Positions 1 to 64,000 of a stretch of 64,000 bases of DNA are shown one piece after another. Numbering within the stretch: the first letter of the stretch is position 1; every line of letters starts with the position of its first letter. The stretch comes from a virus, in IMG/VR virus record IMGVR_UViG_3300045902_000324, positions 33,463 through 97,462 of that record; one strand, written 5' to 3'. Position numbers and translations under genes: made by a program. The notes beneath the pieces were generated by a model. That model searched no databases, was not told the DNA's origin, and saw nothing but the letters and a program-made list of their open reading frames with translations.

Positions 1-3000
1 CACAAGCTAAGAAGTTTTCAGACCTGCTTGAGAAAAATCCGCAGTACGTCAAGGCACTATCGGCTCAGCTAAAGTCTGGGATTTCCACAGTGCTTGAAAA
101 CATTGCAAACCTGGCAGAGCAACTGCTGAATTACCTGATCGAGAATCCAGATGCAATCTCTGACATGATCGATCGGATCGGGGAACTCGGAAAAGCGCTC
201 GGCACTATCCTTAAGATGGCGGCAGACTTAACGATCGCGTTCGCCAACGCCGCCAACGCAGTGAGCGGAATAGGAGACAATGCAATCGCTAAGGCAGCGC
301 TGTCCATGACAGGGGTTGGACAGGGCGCCGGGATGATAGGCGCACTGACCAGCGGATACCAGACAGTGCGGGGCTGGTTCGGGGGTAACCAACAATCTGC
401 TGCAACACCCGTGGGAGCGATTGACCCGACTCAGACTGACGGCAGCGACAAAGAGGGGTTGAACAAAGCTCCTGTTCAAGCCAGAGCGGGCGCAACCAAA
501 GCGGCGGCGGCACAAGTCACCGCTGTGGACGAGGCATTGGCTGAAAAACTACGAGACATCTCCACCAACATATCTGAGTTCTACAACACGCTAAAACGTA
601 ATGCCGAAGAACTCGCGCTCACCATCAAGCAAACAGATCTGAATAACTCACTGCTGAAAGCTAAGACAGAGCTGACCAAAGCGCTGAGTGGATTTGGGGA
701 GTCATTCTTTGACGATTTCGTGGGTAGGCTGAGCGGGCTGATTGACAAGTTATTCGAGCCTCTTGAGAATTTTCTGACAGCGCAAGAGAAACTACTGTCT
801 GTCAACACACAGCTCCAAGACTCGCTAAACCGTGGCGCTGGACTTGCAGCAGGACTCAATGGCGCGATGCTACCGAGCGGTGCGCCGGGTGCGCCTGGTA
901 GCAGCGGCGGCTTTTACTCACCCCTGCAAGGGCGCTCCGTTCAAGACCTGGTGAACTACCAGGAATCCGCTGGGCAATCCTTCCGAGCAACCAGAAACCG
1001 TAGGTCTGGACGTGGACTACACAACGGGATTGACTTTGATAGCCGAGTTGGAGGCGGACGCGGCGCACAGGTTGTGGCCATGGAGGGCGGGACTGCATCG
1101 ATCCGGGCTATCGGCACCAACCAAGCTGGTGAACAGTCAATGCAGGTAAAAATCCAGTTCACCGACGAAAATGGCAGACCAATCGAGTACCAATACAACC
1201 ATCTCTCTGAGGCTGCGGTTCAACAAGCTCTCGGACAGACTTCAGGCACAACGCAGGTTAGAGCTGGGCAGCTTATCGGTACGGTCGGCGCGACCGACAA
1301 CCTATCGTCAGGCGCACACCTCGATGTCAAAATAAAAGTCGGAGACAACTACGTAGATCCACAGCAGTACATGGCGGCCCGGTCGGGCAGCGGGGGTTAC
1401 GCCGAAACAGCTGATCGCCGCAGAATCAACATTGGCGCGGCTTCCAGGGATGCTAGTCCCGCATCAGTCCCGACTGGTTCCAGTCCGGCACCCGCAGCTA
1501 GACCGACTGATACGCCTGCTCCTGCGGCATCCAGAGGTCGATATGTGCCACGAGGCGGAACGCTAAGTAGAGCGGAGCGTGTGCAGTCTGACCCGGATGG
1601 CGCTGCGGCAATAACGGCGACAGCCAACAGGCTAGGATTACCTGTGGATCAGTTCGCGGCGTTGATGTCGTGGGAGTCAGGCGGATCATTCAACCCAAAC
1701 GTGATGGGTGGCGACAACAACCAGTACCAAGGACTCATCCAGTTCAGCAGGGACAACCAAAACACCTATGGTATCCGGCAGGGGCAAACTATTTCTGAGC
1801 AGATGCCCGCGATCGAACGCTACCTGCAAGATAGAGGGTTCCAGCCGGGACAGCACGACATCCGCCACGCATATTCGGCGGTGCTGGCTGGCAACGCAGA
1901 CGAGCGGTACTGGAACAGACGAGATAGCAACGGCACGTCAGTTCGCAATGCTGCGCCAAAATTTCAGCAGGGCGATCACTACGAACGGGCGCAGCAGTTT
2001 CTACGAGATAGCGGTGTTCCAGTTGGTTCTGTGACGCAGGGCGGTGCTGCTCCAGTCATGACAGGTTCATCTGTCGATACCGGGGCCGCGCAGCTTCAGC
2101 TCAATTCTGCGATGGATCTAAGTACTCAAAACGCAGCACAGATGGCTGGGTCAGTTCGCTCAGAACTAGAGGCACAAAACCTCCTATCTTCTGCTGAGTT
2201 CGACGCGCTCATCTCAGATCAGCAGCGGGCACTTAATCGTGGCGTGGAGTCTGCCCAAGATTCAGCCAGGGGGATTGCGCGATCGCAGGAAGATATTCGG
2301 CTTGAGCTACTAGGGAACTCTCCATACGCCGAGTACGTTCGCCAAACCACACAGCAAAACAGGGCGTTCGAGGATGCCAATCGAGACACGCTCAAAGCTG
2401 TGGAGCGTGGTGAGAACAGCATTGGAGTTCTGACTCGTTCGAGGGAAGTCTTGCAAACGCAGATTCAGCGGGCGCGAGACATGGGAGTAGACTCTGGCAG
2501 TATTGCTCGACTGGAATCACTACTGCCTAACATTGATGAGGCGATCGCCGCCACACAGACAGAGCTGGATCGGATGCGTTCACAGCTTGACGAAGCAGAA
2601 GACTTATTCAAGCAGCGCAACGAAATGTTGGAGCGCGAATACAAAGCGGAAATGGATGCACGCCGCGCGGCCTCCCGGCAACGAACCGAAAATCTTCAAC
2701 TCACAATGCGGGCGGCTGAGCTATCGGATGCTGGCAATGATGTAGGTGCAGGATTCATCTCTCAGCAGATCAGAGAACGCGACCTGAATCAAAACTACGA
2801 AGAGTCCATGCGTCCTCTGCGCGAGGAACTGGAGGTCGTCAACGCTGAGATCGAAAAGATGCGCGAAGCTGGACTAGCTGTGGACAGCACGGCTGTGACG
2901 GTTGCCACAGAGCGGGCAGCGTACTTGGAAGAAATGCTCGACGGACTTGGCACACAGCGGTCGATCGAGATCGAGTTGAACTATCGAGAGATGGACAACA

Positions 3001-4106
3001 ATTTCAGATCGATGCAGGAGCGTCTATCTAGCGAACGAGACGAAGCTGCTGCTAACCTGCTCGAAAGTCAGGGTGACGTATTCGGCGCTGCGTCAATCCG
3101 CGAGCGTTCCGCCACAACTGCGGAAAATCAGCGATTCTCTGAACAGATTGCTCAGATCAACTCGTTCGCTGCGTCAGGACGTTATGCGCCAGAAGACATC
3201 ATGCGTATGCGGACTGAGGCAGAACAGCTTAATTCCATCAACCTCCAATCGATTGACGGGCAGTTCAAGGATCTTGGCGAGACAATCGGGGGTATCGCTC
3301 AGGGATCGCTAAACAATTTCTTCACATCCATCCTGAACGGCAGCAAGTCGGCGGGCGAGGCTTTCAAAGACCTCATCGGCAGTATGCTTTCCCAACTGGC
3401 CCAACTGGCAATCAACTCAGCGTTCGCAGACATTTTCGGCGGGGGGCTGGGCGGCGGCGCGGCTGGCGGTAGCAAAGGTAGCGGCATCTCTGGCATCCTT
3501 GGCGCAGTCATGGGCGGACTGGGCGGCGGTGGCGGCGGCAAAGACTTTGGCGGTACTGTCGCCAGTGTCGCGGCGGGTGGGGGCGGTGGAAAAGGCTGGG
3601 GCAGCTTGATCGGTACTGTCGCATCCGCTTTCCTTGGCGGCATGAAGGACGGCGGTTCTGTGGCAGACACCAGCAGCGCATTTTCCGAGGCACGTAAAAG
3701 CCGAGGCGCAATCGGTGACGCACTGCGGCGGGAAGGGCCGAACTCGATACTGTCAGCGCTCACCCCAGGCGAGGAAGTGCTGGACACAACAGAGGCCGGT
3801 ATCTATCGACGGATGTTCCCACGGGGTATCCAAGACACGCTGGCATCTGGTTTCAACGGTCGCGTAGCCAACTTCAAGCTTGGTGGCACGGTGGGCGGCG
3901 GTGGCAAGATGGCGTTAGCTCCATCGATCGCAGGCGGAGGCGGTGGGGTATCAATCAGCGCCCCAATCAACATGACGCTTGCAGACCGGGGTAAGGGGGA
4001 CGTTGACCCGGCTGAGTTTCAGCGGGCTGTGGACGCTCGCTTCCACCAGCTTGTGCAGCAAGAGTCTCGCCCAAATGGTTCACTCAATAAACTAGGACGC
4101 CGTTAA
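1..4106 (+). CDS. Tail tape measure protein (5'-truncated) with M23 peptidase and lytic transglycosylase-like domains
   Basis: Frame is open from base 3, so the gene starts upstream of the window. Long Ala/Gln-rich helical protein; M23 motifs HNGIDF and GAHLD; transglycosylase-like MSWESGG..GLIQF; TMP-type C-terminus (GMKDGG..EGP..LTPGEEV); directly followed by a gpM-like gene. Confidence 0.9.
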   Translation, partial: QAKKFSDLLEKNPQYVKALSAQLKSGISTVLENIANLAEQLLNYLIENPDAISDMIDRIGELGKALGTILKMAADLTIAFANAANAVSGIGDNAIAKAALSMTGVGQGAGMIGALTSGYQTVRGWFGGNQQSAATPVGAIDPTQTDGSDKEGLNKAPVQARAGATKAAAAQVTAVDEALAEKLRDISTNISEFYNTLKRNAEELALTIKQTDLNNSLLKAKTELTKALSGFGESFFDDFVGRLSGLIDKLFEPLENFLTAQEKLLSVNTQLQDSLNRGAGLAAGLNGAMLPSGAPGAPGSSGGFYSPLQGRSVQDLVNYQESAGQSFRATRNRRSGRGLHNGIDFDSRVGGGRGAQVVAMEGGTASIRAIGTNQAGEQSMQVKIQFTDENGRPIEYQYNHLSEAAVQQALGQTSGTTQVRAGQLIGTVGATDNLSSGAHLDVKIKVGDNYVDPQQYMAARSGSGGYAETADRRRINIGAASRDASPASVPTGSSPAPAARPTDTPAPAASRGRYVPRGGTLSRAERVQSDPDGAAAITATANRLGLPVDQFAALMSWESGGSFNPNVMGGDNNQYQGLIQFSRDNQNTYGIRQGQTISEQMPAIERYLQDRGFQPGQHDIRHAYSAVLAGNADERYWNRRDSNGTSVRNAAPKFQQGDHYERAQQFLRDSGVPVGSVTQGGAAPVMTGSSVDTGAAQLQLNSAMDLSTQNAAQMAGSVRSELEAQNLLSSAEFDALISDQQRALNRGVESAQDSARGIARSQEDIRLELLGNSPYAEYVRQTTQQNRAFEDANRDTLKAVERGENSIGVLTRSREVLQTQIQRARDMGVDSGSIARLESLLPNIDEAIAATQTELDRMRSQLDEAEDLFKQRNEMLEREYKAEMDARRAASRQRTENLQLTMRAAELSDAGNDVGAGFISQQIRERDLNQNYEESMRPLREELEVVNAEIEKMREAGLAVDSTAVTVATERAAYLEEMLDGLGTQRSIEIELNYREMDNNFRSMQERLSSERDEAAANLLESQGDVFGAASIRERSATTAENQRFSEQIAQINSFAASGRYAPEDIMRMRTEAEQLNSINLQSIDGQFKDLGETIGGIAQGSLNNFFTSILNGSKSAGEAFKDLIGSMLSQLAQLAINSAFADIFGGGLGGGAAGGSKGSGISGILGAVMGGLGGGGGGKDFGGTVASVAAGGGGGKGWGSLIGTVASAFLGGMKDGGSVADTSSAFSEARKSRGAIGDALRREGPNSILSALTPGEEVLDTTEAGIYRRMFPRGIQDTLASGFNGRVANFKLGGTVGGGGKMALAPSIAGGGGGVSISAPINMTLADRGKGDVDPAEFQRAVDARFHQLVQQESRPNGSLNKLGRR

Positions 4107-4108
4107 AA

Positions 4109-7100
4109 ATGCCAATCCCTATTTTGGAACTTGACCCGGATTGGGAGATTCAAGAAGTCTCCACAATCGACCAGTACAAGTCTGAGCTAAATGACGGGTA
4201 CAAGCAGACGGCAACCAAAAATCTACCGTCGAGCATTCTGTCATGGGAAGTCCGAAAGACGGGGCTGTCTCAGGCAAATCTAAATCTGCTACTTGGCCAG
4301 CTAGAGACATTCGCAGGTAGCACCCCGTTTTCGTGGCGTCCCACGGAAACCGTCTCCTATCGAGCCTACTTCTGCGACGAGTGGACGGTGATTTCATACG
4401 ACACGGATTGCTGGCAAATATCCGGCAAGTTCGTTCAAGACGTTGGCGGCGAGTGTGTAGAGCTGCTTGATCTGATCGACACCGTGGAGATCACAAACTG
4501 GCTGGCGGCAAGCGATGTCTGGCTAACCACATACACCCGAAACACCCTCCCACTTATCATGAACTCTGTGGCAGGGAAACCCTATCTGCTGGTCAACTCT
4601 TTTCACGATGTGCTGGGTCGCGGCGGATACTTTCCCGGCAGCGCCGGGACGACCGAAGGGCAGTTCCTCATGATCCGAGCCTGTATGGATGTGTTCAACC
4701 AGACAGGCATTGCATCATGGCGGCAGCGGGCGATCGACATGGCTGTCGCGCTAGAACCATCTCTGTACCGAGGGCAGACCGTACCTGCCGATCCAAACAC
4801 GCTTTGGCTCCCACACTGGGTGTTTAACGTCAAGGCTCCGTTCACATCAAAAGGACTAAACACAGCCCCCAACCCGCTCAACTATGGTTACTTCGATCTC
4901 CCTGTAACATTCACGGCAGGCGTAGGTCAGATCTCGGCTGGAGCACCTAACCAAGGCGACAAGCTATCTGATGTCTACAGCGTCTATGCGACCGGAGCAA
5001 AGCTGCTGTGGCAAAACGTATTCGCGCCAGTCGTGTTCGGCACCCAGTACCAAGTCGAATACTGGGTGGTCAACTTCATGCTGGGTGGACAAAACTTCAG
5101 GATCTACCCGTCCTCAGCTTCGAGCAACGGAGCACCACCACTCGCTACGACTGAGCCTGCGGGACGGATCAAGCTGACCACAGCGTTTACCGGGAGTCTC
5201 AAAGTTACCTACGCTGCTTACACTGGGAGCGTTATCGTTGCGAATCAGGTCTTTGACCCGTATCCGTTCTGGCGCACGTTGTTGCCAGGTGAAATCAACT
5301 CTGCGTTTGACGTTCACTGGTGGGCTTACGATGCGTACGTGAAGCTGGCGGCAACTACAGGTCTTCTCAAGTGGACGCAGGCGGCTGAGGCGACTCGTGT
5401 CAACACGATCAACACAGCAGTCGTCCAAAACCCAACAAACTGGTACAAAACAGAGGACAACCCAAATCCATTCGGCTACCCCGGCTCTCAGGCTATTCAG
5501 GTAGACAACCCAAACGGCTACACCGCCAGCAGGGAGACAGCGATCGCGGGGCTACTCAATACCCTAAAGCTGGTCGTTGCGGCGGCACCGGGCGGCACGT
5601 TTCCTAGCATCGAGGTTCAGAACTTCGCGGTTCAAGCGCAGATTAACGCGGCTGTAACGATCGAGGTGGCGATCGCGCAGACTACCACAGCGACGGTTCG
5701 CATTGCGCTGTCGCTATCGCCAAACGCATTTGACTTCAGCCAAACCTATTACGTTAACTGGCACGTCGAGGCGAACACAACGGCGCTTACATCAACATCG
5801 TTCATCCCAGAAAACTTCTTCCGCTGGGATAACAACCTGGTGTGGCATTTGTCGATTGCTGAAACGCCTATCTACGTGTTCTCTGGCGGCGGCGGCAGCG
5901 CAACAACAGGGACGTTCCAGGCTACGAACATCCCATACCTGGGGAAAACACTCAAGCAGGCTGTGGGCGAAATTCAGATGAACGCAGCAGCAGGCTTTGC
6001 TGGTGCAGGGTTAGTGCTCATCGGCAGACAAGTTAGACGCCCTCCACAACTCGCGTTCAGGACAGACAAGACCATCATCCTTCGGCTTACCGACGGCGAG
6101 GGGTACAAGTGGGACAAGGAGATCGCCAATACAGGCGGGTGGGTCTTTGTTCGGTATCCGTGGAGCGCCTTCGAGTTTTCACCTAATAACATCGGGGAGG
6201 AACCGCAGGCACCGGACACACAGAACGACATCCAAAATATCGAGTTCATTGCGGTCGCTGGAGAAGGGTTGACCACAGTGCGGATCTGGTGGGCATCCGA
6301 GGGAACCACCAACCCACCCGCCCAGCTTCCTATTCCGGCTCAAACATACAAAGCCGCCGTGGTGTCTAGAAACCGGAATGCTCATACTTTTTGGGTCGGA
6401 AACTTCCGCCCGGCAAACAGTCCGAGTGATCAACTAAAGTACAACCCCGGCGTCGTTCCTTTTACAGTAAACATCGTCAACGGGGTTGTGGATGCTTGGC
6501 GGGGACTGCCTTACATGGGCTATCAAGACCCAGAACTTTGGTTCAAATGGGGGCTTACGGATCGCTGCCAGCAAGTGCTTGACTGTCTCGATGCCGCTCA
6601 AGATGCATACGCGGCATCCACAGGGGTTGTAGGGGCGTTTGCTCCAGTTTTCAAATGGGGCTACTGGGACGGCGGCGACTACCTGGGCGGACTGAACACG
6701 TTTAGCTGGTCTGGGGCTGACCCGAATACAAGCTGGGGACAATACTTCTATCGTCCGTTAGAAGCGACTGCCAAATACTGGAGCCAGAACCCAGGCGATC
6801 GCAAAGCAGATCAAATCGTCATGCGAGGGCTTGCGATGCTGGACGCGCACTACCTAAAAAACAATACCAGCGTACCGTTTACTGATTTCCCACAGGGTGC
6901 TCCGCCATTCGCTGGCTACAACGATCCTGCTGCGTCAGCTCTGATTGGCCGAGCAGCCGTCTATGCAAATCTAGCTGGCGGCAGTCCGTCTATCACGCTG
7001 CGTGTCATCAACCGGACAATAAAACACCTCCAGAGCCAGTATGTCTCAACAGGTATCATGGCGGGCACCTGGAGCGCCGGGCAGCCAACCTTCGTCAGTG

Positions 7101-7219
7101 GAGGAACAATCTATCGTGAATTCTTTGGGTTTTGGCTGGCCGAGATCTATCTATACTTAGCACTCTTGCTCGAAAAGAAGAACGCCCTAGTGATGCCCCC
7201 TTGTGGCACACGAATCTAG
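4109..7219 (+). CDS. Minor tail protein M/Dit-like domain fused to a GH8-like glycoside hydrolase and possible carbohydrate-binding module
   Basis: First ~110 aa match the gpM pattern (DGYKQ..FSWRP..YFCDEW..ISGKFVQ); GTTEGQFLMIRA resembles the GH8 TSEGQ motif; WVFVRYPWSAFEF is CBM-like. Confidence 0.65.
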   Translation: MPIPILELDPDWEIQEVSTIDQYKSELNDGYKQTATKNLPSSILSWEVRKTGLSQANLNLLLGQLETFAGSTPFSWRPTETVSYRAYFCDEWTVISYDTDCWQISGKFVQDVGGECVELLDLIDTVEITNWLAASDVWLTTYTRNTLPLIMNSVAGKPYLLVNSFHDVLGRGGYFPGSAGTTEGQFLMIRACMDVFNQTGIASWRQRAIDMAVALEPSLYRGQTVPADPNTLWLPHWVFNVKAPFTSKGLNTAPNPLNYGYFDLPVTFTAGVGQISAGAPNQGDKLSDVYSVYATGAKLLWQNVFAPVVFGTQYQVEYWVVNFMLGGQNFRIYPSSASSNGAPPLATTEPAGRIKLTTAFTGSLKVTYAAYTGSVIVANQVFDPYPFWRTLLPGEINSAFDVHWWAYDAYVKLAATTGLLKWTQAAEATRVNTINTAVVQNPTNWYKTEDNPNPFGYPGSQAIQVDNPNGYTASRETAIAGLLNTLKLVVAAAPGGTFPSIEVQNFAVQAQINAAVTIEVAIAQTTTATVRIALSLSPNAFDFSQTYYVNWHVEANTTALTSTSFIPENFFRWDNNLVWHLSIAETPIYVFSGGGGSATTGTFQATNIPYLGKTLKQAVGEIQMNAAAGFAGAGLVLIGRQVRRPPQLAFRTDKTIILRLTDGEGYKWDKEIANTGGWVFVRYPWSAFEFSPNNIGEEPQAPDTQNDIQNIEFIAVAGEGLTTVRIWWASEGTTNPPAQLPIPAQTYKAAVVSRNRNAHTFWVGNFRPANSPSDQLKYNPGVVPFTVNIVNGVVDAWRGLPYMGYQDPELWFKWGLTDRCQQVLDCLDAAQDAYAASTGVVGAFAPVFKWGYWDGGDYLGGLNTFSWSGADPNTSWGQYFYRPLEATAKYWSQNPGDRKADQIVMRGLAMLDAHYLKNNTSVPFTDFPQGAPPFAGYNDPAASALIGRAAVYANLAGGSPSITLRVINRTIKHLQSQYVSTGIMAGTWSAGQPTFVSGGTIYREFFGFWLAEIYLYLALLLEKKNALVMPPCGTRI

Positions 7220-7671
7220 CGAATCGGGCCGTTTCTATCACACACATATCGCACAATAGGGATCACGACATCATCTCCTGCTGCGATAGAACTACCGGGC
7301 ACTGTGTCTCTATCTGCGTTCAATCCGAAGAACGTGAACTGTGCAACACAAACACCATTGCTGCCGTGGTGGTCATAGTCGAGATCTGCTCCAAACGGCA
7401 TGTCGAGTCTGTCCACCCACACCGCCTCAAGTCCGGCTGGCGGCACGTTGCGATCTCGGTCGAGTGGGGGCTGACCCGTATCGGACTGGATCTCCAACAC
7501 CAGCGGTACCATATTTCTTGCTATCGACTGCGCCTCGGCATACAGAGCTTTGTTGCGCTGGTTCAAGTACGAGGGCAGCGCGATCGCAGACAGCACGCCG
7601 ACAATCGCAATTGTCACTAACAGTTCGATTAGCGTGAATCCTGGTTGACCATAATCAGTTCGTTCGTCCAT
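7216..7671 (-). CDS. pilA: Type IV pilin (PilA-like)
   Basis: Class III signal G|FTLIELLVTIAIVGVLSAIALPSYLNQ with Glu5; C-terminal Cys pair; N-terminal helix closely resembles cyanobacterial PilA. Confidence 0.9.
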   Translation of the reverse strand: MDERTDYGQPGFTLIELLVTIAIVGVLSAIALPSYLNQRNKALYAEAQSIARNMVPLVLEIQSDTGQPPLDRDRNVPPAGLEAVWVDRLDMPFGADLDYDHHGSNGVCVAQFTFFGLNADRDTVPGSSIAAGDDVVIPIVRYVCDRNGPIR

Positions 7672-7719
7672 ATCAGAATAAATACTAGCGATCGGACTCC
7701 AAGAGGCGATCGCGGTTAA

Positions 7720-8382
7720 TTAGGTGAAGAACCGAATACCAGCGAGAGTAACTTGCTGAGGGTTCGCAGGAGAGCCAAGGGCGTTAAAGTTTATGGCTCC
7801 GTCCGTGCCGCATCCAAGAACGACGTTAGCATTTGTGCCAAAATTCTCGACCGGATATCGCATCGTACTGGATGGCCTGAACCCAACTGGCAGCGTGCAG
7901 ATTGCGCCAGCGGCAAAAGCTAGTGGTCTACTAGCATAGCCCCGCATCAGGACTTCTCCGCGAATTTTTGTATACTGACACGCCTGAAAGCCAGCAGCGT
8001 TAACCCAGCTATTCTGGAACGAAACCGCTGCCCAAACGGGTGCGCCATTGGTATCTGCAAGCTGCCAAAAGCCGCTGGCGTGAATAAACTCAGCCCACTG
8101 GGTTGATCCCAGTGCCAGAGTGCCGTTCAAACTGATGCCATTCGTGTCTTGGAACGCGATGACATTTGCGCCTGCATTGTGGACGCGAACTCGCTGTCCA
8201 TTGCTGCCACTGGCAATCTGAGGGTTAGAGGTCAGCGTGATGTTCGCTGTCGAGGTGACAGGACACACCTGAAACGCCACGCCTGACGTGATGGCGATCG
8301 TGGTTCCGGCGACCAGCGCTTGACTGGAGTTGAGGATCGGAGTGGCAGTGTCGCCGACAGCAGCTCTAATTGCTCCAAGCAT
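7720..8382 (-). CDS. Putative tail fibre / receptor-binding protein
   Basis: Beta-rich; C-terminal WVN..QYTKIRGEVLMRG..TLPVGFRP pattern typical of phage fibre tips; lies in tail operon. Confidence 0.65.
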   Translation of the reverse strand: MLGAIRAAVGDTATPILNSSQALVAGTTIAITSGVAFQVCPVTSTANITLTSNPQIASGSNGQRVRVHNAGANVIAFQDTNGISLNGTLALGSTQWAEFIHASGFWQLADTNGAPVWAAVSFQNSWVNAAGFQACQYTKIRGEVLMRGYASRPLAFAAGAICTLPVGFRPSSTMRYPVENFGTNANVVLGCGTDGAINFNALGSPANPQQVTLAGIRFFT

Positions 8383-8483
8383 TAATCCTTCCTTTTGCCA
8401 ATCGCAATAATTTCAGCAACGCGCTCGATGATTGGCGTTATTTTCTTGAGCGCTTTACCCAGCCGCTTAAACAGTTTCTTCAA
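8382..8483 (-). CDS. 33-aa cationic amphipathic peptide MKKLFKRLGKALKKITPIIERVAEIIAIGKRKD (not in ORF track)
   Basis: TTG start 2 nt after the upstream stop, GGAGG 9 nt upstream, TAA stop overlaps the next ATG (TAATG). Confidence 0.75.
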   Translation of the reverse strand: MKKLFKRLGKALKKITPIIERVAEIIAIGKRKD

Positions 8484-8485
8484 GG

Positions 8486-9091
8486 CTACAGCCCTCCCCA
8501 ATAGAATTGCAAGGTTGTATTGGACGCAGCAGACGCCCGAATCCTAATCGTCTGCACAAAGAAGTCCCTGAAGTCGAATGCCAGAATCACCTTACCCGTT
8601 GTCGCATTTAGGGTGGTCGGATCAACACTCGCGCCCAGCGTGTCACCAGACAGCCGCAAGATTGAGTCTGACGGGGGAGCAGTGAAATGAGCGCCAGTGT
8701 TCAGATGGATCTGCATATCTGCACTGGCATTGCAGCGAGTTGATATCTCAAAACCGTTCAGGTTGGCTGCACCAATGTTATTCACCTGAAGCCGAAAGCG
8801 GGTCAGGGTGGGGATTTCGATAAAAGTGCCAGTGGATGCAGTGAGGGCGGTGCCGCCGACGACAGCAAGGTTCGTCGGGTTGCCGAACGATGCGCCTACG
8901 GCTGCTCCTGTGTCCACCTTGAAACGATCGCCTACTAGAGCCGTGGGAAGTAATGCCTGAATAGCAGCGGCGATCGCCGTCAGCGCCGGATCTCTGCGAA
9001 TCAAGTCATCCCCAGCCCCTCCGTTATCTTCCACCCGCATGGTGCGCGGGGTGTTCGTCCCGTCAATGTAAGTGCGTCCTACAATTGTCAT
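8486..9091 (-). CDS. Hypothetical, probably virion structural protein
   Basis: 201-aa Ala/Thr/Gly-rich beta-type ORF coupled within the tail operon. Confidence 0.6.
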   Translation of the reverse strand: MTIVGRTYIDGTNTPRTMRVEDNGGAGDDLIRRDPALTAIAAAIQALLPTALVGDRFKVDTGAAVGASFGNPTNLAVVGGTALTASTGTFIEIPTLTRFRLQVNNIGAANLNGFEISTRCNASADMQIHLNTGAHFTAPPSDSILRLSGDTLGASVDPTTLNATTGKVILAFDFRDFFVQTIRIRASAASNTTLQFYWGGL

Positions 9092-9093
9092 AG

Positions 9094-9888
9094 CTATCCG
9101 TTAGGGTCTACTTGACAATGCCCAATGTGCTCAGACAGTGGCGCAGGCATACCCACAGCGAAGCCCTGCAACAAAAGGTCGCACTGTGGGTATGGACGCA
9201 CCATCTCGTTCAACTCAGATATCAACGAGTCTGATTCGACCCACTCGGCAATACACAACAATCTAAGATCGTGACAAATGCTGAACAACCCTCGGATAAC
9301 AGCCCGATGTTTTGAGCTGTCCAGAACTCTAATCACAAACCCGCCGTTTATCTTTAGTCCGTCAATCTCTAGATTCACGATTGAGTCTAGATTTGAGTAA
9401 CCTATCCCAATATCGTCAAGCAAAATGGGAGACAATAGCGCCATACGCATCACGCTATCCCCAATTACTCGATAGTCGAGAGGCTGAGACTCAAGTACTT
9501 CTAGAATCAAACACGGCTCGATTAAACCGGACAGTACATCACCAACCCGGTCAGGTAAATCTTTATCGTGCAGTGATGCCGCCGTTAGATTAACTGTAAT
9601 TCTAATGTGCAGGTATCCACACGCTCTGAGCATCCGTAAATCATCGACAACTTGCCGCAACACCCAGGCATCAAGTGCGATCGCCAGCGTGTCAATTTCA
9701 AGAACGTCTGGAACGAACTGAGCCGCTTCAATGACACTCCCATCAGACCGGGACATCCGAATCAGAGCCTCAAACATTTTTGCAGGCTGCCCCAGTTCTG
9801 ACGGACGTTTTACTGGCTGATAGTAGACTCGCAAATCGCCACCGCCAGCCCGCAGTGCGTCCCACACTTTTTGTTGTATCTGGTTCAT
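9094..9888 (-). CDS. Stand-alone EAL-domain c-di-GMP phosphodiesterase
   Basis: YYQP, FEALIR, ITVNL, LEVLE, LDDIGIGYS, LKIN, AEWVE and LQGF motifs; ATG at 9888 overlaps the tipJ stop (TGATG). Confidence 0.9.
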   Translation of the reverse strand: MNQIQQKVWDALRAGGGDLRVYYQPVKRPSELGQPAKMFEALIRMSRSDGSVIEAAQFVPDVLEIDTLAIALDAWVLRQVVDDLRMLRACGYLHIRITVNLTAASLHDKDLPDRVGDVLSGLIEPCLILEVLESQPLDYRVIGDSVMRMALLSPILLDDIGIGYSNLDSIVNLEIDGLKINGGFVIRVLDSSKHRAVIRGLFSICHDLRLLCIAEWVESDSLISELNEMVRPYPQCDLLLQGFAVGMPAPLSEHIGHCQVDPNG

Positions 9889-12587
9889 CAAACGAAAACT
9901 AGATTCTGGGATCTGGACATATCCAAACCACCTGTGATTGCTGCAATCACAGGCTGGCTGTTTACCCACAGCGAGGTGCGATTGTTAACATCAAGCACGG
10001 CGGCGCGACAGTAGTATGTTCCCCTGGTCAGATTCTCGAAACGACACTCATTGGTGCCTGCGGGCACTAGTCGAGTGTCCTGCCATACAATCCCATCGCG
10101 GGAATATTCAACATACACGCCGCGCAGGACGGACGCACTGGCTCCAACAACCCATCGGATGATCAACGTGTACTGCGGAGAAACAGACGGGTCAATCGCC
10201 TGTACAGCGATCGCCTGCCCCAAAACAGATTGAAGTGGTTCTACAACAGGTGGAATCGTAAACCGAGTTGGGGTCGGATCAATGGCTATATCATTCTCAA
10301 TGGCAAGCCATTTGTTCGCATCGTACTGGATGCAGTTGATGTCGATTTTTGTCGGGTCTTGCTGCGGGCGGACTGAGAGCACTCTAAACAGTTGAGCTTT
10401 CACCGAAGGCGACTGAATTACCCAATTCGATTCAGCCTGTGGGAGCTGCGAGAACGGCGGCCACACCTGTACCACATTTGACGTGACATTAACGCCGATC
10501 GTCCGGGTTTCGAGCAATCCGTTTGGCAACATGACAGAAAGCGTCATGCTCGTATTTACGGTGACTGTCGCGTCTAATCGAATCGTGTTAGAGTTAATAA
10601 CTTGTCCGATCAACCCGCCATAGCGAACGTTGGCAAAGTTTGAGTCTGCGACTTGAATCACTTCACCGGGTCGGCAGTATGCAGCGTAGCTTCGAGCGGT
10701 GAAACTTAGCGATCGCGTTTCATTCTTCGAGCTGTACAGAATCCATCTACTATTTCTAATCGCTAGAGATCTTGAGGTGCACCCAAAAAAAGCAACCTCA
10801 ACATCGCGGACACCATAGCGGTTGATCGCCTCAATATCCTCGACTACTTCCACAGCCCGTTGGTAATAGTCATTCGGGTCATTCCAGACACCTCTAACAA
10901 TCGTATGCCGAGTGCGGACAGCCGTTGAGGAATAAACGAAATCCCCTACCACATCAGCCTGTGTGAACTGATGATGACTCACCGGAGTTGGACGATCTTG
11001 CCAGAACTTTACGGTACCCTCCGCCCAGTATGCCCGCATGTGGCACGCCGAGCAAAAGGCGTTGATTACATCCCACGCTTTTTCAGCGGAGGCGATTTGA
11101 GTGTTGCAGGAATATCGGCGCTCAGATCCGCCGAATCCCGTAGGTACATACCCATTGTTATAAACAGACGCATCATACAGATCCCACTTGTCGATTAAAG
11201 AGTCATCCAAGTATCGACCCAGCCCATAGCGCCGATTTGTCAAAATGTCGAACAGTTGCCAAACCGGGTCACTGGTGGCTGTTGCAGGTGTATAGAAATT
11301 GCCGTCCCACACGCCTGAGAAGTTCAGCCCGCGATCGCCTGCGACAATAGCATTCGTGGGAATCCGAACACGCCGTCCACCAACTCGATACTGACGAGAC
11401 GGGATCGAGCTGAACTGGTCTGGGCTAAACTGAAGCCCGATATACGCTGTATACGGATAATTCAACTTATTGGTCGTGACCTCGGTATAGCTAATCCACC
11501 GAACCACCTGAATTGTGCGAGACGAGTTGGAATCACTTGAAATACGCCTCAGTCGGATCTGAAAATTGCCGACCGTACCAGACTGGTTGTTTACCTTGAA
11601 AGCGTGCTCAAACTCAGTCAGTCCACTAAACTTAGCTTTCAGATTTTTTCTGTAGCGAACTGTCCAGGGCGCGATGCCCTGCTTTATTTCGATCTGGTAC
11701 TCTACGTTCGTCCCCTTTACATCTCCATCCTCCTCATACTTCACGAGTTGGATGCCCAGGCGAACACGTATGACATCACACTCCGTGTTCACAAATGCGC
11801 GAGTCGCTGGGCCGGACGCATTCTTGATTTCAATATTTACAAAAGTCTCATTGCTGATCTCAACTCCTTCGTCTGAGATAATCTGCTGCGTTGCGTTCCC
11901 GCGCCGGAACTTATACCGGAAGCCCACAAAGTTGAGTGAGTTATTTGGGTTCTGGACAGGCGTCTCAGATAGATAAATCCCTTTACGAGCACCAATCAGC
12001 CCTTCAATCGGGCCCTCTGAAACAGCCTCCAAGACGTACGCTCTTGAGGTCGATCGCCCGTCGTCATCGGCCTCCTTTGGGCTGGACGCATTTTTTCCGC
12101 CGCCTCCGTTGTGAACACGCAGCCCATGTTCGCCAACCAGGAAGCTGTGGTAGTTCTCAACTCGCAGATTCCATACGGGTGCCACGCCACGCAGTCTAGA
12201 TCGCTCCAGAGGTCTAACCAGGTTTTCTCTATCAAATAGCGCAGCGTCTCGGCCAAGCTTGCCTATCTCCTGAAACGCCCCGCCATCGGTCAGAAACCAG
12301 TGGATCGGAGTTGCTGCTATGGTGCCGCCCCAGTAATCGTACTCCCACACCTCGTGGTTTCCGTGGAACTCTAGCGTTGCTTTGGCTACATGCAAATCGC
12401 CTTTTGAGTCAAACGCTGATACCCATGTACCCTCCGCCACATCCTGGATTTCTACAGTGCCATCTAGCGTGTGGATTAGCGTGCCGGACGGGAAACACCC
12501 CCCGCCTGATCCAAAAACAAGCCCGTCCACATGGCTTGACGGGATGGATGCAACAGCCTTAGTGCGGCGACGCCTAACCTTCGTCAT
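9888..12587 (-). CDS. tipJ: Central tail tip protein J with N-terminal Hint domain
   Basis: AVSEGPIEGL, YPYTAY, WDGNF, DPVWQLFDILTNRRYGLG, GCTSRSLA, RPGEVIQVAD motifs; Hint CFPSGT...VHN at 12497-12108. Start placed at MTKV (uncertain). Confidence 0.9.
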   Translation of the reverse strand: MTKVRRRRTKAVASIPSSHVDGLVFGSGGGCFPSGTLIHTLDGTVEIQDVAEGTWVSAFDSKGDLHVAKATLEFHGNHEVWEYDYWGGTIAATPIHWFLTDGGAFQEIGKLGRDAALFDRENLVRPLERSRLRGVAPVWNLRVENYHSFLVGEHGLRVHNGGGGKNASSPKEADDDGRSTSRAYVLEAVSEGPIEGLIGARKGIYLSETPVQNPNNSLNFVGFRYKFRRGNATQQIISDEGVEISNETFVNIEIKNASGPATRAFVNTECDVIRVRLGIQLVKYEEDGDVKGTNVEYQIEIKQGIAPWTVRYRKNLKAKFSGLTEFEHAFKVNNQSGTVGNFQIRLRRISSDSNSSRTIQVVRWISYTEVTTNKLNYPYTAYIGLQFSPDQFSSIPSRQYRVGGRRVRIPTNAIVAGDRGLNFSGVWDGNFYTPATATSDPVWQLFDILTNRRYGLGRYLDDSLIDKWDLYDASVYNNGYVPTGFGGSERRYSCNTQIASAEKAWDVINAFCSACHMRAYWAEGTVKFWQDRPTPVSHHQFTQADVVGDFVYSSTAVRTRHTIVRGVWNDPNDYYQRAVEVVEDIEAINRYGVRDVEVAFFGCTSRSLAIRNSRWILYSSKNETRSLSFTARSYAAYCRPGEVIQVADSNFANVRYGGLIGQVINSNTIRLDATVTVNTSMTLSVMLPNGLLETRTIGVNVTSNVVQVWPPFSQLPQAESNWVIQSPSVKAQLFRVLSVRPQQDPTKIDINCIQYDANKWLAIENDIAIDPTPTRFTIPPVVEPLQSVLGQAIAVQAIDPSVSPQYTLIIRWVVGASASVLRGVYVEYSRDGIVWQDTRLVPAGTNECRFENLTRGTYYCRAAVLDVNNRTSLWVNSQPVIAAITGGLDMSRSQNLVFV

Positions 12588-13167
12588 CGGAATCATCCTC
12601 AATCATGTACGACCGGATCGAGGCACTGAGCACCTGACTACCAACGAGCAGTTCTCCATACACGACTGGCAGACGACCCCCTTGAGTCGTCGTATTGACC
12701 CCGCCATTAAAAATTAACGATGGTTTGTTTTTTGCATCATTCGGGTCAGGTGCTTTGGGCTGGTTAAACAGTTCCATGATGCCGGACAGTGCCAGACTAC
12801 CCCCGATCAGTGCGACGGATGCCGCCGACAACCCCAGGAAGCCCACGCCAGTCGCACCCAAAACAACCAGACCGATTCCAAGCAAAATTTTGCCGAATGC
12901 CCCACCTCCACCCAATGGCGTTGGCGCTATCGTAATTGTCTGTTTTCCAGTCGGCATCGAGACGTGCTGTTGCTCAATAGCCCAATCCCCGACAGTAATC
13001 TGGAAACCTACCCCACGCTCATGCGCGACGACCATGTAGTTGCGAAATGTCGGGAACGCTGACTCAAGGGCCCTGATCGCTTCTTTCACCGATCCAACGT
13101 TTAATCGGATCTCAGAAATGAACCGATCTGCCAACTCATCTTTCAACACAACAGTCACCATCGGCAT
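12574..13167 (-). CDS. Tail assembly protein I (ubiquitin-like domain, Gly motif, hydrophobic segment)
   Basis: SVKEAIRAL, PLGGGGAFGKILLG, QGGRLPVVYGELLVGSQV; lambda L-K-I-J order. Confidence 0.9.
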   Translation of the reverse strand: MPMVTVVLKDELADRFISEIRLNVGSVKEAIRALESAFPTFRNYMVVAHERGVGFQITVGDWAIEQQHVSMPTGKQTITIAPTPLGGGGAFGKILLGIGLVVLGATGVGFLGLSAASVALIGGSLALSGIMELFNQPKAPDPNDAKNKPSLIFNGGVNTTTQGGRLPVVYGELLVGSQVLSASIRSYMIEDDSDDEG

Positions 13168-13994
13168 TACAAAAACGCCTCATGTCGAAAGGTAAACCGT
13201 GCAACCTCCTGCCAGTGCCCGCCGTACACTCTGGTTTCTGACAGGCGATCGCCGTTCAGCAAGTGCAGCAGCACCGGACGATCACCGACTTCCACAATCA
13301 CGCCGCAGTGGTGCGGAATCTCTGACTCGATAGCCATGATCGGTACGTCATACAGCCGCAACGGTTCAGTCGGATCGATTTCCACAAATCCGATCTGCGG
13401 CATATACTCTGTGAACGTGGCCCAGGCACCGCCACGTAGCTGGATAGCTGGCTCCGGTGCCCTATCAAAATCAGGCAGTTCAATATTTAAGAATCCACGG
13501 TAGAAATTCCGCAACAGCGTGTAGCAGTCCGCCCTCGCCCACACCCAGCGCCAGCCCAGGTAGAACTCTAAATCTGTTGGCTGCCCAATTCGGGGTTGCA
13601 GAGGAAACGGATTTAGCCCAGCAGGATCGTAAAAATCCCAAACCCTGTCCAACCTGTGGAACATGGCAATCGGATTCATCAACGCTCGTCCAGTGTTGAT
13701 GTCCATGTAAGACAATTCAGCAGGCTGCGTTTCAAGCACATGGCTGTGGTAAACCGATTGAACAGACATGCCGTTGTCAGACAATGCATCGTACGCCTTT
13801 CGGTCAAACGCAAAATAGTTGGCTGTGTCGCCAGCAACGTTTTGGAGCGGCGCGACCGTAAGCATTCCAGACGGGTCAACGCAGACAGCACCACAGATTT
13901 CCTCATCTGGGTTTTCGTCAGCGAGTGCTTCAATCTGCAATCGGATTTCGGATGAGTAGGGCAACATCTGTGATGGGCGAAACACCCTAGACAT
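13167..13994 (-). CDS. Tail assembly protein K (JAB/MPN + NlpC/P60)
   Basis: EEICG, YHSH..ELSYMD JAB motif; ADCYTL..HCGV NlpC motif. Confidence 0.9.
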   Translation of the reverse strand: MSRVFRPSQMLPYSSEIRLQIEALADENPDEEICGAVCVDPSGMLTVAPLQNVAGDTANYFAFDRKAYDALSDNGMSVQSVYHSHVLETQPAELSYMDINTGRALMNPIAMFHRLDRVWDFYDPAGLNPFPLQPRIGQPTDLEFYLGWRWVWARADCYTLLRNFYRGFLNIELPDFDRAPEPAIQLRGGAWATFTEYMPQIGFVEIDPTEPLRLYDVPIMAIESEIPHHCGVIVEVGDRPVLLHLLNGDRLSETRVYGGHWQEVARFTFRHEAFL

Positions 13995-14007
13995 TACCCA
14001 GCGGGCG

Positions 14008-14673
14008 CTAAAAACGTCTCAGTCCTGGGAAGCCGCCGAAAGGCAAAACTGAGTTTTTACCGAATCGTCTGGTGCAGGCTGTCACAGACTTTGAACAGTC
14101 ATCCAGCGACGGGTCTAAGGTTCGCTTATTGTCCAAAGTGAAATACGTGGTGCCGACATAACTGCACTCAGCGGAGCGATACACCCACGGGCACTTTGTA
14201 CCGCATGGTCGTCCCGGCACGGACTCGTCTACAAAGTCAATTGGTGCAGACAGCTCAAACTCCAGCATCTTTCCAGGGATCTCCTGAATACGCTGGCTGA
14301 TTACATACAGTCCGTCCAGCCTCAATGCTGCGGGATCTGCGGTTGTCTCTGAGTCGAGATATCGTTTCAGCGTCCGATAGACAGCTAGTCTGGCACCCTC
14401 AAGCCCGTCATAGTAATAGACCAGGTTGGAAATACCTTTCGTCGTGTCATCCACACGCAGCTTTGGTCTGGCTAACGACCCTTCAGATGACATCTCTTCA
14501 CCGGACAGTTCGCAATTTACTGGCGTGTATTGGACGCCGCCCATAACCACACCAACGCCAGCCGTAAAGTACGCCGTTTCTGCCAAGTTACGACGGTTGA
14601 AGTTTGTCATGCGAAACAGCGTCAGTACGGCATCATGTTCAAGCTGCTGAAGCGATGGGAAAAAAACTGTCAT
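14008..14673 (-). CDS. Minor tail protein L
   Basis: CPWVYRSAECSY..DDCSKSVTACTRRFG..LPFGGFPG Fe-S-type C-terminus. Confidence 0.92.
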   Translation of the reverse strand: MTVFFPSLQQLEHDAVLTLFRMTNFNRRNLAETAYFTAGVGVVMGGVQYTPVNCELSGEEMSSEGSLARPKLRVDDTTKGISNLVYYYDGLEGARLAVYRTLKRYLDSETTADPAALRLDGLYVISQRIQEIPGKMLEFELSAPIDFVDESVPGRPCGTKCPWVYRSAECSYVGTTYFTLDNKRTLDPSLDDCSKSVTACTRRFGKNSVLPFGGFPGLRRF

Positions 14674-14987
14674 GGTGCGGGGGACCTTTCAAATTCTGCG
14701 GAGAACCCCCACAGCCCGACGGTTCCGTACCACTGCCAGCGCCATTGCGTGCAGGTATATTGAGCGTTCTGAAAAACAAACCGTCTTCCGTCACGCTCGA
14801 TTAGGAACGCCTGCACTTCCGTATATCGCGTCGTGTTGATTTGCACGAACCAGGTACGATCCGTCCGGTTCACGTCATACAAAACCGGGCGCTGCTGGAT
14901 TCCCTGAACTCGCGCCGATGGCGATCGCACTTTGGTGCGATAGCTGGACTCTCGTGCTATCGATATTGGGAATGTCGGGGGTGGCAT
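14670..14987 (-). CDS. Second minor tail protein M-like gene
   Basis: ~105 aa with EVQAFL..GRRFVF..YTCTQW..FSAEFE pattern, directly upstream of gpL. Confidence 0.7.
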   Translation of the reverse strand: MPPPTFPISIARESSYRTKVRSPSARVQGIQQRPVLYDVNRTDRTWFVQINTTRYTEVQAFLIERDGRRFVFQNAQYTCTQWRWQWYGTVGLWGFSAEFERSPAP

Positions 14988-14993
14988 TGCGTC

Positions 14994-15018
14994 GGGTATG
15001 GTCTTTTGAACCATACCC
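14994..15018. promoter_or_regulatory. Perfect 9-bp inverted repeat GGGTATGGT-N7-ACCATACCC between divergent tail and lysis genes
   Basis: Seen directly; sits in the 39-bp gap between ATG 14987 (-) and ATG 15027 (+). Confidence 0.5.
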
Positions 15019-15026
15019 ACACACAC

Positions 15027-15758
15027 ATGGAACCCTTCAACCTTCAGTCGGCAAAGCCATTAGCGTTTCTCTCACCGGAACAAATCACATGGGTTCAGCA
15101 CCAACTAAAGCGAGGTGCATACCTGGAAAAAGTGGACGGCATCGTGGGGCCTGCCACACTGAACGCTCTAAAGTCGTTCAAATCTGATTTCTACCTTGAG
15201 CATCCAGAGTTGATCGGCAACACAACTCTCAAGGCTCTGTCTGAACTCGACCCACCGGATAAAGTCACTGAGCAAGCAACCGAGATTATTCTGACGGTGA
15301 ACGCAGCCGCCGGATCTAGAACAGGTCGATCCGCCACACTGCCGGGAGCTGGGCTGGTCTACGCAAACCAGTGGATCAGACCCGGCATCCCACTTACGTG
15401 GGGCGAAATGACTAAAGATATGACACGTCTCCCAACCGACAAAACAGTAGTCGCCAACATTGTCAACTTTGCCGCCGCATTTGGACAGATTCGAGCCAAG
15501 TTTGGTTCTCCTATTGCAATCACGTCTGGGTATCGCCCAAAGGCAGTAAACGATGCGATCGGCGGAGCATCCAAATCTCAGCACGTACCTGGCAAGGCTG
15601 CGGACATCCGCCCAGCTAACGGCGAATTCGACAAGCTCTTAGCAGTTCTCAAATCAATTGATGCGGTCGGAGGCATTGGGCTAGGCGAGAAAGCTGGCGG
15701 GTTTCTCCACGCAGATACCAGGGAGAAGCGAGTCATTTTTCCATACGGTAGCCGCTGA
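15027..15758 (+). CDS. Endolysin: peptidoglycan-binding domain + peptidase M15A
   Basis: VDGIVGPATLNALKSF PG-binding motif; ITSGYR..SQHVPGKAADI..HADTR. Confidence 0.88.
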   Translation: MEPFNLQSAKPLAFLSPEQITWVQHQLKRGAYLEKVDGIVGPATLNALKSFKSDFYLEHPELIGNTTLKALSELDPPDKVTEQATEIILTVNAAAGSRTGRSATLPGAGLVYANQWIRPGIPLTWGEMTKDMTRLPTDKTVVANIVNFAAAFGQIRAKFGSPIAITSGYRPKAVNDAIGGASKSQHVPGKAADIRPANGEFDKLLAVLKSIDAVGGIGLGEKAGGFLHADTREKRVIFPYGSR

Positions 15759-15973
15759 TGCACAAGACAATCACCGTCGAATGGATTTTTCACGGACTGG
15801 CGATCGCCATGCTGCTGCGCGGGTTCTTCTCTGGAGCCGACATGATGCAGGAGGCTACCACAGCAGGGGTCATCATCGCGCTAGGTCGAGGATTGCCAAC
15901 CGAAAAGGTTGACCATGTACTCGACAAGTACGACCGTCCAATCTTTCCTAGCGACCCACCGGATGACGCCTGA
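15758..15973 (+). CDS. Putative holin / small membrane protein
   Basis: 71 aa with hydrophobic segments, overlaps the endolysin stop (TGATG). Confidence 0.5.
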   Translation: MHKTITVEWIFHGLAIAMLLRGFFSGADMMQEATTAGVIIALGRGLPTEKVDHVLDKYDRPIFPSDPPDDA

Positions 15974-15975
15974 AT

Positions 15976-16701
15976 CCAATTGGGAGAAATCCATTTTTAA
16001 TTGGGAGAAATGCCAATAGCCAGGCATGACAGACCACACTGTCAGCACGAATGACACACCCAATGACAGCCTAAAACCCTTGCCCACCAAGGGTTGTTTT
16101 TTATCTGTCGAGAGTATCTGTCATGACCTGTCATGGTGCTGTCAGAGCGTGTCAGACAGGCTGGAAGTATTGATATATATAGCGTTTGGCGACCTGTCAT
16201 GACTGTCTCGCAGTTTCACAATAAAGAAACGTGTAAAAAACGGCTGAAACAGGAGGAAAAGGGTTCAAATGTACTATCGCTGAGAGGGTCTGAGGTGCTG
16301 GCGGAAGCATCGGGAAACATAGAGGTGTCCACAGTCAAAAGAAAAGTGGAATGGAAAAGCCTTTCATATATTTCTCTAATTCTCTAGACCCATTTTTGAG
16401 TAGTACATTTGTATTTTTTATCCCTCTTTTAGCCCTCTCAGACACTATTTTTTTATTGCAAATGGGCGAGACAGTCATGACATGTGTCTCAACCCCTTGT
16501 GTGGTAACGGTTGTAGCCTGTCTGACTAGCTCGGACACACCCATGACAGGTCATGACAGATACTTTTTTGGAATAAAAAAGAACCCTTGTATATCAAGGG
16601 TTCTAGCTGTCTCGCTCGTATGATGCGTGGTCTGACGGGTCTGCCTGTCACGCCTCTGTCAGGGCATTTCTCCCAATTAAAATCATATTTCTCCCAATTG
16701 G
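15976..16701. repeat. ~725-bp degenerate inverted repeat with iterated TGACA/TGTCA boxes; candidate replication origin
   Basis: Both arms start CCAATTGGGAGAAAT..TTAATTGGGAGAAATGCC and share the colinear blocks AACCCTTG-N5-CAAGGGTT, AGTATCTGTCATGACCTGTCATGG, GTCAGACAGGCT, TGTCATGACTGTCTCGC and AAATGTACTA. Confidence 0.9.
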
Positions 16702-16703
16702 TT

Positions 16704-17402
16704 TTACTTGTTCCACAGATCTGCCTTTTCCTGTCTGAAGCTGTAAAACGTGTTTGCGCCAACTACGATGTGATCGAGCACTGGCAGATGCATTACCTTT
16801 GCTGCATCTAACATACGTTTTGTCAGTTCCACATCCTGTGGAGACGGGTCAGGGTTGCCAGAAGGGTGATTGTGCGCGATAACGCAGGACGCGCCGTTAG
16901 CCGATATAACAGCCTTAAACACTTGCTGGGGCGTGACAATGCACTCATCAACCGATCCTTGGCTGACTGTTTTTATCGAGATCACGTCGTATTTTGTAGT
17001 CAATACGATAACCACGAGTTTTTCTGTGGTTGCGTGCGCCAGATCGTATTTGAGTAGCGCGTAAATCGATTCTGGGTTGTTGATCCTGATTTTTCCGGGG
17101 CTTGCAAGAAAAACCCGTTTTCCAAATTCTGTAGCAGCAAGTAGCCTAGTGGCCTGAGCGCCCGTTAAGCCCGCTGTGGTCAGCTCGTAGTGGGATGAGT
17201 TGCGGAAGCGTGCCCACGCCTGTTCCTGGTCGAATAACCCAACGTTCAAGCAGATATTTTCGACGACAGAGGTTGCCGTTTCCACAGTGCAGCCAACAAC
17301 GGCTGAAATTAGCTCTGCGATCGCCGTAGCCTGCGGTTCATGTTGGACACGCAAGGTCGTCCACTGGGACTGCGATGAATCTGCGACTCTCCAAAATGAC
17401 AT
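16704..17402 (-). CDS. radC: RadC-family JAB domain protein
   Basis: LAATEFGKR, AHNHPSGNPDPSPQD..LDHIVVG; AGGAG upstream of ATG 17402. Confidence 0.9.
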   Translation of the reverse strand: MSFWRVADSSQSQWTTLRVQHEPQATAIAELISAVVGCTVETATSVVENICLNVGLFDQEQAWARFRNSSHYELTTAGLTGAQATRLLAATEFGKRVFLASPGKIRINNPESIYALLKYDLAHATTEKLVVIVLTTKYDVISIKTVSQGSVDECIVTPQQVFKAVISANGASCVIAHNHPSGNPDPSPQDVELTKRMLDAAKVMHLPVLDHIVVGANTFYSFRQEKADLWNK

Positions 17403-17432
17403 GACTGAACTCCTGAGTGACGAAATGGCTAT

Positions 17433-17458
17433 CAAAAAGCCGCCCTTCGGAGGGCGGC
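17433..17458 (-). terminator. Rho-independent terminator
   Basis: Minus strand GCCGCCC-tccgaa-GGGCGGC followed by TTTTT. Confidence 0.6.
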
Positions 17459-17475
17459 GTGGTGAGCGGAGCGGA

Positions 17476-17697
17476 CTACGGCAGATAATCCTCGATAATC
17501 TCCAGCAACTCCTCATAAAGCCCTGGTTGCCGGATCAAATTGACCAACACGCAGAAGTGTCTAACGTCCAGTGGACCTCGTTCAAAAGCGTTTTGAATGC
17601 GTCCCTGCCACTGGTTGGGGTACTCAAACATGCAACGAGCCGCCGCCGTAAAGGTGTCAAGTGCAGACGGGTCGTTGACGAGAGATTGAATAGACAA
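17476..17697 (-). pseudogene. Probable C-terminal fragment of the RuvC gene, separated by IS insertion
   Basis: Its TTG start lies at the IS left-end junction; deleting the IS joins it in frame to RuvC. Confidence 0.55.
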
Positions 17698-17776
17698 CGA
17701 AGTCGCGTGTGTCCCTACCCTCAGCGAAGCGGGGTAGGGCTGTAAGCGAGGCTGTGTAGCGGAGCGGAGCAGCCAA

Positions 17777-18184
17777 TCAAGCTATAGGCGAGTCTTGAGC
17801 CTTAATGTATTCCTTAAGTTTCTCAATTGGCGCTCCACCTGTTGAAGCCACATAGTAAGAGCCTGACCAGAAAGACTGTTTTGTGTACCACTTTGAGAAC
17901 TCTTCAGAAAACTCTTTTTTGACCATGCGGCTAGTTGCCGCCTTGAGAGAACCTGCAACAGCGGCAATCGACTGTTTGGGATGAAAATCGACTAGCAGGT
18001 GAATATGATCCGCTTCTCCAGAACATTCCAACAATTCACAGTCCATCGTTCTACAGACTTGCCAGCACATTTCTCTAATCCGTTCCAGCATTGCAGCAGT
18101 AATTGCTTTGCGCCTGTAATGGGTAACGAATACGAAGTGTAACCGCACACTAAAAACACTGTGTGAACCCTTCCTAGCCTTCAT
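17777..18184 (-). CDS. tnpA: Y1 HUH transposase
   Basis: LHFVFVTHYRR, DHIHLL, FWSGSYYVASTG, YIKAQ. Confidence 0.95.
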   Translation of the reverse strand: MKARKGSHSVFSVRLHFVFVTHYRRKAITAAMLERIREMCWQVCRTMDCELLECSGEADHIHLLVDFHPKQSIAAVAGSLKAATSRMVKKEFSEEFSKWYTKQSFWSGSYYVASTGGAPIEKLKEYIKAQDSPIA

Positions 18185-18218
18185 TGCAAATACCCCACCT
18201 GCAAGATATAATGCTCTT

Positions 18219-19472
18219 ATGATGACACGCAGAGTTACCTTTAGGCTGTATCCATCTGAAGCGCAAACGGCAAAGCTGTTTGAGGCTCGGAGGCTTCACG
18301 CCTATCTCTATAACGCTTGCGTTGAGCATCGTAAAACGAGCTATCAGAAGTTTGGCAAGTCCATCAGCTATTTTGATCAGCAAGCCGCGCTTGTACCGTT
18401 TAAGGCTGATTGGCAGGAGTATAGAGCGCTCAATCATGGCTCATTGCAAGCCACAGTGAAGCGGGTTGATTTTGCCTTCCAGCGCTTTTTCAAAGGACTG
18501 GGTGGGTATCCCAAGTTTCAAGCGATTCGCCGTTACTCTGGCTGGACATACCCTGATGCCCGTCAAGGCTTTAAGGTGCATTCAGACGGCAAGAATGGAT
18601 ACTTGGAATTGCGGGATCTAGGGCTAAAGCTCCAGATGCGAGGGCAAGCGCGAACTTGGGGCGCTCCCACGACTTGCACAATTGTCTATCGTAACGGGCT
18701 ATGGTTTGCCAGCATCACGGTAAATTGCGAGGTTGCGCGCAAAACCGGCAATGGCGCGGTAGGAATCGATTTTGGCGTACTGACGGCTGCGGCATTGTCA
18801 AATGGAACCAAGATCGAAAACCCGCGCTTCATTGCCAAAACGCAAGCCAAGGTTCGCAAAGCAAGCAAGGCAAAGCGTCGCAAGCGCTCACCCAATCTCA
18901 AGCAAAAAGTTAAAGCGTCAAAACGATGGAGGAAAGCGTCTAAGCGGGTATCAAAGCTGCAACGCAAAGTTGCAAATCAGCGGCAGAACTGGGTACATCA
19001 AGTCTCTACACAGATAGTCAGCAGTAATAGCTTGGTAGCGACTGAAAAGTTAAACCTCAAAGGGATGACTCGCAAGGCGAGGAAAGGAAAACGCAAGGCG
19101 CAAAAGTCAGGGCTAAACCGCTCCATTCTGGATGTTGGGATGGGGATGTTGCGCGCTGCGATTGCGTATAAGTTGGCGGAAGCAGGGGGTTTCTTTGTGG
19201 AGGTGCCGACGCTCACGGTTAAGCCTTCTCAGACTTGCCCCAGTTGTGGTCATCAGGAGAAAAAACCACTTGAGCAGCGAGTGCATCATTGCCAGCAATG
19301 CGGTTATGTGGAGGATAGAGATGTGGCGGCTGCTCAAGTCATGCTCAATTGGGCACGGGGTAAGGAACTTGCCTCGTCAAACGTGGATGGGTCTGGCTCT
19401 ACTGACTGCGGAAGCATGAAGCAACTAGCCCAAACGAAGCGTCAGAAACTCCTAGCTCAGCGAAGCGGCTAG
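18219..19472 (+). CDS. tnpB: TnpB RNA-guided nuclease
   Basis: FRLYP, GIDFG, TEKLN, SQTCPSCG..CQQCG..DRDVAAA. Confidence 0.95.
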   Translation: MMTRRVTFRLYPSEAQTAKLFEARRLHAYLYNACVEHRKTSYQKFGKSISYFDQQAALVPFKADWQEYRALNHGSLQATVKRVDFAFQRFFKGLGGYPKFQAIRRYSGWTYPDARQGFKVHSDGKNGYLELRDLGLKLQMRGQARTWGAPTTCTIVYRNGLWFASITVNCEVARKTGNGAVGIDFGVLTAAALSNGTKIENPRFIAKTQAKVRKASKAKRRKRSPNLKQKVKASKRWRKASKRVSKLQRKVANQRQNWVHQVSTQIVSSNSLVATEKLNLKGMTRKARKGKRKAQKSGLNRSILDVGMGMLRAAIAYKLAEAGGFFVEVPTLTVKPSQTCPSCGHQEKKPLEQRVHHCQQCGYVEDRDVAAAQVMLNWARGKELASSNVDGSGSTDCGSMKQLAQTKRQKLLAQRSG

Positions 19473-19966
19473 GAGTAGTTCATGCCTGTCTTTATTTTAT
19501 CACTATCACCAATCGTAACTGCGATCGCCAATCCATCCCAAGCGTCGTCTGTAGGATGCATGGTAGCCAAGTCAAACCGAGCCTTCATCACGTCGCGCAT
19601 TGCTGGCTTGGGCGTGTTGCCTTTTCCAGTAATTATCTTTTTTACCTCGCCAGGAGTCACCCACAGAGGGATTGCGCCAAATTCATACAGGGCGAGTGAT
19701 ACGGCTCCGAATGCCGAAACAACCTCAAACCCGCAGCGTGTGGTGCGGAGGTCTGGTTTTTCAATGGCGATCTGGTCTGGTTTCCATGCTTCTACCAGGT
19801 TCGTCACTTCATTTCCGAGCTGTTTCAGTCGCTCGACGTAGTGATCTTTTGGAGACGTGGTGATGATGCCGTGGGCCAGGTGCTCACATGACCCGTCTTT
19901 ATTTCTTTTTACAACGCCCCAGCCGAGCGTTGCATATCCAATATCGATTCCAACGTGAATAGCCAT
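19469..19966 (-). CDS. ruvC: Holliday junction resolvase
   Basis: GIDIG..LGWGVV, IAIEK, VKKIITGKG, DDAWDGLAIA; stop codon lies inside the IS right end. Confidence 0.9.
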   Translation of the reverse strand: MAIHVGIDIGYATLGWGVVKRNKDGSCEHLAHGIITTSPKDHYVERLKQLGNEVTNLVEAWKPDQIAIEKPDLRTTRCGFEVVSAFGAVSLALYEFGAIPLWVTPGEVKKIITGKGNTPKPAMRDVMKARFDLATMHPTDDAWDGLAIAVTIGDSDKIKTGMNYS

Positions 19967-21978
19967 TATTTCTCATCCCAGGATTTGCAACAGGTTGACA
20001 CCGGATCGATGTCCATCTCATCCGGTTGAATCGAGCTAACGAACAGTGACATCGCCGCCCGCATCTGCGTCTGGACGAACGTAGCGACCTCTTTCTTAAA
20101 CTCTTCCTTACACACCACGTCAAGCTCGTCGTGTGCCATGTTTGCCATGTACGCACCCCACTCAGGGTGTGCCAGGAACCCCAGGTATAGCCCAGCCATC
20201 GACAGTTTCACCACATCCGCCTCTGTGGATGTCCAGACGAACGAAACTGCGTCTGTCGCCTTTACTGAGGGCGGATCATTGGGGCGGTAGTCCGAAATCA
20301 TTTTCTGCATCCACAACCGCCGACCGCTCAACCCTCTGTTCTCACCGTAGACAACGCCGCCGAACTCGATTTCGATCTCATTGATGTCGTCAACGATAGC
20401 GTCCTGCTCCTCACTAAGATCCGCGTATGTTTCATGCCACGCCTTGGCTGCGTCTTTTGCAGCATCATCCGCAAGCTCAAAGCCTGCGTCAGTTAGAACG
20501 GTCGCCTGTAGCGTTTTCCAGCCCTGCTTATTCAGCGACCCGTAGTAGACGGGTTTAGCAGCGTTCCGCAGCTTTCCAGCCATTCGGAAGTTCTCATGGC
20601 TCTTGTCTTTACGCCACTTGGCGATATCGTCTACCGTCCAGTGTAGTCCCTGCGACTGGGCCAGCCGTGCTGCGATAATACAGTGGTTGTCATATCCGTC
20701 CAGATATGATTTCAGAATCACCTTGTCGGCACTGACCTGCGCCGCAATTCTGCTGTGGGCCTGGCTTAGGTCAGCAATGATGAGCACATACCCATCAGGT
20801 ACTCGAAAGATCGATCGAACCTGCGACAGTCCTAGCGCCCGTATCTCTGCGGGCATTTTCATTGGATTCGGCGGGTTCTGTAGGTTCACGTTCGGGAAAT
20901 TCTGCCGCTTGGGGTCTTTATCCCCACACAGCGATCGCCCAAATCCCTTTGGTCCAAGCTGACGAAACGCACCGCGCACGGCCCCGTCAAAGTATGCCTG
21001 CTTACATCCGCGCAAATAGTCGATGTATGTGGTCATCGACCGCCACAGCGAGAGCGCTTTTAGAGCGGGAATACCCCAGTGGGGAGCCAGCCCGTCCTGG
21101 TCGCTGCTGGTCAGGTGTAGACTGTACTTCTGATTAATAGCCGAGATCAGTTGCTTCGGACTGTCTGGGTTCACATGAGGAAAATCAGATTTGAACGGCG
21201 CGATAATGCCTTCGCATTCTGCCTGGTAGCGAACTATCAAATCGTCCAGCCTCGCCTCATCGACCGGAAACCCTCGGTATTCCATCTGCACGAATGCAGG
21301 CAGAGCAAGACACTCAGCATTAGCTGGGCCTGTTAGCAGATCACGCTCCAACATTTCGGTCAAACGGCTTTCAATCGTCAGCACGTCAAGGCAATCGGCG
21401 GCTGCGTAGTTCAACTGAGAGATCCGCAAATCCCAGCCCCAATCTGACTTTTGCGCCTGCTTGTCCATTTCAATCCCGCATCGGGCGGCGATCGCTTCTA
21501 GCCCGTGTCTAACCTGAACCAGCCCAGCCCACATCACCTGGGACAGAAGCATCACGTCGCGTACGTTCTGCGCTTGAATGCCGTACTTTACGAGCAGATA
21601 GAGGAGGTCGAATTTTAGGTTTTGCCCAACTTTTTGCACCTGTGGACTTTCCACAAGCTTTTTCAGGATCGAAAAGAACCCTGCGGTTTCTAGTGTCTTT
21701 GCGATCGCCTTTTTATCATCGTTGTGTCCGCCGAGATCTGCGATTATGCACCGTCCTTCCGGCAGTCCGATTTGGATGAGTCGAATGTGCCCCTTCCAGG
21801 GATTCAGCGCATCCTGAGCATTGTCGGAGGTACTGAACGTCTCAATGTCCAGACCGAAGCGATCGGACTGCTCCCAAGCTGTCAGTGCGGCATTCCAGCC
21901 TGCGTCACCGAATCGGACGATGCGGGGGTCTATTTCTACGTCTTCGGCAAAGAACAAAGATTGCTGGTTACTGAGCAT
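19966..21978 (-). CDS. polA: Family A DNA polymerase with 3'-5' exonuclease
   Basis: Exo motifs LDIET, QNLKFD, YAAAD; NLQN, motif A ADLSQAHSR, motif B RNAAKPVYYG, motif C AHDEL. Confidence 0.93.
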   Translation of the reverse strand: MLSNQQSLFFAEDVEIDPRIVRFGDAGWNAALTAWEQSDRFGLDIETFSTSDNAQDALNPWKGHIRLIQIGLPEGRCIIADLGGHNDDKKAIAKTLETAGFFSILKKLVESPQVQKVGQNLKFDLLYLLVKYGIQAQNVRDVMLLSQVMWAGLVQVRHGLEAIAARCGIEMDKQAQKSDWGWDLRISQLNYAAADCLDVLTIESRLTEMLERDLLTGPANAECLALPAFVQMEYRGFPVDEARLDDLIVRYQAECEGIIAPFKSDFPHVNPDSPKQLISAINQKYSLHLTSSDQDGLAPHWGIPALKALSLWRSMTTYIDYLRGCKQAYFDGAVRGAFRQLGPKGFGRSLCGDKDPKRQNFPNVNLQNPPNPMKMPAEIRALGLSQVRSIFRVPDGYVLIIADLSQAHSRIAAQVSADKVILKSYLDGYDNHCIIAARLAQSQGLHWTVDDIAKWRKDKSHENFRMAGKLRNAAKPVYYGSLNKQGWKTLQATVLTDAGFELADDAAKDAAKAWHETYADLSEEQDAIVDDINEIEIEFGGVVYGENRGLSGRRLWMQKMISDYRPNDPPSVKATDAVSFVWTSTEADVVKLSMAGLYLGFLAHPEWGAYMANMAHDELDVVCKEEFKKEVATFVQTQMRAAMSLFVSSIQPDEMDIDPVSTCCKSWDEK

Positions 21979-22906
21979 CAATCTTCTCCGTAGTTGCCAG
22001 CGCCAGTGTGGACGGGTCAGTAATCCACGGCATCCAGCCGAAGATTCTCACCCAACCCAAACGGTTGATGCTTATGATATATGGGCGTTTCGAGTTCACC
22101 GCTTGAGCTGACGGGCTGGCGTGCGTCCAGATCACGGGATCTCCTAATCTCAGCAACACGCCATCTTTCCCGACGACCGAATTTGTCCACATCGGGGTCA
22201 ACTTGCGCTGATCCTCTGTGGGTACAAACGGAGCCTTGCGCCGCCTGGGTTTGCGCCGCGTAGATTTTTTGAACCCTGCGCCATGTACTGCTAGTTCGGC
22301 ACCGCTCGGTAGCGTGCCTACCTGTACGCCTGCAACACAGTTTTTCTCTACGGTGCCGTAGTAGTAATCAACACCTGAGTCACTCAGGACTACTCGGTTT
22401 TCAGGCGTGTAGGCGTCCCTGCCTACCAGAATCCACACCGGGGTGTTTCCATCTTTTCTAGCTTTAGTGGTGCGCTCTATCACATGGGTTGTGTCGATTG
22501 GCGAGTCCTGGATGATAAACAATGTTCTCGACCCGTTAGCCAGCTCCAGTAGCACGTTGTTTTTTCTATCCCTGGAGTCAAGTCCTACATTCAGTGATTT
22601 CAGTCCTACGAGGTCAGAAAACATCTCCTGTAGACACTGCTTGAAAAGCAACACAGTGTCATCTGTATCTACACAAAATCGATTGTCGCCTGCGTGCTCA
22701 AAATGCGGAATAGCGCATCCATCGCCTGTCTTCCGGTAATTCACATTCACCCATGCGTTCGCCTGAGACAGACAGTGTGGGCAGAATAGGGCATTGCTGC
22801 GGGCGAGTGACCGCATCTGGGCCCCAACCTTCAGGCTAGGCACACCTATCGCTACCTTCTTTGAGGGTGTGAACAGGATATGCTCACGAGTTACTGCTAC
22901 CAGCAT
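21968..22906 (-). CDS. CoiA-like Zn-finger/nuclease-domain protein
   Basis: LFCPHC..PHFEH..C and PVWILV pattern; catalytic PD-(D/E)xK residues not evident. Confidence 0.5.
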   Translation of the reverse strand: MLVAVTREHILFTPSKKVAIGVPSLKVGAQMRSLARSNALFCPHCLSQANAWVNVNYRKTGDGCAIPHFEHAGDNRFCVDTDDTVLLFKQCLQEMFSDLVGLKSLNVGLDSRDRKNNVLLELANGSRTLFIIQDSPIDTTHVIERTTKARKDGNTPVWILVGRDAYTPENRVVLSDSGVDYYYGTVEKNCVAGVQVGTLPSGAELAVHGAGFKKSTRRKPRRRKAPFVPTEDQRKLTPMWTNSVVGKDGVLLRLGDPVIWTHASPSAQAVNSKRPYIISINRLGWVRIFGWMPWITDPSTLALATTEKIDAQ

Positions 22907-25900
22907 ATTTTTTGAGGATCAGAGGTTCGAGTTCTAGGACTGGAGCACCCACAATGTCCGGCTGAAAGAGAATCGCGTTGAGTCCATCCTGGAACCCTAC
23001 GATTACACCTGTCATGCCGACAGATGCGGAGAAACCCGTTTCAGCAATCTCATCCAGTATTTCTTTGGCTTCGTCTAGGTGCAACGCAGAGATATCAATC
23101 GCAGCGCGATCGCCAACGGTGAAACCATAGCCGGACTCGGATGTTTGGGTGCCCGTTCCTATATCGTCTTCTGTTTGATTCTGTATGTCAATGGTTTCAT
23201 CGCACAAAGGCGATTCTTCTACGGGCGAAACGTCCTCCACAGGTTCGGGCGGTGGTGCATCGGGTGGAGCGGGAACGTCTGTAGCGTTCTGGGCAAAATA
23301 GGTCACGATGCCGCGATCATTCTCTTCAATACGCCCGCGTCCAGACTCCTGAAGCTGTTTCAAGATGCTTAACGTCAAATCACCAACGGATACACCACTC
23401 TCCTTGGCCATGCGCTGGAGCGTGGATATCTTGCGGTAAATTTCCCGCATCGTTACGCCGCCAGCAAAACTCTCTGCGTACTCCTGGATTCGGAACGCCA
23501 GCGATGTCGGTTCACCGCTCTCGTCAGCCCGTGCCTGCATTAGCAGGTTTTGGCGCAGGTAATACTTGCACAGCAAAATCGATCGCTCTAGCGTGGGAAG
23601 CTGGAGCAGCAGGTTGTCCTTAGACGGGTCAGCCGCGCACTCCATGCAGTGCAGAACCAAAGCTAAGCGGCAGACGTATGCCTTCAACTTTGCGATGAAA
23701 TTTCTGATAGCTTGCCTCTTCTCACGGAACCTGAGTTCGGCAAGGACGTTGTGGAACTGCACCAGCCTTCTATCGCTCTCATCCGTCAGCCGTACATCCT
23801 GCTGTGGAAAGGATTCCAGACCGTTGAAAATTCTATTCAATACCTCGTGTAGTGCATCCTTCTTGTCCTGCCGATTCTCTTTGTAGTCACGGTATGCGAC
23901 CTCTGATTTTGGCGCAGCAATCAAAAATCGGGCCCGCTTACCATTGTCATCGTCGGGATCTTCAAATACCTTTTTGGCTACACCGGGCTGAAGCCCACCT
24001 GCCATCGACAGACGCGGGTTATGGATGGCGAACGTGCGATCTTCGTCCATCCGGTTGACGCTGATCTGATTCGCGTCCCACAGCCCCAGCATGACCTCTA
24101 CGTCATCCCCGCCGCGAGACTTGTACTGGCCAAGACCTCGGATAATTCCGGCGAACTCGTCCTTTGCCCACAAGGTGCCCGCGTTCTTTGGTTGCTGGGA
24201 TAGCCCTTTTAGGACGGATTCAATTTGAGCGATGTCAAACTTGTAATTCCTGCGCCTCGGCGCTGTGGGCACATCCCCGTCACCGTCCCCGTCTTCACCT
24301 TTCTTACGTTTGCGAGACGTTGCCTGGGCATACTCTTCACGCGCTCTTTCATATCTCTCGTCAGCGAGTTTCTGTCTATCCTTAATCGGCTGAAGCATCG
24401 CGGATTCTGCGCGGGACTTACCGCCGCCAGACTCCTCAATGATCAAAGCCCAGATTACGGCTGGCTCTTTCCAGTGGTTGTTGTCCGTTGCACCTTCCTG
24501 CACAATCAGGTTCGTTCTGCCACCGATCATGGATGCCGCCGATGGCAATAAATACTGAAGCAGCATTACTGGGCTTATGCCCATGCGCTTTGCACGGAAA
24601 TCCATCGACTCCGCCAAGTCGCTAGGAAGCACGTCCTTTAACTCAACGTGCTGGTCTGCATACTGATACAGCTTGGCGATCTCCGAGCTGTCCACGAACA
24701 TATCGCGGTCAACCTCTCGGAGGTCGCATCGCACCCGGTACATTTGCAAAAGCGTCTGCGGGTTTCTCGCAGAGCGTTCTGCGATATCCAGGACTTCCTT
24801 AATCGCCTGTCCCTCATTCAGGTGCCGTTTTACCAGCGCGTCAATGCACTGGCTAACTTCTTCGAGCGTGTGGATGCGGCGATCGCCCCCGCCATTCCCG
24901 TTACCGCCATTTCCGTTATCCCCGCCTCCGCTGCCGTTGCTCCCACCGCTACCGTTCCCATTGCCGTTTCCTCCGGCTACTGGAGTACCGTTGCGGCTGG
25001 GCGGATCATACGGCACTGTGGACGGCGCACTTAGCGACGTTCTTATGTCCGCCGGGCACTTTTCCTGAAATAATTCTGGAACGAGGTGTTTCACTTTTTT
25101 CCACGCGGCTTCTTCGCCGCCCCCAAAGGTACAGGCAGGGCTGGCGGAGTTCCACCTAGCCGATTTAGCAATTCTCGTGGCGCGACCTGCGTCCACACCC
25201 ATCCGCTCTCCAGCCGTCACCGTCAGTACAATCGGGTCGCCCGTTGTGGGTATCCCGTTCGCGCTACACCAGTTCATCCAAGAAATCCACTCGTTGGCGG
25301 CAGCCGTTAGCGTGGCGCTGCGGTCTGACTCTGTATCGACCCCATTCAAAATGTCCTTAGACTTCTGACTACCTAGCCGTTCCAGAGCGATCGCATTTGG
25401 TGCATCGGACTGTGTGACCACTCCGTCAAACACGGCTGCTGATTTATTTTCAGAACGCCTAGCGTATAGCCCAATACTATCAAGCGTCGGTACTTCAATC
25501 AGAACCCCGAAGTTCTGAACAGTTTCGTACGCTCGTCCGCTGGGTCCCATAGTCGGGGACATGGCGCAGAAGCGTCCAACGGGCATCGCTTCGCCAATAT
25601 GCTTGCCACCTGGCTCAAACGCAAAATTTGTGAACGCGGGCTTTTCTACCACAGCGACATAGACATGCCATCCGCCGCCCTGCGTCCGCTCTAACCACGC
25701 GCTTTTCAGGACGGGATACTTCTCAAGCCACTCACCGAAAACGCGATCGCTTTCTTCCTGACTATCAAAATTCTTTGCGTCCCAGTCAATCGGGACAAAG
25801 TGCCTGCCATCCGGCAGAACAAAACCCAGCGTGCCTACACCATTCTTCGAGTTAGCAAACCAGCGCTGGACTTCTCCTGCGGTAGGCACTTTGTTCTGGT

Positions 25901-26129
25901 ACTTCGTGTGATAAAGCGGCTGCGGCACGCCCTTTGAGTCCAGCCAGCTTGGATTCTTGCCTGTGTAGCGAGGTAGCGCCTTTCCGTCCAATCCGACGAC
26001 TACCTTACCATCCTTTTTCAGCGGGTACTTCGTAGCGCTCTGTACGGGTGCAATTGGGAGAGCAGGTAGTCCAGCCGCCTGTAGCCACCTAACGGTTTCT
26101 TTTAACGCGGGTTGTTTTGTCAGAAGCAT
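22884..26129 (-). CDS. Primase-polymerase (Prim-Pol) fused to a DUF3987-type helicase
   Basis: GKNP, IDWD, RTQGGGWHVY; EESGGGKS Walker A, KDEFAG, GGLQPG, ARFL; Gly/Asn linker at ~24880-24980. Confidence 0.88.
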   Translation of the reverse strand: MLLTKQPALKETVRWLQAAGLPALPIAPVQSATKYPLKKDGKVVVGLDGKALPRYTGKNPSWLDSKGVPQPLYHTKYQNKVPTAGEVQRWFANSKNGVGTLGFVLPDGRHFVPIDWDAKNFDSQEESDRVFGEWLEKYPVLKSAWLERTQGGGWHVYVAVVEKPAFTNFAFEPGGKHIGEAMPVGRFCAMSPTMGPSGRAYETVQNFGVLIEVPTLDSIGLYARRSENKSAAVFDGVVTQSDAPNAIALERLGSQKSKDILNGVDTESDRSATLTAAANEWISWMNWCSANGIPTTGDPIVLTVTAGERMGVDAGRATRIAKSARWNSASPACTFGGGEEAAWKKVKHLVPELFQEKCPADIRTSLSAPSTVPYDPPSRNGTPVAGGNGNGNGSGGSNGSGGGDNGNGGNGNGGGDRRIHTLEEVSQCIDALVKRHLNEGQAIKEVLDIAERSARNPQTLLQMYRVRCDLREVDRDMFVDSSEIAKLYQYADQHVELKDVLPSDLAESMDFRAKRMGISPVMLLQYLLPSAASMIGGRTNLIVQEGATDNNHWKEPAVIWALIIEESGGGKSRAESAMLQPIKDRQKLADERYERAREEYAQATSRKRKKGEDGDGDGDVPTAPRRRNYKFDIAQIESVLKGLSQQPKNAGTLWAKDEFAGIIRGLGQYKSRGGDDVEVMLGLWDANQISVNRMDEDRTFAIHNPRLSMAGGLQPGVAKKVFEDPDDDNGKRARFLIAAPKSEVAYRDYKENRQDKKDALHEVLNRIFNGLESFPQQDVRLTDESDRRLVQFHNVLAELRFREKRQAIRNFIAKLKAYVCRLALVLHCMECAADPSKDNLLLQLPTLERSILLCKYYLRQNLLMQARADESGEPTSLAFRIQEYAESFAGGVTMREIYRKISTLQRMAKESGVSVGDLTLSILKQLQESGRGRIEENDRGIVTYFAQNATDVPAPPDAPPPEPVEDVSPVEESPLCDETIDIQNQTEDDIGTGTQTSESGYGFTVGDRAAIDISALHLDEAKEILDEIAETGFSASVGMTGVIVGFQDGLNAILFQPDIVGAPVLELEPLILKKYAGSSNS

Positions 26130-26214
26130 GGTATAATTTAATTATTGATTATTGTTTTTTGAGTCCCGCCCAACCAGGCGGGATTTTTTTGTCCCCCTGG
26201 CGGGACACTTTCTA

Positions 26215-26778
26215 CTAGGGTACACTCAACGGAACCTTCCGGTATGTCTTCACAGGATCACCACACTTCTTTTCCTTCCGCTGTGGAGGAAGCCTGCGGA
26301 TCACCTCAAAATCTTCTACAACAAAGCGATCGCCTTCCAACGCGCATGTGAACTGGGTGATTGTTCCAGCGATACTTTGAGGGATCTGTTCGCCTGTCAA
26401 TGTCAAGCTGAAATACTTCACACCTCCTTTCCGCTGATACAGAATCTTAACGGTGGCGCTAGATCTGCCAACGCGAGTCACCATTCCCTGCACCGTAAAC
26501 AAGTCTCTCTCGACTGGGGTGTGCCGATCTGGAGTACGAAGCGTGATCAACATCAGGGATAGCCCGTCTCGCCCCTGCCGTGGATAAGCCTTGAACTGCT
26601 GAGACTGTGTGGGAATACCGTCTCTTTCCAGCACTCGCACCAGCAGCTTGCCTAATCGGACGGGTCGCTTGTCTAGCAGCCACCCACAGCGTTCGTGTCT
26701 GGACAACACCCCGGTTACAAGTCCTGCGGCGCAGAAAAGCGAATCTCTGTCTTTTTTTGGAATTTCAAAAATCTGCAT
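26215..26778 (-). CDS. Hypothetical protein
   Basis: 187-aa ORF with its own promoter at 26809-26837. Confidence 0.65.
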   Translation of the reverse strand: MQIFEIPKKDRDSLFCAAGLVTGVLSRHERCGWLLDKRPVRLGKLLVRVLERDGIPTQSQQFKAYPRQGRDGLSLMLITLRTPDRHTPVERDLFTVQGMVTRVGRSSATVKILYQRKGGVKYFSLTLTGEQIPQSIAGTITQFTCALEGDRFVVEDFEVIRRLPPQRKEKKCGDPVKTYRKVPLSVP

Positions 26779-26808
26779 ACGGATCCGAGATCTGACTGCC
26801 TGTTCTGT

Positions 26809-26837
26809 ATCGTAACAAATGACTCAAATATAGTCAA
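26809..26837 (-). promoter_or_regulatory. sigma70-type promoter TTGACT-N17-TACGAT
   Basis: Member of the 14-copy promoter family. Confidence 0.75.
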
Positions 26838-26842
26838 TTGAA

Positions 26843-29764
26843 TCATTTCAAATTTTTTGAAACCAAGTCGGTGAGGGACATTCCGACAATCTTGTTTAGA
26901 CCCTTGTTCCCCTGTGGGCAGGTTGGGTCAATTAGGCAGGATGGGCACCCGAAATTACAGGCGCAGCTATGTGACAAGTCCAGCGATCGCTCACAGAACG
27001 TGACCATCTCCTCAAAGATGGATTGAACAGCACCGCTGCCGCCGGAACTGGTGTCATACAGCCGCACCTTGAAGGCGCTCCATCCGTTCGAGTCATAAAG
27101 CGGTGTCTCCGGTTCATCTACTCTTGCTTTTTTGGGTTGCTCAACCATAGCGTTTAGGTCATAACGGCTGAACAACGTCACCAGTGGCGTCGCAAACTTC
27201 ATGCCGTGGGCGAACGAATGCAACCCTAAAAACACTGGGTCAGCGTCCCACAGAGGGTCTGCCCCATCCGCCAAGGCAACGTTGAGATCACCATTGAATA
27301 TGTCAAGCGCTTTCGCTTTGGCAACCTCAACCTGCCGAATGATTTCCGAGCACATGTCCATGTCAAACTCGACCGACAAAACGGGTGCATCGAACCCGCT
27401 ATGATAGGGCGCTTCAAACGTTTCCATGTTCACTACAGTCTTTTTCTTGTGAGCTTTCATTTTCATCCGGCATGACGCACACGTATCTCGTTCCGTGCTT
27501 TGGTCTTTGTTGTGCAATCCGCAGTTGGAGCGCCCACAGCGATGCGTCGTGACTTCCTCGACTTCGTTATAGCCGAACGTGGTTCTCACCACTCGCCCCC
27601 AGTCAAGGCTGATCCGGATTCTCCCGGTCACATCCTCCAAAATCTTAGGCTCCATTAAACCTTTCAACGGAGTGACGTTGAGCGAACCCAAAGCTTGAGT
27701 TGAGTATTCAGGCTGATCGATTTTCTTCAGCCTGGCCACGCGCTTTTTCATATCCAACTCTTCGCTGACGAACCAATCGAGTCCATCATCTGAACCGAGC
27801 GAACTGGCTTTGTAAATTGCGCCTGGATACACCTCGCTGATAGCCAGGGCATCATCCATCTGCTCGATTTCATCACCTGTGGCGGCATCTTTTACCGATA
27901 CAGTGAACCCCCCCGTGCCGCGCATGTTCACCTCACCGTGAGGGTTAGTCTCCTTGCTGCTGACCATCCCTTGATCCACCGCCAGCGCTCCGCGAGTCAC
28001 CATTTTTTCTAGAACAGCACTGCCGATCCAGCCGAACGTTTCGGACACATGGCTTGCGGGCAGATACCCCTCTCTACCAGCGCAGGACAAGTGGCGTCCC
28101 ACTGTGATCGGGTAGTCAGGGTTCGACTCGGCAAACTCCGCAGCGCCGTGCAGCAGCAATTCAGGCTGTTTTGAGTAGTACGAGTCTAGGTAGTCGTTCG
28201 CTGAGGGGACGAAGATCACCAACCCCGGTGCCGTTCGCCCACATCGCCCCATGCGTTGCCGTGTGGACATGATCGAGCCACCATAGCCAGCCAGGATTAC
28301 AAACCGCAGATCGGGTAGATCGATCCCTGCTTCCAGCGCAGACGTGCTAATCACACAGCTTTTGTCCTTGGTAGACAGCGCCCTAATGATTTCGGCCCGG
28401 TCTTCAGTTTTGAGACTGCCGTAATAACCCATTACCTGCTGTCCGATATCTCGCCGCCCTTGCTTTGCAGACATTTCCTTGATCTGCGACACAAGAGATT
28501 TTGTACGATCTCGGCTGTTCGTGAACACGATGCCGCTCAGGTTCGCAGCGATCGCAGAAATTGCAGCACTGACAACCGTGGCATTTAGACTTTTCTGGGG
28601 CTTAAGTGCGAGGAACACTCGCCCTTTACTGCCTGCGGTAGACTTCTCCACAGAATGCAACCGACCTGGGCACTTATCCCAGCCCGCCAGCTTACAAGCA
28701 AGTTTTTGTGGGTTCCCGACTGTGGCAGACGCCACAATCCATTGAACTTTGCGCTCTGCGACCATTGTGGTCGGCAACGCAGATAGATACTCCCGCTCGT
28801 CAGCAGGCAACGGTGGCAATGCGTCTTCTAGTGCAAGAACGTCAACATTTCCTCGCATCATGCTCACCGTGTTCACAGCGCCACGGATGCGCCGACACAG
28901 GTTAATCATGTTTCCGCCGAACACGCCTCGGTACGTATGCCCTTCATCAATTACGATAAATTTCAAGTTCAAGAAGAATCGTCGCAATCCCTCCCACGCC
29001 TCTCCCTTAGTGACGTTGTTGAGCATCCAGTGGAGCACGTCTGGACTCATACAGAGGATGCGGCACGTATCAAGCAGCGCGGGCCGCCTGGCGCTAGGTA
29101 TATCGCCTGTGATGAGCGCGATGGGAACAGGTGTAGGTAACCTATTGTTAATCTCCGCCATTTTCGCGGATTGATCATTGGCAAGTGCCTTGATTGGATA
29201 GACGAACAGCGCTGTCTTGGTCGGGTCACGCAACAGCGCATCGAATATACCTGGAAGAAAACAACCTGTCTTTCCCGATGCGGTCGGTGTGAACAATCCC
29301 AATCCTTTTCCACAGCGGAGCGCCTCAAAGCTCTCAGCCTGGTGACGATAAAGCCGTGGAAAGGGCAATGCTCCTGCGACATCTGGATGAAGGTCTTCTG
29401 GAATCGGCACGTACTCTGCTGGCTGGGGCTGCTCTACTTCGACGTAATTAAGATCGCCTGACTCGACAAGTGCCCACGCAATATTCCGAAACGTCACCTC
29501 TTGAATTTTCTGAACGATTTCTTGGATACTCCGTTCTGTTGCGTCGAACCGAGGCTGGGAAATCACACCGTCAGCGATCGCATTTTCCCAATCCAGGACA
29601 ATACCGTTCTCGAAATACGCAAATCTTCCAACGATTGCTTGGCAGGTCTGGTTTCTGCCAACAGCGCCAATGAAAGCTGGTTTTTCGGGCGTCAGCCAGT
29701 CTGGGGGGTCACCTATCTCAGGTTCAGCCGTTGCTACGTTGATTAATTCGAGATCTAGATCCAT
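26843..29764 (-). CDS. DEAH-box helicase with C-terminal DUF1998 (YprA/MrfA/Hrq1-like)
   Basis: LYRHQ, TPTASGKT, YPIKALANDQ, DEGHTYRGVFG, SAT, QRMGRCGR, YDTSSGGSG, CACNFGCPSC. Confidence 0.92.
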   Translation of the reverse strand: MDLDLELINVATAEPEIGDPPDWLTPEKPAFIGAVGRNQTCQAIVGRFAYFENGIVLDWENAIADGVISQPRFDATERSIQEIVQKIQEVTFRNIAWALVESGDLNYVEVEQPQPAEYVPIPEDLHPDVAGALPFPRLYRHQAESFEALRCGKGLGLFTPTASGKTGCFLPGIFDALLRDPTKTALFVYPIKALANDQSAKMAEINNRLPTPVPIALITGDIPSARRPALLDTCRILCMSPDVLHWMLNNVTKGEAWEGLRRFFLNLKFIVIDEGHTYRGVFGGNMINLCRRIRGAVNTVSMMRGNVDVLALEDALPPLPADEREYLSALPTTMVAERKVQWIVASATVGNPQKLACKLAGWDKCPGRLHSVEKSTAGSKGRVFLALKPQKSLNATVVSAAISAIAANLSGIVFTNSRDRTKSLVSQIKEMSAKQGRRDIGQQVMGYYGSLKTEDRAEIIRALSTKDKSCVISTSALEAGIDLPDLRFVILAGYGGSIMSTRQRMGRCGRTAPGLVIFVPSANDYLDSYYSKQPELLLHGAAEFAESNPDYPITVGRHLSCAGREGYLPASHVSETFGWIGSAVLEKMVTRGALAVDQGMVSSKETNPHGEVNMRGTGGFTVSVKDAATGDEIEQMDDALAISEVYPGAIYKASSLGSDDGLDWFVSEELDMKKRVARLKKIDQPEYSTQALGSLNVTPLKGLMEPKILEDVTGRIRISLDWGRVVRTTFGYNEVEEVTTHRCGRSNCGLHNKDQSTERDTCASCRMKMKAHKKKTVVNMETFEAPYHSGFDAPVLSVEFDMDMCSEIIRQVEVAKAKALDIFNGDLNVALADGADPLWDADPVFLGLHSFAHGMKFATPLVTLFSRYDLNAMVEQPKKARVDEPETPLYDSNGWSAFKVRLYDTSSGGSGAVQSIFEEMVTFCERSLDLSHSCACNFGCPSCLIDPTCPQGNKGLNKIVGMSLTDLVSKNLK

Positions 29765-29790
29765 AGCCAGTTCCGATTGGGTTCTCTAAT

Positions 29791-29819
29791 ATCGTAACAA
29801 CTTGCAGTTTTTGTGTCAA
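29791..29819 (-). promoter_or_regulatory. Promoter TTGACA-N17-TACGAT
   Basis: Upstream of the helicase, divergent from the HTH gene. Confidence 0.8.
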
Positions 29820-29898
29820 TATGTTTTAATTTATTGAGCGGAATCCGCCATTTTATTGATCTTTGTGGTTTATATAAGATATATAACTAGTGTAGTAT

Positions 29899-30534
29899 GT
29901 GCTTCTAGGAGTTCCCTTGTTAGAAAACCTTATTAAAAAGCTGTCCGATCATGTGGGCGGAGAGAGAGCTTTATCAAGATTGTCTGGAATATCGAAGTCC
30001 AGTTTGTCCAAGATAGCAACCGGGGAGTCCGATAAGCTCTCCCCGGAAAACCTGATAAGACTTGCTGAGACTACTCAACACTTGCTGGCAGACGGAAACC
30101 CTTTGCGAGATGAGATGGGACGAGATGTAGTCTACAGCGAGATCGAATTGATAGGGTTGGCATTTGGACTAGCGACGCCTCCCACACCAGTGGACTTATC
30201 CCCTGTAGCCGCATTCATTCGTGGAATACTTGCAGCACACGGGTACAATCCCTTTCAAAAATCTACTCTCGGTGCCGGAATTGACTGGTTCTTGGGACAT
30301 TGTGCATTGTCAAAACTAACACCGGAAGTTAAAGAACAAAGAACGCAAACAATCCGGCTGTTGATTCGAGGCGATATCCGTATCGAACCGACCGACCCGA
30401 TCTTGACTACTATCTCCAGAGCGATTAGCAAAATCGACGGAGTGCCGTCAATTACCCCACTCATGCTACGGTCGATGCTGACGGACTCGCCCACAGAGGT
30501 CGAGCATGTGGACGAGCCTTGCCTAACACATTAA
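29899..30534 (+). CDS. XRE-type HTH regulator (candidate repressor)
   Basis: RALSRLSGISKSSLSKIATG..LSPENLIRLA; divergent orientation. Confidence 0.75.
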   Translation: MLLGVPLLENLIKKLSDHVGGERALSRLSGISKSSLSKIATGESDKLSPENLIRLAETTQHLLADGNPLRDEMGRDVVYSEIELIGLAFGLATPPTPVDLSPVAAFIRGILAAHGYNPFQKSTLGAGIDWFLGHCALSKLTPEVKEQRTQTIRLLIRGDIRIEPTDPILTTISRAISKIDGVPSITPLMLRSMLTDSPTEVEHVDEPCLTH

Positions 30535-31232
30535 GCGCTTGCGCGTGCCCGCCAAAACTCATCCTGCCAACATGCCTGCTCTGCTCTGGATCGAGTAATT
30601 GTCACCACTTCTCGCTCTCCCCATAGGGATGCAGTTATGACTTTGCCCCAGTCACGACCTTGCCATTCGTGCGTGTACGTCATGCTGTGTGTCTTTACGT
30701 CTGGGTTTACTGAGTTAATTTCCAGCAAATCCAGTATCACTTTGAGGCGGCTGTATTCGACTACGTGAGCCATCGGATCAATCGCCTCACCTAAGATCTG
30801 ATCAATTGGCTTATAAAGAACCCGGTGATTCCCCAACCGTGGAGCGACATCTAGACACCGATAGCCGTCACTCCGTGAGTGTACATAGTACGTAGCGGAT
30901 TCGGTTAGGACTGATAGCAGGCTGGAATGTGACCGCATAAATTCAGATTCCATAGCACGCGCCTTGATAAAACTTCCGGGGCGGATATGGTCATAAACTT
31001 CACCGCCTACTATCAGTTCTATCCCGAAATGCGTACCGTTTAGTGTAGGGTACACATCACTGAGGAGATCTGCCGCTTCCTCAGAGGGCAACGTTAGCCG
31101 CAGTGTGTCGTTTTCTACATTTAGTCTCAAATCACTCAGTTTTATTTTGTAGTCGATCCTGAGTGCGTTTAGGGTTGAAATGAACGGATACAACATCAGC
31201 AAATATAGAAATAAAGCGGAGATCTCTAGCAT
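30531..31232 (-). CDS. Hypothetical protein with PAS-like C-terminal domain
   Basis: DGYRCLDV..LYKPIDQILG..TY..EVVTITR resembles cyanobacterial PAS domains; start uncertain. Confidence 0.5.
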   Translation of the reverse strand: MLEISALFLYLLMLYPFISTLNALRIDYKIKLSDLRLNVENDTLRLTLPSEEAADLLSDVYPTLNGTHFGIELIVGGEVYDHIRPGSFIKARAMESEFMRSHSSLLSVLTESATYYVHSRSDGYRCLDVAPRLGNHRVLYKPIDQILGEAIDPMAHVVEYSRLKVILDLLEINSVNPDVKTHSMTYTHEWQGRDWGKVITASLWGEREVVTITRSRAEQACWQDEFWRARASA

Positions 31233-31258
31233 CTCCGCCTGGGCTTGGCATACGCGGT

Positions 31259-32452
31259 CTAGTCTGAGACGTGGGGAGCATCGATGGTATCGTAAACGGG
31301 ATCGGCGTCTAGTCCGGTATCTTGACCAAACATTTCCACAAGTGGGACAAGTAGACTGTCGATTTTTTCTTCCGCGTCACGAATATATACGACCTCGATC
31401 TTGTGGGTTTCAATCCAGCCAATCAACCGATCAAACTTTTCAGGTGTGTCGGTTCGTTCTGCCAGATCATTCAAAGTTCTCCAGAACGACGTTTCCTCTA
31501 TTACCTGGGGAACGACGACCTGGGCAGCGCGGACATCAATCGGGCGATCGCGTTCAGGCTGCAACTGTGGAACCGCCATTGGCGCAGACCCCGTAAGCGC
31601 TGCCGCCTGCTGAACCCGCTGAGCCAACCCAAGGCGCTGTTGGCTCTGAATAATCATGGAAACGCTGGCGTAGTAGTCCGGGTCAAACTCAACAAAGATG
31701 TTGTGGTCTATTCTCGTGCTCCGTTCGCCCGTAATTACCATGCCGCCGCCATCACCCTTGATTCGCTTCCGCTGAGAGTTCGCTTGCTCTCGCCGCGAGA
31801 CGACAATCGGAATCCCCTGGAGAGACACAAAGAAATCTGGACATAGCTGGTTGACGCGCCGTATCGTCTCTCCGATCTGCATGAACGATCTGCCAATAGT
31901 CTGCACGTCGAACCACGCCCCGCTGTGTATCTTATAGATCAGCGGTTGATTCATCTCCGGGATTTCAACGTAGAACTCGACTTGAAGCCGAGCGCCACAT
32001 TCAGGCTTTTCAGCAGGGTGCTTCCCTTCCATGCAGCACTTGATCGGGCACCCTGTGGCATCTGTTGGATTGAACACCATGAACTGACCAGCGTGTTCTC
32101 GTGTCTGGAGCACATGTCTACCGTCGCACAATCGATTCAGCGACCCCTTGCCACCCTTTTTATCTGTTCCGTATAGCTTGAACGATGTTTCAAAGATTCT
32201 GTCAGCTTCATCGAAGGGCAGAATCGCCCTAAACGACTTCGGCTCCGGGCCAAACGCATCTGTCCACAGATCTGCCAGATGCTCGTATCCGTCTGCTGGA
32301 TGCAGTCGAAAGTAGTCACGGTCTTTGGGCATTTTGCGGCCGGCCGCTTCGGCTTCTTCTTTACTCTCACCTTTTTTAATCGTCGCGCCAATCGGAGGGC
32401 GCGGCGGGCCCTGCCGCTCTAGAAATTCTGTAACTTGTGCTAAATGGGGCAT
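31259..32452 (-). CDS. Gp3-like / recombination-directionality-factor-like protein
   Basis: GATIKKG..PKDRDYFRL N-terminus, CDG and Cys cluster, LQGIPIVVSR. Confidence 0.6.
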   Translation of the reverse strand: MPHLAQVTEFLERQGPPRPPIGATIKKGESKEEAEAAGRKMPKDRDYFRLHPADGYEHLADLWTDAFGPEPKSFRAILPFDEADRIFETSFKLYGTDKKGGKGSLNRLCDGRHVLQTREHAGQFMVFNPTDATGCPIKCCMEGKHPAEKPECGARLQVEFYVEIPEMNQPLIYKIHSGAWFDVQTIGRSFMQIGETIRRVNQLCPDFFVSLQGIPIVVSRREQANSQRKRIKGDGGGMVITGERSTRIDHNIFVEFDPDYYASVSMIIQSQQRLGLAQRVQQAAALTGSAPMAVPQLQPERDRPIDVRAAQVVVPQVIEETSFWRTLNDLAERTDTPEKFDRLIGWIETHKIEVVYIRDAEEKIDSLLVPLVEMFGQDTGLDADPVYDTIDAPHVSD

Positions 32453-32459
32453 GATTCAC

Positions 32460-32951
32460 CTACGCTAGTTTTCTCGACCATCGACCACCAGCAACCAAGA
32501 AATCCTGAACTGAAACGTAAACGCCGACAATCAGTGTCTCCCATGCCTGGGGTACTGCTTGATCTAGCGGCAGACTTAGATCCACAGCAATACTTGTGGA
32601 CGGGCTGACTGAGCTACGGTAAGGGCGCTCGATCTGCCAAGTCTGCGAAAACCCTAGTCTGACGTTCACGATTTCCATTCCGACAGCGATATCTAATGGG
32701 GAAATCAGGGTCGCAATTGTGGGCGGTTCATCGGGTTCTGGGGCACCATTCTTGTGGGTCGCCTTGGGGGACGCCCCACTGAGAATTGGCTTTGCCCCAA
32801 CCTCCAAAATTTTCCTAGCTAGACGCATCCCTTCCGAGTATACGTCGGCCCACGACTGCTCGGATTCAACTTCGATGAATACATCGAATTTTATTGGCTC
32901 AAACATCGACTGAGGACAAAACGTTCTCGCTAGAGTGACGGACGTTTTCAT
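32460..32951 (-). CDS. Hypothetical protein
   Basis: 163-aa ORF behind promoter 32980-33008. Confidence 0.65.
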   Translation of the reverse strand: MKTSVTLARTFCPQSMFEPIKFDVFIEVESEQSWADVYSEGMRLARKILEVGAKPILSGASPKATHKNGAPEPDEPPTIATLISPLDIAVGMEIVNVRLGFSQTWQIERPYRSSVSPSTSIAVDLSLPLDQAVPQAWETLIVGVYVSVQDFLVAGGRWSRKLA

Positions 32952-33001
32952 GGGTGTGGTGAAAAAGTGGTTACATTTAATCGTAATCTTTTGGGCTATT
33001 T

Positions 33002-33391
33002 ATGTCAATCGGATTTGAACTCATATTGCTCCATCTGACTGCTGATTTCGTACTTCAGACTACATGGATGGCTACCAAGAAGCATACCTCTTTGTGGGCG
33101 GCAATCGTCCACGGTGCCGTATATACGGCTCCATTTCTGCTTGTGTCAATTGACCCGTTCGTGTTGTTCACATTGTTCTGGACGCACACCATTATCGATC
33201 ATTACCGGATTGCGTCTGTCGTTCCGCGATTCACAAACTGGTCTTGGACAGACTGGACGTGGCACGGCTGGCTAGACTATCGCAGTTACAACCCAAACGC
33301 GCAGCCAAGCTACTTCAGCGGCAGCCTTATGTGGCTGAACATTGCGATCGACCAAATTCTCCACCTGTGGATCATCTACTGGGTGTTTTGA
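33002..33391 (+). CDS. DUF3307-family membrane protein
   Basis: HLTADFVLQTTWMATKK, HGAVY, HTIID, DQILH. Confidence 0.85.
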   Translation: MSIGFELILLHLTADFVLQTTWMATKKHTSLWAAIVHGAVYTAPFLLVSIDPFVLFTLFWTHTIIDHYRIASVVPRFTNWSWTDWTWHGWLDYRSYNPNAQPSYFSGSLMWLNIAIDQILHLWIIYWVF

Positions 33392-34080
33392 CTGATCTGG
33401 ATGCAATGATCCGGTGAGATGCCGCTGGCACCCCTCCGAGCGTAGTAATCCATCCACACCAGCCAGGGCACGTTCCCGACCAGATCTAGCCAGGAATTGT
33501 GCGGAGTACTCCCCATCCGCAGGCATCGAAACGCCAATACCCTCATAATCCGGGTGGCGTAGAAGTTCTGCCCTACAAACAGTTCTTGCGCCTGCCGCGT
33601 GGACTGGAGATTCACTGCAAAGCAGTGTTGCAGATCTATTGAGCAGTAGTTGACCAGCTTTCCTTGCACAAATCTACTCTTGACAGGCTTGCGGGATCGC
33701 CATGCCACAAATACTAGGTGCGACGAGTGGCGCAGGGTGCCGCGCTGTTTTGCGATTTCCTGCCTCGCCTTCACCTCGAACGCCCTGCGCCATGGATGGG
33801 AATCGCCAGTAGTCCCGGCTGTCGCTCGAAACTGGGCCAGGTTGACGCACAGCAGAAGCAAGTCTCGATCAGCAGTTTGCTCCACACATTCCCACAAGCA
33901 GACTAGCCCTGGAAACACATCGGGCTGATCGAACAATAGCCGTAACCCGCACCCGCTGTGGCTGTAACTTTCTACTGGCTTTTCAAGGGGTTGCCCGTCC
34001 TGCCGGAGTCCAACAACTCCGCGCAGCCAGTCCACCAGTCTCGATATCACATCTTGCATCGGAGATAGTGCCCCGAACAA
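33376..34080 (-). CDS. Hypothetical protein (true start probably near 33990)
   Basis: Long ORF continuing the operon; the 5' part overlaps the upstream gene. Confidence 0.45.
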   Translation of the reverse strand: MFGALSPMQDVISRLVDWLRGVVGLRQDGQPLEKPVESYSHSGCGLRLLFDQPDVFPGLVCLWECVEQTADRDLLLLCVNLAQFRATAGTTGDSHPWRRAFEVKARQEIAKQRGTLRHSSHLVFVAWRSRKPVKSRFVQGKLVNYCSIDLQHCFAVNLQSTRQAQELFVGQNFYATRIMRVLAFRCLRMGSTPHNSWLDLVGNVPWLVWMDYYARRGASGISPDHCIQISQNTQ

Positions 34081-34453
34081 TCAGACCGAAAACAGCCAAA
34101 GCACCCGCAATCAATAGCCCGTGTGTGACTGCATCTTGAATGCTGAGCAGCACGCTCGGCGTCTCTTTTCTATAGTTCAACGGAGGAGAATACCGATCAA
34201 TGGCGATCGCCTCTTCGTGCTTTCGTCGCCGCTCGTTCAGATAGACTTTGTACCGGATATGCGTGACGCCATTTCTCTTCAGTTCGTCTGTCTTGTGGTG
34301 CGGGCCGTAGCCACTGTTGTCTGTCCAGCGCCGCCGCAAGTTGGAGGATTCGCCCACATATAGTAGGCGGAAACGACTGTAGCAGTAATAGACTCCGGGC
34401 TGAGCGGGTAACGTGTGACGATGTTTCCATGCAACCTGTTTAGTGGACATCAA
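33983..34453 (-). CDS. GIY-YIG nuclease domain with C-terminal hydrophobic segment
   Basis: LPAQPGVY..LLYVGESSNLRRRW..E..PPLN followed by LLIAGALAVFGLIV. Confidence 0.85.
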   Translation of the reverse strand: MMSTKQVAWKHRHTLPAQPGVYYCYSRFRLLYVGESSNLRRRWTDNSGYGPHHKTDELKRNGVTHIRYKVYLNERRRKHEEAIAIDRYSPPLNYRKETPSVLLSIQDAVTHGLLIAGALAVFGLIVRGTISDARCDIETGGLAARSCWTPAGRATP

Positions 34454-35718
34454 ATTTTTTTATCCTGACACTGAGCTGATTTCTCTGGGTCGATTGTTCC
34501 GAACGTCTGGTCGCCCGATATCCCCGGAATAGCCGTTATGGGGTCTATAACTAATCCAGAGGTATCTGTTATCTCGAAATGTGAGTGCGGGCCAGACGAG
34601 TTGCCAGTGCTTCCCATCCGAGCGATCGCATCACCCTGGTCTACGGTGTCACCGACCTTCACCAGGTTCTCGGAGTTGTGTCCGTACAGTGACTTGGTGC
34701 CGTCAGCGTGCTTAAGAATCACCTTATTCCCAAGTCCATCGCCCACATCGCCCGAACTGATCACTGTGCCGGACTTCGCTGCCAGGATAGGCATACCGAC
34801 CGGGCCAGCCATGTCTATGCCGTAATGACACATTCTAAACTTGGGATCTTGATGGTCACGCCAACCAAACCCGCTAGTGAATATGGCACCTGGGACTGGG
34901 TTGATCCACCCGCCTCCGCCACTGCTCTTACCTGATGTTGTCGGCTTCTTCAGCGCCAACACCTTGTCGATCGCATCCATGCGCCGCTGCTGGTCTTGCT
35001 CAATCGTGATGCCGTTTTTGGTGATGCCTGGTGCATCGCCCTGGTAGCTTTCGACGCGGGCGCAAAGGATATCCCCCTTGCACTGCTTCAGGTACTTAGC
35101 GAAATCTGCTCCCGCCGCTGGCGATTGATTCAGTAAGTCTGCGGCATTCAGCCACACTTTAGGATCGTTAGGCAGCTCAGGAGCTATCGAATCAAGCTGA
35201 CCGCGCAGCCGCGTCAGTTGCTTTTGGTCTGCCGCCTCCGGAGAGGCAGCACCATGCTGATAAGAGAACGTCCCCATATTGGTAACGCCGTTGCCGGGGT
35301 CGGCATGGCTGCCATAGGCGCTGGTCTTGCCGCCGTCTGGGGTGCGAGTCCCCTCAGCATTGCCGACAGCGATCGCCACAAGCGAATCAGCCCCACCTTC
35401 AAACATCTGATCGATGCTGGTGGGCGCTGCTCCGGTATCAAGCTCCTGATCAGCCAGCTCTGCATCCGCCAGAGCACTAGCCGCCAGCGCATCAGGAACA
35501 GACAGCTTCGGTACTCCTGGCACTGCGTTATACGTCTGGATCATCCTGATCGCAACCAGCGACACCTTGTGTGGGGCTGTCAGGATCAGGATGAACGCGA
35601 TTGTCAGCGCCCCCATCTGGGCATACCAACCAAGCGGCGGGCGTTGCATCTCCTTCAGATCTTCAGGAGTGACCCGCCCTGTTACGTTGTAGGTCATGAC
35701 TTTTCTCGGCTTTGACAT
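34450..35718 (-). CDS. Membrane-anchored M23 peptidase with central lysozyme-like domain
   Basis: N-terminal TM; AEGTRT..DPGNG..GTFSYQH; HYGIDM, YGHN, STGNSSGPHSHFE. Confidence 0.88.
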   Translation of the reverse strand: MSKPRKVMTYNVTGRVTPEDLKEMQRPPLGWYAQMGALTIAFILILTAPHKVSLVAIRMIQTYNAVPGVPKLSVPDALAASALADAELADQELDTGAAPTSIDQMFEGGADSLVAIAVGNAEGTRTPDGGKTSAYGSHADPGNGVTNMGTFSYQHGAASPEAADQKQLTRLRGQLDSIAPELPNDPKVWLNAADLLNQSPAAGADFAKYLKQCKGDILCARVESYQGDAPGITKNGITIEQDQQRRMDAIDKVLALKKPTTSGKSSGGGGWINPVPGAIFTSGFGWRDHQDPKFRMCHYGIDMAGPVGMPILAAKSGTVISSGDVGDGLGNKVILKHADGTKSLYGHNSENLVKVGDTVDQGDAIARMGSTGNSSGPHSHFEITDTSGLVIDPITAIPGISGDQTFGTIDPEKSAQCQDKKI

Positions 35719-35851
35719 TGACTGTGGATGATGACTATCTACGGGCGCTGTCGCACGATCGCAGCGTTCATAAATACAGCTATGTATTCTTCAATCGTTT
35801 TCTGTTGGCGTTTCTGTGCCCAGCGCCGGGGGCGTACTTCTTTCATAATGT

Positions 35852-37075
35852 CTAAGGGGTTTCTGGTTCTGTCGTTGATTGCGGTTCAGGAGTTTGCTCC
35901 GGCTCCGGCGGTGCCTCATTTTCTGTGGGCACTCGTGCATCACCGGGTAACGGTTTTGCCACAGCGCCCGGTGTCTTGATTTTCAGGAATCTTTCGATCA
36001 GGTTGATTGTTGGCGGCGTGTACTCTCGATCGCCTTGCCAGTCCTGCCCGTCAATCTTGGCAACTTCGACATGAGCGTGCGGGCCAGTAGACGTACCTGC
36101 CTCCGGCGTTCCGTTGTCTGCGCCAGTGGTGCCTAGCAAAGTGCCGGGTTTCACCTCGCCATCTGGCACGTCAATCGTCTTCATGTGGCACACCTGCACC
36201 ATGTGCCCGCCTTCTTTCGGGAGCAGCAGCAAGACTTGTCCACATCCTCCTGTCTCAGCCGGGGTGCGAGTCTTTGCAGTGCCCGCAAATGGCATGAAAA
36301 TTTGAAAGCTTCCGCCGATGTCCACACCGTTGTGCATTGACGGCTGACCCGTCACAGGGTGCGTTCCCCGAAATCGCATGGTGTCCGTCACCTTCAACAC
36401 ACCTTGAGGCGAGTTGAAATCGATCAGCGACTCAACGCGAGTACCTTTGAAAGGATCGCCCGTGAATCCATCCGCAATGACATCGACTATGGCGTTCGAC
36501 GTATCGACTGGCACTGTGGCAATCCCCTGCACCAGCGGATACAGTACGCGCAGCCACAACGTCAGAATGACGATCGCCATCAGCATGTGCCGCATCAGCA
36601 CAAACTTTGACATGTAGCGCTTTTTGTTGACGAGCGCTTCAACCAACGTCTCCACCCAGGCGACAGACTCTTGCAACGGAGCCTGCACTTGAGCTAGATG
36701 TGCCGCCATGCGCGACTCTATATCGTTAGCGACTCCTTCAAGGTAGTCACCTCGCCCAGCCAAACGCTTTTTCTCAAAGTGCTGACGAATAGATTGTTGT
36801 CGCGCTTTACGACGAGCCTCTTTAGCCGCAGCAGCACTTGTCTCTTCAGCAAACGTTTCCATGTCTATCCAGTCGAAGCCCACAGACTCCGCCTGGTAGT
36901 CGTCAGTGTACCAGTTGGCAGGATACTCCTCTGCTACAACTTCAGCGTCACGAACGTCTTCTGGCGCATCATCGATCTCGCGGAAATCGGTGACACGTCT
37001 TGACGTATCTTTTGGTGCGGGCGTTACTGGCTCGAACGTTACGTCCTGAATGTCTGGGGGCTTAACTTTTGGCAT
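35852..37075 (-). CDS. Membrane-anchored M23 peptidase
   Basis: Acidic N-terminus, TM, HPVTG..HNGVDI, STGPHAHVE. Confidence 0.85.
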   Translation of the reverse strand: MPKVKPPDIQDVTFEPVTPAPKDTSRRVTDFREIDDAPEDVRDAEVVAEEYPANWYTDDYQAESVGFDWIDMETFAEETSAAAAKEARRKARQQSIRQHFEKKRLAGRGDYLEGVANDIESRMAAHLAQVQAPLQESVAWVETLVEALVNKKRYMSKFVLMRHMLMAIVILTLWLRVLYPLVQGIATVPVDTSNAIVDVIADGFTGDPFKGTRVESLIDFNSPQGVLKVTDTMRFRGTHPVTGQPSMHNGVDIGGSFQIFMPFAGTAKTRTPAETGGCGQVLLLLPKEGGHMVQVCHMKTIDVPDGEVKPGTLLGTTGADNGTPEAGTSTGPHAHVEVAKIDGQDWQGDREYTPPTINLIERFLKIKTPGAVAKPLPGDARVPTENEAPPEPEQTPEPQSTTEPETP

Positions 37076-37156
37076 GATTATACGCGGGGCTGCTTTACAT
37101 ATCGTCTATCATCTACCTTAACTTTGTCAAGCGTAATCCGTTGAAAATATGTTGGT

Positions 37157-37762
37157 TTAGTTGAAAAACTCGAAGGACAATGACCCGTTTTCTGCCTTAA
37201 CGTCTACAATCCCAAAGCCGTCGTCCACCAGAAAACGCCACCAGTTCGCCCCAAAAATACAGTTCGGCTCACCAAGCGCCGACTGCGCTTCGATCAAGTC
37301 AGCCATCCTAAGCTGCCCGCTCTCCCACAGGTCTTTAAGCTTGGATACTTTTGCTAGAGATACTCTGGACTCGGCATTCTGAACAGAACTCTGTGGGCAG
37401 GCCAGCAGCCTGTTATCTACAGCGGGGGACATCTGCTCTGCGGTTGTCGTTTGCTCTGGTGGCACCGGGGCTGGCACATCCTCGCCCTGATAGCGGGCAA
37501 TCGCACCACTCGCCTCTCCTGCCACTTTGCCACCAAACTCACCTAGCGCTTCATGGGCGGGTTTTGAGTTTTCATAATCGAAATCCTTCCCGTCAGCCGC
37601 CTGCACACCACTCTTTCCAATGGCAAGCAAAAACTTAAACGTTGGGGCGAGGTTGAACTTGCCGGGTGCCTGCGTCAACTCTCCTCCTACCCACCCTGCT
37701 ACGCCGATCAGAATGGCGATCGTCATGGCACCCACAAACCAATCATGTACTCGTCCTAACAT
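37157..37762 (-). CDS. Hypothetical membrane-anchored protein
   Basis: N-terminal TM; GAGAG RBS upstream. Confidence 0.7.
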   Translation of the reverse strand: MLGRVHDWFVGAMTIAILIGVAGWVGGELTQAPGKFNLAPTFKFLLAIGKSGVQAADGKDFDYENSKPAHEALGEFGGKVAGEASGAIARYQGEDVPAPVPPEQTTTAEQMSPAVDNRLLACPQSSVQNAESRVSLAKVSKLKDLWESGQLRMADLIEAQSALGEPNCIFGANWWRFLVDDGFGIVDVKAENGSLSFEFFN

Positions 37763-37816
37763 CTCTCACCTCTGTGGAAATCGAGTGGGCTGAAGACAGC
37801 CCATTTACTGTACGGC

Positions 37817-38182
37817 TTACGGCAGCGGAGCGGGATCGACTGGTGCTGGGAATAGCATGGGAGGCGCAACAATTGTGGCACCTGGCGGCTGAGCCTCCGG
37901 CAGCGGTGTTCCATCAGCGTTGGCAGCACCATCAAAGTTCGACGGGAGCAGGTTCAGCATCCGATGCACGAAGCATCCGATACTGCGGGCGTAGGAATCC
38001 TCGTTCAGGAAGTTGTGAGCGACCTGGCAGTTCCTACCCTGAACGCCCATCGCGGTATAGGTGATGATGCCACCGCCGGCCAACACCAGCAACGCGCAGA
38101 AGACACCTGCTGGTGTAAATCCGACGTTATCCCATAGGAAGTTGAAAACGTCACTGAATCCTACATTCTTGTTGTCGCGCAT
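37817..38182 (-). CDS. Hypothetical membrane protein
   Basis: One TM, Cys pair, Pro-rich tail; AAGGAG upstream. Confidence 0.7.
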   Translation of the reverse strand: MRDNKNVGFSDVFNFLWDNVGFTPAGVFCALLVLAGGGIITYTAMGVQGRNCQVAHNFLNEDSYARSIGCFVHRMLNLLPSNFDGAANADGTPLPEAQPPGATIVAPPMLFPAPVDPAPLP

Positions 38183-38215
38183 CGATCTCTCTCCTTAGAT
38201 TTACAACTTTGAAAC

Positions 38216-39793
38216 TTACGCAGCCCAGGCTTGCTGAGTGTGCGTACGAGCGGTCATGTATGCTGCATCGCCGGGGGCAACGTCGAAGATCACCCGGATT
38301 GCCTTGTCTTGATGTAGCCCGTTGGACTGACACCAGGACAAGCGATCGCGCAGCACACCAAGGTCAAACGGTCGGTCAGGCGATAGCACAGACCATGTGG
38401 ACACTTCAGCCAGTTGCTCAGGGGTCAGCCCACGCAGCTTGGCTGCACGCTCCGGTGATAGCGTTACCGCTGGTGCTGCGACTGGAGCAGTGGCAACGGG
38501 ATCCGTCATCAACCCGGCTTTCTTTGCCAGCGTCAACGCCCTCTCGTTCTCGGAGCCAAACACTCCGATTTCTGGGTGAGCGTTTTTCAACGCCCACATC
38601 TTGCCGAACACGGCACCCATCTGCTTCGGCGTGATGTCTAGCGCTGTTGGAATCAGACCAACTGTGTCTGGTTGCAAGAAGAAGACACCCTCTGGGCGAC
38701 GGCTGTCTTCCAGCAAGTCTTCCAACAGTTCAGCAGTCTCTTCTGTGGCCGCCATCCACCCATTGCCGCGCAGCGTGTCTAGTGCGGTCTTGCCTTGAAC
38801 CCAGAACGTGAGAGCGGAACGGGCAGGGGCATCCTTGACGTAGAGCGCTTCCACAGTTGGGCTGGTCGCCCCGATCACTGAACCGACTTTTAGGCTGTGC
38901 CCAGACACGGCGATCGCGTTGAGAACCGTATCCATAGCAGCGGCTTCCTGCTTGTTCAACACGCTGCTTAGCTTGACAGCGGAATAGTCTTCGATGACTA
39001 ACCATAGTTCTGGCTGCTCACCCAGTTCCGCCACGCTCATCTGGTGTCGAGCCTTTAACACATCACCCACCAGCTTTACAGCAGACGCGACTGACGCATG
39101 TGGACGGACTACGCCGGGGACGCGCTGCAACAGTGATTCTCGCTGGCTGATGAGGATTGGGATAGCGCGGTCTGCGATCGCCGTTGTGAGGGCAGAAATG
39201 ACGCCGTTGCGGACATCGCGCTCACCGAGCACAACCACACCGCTAGGTTTTTCCGTCGCTTCCTCGAATGCGCCATAGATCGTTGCTACATCATCGATAC
39301 CGGAGTTCTCTACTACGTCATCCATCGGACTGGCGACATAGCTTGAGTACGATGCTTCAAAATTCGAGATCGGCGGCTGCGTGTACGTGACTGGCTGAGG
39401 ATCTGTGTCAAGTGACGCAAGCGCAGCATCCTGAGAAACTACCGGGGCCTGTTGTCTGACCACGATTGGGGCAGGCGTCTGCACTGGGACTACAGTGTCT
39501 TCTTCTTCCTCATCGAATACCTGACTCGTAGAAAAGTCAAGCGCTATACGCACAGTAGCACCAACTGCCATCAGCGAAACCAACGTCATCAACCACCACA
39601 GAGGGGTTCGCTTTGCGTAGACCTCGAAGCCCTGCACGGGCTGCCCCGCTTCGTTGGTGCGCGTGGACTGGCGAATCTGAGCATCGGAGTACAGGGTGGC
39701 TCCGTAGAGCAGGAGCAGGGATGATGCGCTCAGTGCTGCGGCCTGTAACATCTCGTCTAGCGACCAAGTTTTCTTGACGTTTAATTCGATCAT
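38216..39793 (-). CDS. Two-TM protein with degenerate FtsK/HerA/coupling-protein-like P-loop domain
   Basis: Two N-terminal TMs; Walker-B-like LWLVIEDY followed by IAVSGHSLKVGSVIG (GR..GV-like motif); no intact Walker A. Confidence 0.5.
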   Translation of the reverse strand: MIELNVKKTWSLDEMLQAAALSASSLLLLYGATLYSDAQIRQSTRTNEAGQPVQGFEVYAKRTPLWWLMTLVSLMAVGATVRIALDFSTSQVFDEEEEDTVVPVQTPAPIVVRQQAPVVSQDAALASLDTDPQPVTYTQPPISNFEASYSSYVASPMDDVVENSGIDDVATIYGAFEEATEKPSGVVVLGERDVRNGVISALTTAIADRAIPILISQRESLLQRVPGVVRPHASVASAVKLVGDVLKARHQMSVAELGEQPELWLVIEDYSAVKLSSVLNKQEAAAMDTVLNAIAVSGHSLKVGSVIGATSPTVEALYVKDAPARSALTFWVQGKTALDTLRGNGWMAATEETAELLEDLLEDSRRPEGVFFLQPDTVGLIPTALDITPKQMGAVFGKMWALKNAHPEIGVFGSENERALTLAKKAGLMTDPVATAPVAAPAVTLSPERAAKLRGLTPEQLAEVSTWSVLSPDRPFDLGVLRDRLSWCQSNGLHQDKAIRVIFDVAPGDAAYMTARTHTQQAWAA

Positions 39794-40566
39794 TGGGCAC
39801 CCCCTGGCGCTCGGTTTACCAATTTCTGTGCAGCCTGCACTGTTGCTGCGAGACTAGCATTATATGCGTCGCTTTGGACTTGCCCGGTGCGGGCTTTCGG
39901 CGTACGTGTGGACGATGCGTTCGACCAATCCTGCAAAGCAGCCAGTACATCCAAGAAATTTCCTTCCGCAGCCCGAAACCGACTTGCGGTGTCTGCGTCA
40001 ACCCGAATCGCTTCTACCGTGGGCAGAGAAATCTGAACTTCGACTGGAGCACCCTGGTTAGCGGCCTCTACCTTATTCTGATACTCCGCCATCGTTGTCG
40101 CGTTCGGCTGCATCTGATACTTGGTGCTTGACTGGATAGCGACAGACCATGCGGTCAACTGCTCCATCAGGTAATGCCCCTCGGTTGGGTACAGATTTGA
40201 GTTCATGCGTGATTCTTCGCGGGCACGATCCAGCCACAGCTCGACCCGTCCTGTACGTACGTGCTGACCGATCAGTGCGGACTGAGTGCGGAAGTATCCG
40301 GCTGCACCAACAAACGTGGTGAACGCCTCCTGGTCTGCTGAGGCTTCAAGCGCGGCTGGCGTTTCACTTGCCGTTTTGTCAGTCGCCGCAGGCTGCAATA
40401 ACTGAGCCGCCTGAACAAACTCGCGCTTCTCGTGAACGAATAGGAATCCGGTGACTCCGCGCACCAGCAGCATAAACGTAACCAACCCACCGCCCAGGGC
40501 AGCCACAAACAGCAACCTCTGTAGGTGCTTTGCTCTGGGCTTTTCTTCAACGTTCGCATTAATCAT
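39790..40566 (-). CDS. Hypothetical membrane-anchored protein
   Basis: N-terminal TM; overlaps both neighbours. Confidence 0.7.
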   Translation of the reverse strand: MINANVEEKPRAKHLQRLLFVAALGGGLVTFMLLVRGVTGFLFVHEKREFVQAAQLLQPAATDKTASETPAALEASADQEAFTTFVGAAGYFRTQSALIGQHVRTGRVELWLDRAREESRMNSNLYPTEGHYLMEQLTAWSVAIQSSTKYQMQPNATTMAEYQNKVEAANQGAPVEVQISLPTVEAIRVDADTASRFRAAEGNFLDVLAALQDWSNASSTRTPKARTGQVQSDAYNASLAATVQAAQKLVNRAPGGAQ

Positions 40567-40864
40567 CGACCTTCTCCCTCAACTGATAAAGGGCTACTAA
40601 TCCTGCTTGATCTTGTGACTTGGAGTATTCCGCCTCCAACAGTCTGAACTTATCCTCAAAGACTCTGTGGGCGGCGGACGCTTGCTCCTTTCGTGCGATC
40701 GCCGTGGTTGCTGCGCCTGCTGCCGCCCCTGCCGCTGCCCCAGTGCCGACCAGTACGAACCGTAGCGTGCTCTGAAACTGTGACTGCAATCCTAACTGGA
40801 GGCAGGCTACGAAGCTTAGGAACCCAACCACACCGCCCGCCGCCATTCCCACAATCGTCTTCAT
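40559..40864 (-). CDS. Small two-TM protein
   Basis: Gly/Ala-rich hydrophobic helices; ATGA coupling. Confidence 0.7.
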   Translation of the reverse strand: MKTIVGMAAGGVVGFLSFVACLQLGLQSQFQSTLRFVLVGTGAAAGAAAGAATTAIARKEQASAAHRVFEDKFRLLEAEYSKSQDQAGLVALYQLREKVDD

Positions 40865-41052
40865 CTCGCATTTCCTCTCTGCGTCATCAATCCAACAGCG
40901 CCGCCAGCAATCAACCCGAACATGAATGCAGCAGACCGAGCACTATCAATCTGACTCTCTTTGACCTGATTGCTTTTGTTGGTGGACACAGACACTATCA
41001 ATGCGGAAATGACTATTAAAAAACCCAGTGCAGTGCCTACTAAAAATTTCAT
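40861..41052 (-). CDS. Small two-TM protein
   Basis: Two hydrophobic helices; ATGA coupling. Confidence 0.7.
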   Translation of the reverse strand: MKFLVGTALGFLIVISALIVSVSTNKSNQVKESQIDSARSAAFMFGLIAGGAVGLMTQRGNAR

Positions 41053-41366
41053 TCCCAGTCCTCCAGGGCAACGCCTTTAAGCACGCTATCCACAGATACA
41101 ATCGGGGCTGTGAAAACTTCCTCAACGATATCACCCGGTTCTTCTGTCTGGGGGGCAACCCTATTAGCCGCCTGCACTCTGCTCTTTGCTGCTGCGATCG
41201 CTGCGGGCAACGTAGCGTTCAGATGTCCCATCAGAGCGTGGTTGTGGGGCACTTGAAACCCGCGCTCTCTAGATAGGATTTTTACGTACTCGTCTAGCAA
41301 TCGCTTTACATCGGGGCTGGTAATACGATACCGAGCCAGAATTGTTTCGTTACTACCAGCCATCAC
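41049..41366 (-). CDS. Putative ParR-like partition adaptor
   Basis: Small ORF directly downstream of the ParM-like gene; acidic C-terminal tail. Confidence 0.45.
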   Translation of the reverse strand: MMAGSNETILARYRITSPDVKRLLDEYVKILSRERGFQVPHNHALMGHLNATLPAAIAAAKSRVQAANRVAPQTEEPGDIVEEVFTAPIVSVDSVLKGVALEDWE

Positions 41367-42530
41367 CTATACCAACGCAAAGTACGGAACTTGACGCGCT
41401 CTCCCGGAAAGTTCGACCTCTTTCACGGGTAGTCCTACCTGGACTAAAAACGCTTCGTCCATCAGCCGAGCAGCCCCCTTAACGTTTGCTGTCTCCGGTT
41501 CATCCAGTGACACAAAGTTGAACCCTGTCTGGTTGAGCGCGGCGATCGCAGGGGCGAAATAATGGGAGCCACCGCCTAGCGTGAGCGTCCTGGCTCTCTC
41601 GCTACCCCAGTCAGCAGCAACTTCTGAATAAAGCGATGCGACCTGCATTGCCCAGTTACGCCGTGCTTTGGCTACAAACTCATCGAAGTGGATCGGGACA
41701 TCAGCGTTCGCTGAGCCATAAACGTATCGAGTACCCTTGGTAGCTTTTGTGGACTTCATGCCGTTTAGCAACCCGTCCAAAATCAGACCCGTGTCGAATG
41801 TTCCGCCTGGGAACATGCCAGCAGCTTTCATTTGCTGTCCGATTGCTTTGCCCAGGCTGTGAACGCCACCACGGGGTGAGTTGATTCGGGCACCTGGCAG
41901 CGGGCCACGGGAACCGACCACAGCGGTGATTGCGCTCAGACCGCCGATGTCCAAGTACGCATTCTTTTCTTTGGGGTTCATCACGCCCAAGCCGACTGCT
42001 TCGTAGTAGCCTGCCAGTCCTTCTGGCATCAGCACCAGCGAGTCCGGGCGAATCAGCACGTCCAGGCTGATCCCGTTGCGAACAACGTAGTGATGTCCAG
42101 TTAGCGCGGACTGGTAAGCCTTCAAAACTTCAGCGCTTGGGTCTGGGTGGAGAACCACCATCTCAACTACTTCGTAAGAAGTCGTCGAATCCATGTCAAG
42201 CATTCCAAGCGTGAAGAACAAGGCGCTACTGATTTTTCCAGCGCCGTTGCTGGTGTCGAGTTTGAACACTGGCAAGCGGGAATCAAAATCGTATGCACCC
42301 TCGCCAACCACAACGGTCTGCCCACCCCATAGCGTCTCTGATGGGCCGCCAGTGATATCCAAGTATGCCGAGGCTGGGGCGATCGCCACATGTGGAACCT
42401 CATAGCCAGGAAAGGCTACGAGCGAGTGAAACACGCGCTCAAGCACTTCACCAGTAGACATGTTATCAACGCGAACCAGAGTGCTTCTATTCCCAAAATC
42501 ACAGATGACTTTAATTTTTTCAGGCACCAC
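41367..42530 (-). CDS. parM: Actin-like plasmid segregation ATPase (ParM/StbA family)
   Basis: ICDFGNRST, MPEG, YLDIGG, LGGGS, ANVKG actin-fold motifs; AAGGAG 9 nt before GTG 42530. Confidence 0.85.
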   Translation of the reverse strand: MVPEKIKVICDFGNRSTLVRVDNMSTGEVLERVFHSLVAFPGYEVPHVAIAPASAYLDITGGPSETLWGGQTVVVGEGAYDFDSRLPVFKLDTSNGAGKISSALFFTLGMLDMDSTTSYEVVEMVVLHPDPSAEVLKAYQSALTGHHYVVRNGISLDVLIRPDSLVLMPEGLAGYYEAVGLGVMNPKEKNAYLDIGGLSAITAVVGSRGPLPGARINSPRGGVHSLGKAIGQQMKAAGMFPGGTFDTGLILDGLLNGMKSTKATKGTRYVYGSANADVPIHFDEFVAKARRNWAMQVASLYSEVAADWGSERARTLTLGGGSHYFAPAIAALNQTGFNFVSLDEPETANVKGAARLMDEAFLVQVGLPVKEVELSGRARQVPYFALV

Positions 42531-42552
42531 TGTGCTTTTCTCCTTAAAATTT

Positions 42553-42593
42553 TTGTCTGGTTCCAGGTGTGTCTTGTCCGGTTCCAGGTGTCT
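42553..42593. repeat. Tandem direct repeat TTGTCYGGTTCCAGGTGT (21-bp period); parC/operator candidate
   Basis: Two copies between the promoter (42600-42628, TTGACA-N17-TACGAC) and the parM RBS. Confidence 0.6.
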
Positions 42594-42672
42594 TACATAG
42601 TCGTAACGCTTTATCGTTAGTTTGTCAAGCGTTTCTCTATAAATAGTGAAAATCTGTGGGCTTTTCTGCTTT

Positions 42673-43224
42673 TCAGCCTGTGAAGAGATACCATCCGTTT
42701 TGTGCGGCGTCTTCTGCAACACGCTTGAGCTGTGCGATAACTTCTGCATTAACGCGCCCGGTTCGTTCCACATACCAGCCGTCTGGCAAGTGTATCGACA
42801 ACACAATTGATCTGCCGCCCGATGGCACCGAGGCTTTTACGAGAAATGTCAGCTCTGGGTGCTGGATTGCACCAAGCCCCCCTACTAGGTTTATCCGAAC
42901 GCCGTGGGGCGAGTGCTTGGCGGGAGTATCCAGTTGAATACGTAGCTTGTACTCATCCGAACAGAAAAACACGGGGTTGCCGTTGGCAATCTTGACAATT
43001 TCTCCAAGCGGCTCAAACGCCTCTTGTAGAGCCTCGGTCAACCACGACAAGAACATCAACATCCCTTTTGGCGGTTTGGCGTATGCGGAATTTCGACCAG
43101 GGATTATCCGGGTCGGGTTTTTCTTGCTATCAATCTGAATCACATCCTTCACCAAAGACAAAAAGACACCATCGAAAAACGATAGTGCCTCAATTCTATG
43201 GCGAAACTTGTACAACTTGCACAA
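42673..43224 (-). CDS. Hypothetical protein (start uncertain)
   Basis: ORF track only. Confidence 0.45.
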   Translation of the reverse strand: MCKLYKFRHRIEALSFFDGVFLSLVKDVIQIDSKKNPTRIIPGRNSAYAKPPKGMLMFLSWLTEALQEAFEPLGEIVKIANGNPVFFCSDEYKLRIQLDTPAKHSPHGVRINLVGGLGAIQHPELTFLVKASVPSGGRSIVLSIHLPDGWYVERTGRVNAEVIAQLKRVAEDAAQNGWYLFTG

Positions 43225-45033
43225 TTAGACAGCTAGTTGCTTTGCCCCCCAGGTGGACACCTTTTGCGTTACCACCATTCTCAATTGTTGGTCAATATCT
43301 GGGTACTTGTTCAGAACGTCTTTCCCGAACTCAAGCTTTAGTTGAACCAATGCCCATTCTCCACAGTCCGTAGCCGTTTTCCAGCCACGCTTTACGAACC
43401 ACTCCTCTCTGGTATCCACAAGCTTTACCAGGTAGCCGCAGTACGCCTCGACATCAGAGCGATTGCAGTTTCCATCGAATACAGCACCCATTCTCCACTC
43501 TGGCAGCGGGCGATACTTCTCCCAATCCTTAGACGCAGGTTTCTGAGATCCCGACATTTTCATCACGGTCTTATAATTCGCCCATTCTGGCAGGTAGCCA
43601 TCGGCAAACGCTTTCTTTAGGAAGCGGACGTATGTACGGTGGTGCTTCTTGTCTTCGCCCTTCAGCAGAGCCACCATCTCACCCACTCGCTCAACCAGCT
43701 CTCGCTGTGGGAACTCATACCCACACTTGGGGCACGTCATCTGGAAGGCGTACATCAGGTTCCCGCAGCCGCCACCCAGTCCAGGAGGACACATTTTCAT
43801 AGGCGGGTCGCCCTCTCCCGGCGGACGTGGCTCGTCCAACTCGATCGGCACGTAGTCCTCTACAAAACCGTTCACGCCGTGTCTCACGACGTTACCTGCC
43901 TGGTCGAGGATCATGCAGTCAACTTTTCCGATATTTGGTGATGTCCGGCTACCTCTGCCGTACTTCTGCAAATGCAACGTCAACGACTTCGTTGGCGCAC
44001 AATCAAGAACGGCTTCGACTTCGGCAACATCAAAACCCGTGGTCAGCAATGCGACCGAAGATAGCACTCGAATCCGGCCAGACCGCAACAGCTCGAATTT
44101 TTCCTGCCTCTCGTCAAAATCCGCATCGCCGTCAATATGCATGGCGATCGGGCCGTTCCACACGGTTGCGAACTCTCGATTGAACTGATCGACTGTGTGC
44201 AAACTGTGATCGATGCCAGTGCAGAAAGCGATCGTCCGGCGAGGGTCGCCGGGGCGTTCTGCCCAAACCTTGTCTTTCCACGCCTCTACGCTGTTGCTCA
44301 CAGCGCCAGGGGTGTCGCACTTGGCTTGCAACTCGCCTTGGTTGTAGTCGCCCCCCGTGGTGCGAACATCAGAGACATCGATCGCTCGGTCTTTAGCAAA
44401 CCCATAGTACTGGAAGGGCACCAGCCCCTCTGCGAATCCAGTCTGCCGACCGATGTCGATCAGATCTCCCCAAGTCGGGCCAACAATTAGCTTGCTATAC
44501 CGCTGCTTTAACCCTTCCGTTTTCTTAGTGCGGAGCGGCGAGGCTGTAAGCCCTACTATCCATGCTTCAGGATACGCCTCGAAAACTTTTCTATATCCAG
44601 CAGATAGCGATGTGTGGCACTCGTCCACCAAGATGAGTCGAGCCTCTGGGGGGAATATGCCGCGACTCGCCATCGTCTGGATGCCGCCAACCATAATCAT
44701 GTGTTCTTTATCTACAAGGTGTTTCCACTGTGGCCCAGCCTTAATCACACGCGGCTCCTTCACGCCATATCGCTCTAGCGTGCGGACGGTCTGAGTTACC
44801 AAATTGTCCTGGTTCATCAAGAACATGGACGGGACACCCTGCTTTGCTGCGTTAATCATCAACGCAGCGGAAATCACTGTTTTTCCCGCGCCACACGGGG
44901 CGTAAACCACAGCGTTTCTGTTAATTCCAGGCACATCTCCGTCTTCCAACGGCTTGTCCTTTTCCTCAGCAATCCAGCTTTTTATCTGGTTCACCAGAGG
45001 GGTCTGATACCCTCTAAGCGACGGCGGTTGCAT
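43225..45033 (-). CDS. SF2 DExH helicase with Zn ribbon (YejH/RadD-like)
   Basis: LRGYQ, APCGAGKT, DECH, GLTASP, GFD, QKYGRGSR, CPKCG; promoter 45044-45072 supports start at 45033. Confidence 0.92.
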   Translation of the reverse strand: MQPPSLRGYQTPLVNQIKSWIAEEKDKPLEDGDVPGINRNAVVYAPCGAGKTVISAALMINAAKQGVPSMFLMNQDNLVTQTVRTLERYGVKEPRVIKAGPQWKHLVDKEHMIMVGGIQTMASRGIFPPEARLILVDECHTSLSAGYRKVFEAYPEAWIVGLTASPLRTKKTEGLKQRYSKLIVGPTWGDLIDIGRQTGFAEGLVPFQYYGFAKDRAIDVSDVRTTGGDYNQGELQAKCDTPGAVSNSVEAWKDKVWAERPGDPRRTIAFCTGIDHSLHTVDQFNREFATVWNGPIAMHIDGDADFDERQEKFELLRSGRIRVLSSVALLTTGFDVAEVEAVLDCAPTKSLTLHLQKYGRGSRTSPNIGKVDCMILDQAGNVVRHGVNGFVEDYVPIELDEPRPPGEGDPPMKMCPPGLGGGCGNLMYAFQMTCPKCGYEFPQRELVERVGEMVALLKGEDKKHHRTYVRFLKKAFADGYLPEWANYKTVMKMSGSQKPASKDWEKYRPLPEWRMGAVFDGNCNRSDVEAYCGYLVKLVDTREEWFVKRGWKTATDCGEWALVQLKLEFGKDVLNKYPDIDQQLRMVVTQKVSTWGAKQLAV

Positions 45034-45113
45034 GGTTTCAATTATCGTCATAGTGTCACTCCAATTGGTCAAGTATTTTATATAACTAGTATTATTTGTC
45101 TATAATCTAGGCT

Positions 45114-45404
45114 ATGGAATCACTCTCGATATCTGAGTTTCGGACAACTCACCGGAACAAGGCAAAACAACACATTCTCAAAGGGTTCGCCGTCGAACTC
45201 ACCTACTACAACCAACCTATAGCAGTGGCTCAGTCATACGCAACCACGGATACATCATCTGTGTGGAACGCTACAACACTGTCCCTGCAAGAGGCCGCCA
45301 CAGAAGGGGGGTTGCTCACGGAATCGTTGCTATCTGGAAAGCCCGTGGTAATAACCAGCGGACAATCCAAACGCCCGATAATCGCAATCACGCCTTTTGC
45401 CTGA
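45114..45404 (+). CDS. Tandem Phd/YefM-like DNA-binding domain protein
   Basis: Two repeats: LSISEFR..GFAVELTYYNQPIAV and LSLQEAA..GKPVVITSGQSKRPIIAI. Confidence 0.6.
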   Translation: MESLSISEFRTTHRNKAKQHILKGFAVELTYYNQPIAVAQSYATTDTSSVWNATTLSLQEAATEGGLLTESLLSGKPVVITSGQSKRPIIAITPFA

Positions 45405-46083
45405 CCTGAAACGGCAGCGCTTCTAATTGCGAAACGCGAGACTGTGGGACGGACAGTTCCCAGCTCTTGTCTTTGGCATTCCAATGGAAGCCTGCCTCTT
45501 TCGCCTGATCTTTGTGCGCGAAATCGACCAGCGCGACAACCGTCACCTTTGGCTCCAGTGCCAGAGCGAGGCGATCGCCCATCTCCGGCGTTCGTTTCAT
45601 GACTTCAACCAACAGTTCACAATCTGCCAGTGCTCGATGCTGCTGGTCTGGGATTACCGCAACACCTTCGAGCAGTGCCAGCATTTGGAGTGCGACAGGC
45701 TTTCCAAGTACTTTGGTATTCTGCCACTCAATTTCTGTAGCCGAGCAGACCCACGGTGCGGTGAGCGTTTCTGCTCCGACAAACTGTTCCACAAACCCAC
45801 GGTCGAACATCTTGTTGTGCGCGATCACACAGTCAGCTTGCAAGAGCATCCACTTCAGCAATTCGATCGCTGCATTTGACAGTGCGCTCATGCGCTGCGT
45901 TGCGGCTGCGGGTATGTGGTTGACGTGCTCCATCGGATTCTCATCGACGGGAATGACTGTGGCAATCGACATTAACGGTGTTCTGGACTCGATCGAATAG
46001 AGCACTGCGGCAACTTCTACACATTCATGTATCGTCGGGTCATCACCTGTGGTTTCTGTGTCTAGGATTAGGGCTGTACGCAT
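45388..46083 (-). CDS. DEDDh 3'-5' exonuclease (DnaQ-like) with DUF5710-like C-terminus
   Basis: LDTETTG, AHNKMFD, HRALAD; KDQAKEAGFHWNAKDKSW. Confidence 0.9.
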   Translation of the reverse strand: MRTALILDTETTGDDPTIHECVEVAAVLYSIESRTPLMSIATVIPVDENPMEHVNHIPAAATQRMSALSNAAIELLKWMLLQADCVIAHNKMFDRGFVEQFVGAETLTAPWVCSATEIEWQNTKVLGKPVALQMLALLEGVAVIPDQQHRALADCELLVEVMKRTPEMGDRLALALEPKVTVVALVDFAHKDQAKEAGFHWNAKDKSWELSVPQSRVSQLEALPFQVRQKA

Positions 46084-46197
46084 TTCCGTCTCTTTGGTAC
46101 TCACTATATCGTAGTCGAAAGACCTCATTAGGTCAATGCATAGATCGATAGAGTTGACTTCTCCCCTCCTTGAAAGAGAGGGGATTCCCAAAGGATG

Positions 46198-47487
46198 CTA
46201 CGCAACGGGCTGAAGCCGCGTTGCTCCGCTTTTCCCTTGAGCTGTCACCCACAACTTAATGCGGGTGGGGGCAGTCAATGACCCCCTACCAACTCCGCTC
46301 AGACTAAATCCAAGCATCGTCGCTACTTTACGCAGGATGTTGGCAGCGCCATTACAATCCGCGTTGATGTACCAGTTCTGGGCAGTCCTGAACAAGCCTC
46401 GCTTCGTCCGCTTCCCCGATGACTTCCAGCTATCAGGTTTTTCACCGAATGTCGGCAAAAAGTCACCATCCACAAACGATGCTTGAGAGGTATAAGACTC
46501 CTCAGTTTCAACAAACTCTATCCCGTACTGCTCCGCCAGTTGAGCAATCCGCTCTTTTAGCCTTGCAGTTGGGATCTGCACAAACTTCTGATTGGTCTTC
46601 TTGCCCAGGTTGGAGCCGTCCTTTTGCCGCTGGTTCCAGCCAAATACAATCCGACCAATCCGGTTATCAATGCAATGGTCAATCACAATCCTAGCCGCTT
46701 TGTTCACTGCATCACGTATCTGCCGATTGCGCTTCTCAGTGAGTTGTGCAAGCCGCTTTGACCAAAAGCCTTGAGCCTTACCTTCTCTCAGTTTGGCAAT
46801 TTGCTTGTTGTACCAGCGGTTCAACGATTTGAGGTGGAGTCCATCCACAATGAAGCTGGTTCCCACGGTACTGACGCAGGTGAGCCAGTTATTTAATCCC
46901 GAATCGATGCCCAGCACCCGCATCGGGTCTACATCAGTCTGGATGGGGTTCAGTCGATAGACAAACTCAGTGTAGAAACACCCATTGCGCGGCAGAATCC
47001 GCAGTTCCTTGATGTCCTCAAATTTGAGATTGGAGGGCATGGGGACAGTGAACGAATCAATCTGAAACCATACTTTCACTAACTGCCCCAGCGGAACCCG
47101 GATCATCCCATCAATCAGCTTCAGCGCTTGTTTGGGATAGCTGACTACTGCCAACCCTCCCTTCTTGCGGTAATTTGGCATCCTGGGTTTCTCCGCCAGT
47201 TCTCCACCTCGCCACAGTTTCAACAATGCTCGGTAGGACTTAAACGACTCGTAGACCGAAATCAAGGTTTGCTGTGCAGCCTGGGAGTAAAGAGCTTGGA
47301 AGTGCTTACTGGTCTTGTATTCGTAACTCAGGCTGTGTTTGCCAATCCACTGCCCAGTCTTAAAGTGCAGTTGGCGAGCATAGTAGATGCCCTGATTGGT
47401 TAGCTTGTTTGCCTCAGAGCAGACAAAATCCATCACCCCCTTAAGTTCGTTATTGGGGTTGAGCAAAACTTGCTGACATCCAAACAT
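46198..47487 (-). CDS. tnpB: TnpB (IVFGWN/EESYTS subtype)
   Basis: GIDSGLNN, IVFGWN, EESYTS, NADCNGAANI. Confidence 0.93.
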   Translation of the reverse strand: MFGCQQVLLNPNNELKGVMDFVCSEANKLTNQGIYYARQLHFKTGQWIGKHSLSYEYKTSKHFQALYSQAAQQTLISVYESFKSYRALLKLWRGGELAEKPRMPNYRKKGGLAVVSYPKQALKLIDGMIRVPLGQLVKVWFQIDSFTVPMPSNLKFEDIKELRILPRNGCFYTEFVYRLNPIQTDVDPMRVLGIDSGLNNWLTCVSTVGTSFIVDGLHLKSLNRWYNKQIAKLREGKAQGFWSKRLAQLTEKRNRQIRDAVNKAARIVIDHCIDNRIGRIVFGWNQRQKDGSNLGKKTNQKFVQIPTARLKERIAQLAEQYGIEFVETEESYTSQASFVDGDFLPTFGEKPDSWKSSGKRTKRGLFRTAQNWYINADCNGAANILRKVATMLGFSLSGVGRGSLTAPTRIKLWVTAQGKSGATRLQPVA

Positions 47488-47544
47488 GGTGAGTTTATGC
47501 AACAATTGTCTACAGCATAGCCCAGATAGACAAACAGGTGAACT

Positions 47545-47940
47545 ATGGACTGCCAGAAAAGCCGCAGTGCAACGCATTTGCTGAACTATCACTTTGTCTG
47601 GATTCCTCGGCGACGCAGACCTGTTTTACGAGGAGAAATAGCAAATCGGTGCAGGCAGTTGATATGGGAAGCAGCAGAGGAGATTGATTGTCAAGTTGTG
47701 TCGTTGGCAATTGAGCCGGATCATGTCCACCTCTTTGTTAACTGCCCTCCAACAATTGCGCCCTATCAAATCATCCATCGAATTAAGGGGCGAACTGCAC
47801 GGTTCCTCAGACAGGAATTTCCTAATCCATTAATGAAACTGCCATCCATGTGGACATCCAGTTACTTTGTCTCAACGGCTGGCAATGTTAGCAGTGAAAC
47901 AATTCAGCGCTACATTGAAGCTCAGGGCAAGAGTAATTGA
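47545..47940 (+). CDS. tnpA: Y1 HUH transposase
   Basis: YHFVWIPRRR, PDHVHLF, WTSSYFVSTAG, YIEAQ. Confidence 0.95.
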   Translation: MDCQKSRSATHLLNYHFVWIPRRRRPVLRGEIANRCRQLIWEAAEEIDCQVVSLAIEPDHVHLFVNCPPTIAPYQIIHRIKGRTARFLRQEFPNPLMKLPSMWTSSYFVSTAGNVSSETIQRYIEAQGKSN

Positions 47941-48309
47941 CCTTAGTAGGGGCTAAAGCCCCCTGAGTTGGCTGTATCCCCTCGCTGAAGCGGAGGGGTT
48001 TTAGCCTGCCCACATCACTCCTATAACTGTATCGTAGTCCTTTACACTTCTATGTGTCAATTAATTAGATGCTGCGATAGACAAGGCTTTGAGCCATTTG
48101 TGGGAGAAGTGTCAGTCAGTAAGTGTCACATATTGAACAGCGGTATAGACGAGAATACGCCTACTTTTCAGCAGGCGTATCCATTGCGTACAGCCATCAA
48201 CCGAGTTCGTCCGCCACCGCCTGATTCCACGCGAACGGGATTTCCAGCCAGATGCCGCCTTCTACCTTGTTAGTAAATGAGGACACAGAAAACACATGCT
48301 TATATTGAT

Positions 48310-48627
48310 TCAGGATACCCGCTGACTTTTTCGTCCTTGGCACGTACATGTCTGAATCAGTTCCTTGCGTGGCGCATGGCACCCAGCCTCTCGCATCTGC
48401 CTGTGGATAGTCGATGTGTCATACCACCATTCTTTGTCATCCAAAAGCCGAACCGAGTTGACCGACACCGTGACGTTTTTGTTCCACACTGCAAGCGTCA
48501 CTTTTACTGATCCTGTGTTTGAAATCTGCGTGACAATCCCTACAGAAATCCCACACTCCGCCTCCAGGGATGCTCGTTTTCTGCCAATGATCTGAACTCG
48601 ACTACTAACTGTTATTTCACCTAGCAT
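48310..48627 (-). CDS. Hypothetical protein
   Basis: GAGGAG RBS; promoter-like TTGACA upstream. Confidence 0.6.
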   Translation of the reverse strand: MLGEITVSSRVQIIGRKRASLEAECGISVGIVTQISNTGSVKVTLAVWNKNVTVSVNSVRLLDDKEWWYDTSTIHRQMREAGCHAPRKELIQTCTCQGRKSQRVS

Positions 48628-48701
48628 ATTGCTCCTCGTATCGGTTTGTGTGTGAGTGGATTTGTCAAGATACTGCGAGAAAAATTAAAGTCTACCTGGG
48701 G

Positions 48702-49010
48702 TCATATTTGCCCAACTTCCTCTTGTGCCGTGGATTCTGTTTTCCACTTAGATACGATCGCCAGAACTTCGTCCAGCACGGACTGGTTGCGGATATTGGA
48801 TAGCTCCAGCAGCGCCATCAGTGCTGTGCGTTTTATAGCGGCTACCTCAGCCTCGCTAGGTTGCGATACGCGCTCTACCTCTGAGTAGGTCAAGTCGGCA
48901 GCTCTGAGCCGGGCTGCTTCTGCTGCGTCTCGCTCTGTCGGAAACACAGCGTACCCCTCGTGATGGATTCCGGCGCTTGCAACGCCCCACGTTAGTTTGA
49001 ACTTCGGCAT
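48702..49010 (-). CDS. Hypothetical protein
   Basis: In operon downstream of dnaN. Confidence 0.6.
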   Translation of the reverse strand: MPKFKLTWGVASAGIHHEGYAVFPTERDAAEAARLRAADLTYSEVERVSQPSEAEVAAIKRTALMALLELSNIRNQSVLDEVLAIVSKWKTESTAQEEVGQI

Positions 49011-49014
49011 GGGT

Positions 49015-49212
49015 TTAACCTCGCATAAACACTTTGATGACTTCGTAAGCTATCGCAACGCAGGATTGTTCTTGCGGGTGCTGTGACTGATGCATGTACA
49101 TTTCAGGAGCATCGTCCGGTACGACATAGCCCGAAGCCATGTAAATCAGCCGCGCTACTTTTTCCGCCACGCGACGCTTTTCAAAAATTCCAGTGAATTT
49201 GCCTCTTTGCAT
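49015..49212 (-). CDS. Hypothetical protein
   Basis: In operon downstream of dnaN. Confidence 0.6.
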   Translation of the reverse strand: MQRGKFTGIFEKRRVAEKVARLIYMASGYVVPDDAPEMYMHQSQHPQEQSCVAIAYEVIKVFMRG

Positions 49213-49215
49213 TGA

Positions 49216-50352
49216 TCACTTCCTAATCTGCACAGGCATCACGATCGCAACGTTTTTCGTGTTCTCACCCCGAATGACGAACGGGGCTGTTCTCGTGTTT
49301 CCACAAATGTAAACTGTGTTGTCAGAGGAGAACGATTTAACAGCCTCCATCATGTAAACCAGATTCATTGCGAACTCCAGGTCGCTACTAGCGCAATCGG
49401 CTGCTACAACCTCCTGTCCGCTTCCCACATCAGCTACGTCCGCCGTGGCAATTACTGACTGGCTGGCGCTATCAACCTTCAAAGTAACAATGTTGTTATT
49501 TTTCTCGACTACCACAGCAATTCGGGACAAGGCATTAACCAGTTCCTTTCTGCCAACGGTAATCTTGTGGTCGAACTTGACTGGGATCAACTGACGGTAG
49601 TTCGGGTATTGCCCTTCAAGCAGTCGCGTATACACATCGAAGGTATTCATCGAAATCCAGAGTCCTGATTCAGTCAACTGAATCTTGCAATCGTCAGTGC
49701 CCGTGCCTTCCAGCGCAATACATTTCAACAACAACCTGACGGAACCGGCCGGGATCGTGAACTCGACGTTATCTCTAGCAATGTTGTTATCGAACTCCAC
49801 CGCCCACACGGTTAGTCGGTGCCCATCGGTGGCAACAAATTCGATGTCGCCAAGACCGGACTCATCTGTGGGCTTTATCGTAACGTGAATGCCAGTGAGC
49901 ACCTGCTTGGTGTTATCTCTCGATGTGCAGTAGACCGTTTTCTCAAAGCCGCTCCGCAGCAGATCAGCGGGGATATGGGCTGTCAGTGCGGCATCCTCAC
50001 TGACAGCGGGAATCTCCGGGAACTCTTCTGCTGGCATACCTTGAATCGAGTAGCTACTGCTGCCAGATGCGATCGTCGCCGCCAACTTGTTAGTGGTCAA
50101 ACCAATAGAACTGAGTCTGTTAGAAATGTCCCCCAGCAACTTAGCGGGTAGCGTGAGTGAGCCAGCTTCTTCTACCGAGGCAGGAACTTTGGCTCGGATA
50201 CCCTTAGACAAGTCGAATGCTGTGACGTAGATGGACTGGTCGGCGGTTGCCTCAATCAGTACGTTTCCCAAAATCGAGTGATTTGTATTGTTTGGAATAC
50301 AACCTGAAACCGTGGACAAGACATCAGATAAAGAGTCAATCGAAATTTTCAT
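49216..50352 (-). CDS. dnaN: DNA polymerase III beta sliding clamp
   Basis: ILGNVLIEA, LPAKLLGDI, EEFPEIP, VATDGHRL, RLLEGQYPNYRQLIP, VMPVQIR. Confidence 0.95.
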   Translation of the reverse strand: MKISIDSLSDVLSTVSGCIPNNTNHSILGNVLIEATADQSIYVTAFDLSKGIRAKVPASVEEAGSLTLPAKLLGDISNRLSSIGLTTNKLAATIASGSSSYSIQGMPAEEFPEIPAVSEDAALTAHIPADLLRSGFEKTVYCTSRDNTKQVLTGIHVTIKPTDESGLGDIEFVATDGHRLTVWAVEFDNNIARDNVEFTIPAGSVRLLLKCIALEGTGTDDCKIQLTESGLWISMNTFDVYTRLLEGQYPNYRQLIPVKFDHKITVGRKELVNALSRIAVVVEKNNNIVTLKVDSASQSVIATADVADVGSGQEVVAADCASSDLEFAMNLVYMMEAVKSFSSDNTVYICGNTRTAPFVIRGENTKNVAIVMPVQIRK

Positions 50353-50414
50353 GTGGAAAAGTAGTTTGGTGTTCTCTTATATCGTAACTCTTGCCATCTC
50401 TGCCAGTCAAGTTA

Positions 50415-51404
50415 TTAGAGTTCATCGTCAGCCAGGAAGCTCACATAGTCTGCAAACAACAATCGAAGCGCCTTCTCTTCGATCTGCCGGACTCTCTCTC
50501 GACTCATTCCCCAATCAGCCGCGATGTCGGCTTGCGTTTGCTCTAGAAAGAACCTGCGTTTCAGTACCTCACGCGCGTCTTTCTGCTCAAGCGTGTCGAT
50601 ACGCTGTTCCACATCTTCTGGGTCTTCGTGAATCTGGGCATCCAGGATAAATCTCATTTTCTGGACGACCCGGTTTCCTGGGCCTGCGTTTCGTCCGGCT
50701 AGTCCCAGCACTTTCCATGTCGGGAGCTTCGCCTTACTGAGTATGTCGTCTACTTCCAGTCCTTCGACTTGTAATCGACGGACAATAATATGGGGCGGCA
50801 CGCCGATTTCTGACGCCCACTCTGCGATCGTCTTCGTCACGCCATCTTTGGTCAAGGCGACGCCATACTTGCTGTGGGCAGCATCGAGCGATTGCTGGTG
50901 CTCGATCTCCACCTGCTGGAGCAGCCGAGCGACTTGGGCGGCAGACATGTCTGACGTAACTCTGTTGAGCGCTTTGCGGCGTACAGTTCTGCTGCGCGAG
51001 TAGGCAAGTCGCTTCTGACGACGGACTTCTAGCTCATCTTCACTGAGTTCTTTTTTACTTCTCTTCCTGTGTCCTTCATAGCGCAAGTCTGCGTCCTTCC
51101 GCGCATCGGCTTGAACGAAGTACAGGTAGCATGTGCCACACATGCTACTCGTTGTCACTTTGCGATCGCACGATTGCGGGAAACCCTCAAGTGCCCGGTC
51201 AAACATCCGCTCTCGATCCTCTTCCTTAAACCGCCGAATAAACGGCTGCTCCAGCACGTCCTTTCTGACGACCGGATCGTTCTTATCAAGACCTCCCTCT
51301 ACCAGGGTTTCAATCCGCTCTACCATCAATCGAATACGTGGGCAATCTGGAACCAGATCACCCGGACGAGCCTTAGTTACATCAATGTTGTGCGCTCTCG
51401 GCAT
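50415..51404 (-). CDS. DNA-binding protein with C-terminal sigma70 region-4 HTH
   Basis: TQADIAADWGMSRERVRQIEEKALRLL; GVTKTIAEWASEIG motif; no region 2 visible. Confidence 0.7.
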   Translation of the reverse strand: MPRAHNIDVTKARPGDLVPDCPRIRLMVERIETLVEGGLDKNDPVVRKDVLEQPFIRRFKEEDRERMFDRALEGFPQSCDRKVTTSSMCGTCYLYFVQADARKDADLRYEGHRKRSKKELSEDELEVRRQKRLAYSRSRTVRRKALNRVTSDMSAAQVARLLQQVEIEHQQSLDAAHSKYGVALTKDGVTKTIAEWASEIGVPPHIIVRRLQVEGLEVDDILSKAKLPTWKVLGLAGRNAGPGNRVVQKMRFILDAQIHEDPEDVEQRIDTLEQKDAREVLKRRFFLEQTQADIAADWGMSRERVRQIEEKALRLLFADYVSFLADDEL

Positions 51405-51470
51405 AGATATCCAAAAAATAAATGGGCAACGCTTTGTAGCTATTGCACAATCGTATTGCACTATAGTGAG

Positions 51471-51836
51471 CTAGTCAACTACGGGAACATCAGTCGGCTC
51501 CATCTCATAGCCCAAAGCCAGTGCCACATGTCGGGAACGCTCATCAGCCACACCTAGCGCTAGATCTAGATCAAACGGCGTATTCAAGCTGCGCTGAGCG
51601 ATCGCCTCCTCTGCCATACCCGATAGAAATGATAGCTTTATTGAGATGTCATCCAGATCTTGCATCATGACTCTAATTTCTTCTACAGATGCCGTCTGCG
51701 CCAGATCTATGAATGGGCGTAGCGCACCACTCTCACTAATCAACTCGTCCCGCGACTTTGTATCTAGATCTTCTAGATATCGCTGAATCATATTCTCCGT
51801 ATCAAAATGCTGCATACATGTCCCGATATTGTTCAA
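51471..51836 (-). CDS. Hypothetical protein
   Basis: Part of a run of small ORFs behind promoter 53139. Confidence 0.55.
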   Translation of the reverse strand: MNNIGTCMQHFDTENMIQRYLEDLDTKSRDELISESGALRPFIDLAQTASVEEIRVMMQDLDDISIKLSFLSGMAEEAIAQRSLNTPFDLDLALGVADERSRHVALALGYEMEPTDVPVVD

Positions 51837-51987
51837 CGATCTGATTTGCTTCGTGTTCGTCTCTGACGTGGTGCTGCGTCTTCCATGTCGGTTCGGCGGC
51901 TGGGCCTTCCCACAATGCGACTCGCCAGAACCCAGCCCATTTTCCGACGTTTACCATCTCTACCTTCACATTTACTTTTACAATCAT
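51802..51987 (-). CDS. Hypothetical protein
   Basis: Small ORF with GAGG RBS. Confidence 0.5.
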   Translation of the reverse strand: MIVKVNVKVEMVNVGKWAGFWRVALWEGPAAEPTWKTQHHVRDEHEANQIVEQYRDMYAAF

Positions 51988-52003
51988 GGTACACGCCTCA
52001 CAT

Positions 52004-52213
52004 TTAGAATCGGGTCTGACTATTGGTTTTTACAGCGCCCTGAGTCTTTGGCTTTAGAACCGTGTCGAATTGCTGTTGGCTACCGAAAAATTGAATATGC
52101 ACCATCTCTCCCTTTGTGATCATATGCGTAGCAGCGACTTCGCTTAGACGCTCAAACAATGTCTCTATGGAAGCTAGATTTTCTGGTCTGGCAAAGTTTA
52201 GTTGGATCATCAT
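52004..52213 (-). CDS. Hypothetical protein
   Basis: ATGA coupling with upstream ORF. Confidence 0.5.
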   Translation of the reverse strand: MMIQLNFARPENLASIETLFERLSEVAATHMITKGEMVHIQFFGSQQQFDTVLKPKTQGAVKTNSQTRF

Positions 52214-52440
52214 GCTAGATGGTATGTGGACGGTTCGCTACCTGCCCCTTTTTCGGGGGCGTCCTTGATAGCCGTGAACTCAACAGACAGCAGTTCTGTT
52301 CTGTAATTGGCGTACGCAGTTTTAATGCTCTTGGTGGCGCGGACAATTGCCTGCTCTCGATTGGATGTATCCAGACATAGAACCCGGTCTATGAATGAAA
52401 CGCCTGGGCCACGAACGTAGAAACGGATAATGTAGTTCAT
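52210..52440 (-). CDS. Hypothetical protein
   Basis: ATGA coupling with downstream ORF. Confidence 0.5.
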   Translation of the reverse strand: MNYIIRFYVRGPGVSFIDRVLCLDTSNREQAIVRATKSIKTAYANYRTELLSVEFTAIKDAPEKGAGSEPSTYHLA

Positions 52441-52497
52441 GCGAATTACCGTACTGTGAGTGTGTCAACAGGAAGGGCGATCGCACCGCCCACAAAC

Positions 52498-53109
52498 CTA
52501 AGCAAGCACCGTGAACCGAGACAACAATTCTTCTACTTGCTGCTGCTTAGCGGGTGCCAGTAGTTCTCGAACTTTGTGGAAAACATACTCACCGGGTCTA
52601 TCCGACCAACATGTGTCTCGATAAGCTGCGTACTCTACCCGCAACCAGTAGGAATCGCCGGACGTTTCCAGACGGAGGCGGCTAAACCTGCAAGCCCGCT
52701 TCAGGATGGCAAGTTCTACCTCACAAAGCTCTACTCCAATAACGCAGCGCATCGTGTCGTCTGATTCCCACTGTCCGTACCATCCGCTCCACAGTGATCC
52801 TGATTGCAGAGTCATGGTTGGCAACCAATCCAATACTGCCAATCCTCGGCTTGCGTCGTCGTAGAATGCATCGATCTGCTTAATCACTTCCGCACTCTCT
52901 GTCATTCTGTGCTGGTGGTCTGCCAGATGCGCGTCATACCGAGCCTGGATTGCTTCGAGGTCTAGCAAAAGGTCGGTATCGTCAGGGTTTAACTGAAATC
53001 GAGCCGATAGTTCCTTTGCGTCTCGCTTGTCGTTCTCGATAGATTTGTCAGCAGCAGCTAATGCTTGCTTGCAGTTGAAATACCGGGTTCTGAGTTCTGA
53101 GAGTTGCAT
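52498..53109 (-). CDS. Hypothetical protein (coiled-coil N-terminus)
   Basis: Directly behind promoter 53139-53167. Confidence 0.65.
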   Translation of the reverse strand: MQLSELRTRYFNCKQALAAADKSIENDKRDAKELSARFQLNPDDTDLLLDLEAIQARYDAHLADHQHRMTESAEVIKQIDAFYDDASRGLAVLDWLPTMTLQSGSLWSGWYGQWESDDTMRCVIGVELCEVELAILKRACRFSRLRLETSGDSYWLRVEYAAYRDTCWSDRPGEYVFHKVRELLAPAKQQQVEELLSRFTVLA

Positions 53110-53200
53110 AGTGGTAAGTAGGTGGTTCGATACCCAATATCGTAACTCTGTACATATTTTATGTCAATTGATTGGATCTGGGCACTATCCTCTTTTACCG

Positions 53201-53872
53201 ATGATCCAAGTCTTACCTGCCCAGCAAATATCCCCGTACCGTTTACAGCGGTATAGCGGCAACTCAAAAATCCACACGCCTAAGCAGATTGACCATATCT
53301 GTGGACTCATTACGGAGTTTGGGTTTACTGAACCGATTCATGTAAACGAGAATTACGAAATACTGGCCGGGCACGGTCGGCACATGGCAGCGCTTCAGCT
53401 CAAAATGGCGCTCGTCCCAATCATTCAGATCACGGGGCTAACCGAAAGCCAGCAGCAGACGTACCGTATCGCCCACAATCAGAGTCAACTCAGTACTGGC
53501 TTTGATTCGGACATACTAAAGTCCGAGGTACAAAGTCTGTGCTTCAAAGATTACGGCGTGGGGCTGCTTGGTCTGAGCGATCGCCAGCTCAAAGACTTAA
53601 AAATAACGGTGCCGGAACTACCGGATCTAGACAACCTGTCACTTGAGCCACTGCCCAAGGCACCAGTTGGAGGCAGAGTGTCGTCATCCAGGGTGTCGGC
53701 CCCATCCGCTTCGACCGCTCAGCCTGTTGTGGAGAGAACAGAGAGAATTATCCCCACTGCGGCGGCTATTGTGCCAGAAGCGAGGGAGTACATAGTCATG
53801 CGACTCAAATCCCACGACTGGGATAACGAAACGACAGCAGTCCTTCAGCAAATTGTCTCGCTTCTAGGCTAG
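53201..53872 (+). CDS. ParB N-terminal (ParB/Srx) domain protein
   Basis: NSKIH..QI..FGFTEPI..ILAGHGR..YRIAHN. Confidence 0.85.
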   Translation: MIQVLPAQQISPYRLQRYSGNSKIHTPKQIDHICGLITEFGFTEPIHVNENYEILAGHGRHMAALQLKMALVPIIQITGLTESQQQTYRIAHNQSQLSTGFDSDILKSEVQSLCFKDYGVGLLGLSDRQLKDLKITVPELPDLDNLSLEPLPKAPVGGRVSSSRVSAPSASTAQPVVERTERIIPTAAAIVPEAREYIVMRLKSHDWDNETTAVLQQIVSLLG

Positions 53873-54454
53873 ACATCCGTCAAGCGACTGCCGCAAATTC
53901 GCATGTATATCTTTCAATCGACGCGATACTGTGACCGGGCTACATCCCATATGGGTAGCAACCTGTTTGTATGTCCACCCCTGAAAATAAATCAGTTCTA
54001 CAATCTGCCGATCCCGTTCAGGCAACTCACCTACCGCTATTTCTACCGATCGGTGTGAATCCTGTATTTCCCTGTCTGGGAAGTCGATTGATCCGGACAG
54101 GGTATCGGTCGAATAGACAACTGTCCTCGCACCTTCACGGGGCGATCGCATTACGTCCATTCCGTCTCTGATAAAGTGGCGGATCTCCCCAGACAAGTGT
54201 TTATATACATAACTGGCAAACGGACACCCGTTATCGGGATCGAACACATCAATCAGGTCAAGCAACTTTAGAGATGCAATCTGATAGAAGTCGCCGTATC
54301 CGTACAAATTAGTCCGCTGTCCAACGCAGCACTGGGATGCAATTCTCTTAACCAGAGGGCTGTTTACCCAGGCAATCTCATTTCGGATATTCAGGTCTGA
54401 CCTTGTTGGCAAATAGGCACGAAACAATTCACGGTTCTTACGGGCGTAGTCCAT
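53864..54454 (-). CDS. Alternative sigma factor, SigF/SigB-like
   Basis: RNEIAWVNSPLVKRIA, DFYQIA..FDPDNGCPFASY..GEIRHFIRD; region 4 LPERDRQIV..VSRRL. Confidence 0.88.
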   Translation of the reverse strand: MDYARKNRELFRAYLPTRSDLNIRNEIAWVNSPLVKRIASQCCVGQRTNLYGYGDFYQIASLKLLDLIDVFDPDNGCPFASYVYKHLSGEIRHFIRDGMDVMRSPREGARTVVYSTDTLSGSIDFPDREIQDSHRSVEIAVGELPERDRQIVELIYFQGWTYKQVATHMGCSPVTVSRRLKDIHANLRQSLDGCLA

Positions 54455-54464
54455 TGGATGACCC

Positions 54465-54496
54465 AAAAAAGGAGTGTCCCGGACGCGGGACACTCC
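54465..54496 (-). terminator. Rho-independent terminator directly upstream of the sigma gene
   Basis: 10-bp stem GGAGTGTCCC/GGGACACTCC followed by T6 on the minus strand. Confidence 0.75.
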
Positions 54497-54518
54497 CATT
54501 TTGTCATAAGCGTAAACC

Positions 54519-54707
54519 TTAGTAGACCTGACCTTGACGAGTCATATCCCACTTCCCAATCACGCTCTCTAGCGTAACTCGAAGCATTTCAGCATCTCCT
54601 GTCTCTGCGCCTAACGCAGCAGCAACATCATTCACTAGGTTCTTCACTGAATCTTTAACTACGGCAGCCTGGGCCGCGTTTCGCCCTCCGCCTCTATTGC
54701 GTGCCAT
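54519..54707 (-). CDS. Small hypothetical protein, Arg/Gly-rich N-terminus
   Basis: GGAGG RBS, own promoter 54742-54770, own terminator. Confidence 0.75.
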   Translation of the reverse strand: MARNRGGGRNAAQAAVVKDSVKNLVNDVAAALGAETGDAEMLRVTLESVIGKWDMTRQGQVY

Positions 54708-54785
54708 TTATCCTCCAGATTGTGTTAGCCTTAAGTCTAACATCGTAAACCTGTTGCTTTGAAACGTCAACCTGCCAAAGTGATC

Positions 54786-55433
54786 ATGATCACTCAGCCC
54801 ACATATCTGCCGTGGCTGGGGTACTACAGCCGGGTGGCGCGGGCTGACCACCTAATCTACTTAGACGATGTGCAGTGGCGACCACGTTACTTCCAGCATC
54901 GAAACAAGATCAAAACGAAAGACGGAGAGCGCTGGCTGACCCTGCCTGTCGAGAAGCATCAGAGCAGGGCAATGCTCTGCGACGTGCAATTGGCTGATGC
55001 AGACTGGCAATCCGAACATCTGCGGCTCATCCATGATGCGTATCGGAGCAGTCCGTACTTGGATGAACTACCAACGCTTCCACAGCAGAGAAACTTGTGC
55101 GATCTGAACATAGAACTCGACACCTATCTGCTATGTCTATTCGGACTTGACATTCCACGCACGCTGTCTAGCAAAATGAGCACGCATGATGCAAACCCGT
55201 CGGCAAGGCTGGCGGCGCTCACTAAATGCGTAGGCGGCACCCACTACATCGCTGGCGTGGGCAGCAGAGATTACCTGGACGAGTTCGAGTTCACTCGCCG
55301 CGACATAACAGTGATCTGGGACGACTGGAAGCATCCGGTCTATCCACAGATGCATGGTGACTTTATCTCCGGGCTATCCGCAATCGACCTACTTCTTAAT
55401 TGCAATGAATCAGAACGAGCATCATACATTTAA
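54786..55433 (+). CDS. WbqC-like protein
   Basis: QPTYLPWLGYY..DDVQ..RNKI..LTLPV..YPQ..GLSAIDLLLN. Confidence 0.9.
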   Translation: MITQPTYLPWLGYYSRVARADHLIYLDDVQWRPRYFQHRNKIKTKDGERWLTLPVEKHQSRAMLCDVQLADADWQSEHLRLIHDAYRSSPYLDELPTLPQQRNLCDLNIELDTYLLCLFGLDIPRTLSSKMSTHDANPSARLAALTKCVGGTHYIAGVGSRDYLDEFEFTRRDITVIWDDWKHPVYPQMHGDFISGLSAIDLLLNCNESERASYI

Positions 55434-56049
55434 GCGAGTGCTGGCGGTGGTCGCCCACGGGGATGACGAGGTGATCGGCTGCGGCGGCACCCTGGCCACG
55501 CTGAGCGATCGCGGGTCTTCTGTAATCGCAGTGATCTGCACGGGGCGTGGTCTGGACGAGGAGACGGATGCAGCAGCCACCCGTCTTGGTATTGAGAGCA
55601 TGATTCTGCCAATCACAGTAGACATGAACCTGTACGGCTATGGTGTAGCACGACTGGCGGACACCATTCTGGAGCACATCAGAAGGATTCGCCCATCCTT
55701 GATCATCACGCATTCAAGACATGACGTTAACCAAGACCACCGGGCTGTACATGACGCGGTGCTGGTGGCTGCGCGACCGCCTACTACAGATGCCCAACTG
55801 TGGGCATTCCGTGGCGAGGGATCTGACTGGGGCTGCGGGTCGTTTGGCACGTTCACTCCAACTATCTTTTTCGACATATCCAACGTGCTATACCGCAAAA
55901 CACATGCTCTGTCCGCCTATGAGAGCCAGCTCAAGTCAGCCCCACACCCACGAGCGATCGATAACGTTCGGACGCAGGCTAGATACTGGGGGTCGATAGC
56001 GGGCGTTTCTGCCGCAGAACCATTCGAGCTATTGAGAGCAATCCATTGA
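55405..56049 (+). CDS. PIG-L/LmbE-family deacetylase
   Basis: VAHGDDEVIGCGGTL, TH..DVNQDH, AYESQ..HPR..AEPF. Confidence 0.9.
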   Translation: MNQNEHHTFKRVLAVVAHGDDEVIGCGGTLATLSDRGSSVIAVICTGRGLDEETDAAATRLGIESMILPITVDMNLYGYGVARLADTILEHIRRIRPSLIITHSRHDVNQDHRAVHDAVLVAARPPTTDAQLWAFRGEGSDWGCGSFGTFTPTIFFDISNVLYRKTHALSAYESQLKSAPHPRAIDNVRTQARYWGSIAGVSAAEPFELLRAIH

Positions 56050-56765
56050 AACTCGCCATCATGCAACCCTGCTACCTGCCGTGGCTGGGGTACTTTGACA
56101 AGATGAATCAAGCCGATATCGTAATCCATTACGACATATCTGCGTGGAGCAAGGGATCTATCTACAACCGAAACCGGATCAGAACTCGCACTGATCAAGG
56201 CTGGTCTTGGCTGACAGTGCCGACCCGTGCCAAGCTAGACACCATTCTCCACGCTGTGGAAATAGACCCCACCAAAACAAACTGGGCGATCAAGCACATC
56301 CGCCACATCGAGATGGAATATGCCAGGGCACCACATAAGACACTCCTCCAGCCCATCGCGTCAGCCCTACTATCTCGACAGTGGACATCTCTTTGCGATA
56401 TGAACATCGCCGCCATTGAAGCGATAGCAGGGCTGCTCATAGACAATCAGGCACCGATGCTCCGAGCCTCTGAGCTTGACATTCATTGGTCAAACGATCG
56501 CACCGAAAAACTGGTGCAAGTCTGCCAGCACATGGGCGCAGACACCTACGTTACTAGCGTGGGAGCTAGTGCTTTATATAATCTAGACGCATTCTCAACG
56601 GCAGGCATCAAGCTTGAGACACGTCAGCTTGGGCTGACTCATGCTCATCCGACATATCCACAGGTGCAGGGTGACTTCATGGAAAACATGTCGGCGCTGG
56701 ACATGCTGCTTCAGGTCGGTGCGGATAAGTCCTGCGAGTTGCTGGCGTCCATACCAGAAATTTGA
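56046..56765 (+). CDS. WbqC-like protein (second copy)
   Basis: AIMQPCYLPWLGYF..NRNRI..WLTVP..YPQ..MSALDML. Confidence 0.9.
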   Translation: MKLAIMQPCYLPWLGYFDKMNQADIVIHYDISAWSKGSIYNRNRIRTRTDQGWSWLTVPTRAKLDTILHAVEIDPTKTNWAIKHIRHIEMEYARAPHKTLLQPIASALLSRQWTSLCDMNIAAIEAIAGLLIDNQAPMLRASELDIHWSNDRTEKLVQVCQHMGADTYVTSVGASALYNLDAFSTAGIKLETRQLGLTHAHPTYPQVQGDFMENMSALDMLLQVGADKSCELLASIPEI

Positions 56766-57109
56766 ACCCGCTTGTCTGGGCACGCTTCTTCTCCCTTCCA
56801 GCCGTAGGGGTGGATGCCGCACACTAGGCGATCGCCACCATGTGGGTTGTTCGACCCTACATAGTCCTTGCAGCCAGCGCACGCCCACATTGGAGCTTGT
56901 TCAGGGCGTACTCGAACAACGACATGCCCAAGAATCTGAGGGAACCCACTATCATACGGACGCACAGGTAAACCAAGGGCATCCCAGAGCTGTTCAACAA
57001 AGCATTCGTCACAAGCTGTCTCGCATCCCTGGGAGCAGAAAGCCAAACAGTTATTCCTAACTTTGACAGACCGCGCAGCGATCGCTCTTAGTCGTTCCGA
57101 AATATCCAT
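56711..57109 (-). CDS. Cys-rich hypothetical protein
   Basis: CAGCKDY..LVCGIHPYGW..CPD; TAATG coupling with upstream gene. Confidence 0.6.
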   Translation of the reverse strand: MDISERLRAIAARSVKVRNNCLAFCSQGCETACDECFVEQLWDALGLPVRPYDSGFPQILGHVVVRVRPEQAPMWACAGCKDYVGSNNPHGGDRLVCGIHPYGWKGEEACPDKRVQISGMDASNSQDLSAPT

Positions 57110-58137
57110 TAAAACAACGTCTCCTGAATCGGCGGTCTATCCGCCATTTCTTTGCCAACCCAGTAGCCAGTCCAGATCTGGTGATACAGGTTTTGAGTGC
57201 TGTCCACAGCGCGATTTTCGATGCGGGATGCCTCCTCAATAAAGTGGATGACACTCCGCCCTTTAGCCCGGCCACGCGAGGTGTGCTGGTCTAGCGCATA
57301 GTCCGGGACTTCTAGTCTCGGCAATTCATCCGACGCCCGGAAAAAGCGATGCGCCCACTCCACAACATGCGTAGTTTGCTTGGATCGGCAGACCATCATC
57401 ACCGCCTGCGCCAGCGGCAGAAAGCAGTCCCCCTTTGTCTTGTCCTTGGCAACGAGCTGGGCGTTCGTCTCCTGGAGCGATCGCATCACGCTGTGGACAG
57501 TCGGATAATTCCCTAGATACGCAGACGCAAACAGGCGCAGTTCAAAGAACAGTAGCGACCACTCGCCCGCAACAGACCGTTTCCGAGCATCTGCTAACGC
57601 CTGCCACTCACATGTCGCCAGGTAATGCTGGAACGGCGTTAGTGGCATGTGCCCTTCCGCCATACCAACAAGCGGAGACGGAGGAGCCAGCGCTGATTCC
57701 GTTTCCCACGGATCGATAGACAGGGACAGCACATCGGCATCGCGAACCATAGAATCGATCTCAGTCGCGTTCTTCAAGGGAACTTCAGCAAACGTACAGC
57801 ACGCATCGCATACCTCACGGGACTTTTTGCTGCGACACAGCATCGACACTAAGTTCGTGTATGGATACATCAAAAATGTCAAGTCTTTGTTGCACTCCAC
57901 ACATAAAGTGTACAGCGCTTGAACTTCGTTTTGCACCCAAATGCTGGACAGTCCAATGTCCTCAACGGCGATAATTCGCATTCGCTTAAGCGCATACTCG
58001 CTGTAACCGGAAATTGCCATCTCGCGTGCCCAGTACAAAGCGTTGTACTCATTGCCGCGCCTGATTTCTTTTTGCAATGCAGATACAACCTCAGTGAGGA
58101 GATATCCGTTAGTCGTGCTAATGGGTCGATAGGGCAT
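57109..58137 (-). CDS. MgsA/RarA C-terminal-like helical protein lacking the AAA+ domain
   Basis: SALQKEIRRG..ALYWA..RIIAVEDIG; PDYALDQHT; ends QETLF. Confidence 0.7.
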   Translation of the reverse strand: MPYRPISTTNGYLLTEVVSALQKEIRRGNEYNALYWAREMAISGYSEYALKRMRIIAVEDIGLSSIWVQNEVQALYTLCVECNKDLTFLMYPYTNLVSMLCRSKKSREVCDACCTFAEVPLKNATEIDSMVRDADVLSLSIDPWETESALAPPSPLVGMAEGHMPLTPFQHYLATCEWQALADARKRSVAGEWSLLFFELRLFASAYLGNYPTVHSVMRSLQETNAQLVAKDKTKGDCFLPLAQAVMMVCRSKQTTHVVEWAHRFFRASDELPRLEVPDYALDQHTSRGRAKGRSVIHFIEEASRIENRAVDSTQNLYHQIWTGYWVGKEMADRPPIQETLF

Positions 58138-58233
58138 GTGGAATCAGTGATAAGTGATTCGTATATCGTAACTTTTAAGCATTCTTGCAGTCAAGCGTAT
58201 TAGACTAGGATACGAGAAATTCATTGGAAACCT

Positions 58234-59139
58234 ATGCGCGTATTGATTACAGGCGGCTCCGGCTTCATCGGGTCAAATCTAAATCGGTTCTTTACAGACA
58301 GAGGGCACCAAGTCTATTCGATGGATGTGTTACGGGAGGACGATAACTTCACCACGCTCATTGGGGACGTTCGGAATTACTGCCGTGTCACAGAACTGGT
58401 GGCAGACGCGGATCTCGTACTGCACTGCGCGTCCCCCGTAGGGGTGGTGAACGTCACCTACAACCCGATGCGAACTGCGGATGTCATCGTCACGGGTACA
58501 GTGAACGTGACCAAGGCGTGCGTGATTCACGGGGTACGCCTGATCAACTTTTCCACATCCGAGGTCTACGGCGATCTTGGGCGGGCTGCTTGCGAAACGG
58601 ACAACTGTATTCTCCGCACCGACTCCCCTCGCTGGGTTTACGCCAGCGCCAAACTAACGGCTGAACACGTCGCTCAGTCTTGGGATCGTTCGACCACAGT
58701 TCGCCTGTTTAACGCAGCGGGGCCTGGTCAGGCGCAGGACATGGTTATCCCGCGCTTTATAACGGCGGCAAGGGCAGGCGATCCTCTACAGCTTTACGGC
58801 GGAGGCGGGCAAACTCGATGCTTTACCCACATACAGGACGTGTGCGAGGCGATCTATCGTCTCGCTGATACCGACGCCTCGTGTGGTCATGTGGTCAACG
58901 TGGGCAACCCTATGAACTCTACGACAATGATGAAGCTGGCAAAGCTCATTATTCAAAAGACGGGTGCCAGCTTGGATCAGCTTTACTACGCGCTCGGTAG
59001 AGAAGAGGGTGATATAGCGTTTCGAGAACCGAATATCGGAAAACTAAGGCGGCTGACCGGATGGCAGCCGCCTACGTCATTAGACCAGATTCTCACTGAC
59101 GCTGTGGACAGTGCGCGATCGCTCAGTCGGGCAAGCTAG
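58234..59139 (+). CDS. NAD-dependent sugar epimerase/dehydratase
   Basis: GGSGFIG, STSEVYG, YASAK, RLFNAAGP. Confidence 0.92.
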   Translation: MRVLITGGSGFIGSNLNRFFTDRGHQVYSMDVLREDDNFTTLIGDVRNYCRVTELVADADLVLHCASPVGVVNVTYNPMRTADVIVTGTVNVTKACVIHGVRLINFSTSEVYGDLGRAACETDNCILRTDSPRWVYASAKLTAEHVAQSWDRSTTVRLFNAAGPGQAQDMVIPRFITAARAGDPLQLYGGGGQTRCFTHIQDVCEAIYRLADTDASCGHVVNVGNPMNSTTMMKLAKLIIQKTGASLDQLYYALGREEGDIAFREPNIGKLRRLTGWQPPTSLDQILTDAVDSARSLSRAS

Positions 59140-59287
59140 TGAACGTGCAGCCTGGGGGCGGCGTCTGCGGATAGGGCGGGCACTGCTCTGAGGCTACACC
59201 GGGCTGGACAAGAGCGCTCAATACGGTCAAGAAGAACACAAAACTCCTCGTCAGGGCGATTGCGGTAGCCACTAAATTGTTTACCAT
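59123..59287 (-). CDS. Putative secreted 54-aa peptide (not in ORF track)
   Basis: MVNNLVATAIALTRSFVFFLTVLSALVQPGVASEQCPPYPQTPPPGCTFTSLPD; AGAGG upstream. Confidence 0.4.
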   Translation of the reverse strand: MVNNLVATAIALTRSFVFFLTVLSALVQPGVASEQCPPYPQTPPPGCTFTSLPD

Positions 59288-59372
59288 GAACAAACCTCTC
59301 TATGGGGTATCGCCTGGGTTTCTGTCAAAAATCGCCCAGGCGGTTTACTCGGACTACAAAACTAGTCGATAA

Positions 59373-59519
59373 TCAACAGAACAATCGACGGAACACCTCA
59401 CCTGCGATCGCCAACATTTCTACTGCAACCCATCCCCAGCCGCCAATTCTGCGCTCGTGGTCAGCTATTCTTTCGTTCGCAACCTGTAGAGCGATCGCCC
59501 GTATCTCGTCTGGGGTCAT
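59373..59519 (-). CDS. Small hypothetical protein
   Basis: GGAGG RBS; ATGA overlap with the nblA stop. Confidence 0.5.
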   Translation of the reverse strand: MTPDEIRAIALQVANERIADHERRIGGWGWVAVEMLAIAGEVFRRLFC

Positions 59520-59698
59520 GTGCCTCCTCCAAGCTTCTGACGCAACAACGCCTTGCACGTGGCATCCTTAATCATCATCTGTTCGTACAGTTTCACTAAG
59601 AAGTGTTGAGCCTGCTCACGGCTCATGCCCTGGACAGTGGATTCAAACGACCGCAAACTGAATTGTTGCTCTAACGTAAGTTCTATTTTTCCGCTCAT
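59516..59698 (-). CDS. nblA: Phycobilisome degradation protein NblA
   Basis: LTLEQQFSLRSFESTVQGMSREQAQHFLVKLYEQMM signature. Confidence 0.93.
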   Translation of the reverse strand: MSGKIELTLEQQFSLRSFESTVQGMSREQAQHFLVKLYEQMMIKDATCKALLRQKLGGGT

Positions 59699-59979
59699 CA
59701 AAAATCCTCCGAATCACATCCAACACCGGAGCCAATCAACAATCGAAAGTACCCAGCCGCGATACTTTCATCGAAATCACCAAACTCAGGCGGCACTGCT
59801 CCATACTTAGCGGGCGATCGCATTAGTCCACAGCTCCAGCGATCGCCATCGTCTTCGAGGCACGGACACTGTGGATGCTTACCAAACAATTCGAGGCTTA
59901 CGGAACACTGCTCGGCTAGGCAACAGAGTCCACAACCGTTGCAAGGCAATCCGTGTTCTGGTTTAGAGGGTTTCTGCAA
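59698..59979 (-). CDS. Cys-rich Fe-S/Zn-binding small protein
   Basis: PCNGCGLCC..C..CPCL..CGL..GCD. Confidence 0.65.
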   Translation of the reverse strand: MQKPSKPEHGLPCNGCGLCCLAEQCSVSLELFGKHPQCPCLEDDGDRWSCGLMRSPAKYGAVPPEFGDFDESIAAGYFRLLIGSGVGCDSEDF

Positions 59980-60217
59980 TTTTCTTCAGTGCCATAGTAA
60001 GCACCATGATTGTCTGGTCTTCAAGTTTTCTGAACCAAAGGATCGATTCTCGGCTCAAAGCCGTGTTGAAATTTGTACACAGATCGTCTGGTGCCATTCG
60101 AAGATCGACTGGTGTCTGAATCCAATCGACAAGAACGCCAATCATTAGGACTTTTTGATACGACGTGTCTCCTAGGGCATTAGGTTCTACTGCTGTGGAC
60201 GCGGTTGAAACAGTCAT
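59963..60217 (-). CDS. Hypothetical protein
   Basis: First gene behind promoter 60244-60272. Confidence 0.55.
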   Translation of the reverse strand: MTVSTASTAVEPNALGDTSYQKVLMIGVLVDWIQTPVDLRMAPDDLCTNFNTALSRESILWFRKLEDQTIMVLTMALKKIAETL

Positions 60218-60285
60218 GGGTAATTAAGTGATTCGTTTCGTATATCGTAACTTTGATGCTCTATTAGGTCAAGTATCCCAGCAAT

Positions 60286-60321
60286 AAAAAAGGACTGACC
60301 AGAAAACCCCCCGTCAGTCCC
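60286..60321 (-). terminator. Rho-independent terminator
   Basis: GGACTGAC..GTCAGTCC stem followed by T6 on the minus strand, downstream of the dehydrogenase. Confidence 0.55.
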
Positions 60322-60371
60322 TTCACTTTTCACCTGAGTTCATCGTTACACGCTGGTTTAGCTATGTCAAC

Positions 60372-61622
60372 CTACAAACTCCAATATTGCAATCGATCTG
60401 GTGCAATATCTTGGAAGTGCCCTTCCACATCTGCGAATAGCGTGCCATCTGGTACATGCTCCAGGATGGTCGGAAGCTGCGACCGGAAAACAGAGTGGGC
60501 ACACAGGACGACTACTGCGGTCAGTCCGTGCGCGATGTTTAGTATGGAAGCTAGGTCTAATGGATAGAAACCGTTTTCCTGCAATGCATCTGGGCACACC
60601 ACTGGGTCATACAAATAACATTTCTCAATCGACGATGCGATCGCCAGCGCCATGCTGTTGCGCGTATCCCGCACGTTCGGCTTGAACGCGGCACCTAAAC
60701 ACAAAACATTGCCTCCGACGGCTGATACTTCGTCCCTCACCCTCTCGACAATGTAGTCAGCCATCCCATCGTTGCGGCTGCGTGCAGCTTCTACAACGAG
60801 TGGCTGGTCGGGCATGACCTTACGCGCCCAGTCCACAAAGAAAAGCGGGTCTACCGCGATGCAATGCCCCCCAACTAGCCCAGGGTAGAACGAGGCAAAA
60901 TTCCATTTTGTACCGCAAGCATCAAGAACATTCTGCATGTCCACGTCACTGCCGCAAGCGATAGAAAACTCGTTCATTAAAGCAATATTTACGTCTCTCT
61001 GAGCGTTCTCCAGCAGCTTGCACGCCTCCGCCTCCTTAATCGAGCACATGTGGACAGTCGGAGCCACAGATCTGTACAGATCACCAGCCCGTTTCTGGGC
61101 AGACGGGGTGTTCGCGCCGACAACCTTCGTCACCGTGGCAAGTGTGTGCATCATATCGCCTGGATTTACTCGCTCAGGCGAGTATGCCACATCGAAATCA
61201 TTGTGCCTAGCCGTAGAAATTACAGCGAAAACGCAAACGTCCTCTGTCACTCCGGGGTATACGGTGCTTTCCCAGATCACTAACCCACCCCGTGGAACGT
61301 GGCGACCCACAAGTGCTGACGCAGCAACCAACATGCTCAGATCAGGGTTCCGGTCATGATCGACTGGCGTTGGCACACAAACGATGAACACATTGCATCC
61401 ACCCAGGTCTGCTTCATCTGAAGTGATCACCATATCAATCTGTTGCGCTGATTGGAGAGCAGCCCCAGACACCTCCCCGTTTTTGTCATATCCAGACTTC
61501 AGCGCCAATACCCTATCGACGTTGGTATCATACCCAACAACAGTATTGCCCCCATCAAACAGGGCGATCGCCAGAGGCAACCCCACGTAACCCAACCCGA
61601 TAACTGCGATTTTTTCAGCCAT
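60372..61622 (-). CDS. UDP-N-acetylhexosamine 6-dehydrogenase (WbpO/TviB/WecC family)
   Basis: GLGYVG, CVPTP, ESTVYPG, SPERVNPG, KLLENAQRDVNIA, GGHCIAVDP, FKPN..DTRNS. Confidence 0.93.
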   Translation of the reverse strand: MAEKIAVIGLGYVGLPLAIALFDGGNTVVGYDTNVDRVLALKSGYDKNGEVSGAALQSAQQIDMVITSDEADLGGCNVFIVCVPTPVDHDRNPDLSMLVAASALVGRHVPRGGLVIWESTVYPGVTEDVCVFAVISTARHNDFDVAYSPERVNPGDMMHTLATVTKVVGANTPSAQKRAGDLYRSVAPTVHMCSIKEAEACKLLENAQRDVNIALMNEFSIACGSDVDMQNVLDACGTKWNFASFYPGLVGGHCIAVDPLFFVDWARKVMPDQPLVVEAARSRNDGMADYIVERVRDEVSAVGGNVLCLGAAFKPNVRDTRNSMALAIASSIEKCYLYDPVVCPDALQENGFYPLDLASILNIAHGLTAVVVLCAHSVFRSQLPTILEHVPDGTLFADVEGHFQDIAPDRLQYWSL

Positions 61623-61675
61623 GCCTGCTAATATCGAAATGTCCTTTATTCATTTTGTCATCTAAAAGTACAACT

Positions 61676-62320
61676 ATGGAACTATCCGATATCGAATCGT
61701 ATTACTCCAATCTATTCAATGAGCACGGCCCGAGTCATCTCGCCATTTCTTGGAAAGAAGATCGATCTAGTACAACCATGTACCAAGTCATGGCTGAAGA
61801 AGGAGGCAGCGACGCTATACAGGACAAGAAAATCTTGGACTTTGGTTGCGGATATGGTGGCTTTCTTGGGTTTCTGCTGGAACACTTGATTATTCCACGC
61901 CAGTACACCGGGGTCGAAATCGTACCAGAGTTCATCGAATACGCCAGCAACAAATACGCCATCAACAAATATCCGTTTGAGTTCATGCGACAGCATGAAG
62001 TTTCCAATGACAGAACATTCGATCATGTGTTCATTAACGGAGTGTTCCCGCTGCGACGCGGCTCCGATGAGGAGAGCAGGCTTACGTGGCAGAACACAGT
62101 GCGGTGGTGCCTAGAGCGATCGCCCGCAGTGTCGTTCGATTTCTTCTCCGTTGCGTCGGACTTCAGAAACCCAGATCGCTACTACGAACACCCTGGCATA
62201 GTGTGGGACTTCCTCAAGTCAATCGATGCACATGGACTCGTCAACATCAGGAACAACTATTTGATGTCTGACGCTCACAAGTGCCCATTCAGTTTTACTG
62301 TGACGTTCAAATCCTCATAG
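61676..62320 (+). CDS. Class I SAM-dependent methyltransferase
   Basis: ILDFGCGYG, YTGVEI, FDHVFINGVF. Confidence 0.88.
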   Translation: MELSDIESYYSNLFNEHGPSHLAISWKEDRSSTTMYQVMAEEGGSDAIQDKKILDFGCGYGGFLGFLLEHLIIPRQYTGVEIVPEFIEYASNKYAINKYPFEFMRQHEVSNDRTFDHVFINGVFPLRRGSDEESRLTWQNTVRWCLERSPAVSFDFFSVASDFRNPDRYYEHPGIVWDFLKSIDAHGLVNIRNNYLMSDAHKCPFSFTVTFKSS

Positions 62321-63085
62321 CGGAATCGAAATCTGTATCTGGTAGTCGTGCTTCGCTTTAGCCCGCATAGCACCAACCTTCTGCGAGACGATGCGGGGGC
62401 CAAACAGATCCCGCATTAACTCAAATTCAAACTTAAGCTGACTCAGGTTCCGGTAATTGGCGTTACCCTCAGTGCCAGTAGCGGTTTCATTCGCCTCGAT
62501 TGCAAACCTATCATCCATAAAGGCTGTCCGGTGATGGTAGGCGTTGAGACAGCTTATCCAGAAATCCAGGTAGCACTTGATCTTTGGGTTGAACTTCAAC
62601 TTAGACCCGGACAAGATTCCCATGCCACAGAAATACATCCGTCCGGTTAGCCGAAACGGTCGCTGACCCCCATAACTCAGCGGGTTGCTGGTCGATGCAC
62701 CAGCCCCATACAAGAACGCGCCCATGTCGTGGCACATGTCCGCCCAGTGCTGTACCAGAGGTTCTGCGAGTTCTGGATCACATTCGCGTGCAGCCTTTTT
62801 TGTCTCAAAGCACCGAGTTATGCCTGTCACATCATCATCCAGAAAAAACACATCTCCACCGAGCAGATCTAGCACCCATTGTGCTTTTCTGCTTAGTCCG
62901 CCATCTACTCCGGTTTCAACCTCGTCCGGGTGTGCCAGGATCTCCACGCCAGGATTGTAGTGTCGGTATACGTCTGCCTGTGATTCTGCCACGCATAGCA
63001 CAGCATTCTTGAATGTACGCAATGTAGTGACGCGATCGGCACGCCCTCGACTCAAAATAACGGTTGTCTGCTTAGCTGCACCCAT
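62315..63085 (-). CDS. GREB1/TET-associated (TAGT)-like glycosyltransferase
   Basis: ILSRGRA..T..VAESQ..Y, FFLDDD, late D and GN motifs; coupled (TGATG) to a ParB-N gene. Confidence 0.72.
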   Translation of the reverse strand: MGAAKQTTVILSRGRADRVTTLRTFKNAVLCVAESQADVYRHYNPGVEILAHPDEVETGVDGGLSRKAQWVLDLLGGDVFFLDDDVTGITRCFETKKAARECDPELAEPLVQHWADMCHDMGAFLYGAGASTSNPLSYGGQRPFRLTGRMYFCGMGILSGSKLKFNPKIKCYLDFWISCLNAYHHRTAFMDDRFAIEANETATGTEGNANYRNLSQLKFEFELMRDLFGPRIVSQKVGAMRAKAKHDYQIQISIPL

Positions 63086-63717
63086 CAGAAACTAATCTCT
63101 CCGATTTCCTGTTCCGCCATTTCGCTGCGGCTGTTCCACATATCTGTGAAACGGGCAACGGTCAAAACCCTTCCGGTGCCGACCATCTTGTTCGCTTGAA
63201 ACCCACGCTCACGTCTAAGCTGTAGCACCGTGGTCAGAAACGCCCAGTCTGTCTCGTTGTCCGAGATGATCAGCACATAATCGTGCTTCTCTCCGAACCT
63301 GGGCACAATCGGAAAACTCGGCTCATCTGAAACTTCCTTGGATAACTTGTTCTCCAGCGCGACGATTGCTGTGGGCGCAAAGCCGGGCGGAATATCCGAA
63401 CACTTTTTCAGCCCAGCCAACAGCCGATCATCATCCCACACAGCATTTCTGCCGATCTGATTGTCTGATAGCGCCCGCTCCACAGCCGTCGTATCGTCGT
63501 CTTCTACGAACGTTACGTCGATAGTATCCCAGCCCAGCTTGCGTGCAGCCATCACCATGTGGTTGCCAATTAACACCTTCATGCTGCTGCGTTGTACGAC
63601 AGCGGGGCGGTGCTGCCCAAATTTCTGAAGCGACTGCACGATCTCCGCTACTTTACCTTTGTTTGCATTGTCTGGGTCTAGTACCAGGGTATCGAGGGCG
63701 ATCGACTCTACTTCCAC
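63085..63717 (-). CDS. ParB N-terminal domain protein
   Basis: DPDNAN..SLQKFGQHRP..IGNH..ALSDN..WD; acidic HDYVLII..DW C-terminal domain. Confidence 0.85.
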   Translation of the reverse strand: MEVESIALDTLVLDPDNANKGKVAEIVQSLQKFGQHRPAVVQRSSMKVLIGNHMVMAARKLGWDTIDVTFVEDDDTTAVERALSDNQIGRNAVWDDDRLLAGLKKCSDIPPGFAPTAIVALENKLSKEVSDEPSFPIVPRFGEKHDYVLIISDNETDWAFLTTVLQLRRERGFQANKMVGTGRVLTVARFTDMWNSRSEMAEQEIGEISF

Positions 63718-63735
63718 AGCCGTACCTAAATGACT

Positions 63736-64000
63736 TCAGCGAACAGTACCCAGCCCAGTCCGTGTTGTCCACAGCGGCCGCAGCAAATTCCATTCCCACC
63801 AAAGATCTATAGATTTGCTGCACACCCCGTCATCACGCAAGATGCGTATCGACGAGCCATTGTCGAACCGGACAATATCTCTACTGAGGCTCGATATCTT
63901 TAACCTAGAATTTTGTCGAATTGTCCATGTTGCCAAATCGTAGCGTCTGTCTATCCACAGCCCTTGAGTATCGGGCACCCGTAGCACCGAATCGAGCTGT
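63736..64000 (-). CDS. Partial hypothetical protein (runs off the window)
   Basis: Frame is open to the window edge. Confidence 0.4.
   Translation of the reverse strand, partial: QLDSVLRVPDTQGLWIDRRYDLATWTIRQNSRLKISSLSRDIVRFDNGSSIRILRDDGVCSKSIDLWWEWNLLRPLWTTRTGLGTVR

Follow-up and report, generated by a model that had tools for sequence, protein, structure and literature searches.

A gene cluster of this cyanobacterial phage comprises about 11 soluble enzymes, predicted to make and tailor an unusual amino sugar for a TAGT-family glycosyltransferase and its ParB-N partner. We established the gene identities, their couplings, the folds and a conserved ParB-N/TAGT/RarA-C core. The original prediction for this DNA proposed that the phage attaches an N-deacetylated, aminoacylated and/or methylated amino-uronic sugar to DNA, or else to virion or pilin proteins. 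Every gene it named was recovered in place by Pfam search, including the WbqC-PIG-L-WbqC run between two ParB-N genes, and its overall interpretation was partly supported. Its gene list omitted the MgsA_C-like gene, the 132-aa partner of that gene, a SigF-like sigma factor and several small ORFs. Within the window (the whole 64,000-nucleotide stretch analysed), the features of the cluster are as follows.

53139-53167, 54742-54770, 58165-58194 and 60244-60272, minus strand: four copies of the promoter-like motif TTGAC-N17-19-TACGAT

53201-53872, plus strand: ParB-N protein A, short, with a GHGR box and no HTH domain (Pfam ParB_N, E 1.7e-3, below the Pfam cut-off; strong PHROGs match, phrog_620, E 8.9e-35)

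53864-54499, minus strand: SigF/SigB-type sigma factor (Sigma70_r2 and r4; NCBIfam SigF subfamily, E 2.9e-28)

54759-55433, plus strand: WbqC copy 1, putative BshC-like amino-acid:amino-sugar ligase (PF08889, E 5.6e-57; true start probably 54780 or 54786)

55438-56049, plus strand: PIG-L/LmbE-family de-N-acetylase (PF02585, E 9.6e-20; ORF 55354-56049, likely start GTG 55438)

56046-56765, plus strand: WbqC copy 2 (PF08889, E 1.4e-53; 29% identical to copy 1)

56711-57109, minus strand: 132-aa ORF, coupled to the MgsA_C-like gene upstream, whose stop it overlaps as TAATG

57109-58137, minus strand: RarA/MgsA C-terminal-like helical protein (PF12002, E 7.3e-9), with an insertion at about residues 109-190

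58234-59139, plus strand: extended SDR, UDP-uronate decarboxylase-like (Pfam, E 1.4e-43)

60372-61622, minus strand: UDP-HexNAc 6-dehydrogenase (TIGR03026, 306 bits)

61655-62320, plus strand: class I SAM-dependent methyltransferase (Methyltransf_12/25/11; NCBIfam and PDB matches weak and non-specific)

62315-63085, minus strand: TAGT-family glycosyltransferase (PF20691, 58.1 bits vs a cut-off of 27.5; phrog_842, E 7.3e-13, full length)

63085-63717, minus strand: ParB-N protein B, 210 aa, short, without HTH, coupled to TAGT (phrog_8071, E 1.4e-24, a strong match; Pfam ParB_N, E 1.7e-4, below the Pfam cut-off)

ParB-N B is translationally coupled to TAGT through a TGATG overlap of the two genes. 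A short ParB-N protein accompanied TAGT in 133 of the 137 related TAGT loci that formed our comparison set. The coupling originally proposed was borne out. Assignment of the transferase to a DNA-glycosyltransferase family also held. The protein is homologous to the T2/T6 beta-glucosyl-HMC alpha-glucosyltransferase (phrog_842): hhalign against T6 ggt gave an E-value of 2.5e-5 over a 185-column core, with FFLDDDV aligned to WMIDDDT and the DDD in register, at only about 22% identity. Residues D83-D85 were invariant within the clade, and the family has 1522 representatives at E<=1e-3. The original prediction had named clustering with LPS or protein glycosyltransferases as evidence against itself; no LPS glycosyltransferase family was matched. 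The T6 enzyme has been assigned to the TAGT family (PMC13390438). It adds a second glucose to glucosyl-hmC supplied by a dCMP hydroxymethylase and an alpha-glucosyltransferase and, unlike the phage protein, has no ParB partner.

ParB_N was the sole domain matched in ParB-N B, where a conserved C-terminal domain follows a variable linker. The usual G-x-x-R box reads GNHM in this protein, so that the family's conserved arginine is missing. The start of ParB-N A is likely ATG 53201, because a longer ORF from 53027 overlaps the promoter and the neighbouring gene; the protein is 32-37% identical to ParB-N proteins encoded directly upstream of TAGT in four related loci (L074, L076, L077 and L083). 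Neither protein matched HTH_ParB or contained the GERR arginine box, and a chromosome-partition ParB CTPase, with its GERR box and parS-binding HTH, was therefore rejected for both. A separate 369-aa ParB at contig positions 1336-2445 exceeded the ParB_N cut-off, and its homologue in the Stenomitos prophage locus L084 has HTH_ParB. Phages also fuse ParB-N domains to DNA methyltransferases (phrog_498).

On the basis of conserved linkage, the RarA-C-like gene counts as a third component of the core: a homologue (median about 204 aa) was found downstream of TAGT in 81 of the 88 loci with enough flank. A full RarA/MgsA AAA+ ATPase was rejected, since only the MgsA_C domain is present and there is no AAA+ domain; the protein is therefore a stand-alone C-terminal-like form. 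Its AF2 model reached a pLDDT of 70.5, with residues 109-164 below 50, and the top Foldseek matches were MgsA C-terminal fragments (2r9g, 3ctd and 3pvs), all weak (E from 6e-3).

WbqC and PIG-L occurred in only 8 of 87 loci. The conserved core thus works without them, and they are optional add-ons to it. The sugar branch of the present cluster was the richest among the 137 loci compared. Carriers of the module include prophages of Cytophagales, cyanobacteria and other groups, the closest relative being the Stenomitos prophage. The module of the relatives is located just upstream of terS/terL, near packaging and structural genes; in this phage the cluster adjoins replication genes, not structural genes. 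The promoter-like motif was matched 11 times in the window vs 0.04 expected, and 17 times in the contig, always on the minus strand. It also precedes replication genes such as dnaN, and the RarA-C-like gene has it in common with them. The copy at 54742-54770 precedes the sigma factor, whose membership of the pathway is uncertain. The 132-aa ORF matched no Pfam family and had no relative in the 137 loci.

The dehydrogenase is of the UDP-HexNAc type named in the original prediction. By NCBIfam it is nearest to TviB, a UDP-GlcNAc 6-dehydrogenase (262 bits), followed by UDP-ManNAc dehydrogenase (195 bits), vs at most 115 bits for UDP-Glc dehydrogenases; its PDB matches were UDP-ManNAcA dehydrogenase 4r16 (162 bits) and Cap5O (136 bits). 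The SDR had been labeled an epimerase. However, it is nearer to UDP-glucuronate decarboxylases than to epimerases, and decarboxylation is predicted: its best PDB matches were human UXS1 (124 bits) and ArnA (104 bits), with UDP-GlcA 4-epimerases at 67-80 bits. Moreover, it retains the residues expected of a decarboxylase active site, namely STSEVYGD (identical to UXS1), YxxxK and an arginine aligned with UXS1 KRKPDI. Because these UXS/ArnA residues are kept, a decarboxylated 2-amino-pentose of the XylNAc type is a more probable identity for the sugar than the amino-uronic acid originally proposed. The UDP-GlcNAc dehydrogenase/UDP-XylNAc synthase pair of Bacillus cereus provides a similar route. 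The methyltransferase was also as anticipated, a class I SAM type by Pfam. A UDP-N-methylxylosamine route has been proposed for incednine, with IdnS2 as dehydrogenase, IdnS3 as UDP-XylNAc synthase, IdnS1 as deacetylase and IdnS5 as N-methyltransferase (PMC11284099). Matched by enzyme type, the phage cluster likewise brings together a UDP-HexNAc 6-dehydrogenase, a UXS-like decarboxylase, a deacetylase and a SAM methyltransferase; unlike the Idn route, it passes the sugar to TAGT and adds two WbqC ligases.

WbqC had no PDB relatives at the sequence level, and no characterised WbqC protein was found in the literature searched. The AF2 model of copy 1 (pLDDT 92.9) displayed a class-I-aaRS-like Rossmann catalytic fold. 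Its best PDB match was BshC 4wbd (Z 13.7, rmsd 3.4 A, 216 of 224 residues), followed by class I LysRS (Z 12.0) and MshC (Z 7.2); Foldseek alone gave only weak matches. WbqC may therefore be a BshC-like ligase. The PIG-L gene starts 4 nt past the stop of WbqC copy 1, and copy 2 overlaps the PIG-L stop as TTGA. BshB1 was the best NCBIfam match of PIG-L, and its PDB matches were diacetylchitobiose deacetylase and BshB. N-deacetylation followed by aminoacylation, as originally suggested, is thus plausible. Since the WbqC model matches BshC best, the transferase, deacetylase and WbqC would mirror the logic of bacillithiol (BshA-BshB-BshC) and mycothiol (MshA-MshB-MshC) synthesis, in which GlcNAc is transferred, deacetylated by an LmbE/PIG-L enzyme and ligated to an amino acid by a class-I-aaRS-like enzyme. 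Unlike those pathways, the phage cluster uses a TAGT instead of a GT4 enzyme and has two ligases, with WbqC a minimal 224-aa domain; its acceptor is probably a macromolecule and there is no sign of a thiol product.

We propose that these enzymes act in the cytoplasm to make an amino sugar, transfer it and tailor it, with the phage's own DNA as the most likely candidate acceptor because the transferase is a ParB-partnered, DNA-type TAGT; we give this proposal an even chance. First, the TviB-like dehydrogenase would oxidise UDP-GlcNAc at C6, and the UXS/ArnA-like SDR would probably decarboxylate the product to a UDP-XylNAc-type sugar. TAGT would then transfer the sugar together with the HTH-less short ParB-N protein, as proposed for ParB-dependent phage T-dioxygenases, and, judging from conserved linkage, with the RarA-C-like helical protein. 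Finally, by analogy with BshA/B/C, MshA/B/C and IdnS1/2/3/5, PIG-L would de-N-acetylate the sugar, the two BshC-like WbqC ligases would acylate the freed amine with one or two amino acids or comparable groups, and the SAM methyltransferase might cap the product.

Known phage systems offer partial parallels. Phage DNA T-dioxygenases require short ParB partners that have no DNA-binding domain, and glycosyltransferases are the genes most often found alongside them. Phage glycosyltransferases attach hexuronic and other sugars to DNA, for which a partner nucleotide-sugar enzyme is often required. In the parts of the published accounts drawn on here, clusters for post-replicative sugar hypermodification of DNA contain a 5mYOX (TET/JBP) enzyme, with or without a C5-MTase, a ParB-like regulator, a glycosyltransferase and nucleotide-sugar enzymes (PMC8256090; bioRxiv 10.1101/2023.12.21.572611; PMC13229309). 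As described there, those clusters resemble ours in the phage transferase with an adjacent short ParB-like protein that has no DNA-binding domain, the partner nucleotide-sugar enzymes and the frequent terminase-adjacent placement, and uronic and HexNAc sugars are reported on DNA. The layout of ParB-N B (N-terminal ParB/Srx domain, linker, C-terminal domain, no HTH) also fits their ParB proteins, a likeness drawn from those descriptions. Unlike them, the present cluster is without a 5mYOX, C5-MTase or ThyA-type enzyme, with no 5mYOX or C5-MTase in the 55 related records searched either, and compared with the same partial descriptions it adds the RarA-C-like partner, PIG-L, the BshC-like WbqC ligases and the UXS-like decarboxylase.

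The original prediction correctly placed no acceptor-base enzyme in the window and expected one outside it, yet none was found in the whole 97-kb contig. TET/JBP (PF12851) and ThyA (PF00303) were absent, and hmmscan run directly on about 110 contig ORFs gave no enzyme making a hydroxylated acceptor base. Both families were also absent from the first five related virus records. TET/JBP was absent from the Stenomitos genome and from 50 further related virus records; 21 of the 55 related records are at least 90% complete. The genome-wide search for TET/JBP never matched a positive control. Association of TAGT with TET/JBP or another hydroxymethyl-base enzyme was seen neither in the contig nor in the related records, and the 5-methylpyrimidine dioxygenase of 5mYOX-ParB-GT clusters was not found in the contig, the related records or the Stenomitos genome. 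The lack of a base-preparing enzyme seems characteristic of this TAGT clade rather than an effect of incomplete data.

The lack of an acceptor-base enzyme counts against DNA as the target, as do the missing arginine of ParB-N B and the transferase-deacetylase-ligase logic, best known from the small-molecule pathways of bacillithiol and mycothiol. We tentatively entertain, as a doubtful possibility, that the ParB-N/TAGT/RarA-C-like core glycosylates DNA on its own, with no need for a hydroxymethyl-pyrimidine. The ParB-loaded transferase would attach the amino sugar, here a de-acetylated, aminoacylated and methylated 2-amino-pentose, straight to a canonical base or to some other position in the DNA, through an acceptor chemistry so far undescribed.

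It is unlikely that TAGT instead decorates a protein (phage capsid, tail, a packaging protein, ParB or the RarA-C-like partner), with the other enzymes tailoring the glycan. This would suit the absence of an acceptor-base enzyme from the contig and related records and the packaging and structural genes adjoining the module of the relatives. GREB1, a eukaryotic TAGT relative, is reported to O-GlcNAcylate a protein (PMC7968844), which also counts against the DNA reading. However, the conserved partners ParB-N and RarA-C-like belong to DNA-handling families, the fusions in phrog_498 join ParB-N domains to DNA methyltransferases, T6 ggt, the only experimentally characterised member cited, acts on DNA, and the cluster lies here beside replication genes.

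We consider it quite unlikely that the product is a soluble aminoacyl-amino-sugar conjugate, used, for example, against host defences or to manipulate host redox state or signalling. The combination of transferase, PIG-L and BshC-like ligase is exactly that of BshA/B/C and MshA/B/C, all the enzymes are soluble, and a bacterial tRNA-ProX operon pairs WbqC and LmbE with a GT4. However, the transferase here is a TAGT, it is hard to see what the near-obligate ParB-N and RarA-C-like partners would do in such a synthesis, and WbqC and PIG-L occur in few of the loci.

Within the DNA reading, a pre-replicative route seems very improbable. The phage ThyX (contig 20833-21576) or a host enzyme would supply a modified pyrimidine nucleotide, and TAGT would glycosylate that base in DNA; hypermodification would then follow the classical two steps, the enzyme of the first being one not yet recognised. 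A ThyX 51% identical to that of the phage does lie 2 kb from the module in the Stenomitos prophage. However, this was the only one of the 137 related loci with ThyX, it was absent from all five of the related virus records that were searched in full, and the sequence resembles an ordinary thymidylate synthase. ThyX thymidylate synthases are common in cyanophages, and we know of no ThyX-type hydroxymethylase.

The cluster proteins lacked membrane-type hydrophobic segments, except for a buried stretch within the dehydrogenase domain, and no Pfam family of an initiating transferase, a flippase or ABC exporter, or a polymerase was matched; the flippase, polymerase and membrane glycosyltransferase said to be missing are indeed absent. 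The same phage encodes GGDEF and EAL domains. It is scarcely credible that the cluster is a moron from an O-antigen or exopolysaccharide locus altering the host envelope glycan: O-antigen and capsule loci typically encode WbqC, a TviB-like dehydrogenase and an SDR, and the phage carries those c-di-GMP genes, but such export and assembly functions are lacking, the transferase matches no LPS family and the cluster is coupled to ParB-N.

If DNA is the target, the module would represent a class of phage DNA hypermodification that is widespread, judging from some 1,500 representatives of the family at E<=1e-3, and that works without any known base-preparing enzyme. It would put amino-acid-bearing amino sugars on DNA, a chemistry absent from the portions of the DNA-modification papers cited here, and would bear on restriction and CRISPR evasion, on the metagenomic reading of modified DNA and on DNA-labelling enzyme tools. 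Since culturable hosts (Arundinibacter, Runella, Spirosoma and Hymenobacter) carry the module, the question of the target is answerable at the bench. Whatever the target, two uncharacterised families gain testable functions: WbqC as a BshC-like ligase and the stand-alone RarA-C-like protein as a partner of the ParB-N/glycosyltransferase pair.

Every gene that the original prediction had named between 53201 and 63717 of the window was recovered in its place with Pfam, PHROGs and NCBIfam. The list itself had left out three genes: an MgsA_C-like gene (hereafter RarA-C-like), its 132-aa partner and a SigF-like sigma factor. The features discussed below are, in window coordinates unless stated otherwise:

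53201-53872, plus strand, ParB-N protein A
53864-54499, SigF-like sigma factor
56711-57109, minus strand, 132-aa partner of the RarA-C-like gene, coupled to it by a TAATG overlap
57109-58137, minus strand, RarA-C-like gene
58234-59139, plus strand, short-chain dehydrogenase/reductase (SDR)
62315-63085, minus strand, TAGT glycosyltransferase (GT)
63085-63717, minus strand, ParB-N protein B
26809-60272, and 7820-24033 of the contig, minus strand, copies of the promoter-like motif TTGAC-N17-19-TACGAT

The TAGT junction with protein B is a TGATG overlap and that of PIG-L with the second WbqC gene a TTGA overlap, and 4 nt separate the stop of the first WbqC gene from the start of PIG-L. As predicted, the cluster lacks a flippase, a polymerase and a membrane GT: no such family was matched and the cluster proteins contain no membrane-type segment. 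The 132-aa protein was also compared with what is encoded after the RarA-C-like gene at other loci; homology was ruled out, no match being obtained.

The assignment of the GT is confirmed by three comparisons. TAGT was the sole Pfam family matched (58 bits, for a cut-off of 27.5), and the sole PHROG was phrog_842, the T2/T6 beta-glucosyl-HMC alpha-glucosyltransferase. Moreover, T6 ggt aligned with it over 185 columns in a profile comparison (E 2.5e-5), and the invariant DDD motif falls at the same place in both. The T6 enzyme belongs to the Pfam TAGT family (PMC13390438). The database gene call is short by 31 N-terminal residues, which include invariant positions in a seven-sequence alignment of the GT; the correct form is therefore the 256-aa protein that is coupled to ParB-N.

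With this seven-sequence alignment, 80 viral and 57 cellular loci (n=137) were fetched, and families were counted by HMM search. In all, 133 of the 137 loci encode a ParB-N protein from the same family. Of the 88 loci with sufficient flanking sequence, 81 have a RarA-C-like gene on the same strand no more than 8 kb downstream, and WbqC was found in just 8 of 87. The usual compact order is PIG-L, WbqC, ParB-N, TAGT and RarA-C-like, followed by terS/terL. Most carriers are prophages of Cytophagales of roughly 40 kb, and an exhaustive profile search gave 1,522 representatives at E<=1e-3. Culturable carriers include Arundinibacter roseus DMA-K-7a, with five copies, and strains of Runella, Spirosoma and Hymenobacter. 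The ParB-N/TAGT/RarA-C core is well supported, as are the enzymes of the cluster and their couplings.

Proteins A and B are short, and only a ParB/Srx N-terminal domain was matched in them, weakly in Pfam and strongly in PHROGs (E 8.9e-35 and 1.4e-24); no helix-turn-helix (HTH) was matched in either. Members of the TAGT-linked family share an Asn and a G-x-x-R box (GHQR, GNQR or GHGR); a variable linker then leads to a C-terminal block that is also conserved, PIVPkFsEKYD...SYK. Protein A retains GHGR; in protein B the box is GNHM, without the family's Arg. According to O'Toole et al. (PMC13229309), phage T-dioxygenases need ParB-like regulators for activity; these combine a nucleotide-binding domain with an unstructured segment and a C-terminal domain and lack a DNA-binding domain. 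The TAGT-linked proteins fit this description. Elsewhere in phages, ParB-N is fused to DNA methyltransferases (phrog_498) and to DUF4417 (phrog_940, and a 100% viral Atlas cluster that bears the label 'ParB protein').

A stand-alone DUF4417 protein is encoded outside the window, at contig 9443-10231 (plus strand). It has no PDB relative, and an Atlas search with it returned only DUF4417 and ParB-DUF4417 fusion clusters. We considered it as a module member, either a second GT or the acceptor-base enzyme; its absence from all 137 TAGT loci and its lack of similarity to TAGT rule this out.

The RarA-C-like protein has two conserved segments (1-116 and 200-320) split by an insertion specific to this phage. 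Its model is all-helical, with high confidence over the conserved segments and low confidence over the insertion; the best Foldseek matches, with weak E values, are crystal structures of MgsA/RarA C-terminal fragments. It shows neither an enzyme fold nor an AAA+ module. A hidden enzyme, such as a dioxygenase, was rejected on the all-helical model and on its matches, which were to MgsA C-terminal fragments only. Nor is it a small terminase, since relatives have a distinct HTH protein between it and terL.

The sugar branch of this phage is the richest among the 137 loci compared; its dehydrogenase and methyltransferase occur in none of the 137 others. The dehydrogenase, predicted to act on a UDP-HexNAc, is nearest to UDP-GlcNAc/UDP-ManNAc 6-dehydrogenases (TviB, 262 bits; PDB 4r16, 162 bits), whereas UDP-glucose dehydrogenases scored at most 115 bits, in line with the prediction. 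The SDR had been called an epimerase. The gene is real, but it scores higher against decarboxylases (human UDP-glucuronate decarboxylase, 124 bits; ArnA, 104 bits) than against UDP-GlcA 4-epimerases (67-80 bits), and it retains STSEVYGD, YxxxK and an Arg aligned with UXS1 KRKPDI. These scores and residues favour a route in which the dehydrogenase would convert UDP-GlcNAc to UDP-GlcNAcA and the SDR would then yield a UDP-XylNAc-type pentose. The SDR may instead be a 4-epimerase, with a uronic acid as product, a reading that has the lower scores. The proposed UDP-N-methylxylosamine route in incednine biosynthesis uses a dehydrogenase, a XylNAc synthase, a deacetylase and an N-methyltransferase (PMC11284099), and all four enzyme types are also found in the window.

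Among possible tailoring enzymes, PIG-L is closest to BshB1 and chitobiose deacetylases. For WbqC, no characterised member was found in a literature search and no sequence relative in the PDB. Its model (pLDDT 92.9) matched BshC best (Z 13.7, rmsd 3.4 A, 216/224 residues), followed by class I LysRS (Z 12.0), other class I synthetases and MshC (Z 7.2); Foldseek alone gave weak matches in the same fold class. In a bacterial tRNA-ProX/ProRSx operon, WbqC occurs together with an LmbE deacetylase and a GT4. The contig was searched for tRNA genes, which might have fed an aminoacyl-tRNA-dependent step, and contains none; the region gave no Rfam match. The WbqC copies share only 29% identity, which suggests two different ligation steps. 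Taken as GT, deacetylase and ligase in that order, the enzymes would parallel BshA/B/C and MshA/B/C.

Among cellular sequences, the cluster has its closest relative in a prophage of the cyanobacterium Stenomitos frigidus (L084). This prophage retains WbqC and PIG-L; at L084 15118-19595 it carries instead a Polysacc_synt_2 4,6-dehydratase, a DegT aminotransferase and a different, MTS-type methyltransferase. The sugar branch is swappable, and judging from its genes this set would combine the same core with another sugar, of the 4-amino-4,6-dideoxy type.

The host is almost certainly a cyanobacterium, given this relative and the excess of the palindromic octamer GCGATCGC, the cyanobacterial HIP1 repeat (57 copies in the whole window, 1.8 expected). 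The excess points to a HIP1-rich cyanobacterial host and to long co-evolution with it. No close phage relative was found among 50,697 GenBank phages (megablast of the region, tblastn of TAGT). The contig, 97,462 bp long and 84% complete by CheckV estimate, ends with the 64-kb window. When the contig ends are joined head to tail, a minus-strand ORF stays open (216 aa; contig 3-386 plus window 63736-64000); phage homologues were sought for both halves and none was found. The open frame is a hint that the record may be a complete circular or permuted genome. If so, DUF4417, terS and terL would follow some 10-13 kb downstream of the cluster, which would adjoin a 369-aa ParB, as in the Stenomitos prophage. 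The phage replication region also contains an IS200/IS605 element (46198-47940; Y1 transposase and TnpB/Cas12f-like) and a second, solitary TnpB-like gene (18219-19472).

The contig carries 17 copies of TTGAC-N17-19-TACGAT, none of them on the plus strand; 11 fall in the window, for 0.04 expected. The motif sits 5' of replication and other non-structural genes, including dnaN and helicase genes, and also precedes the RarA-C-like gene. The plus-strand operons of the cluster lack it. Two phage sigma-factor-like genes, the SigF-like one and another at 50415-51461 (region 4 only), could drive these operons.

It had been suggested that a TET/JBP enzyme or a hydroxymethylase preparing the acceptor base might lie in flanking sequence. 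TET/JBP and ThyA are absent from the whole contig (six-frame search; direct hmmscan of about 110 ORFs). TET/JBP is likewise missing from the Stenomitos genome and from all 55 related virus records searched, of which 21 are at least 90% complete; ThyA is missing from the five records searched for it. The genome-wide TET/JBP search gave no positive-control match in 201 cyanobacterial or 14 control genomes, and the Pfam model misses some phage 5mYOX enzymes, as stated by O'Toole et al. A ThyX-type thymidylate synthase was found at contig 20833-21576 (plus strand); the Stenomitos prophage has a copy with 51% identity (L084 12609-13427), 2 kb away from its ParB-TAGT module, and the other related loci have none.

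Altogether, DNA is the most likely acceptor, with roughly an even chance, because the GT is from a family that acts on DNA, its conserved partners stem from DNA-handling families, ParB-dependent phage DNA-modifying enzymes offer a direct precedent and the cluster has no membrane-bound members. The first two arguments weigh against a phage protein as acceptor, the main rival. They also weigh against a soluble Bsh/Msh-like conjugate. The host envelope as target fits poorly with a cluster free of membrane-bound members. For a DNA acceptor, the main objection is the lack of a known base-preparing enzyme across many complete relatives, and this same feature is also the main point of interest of these loci.
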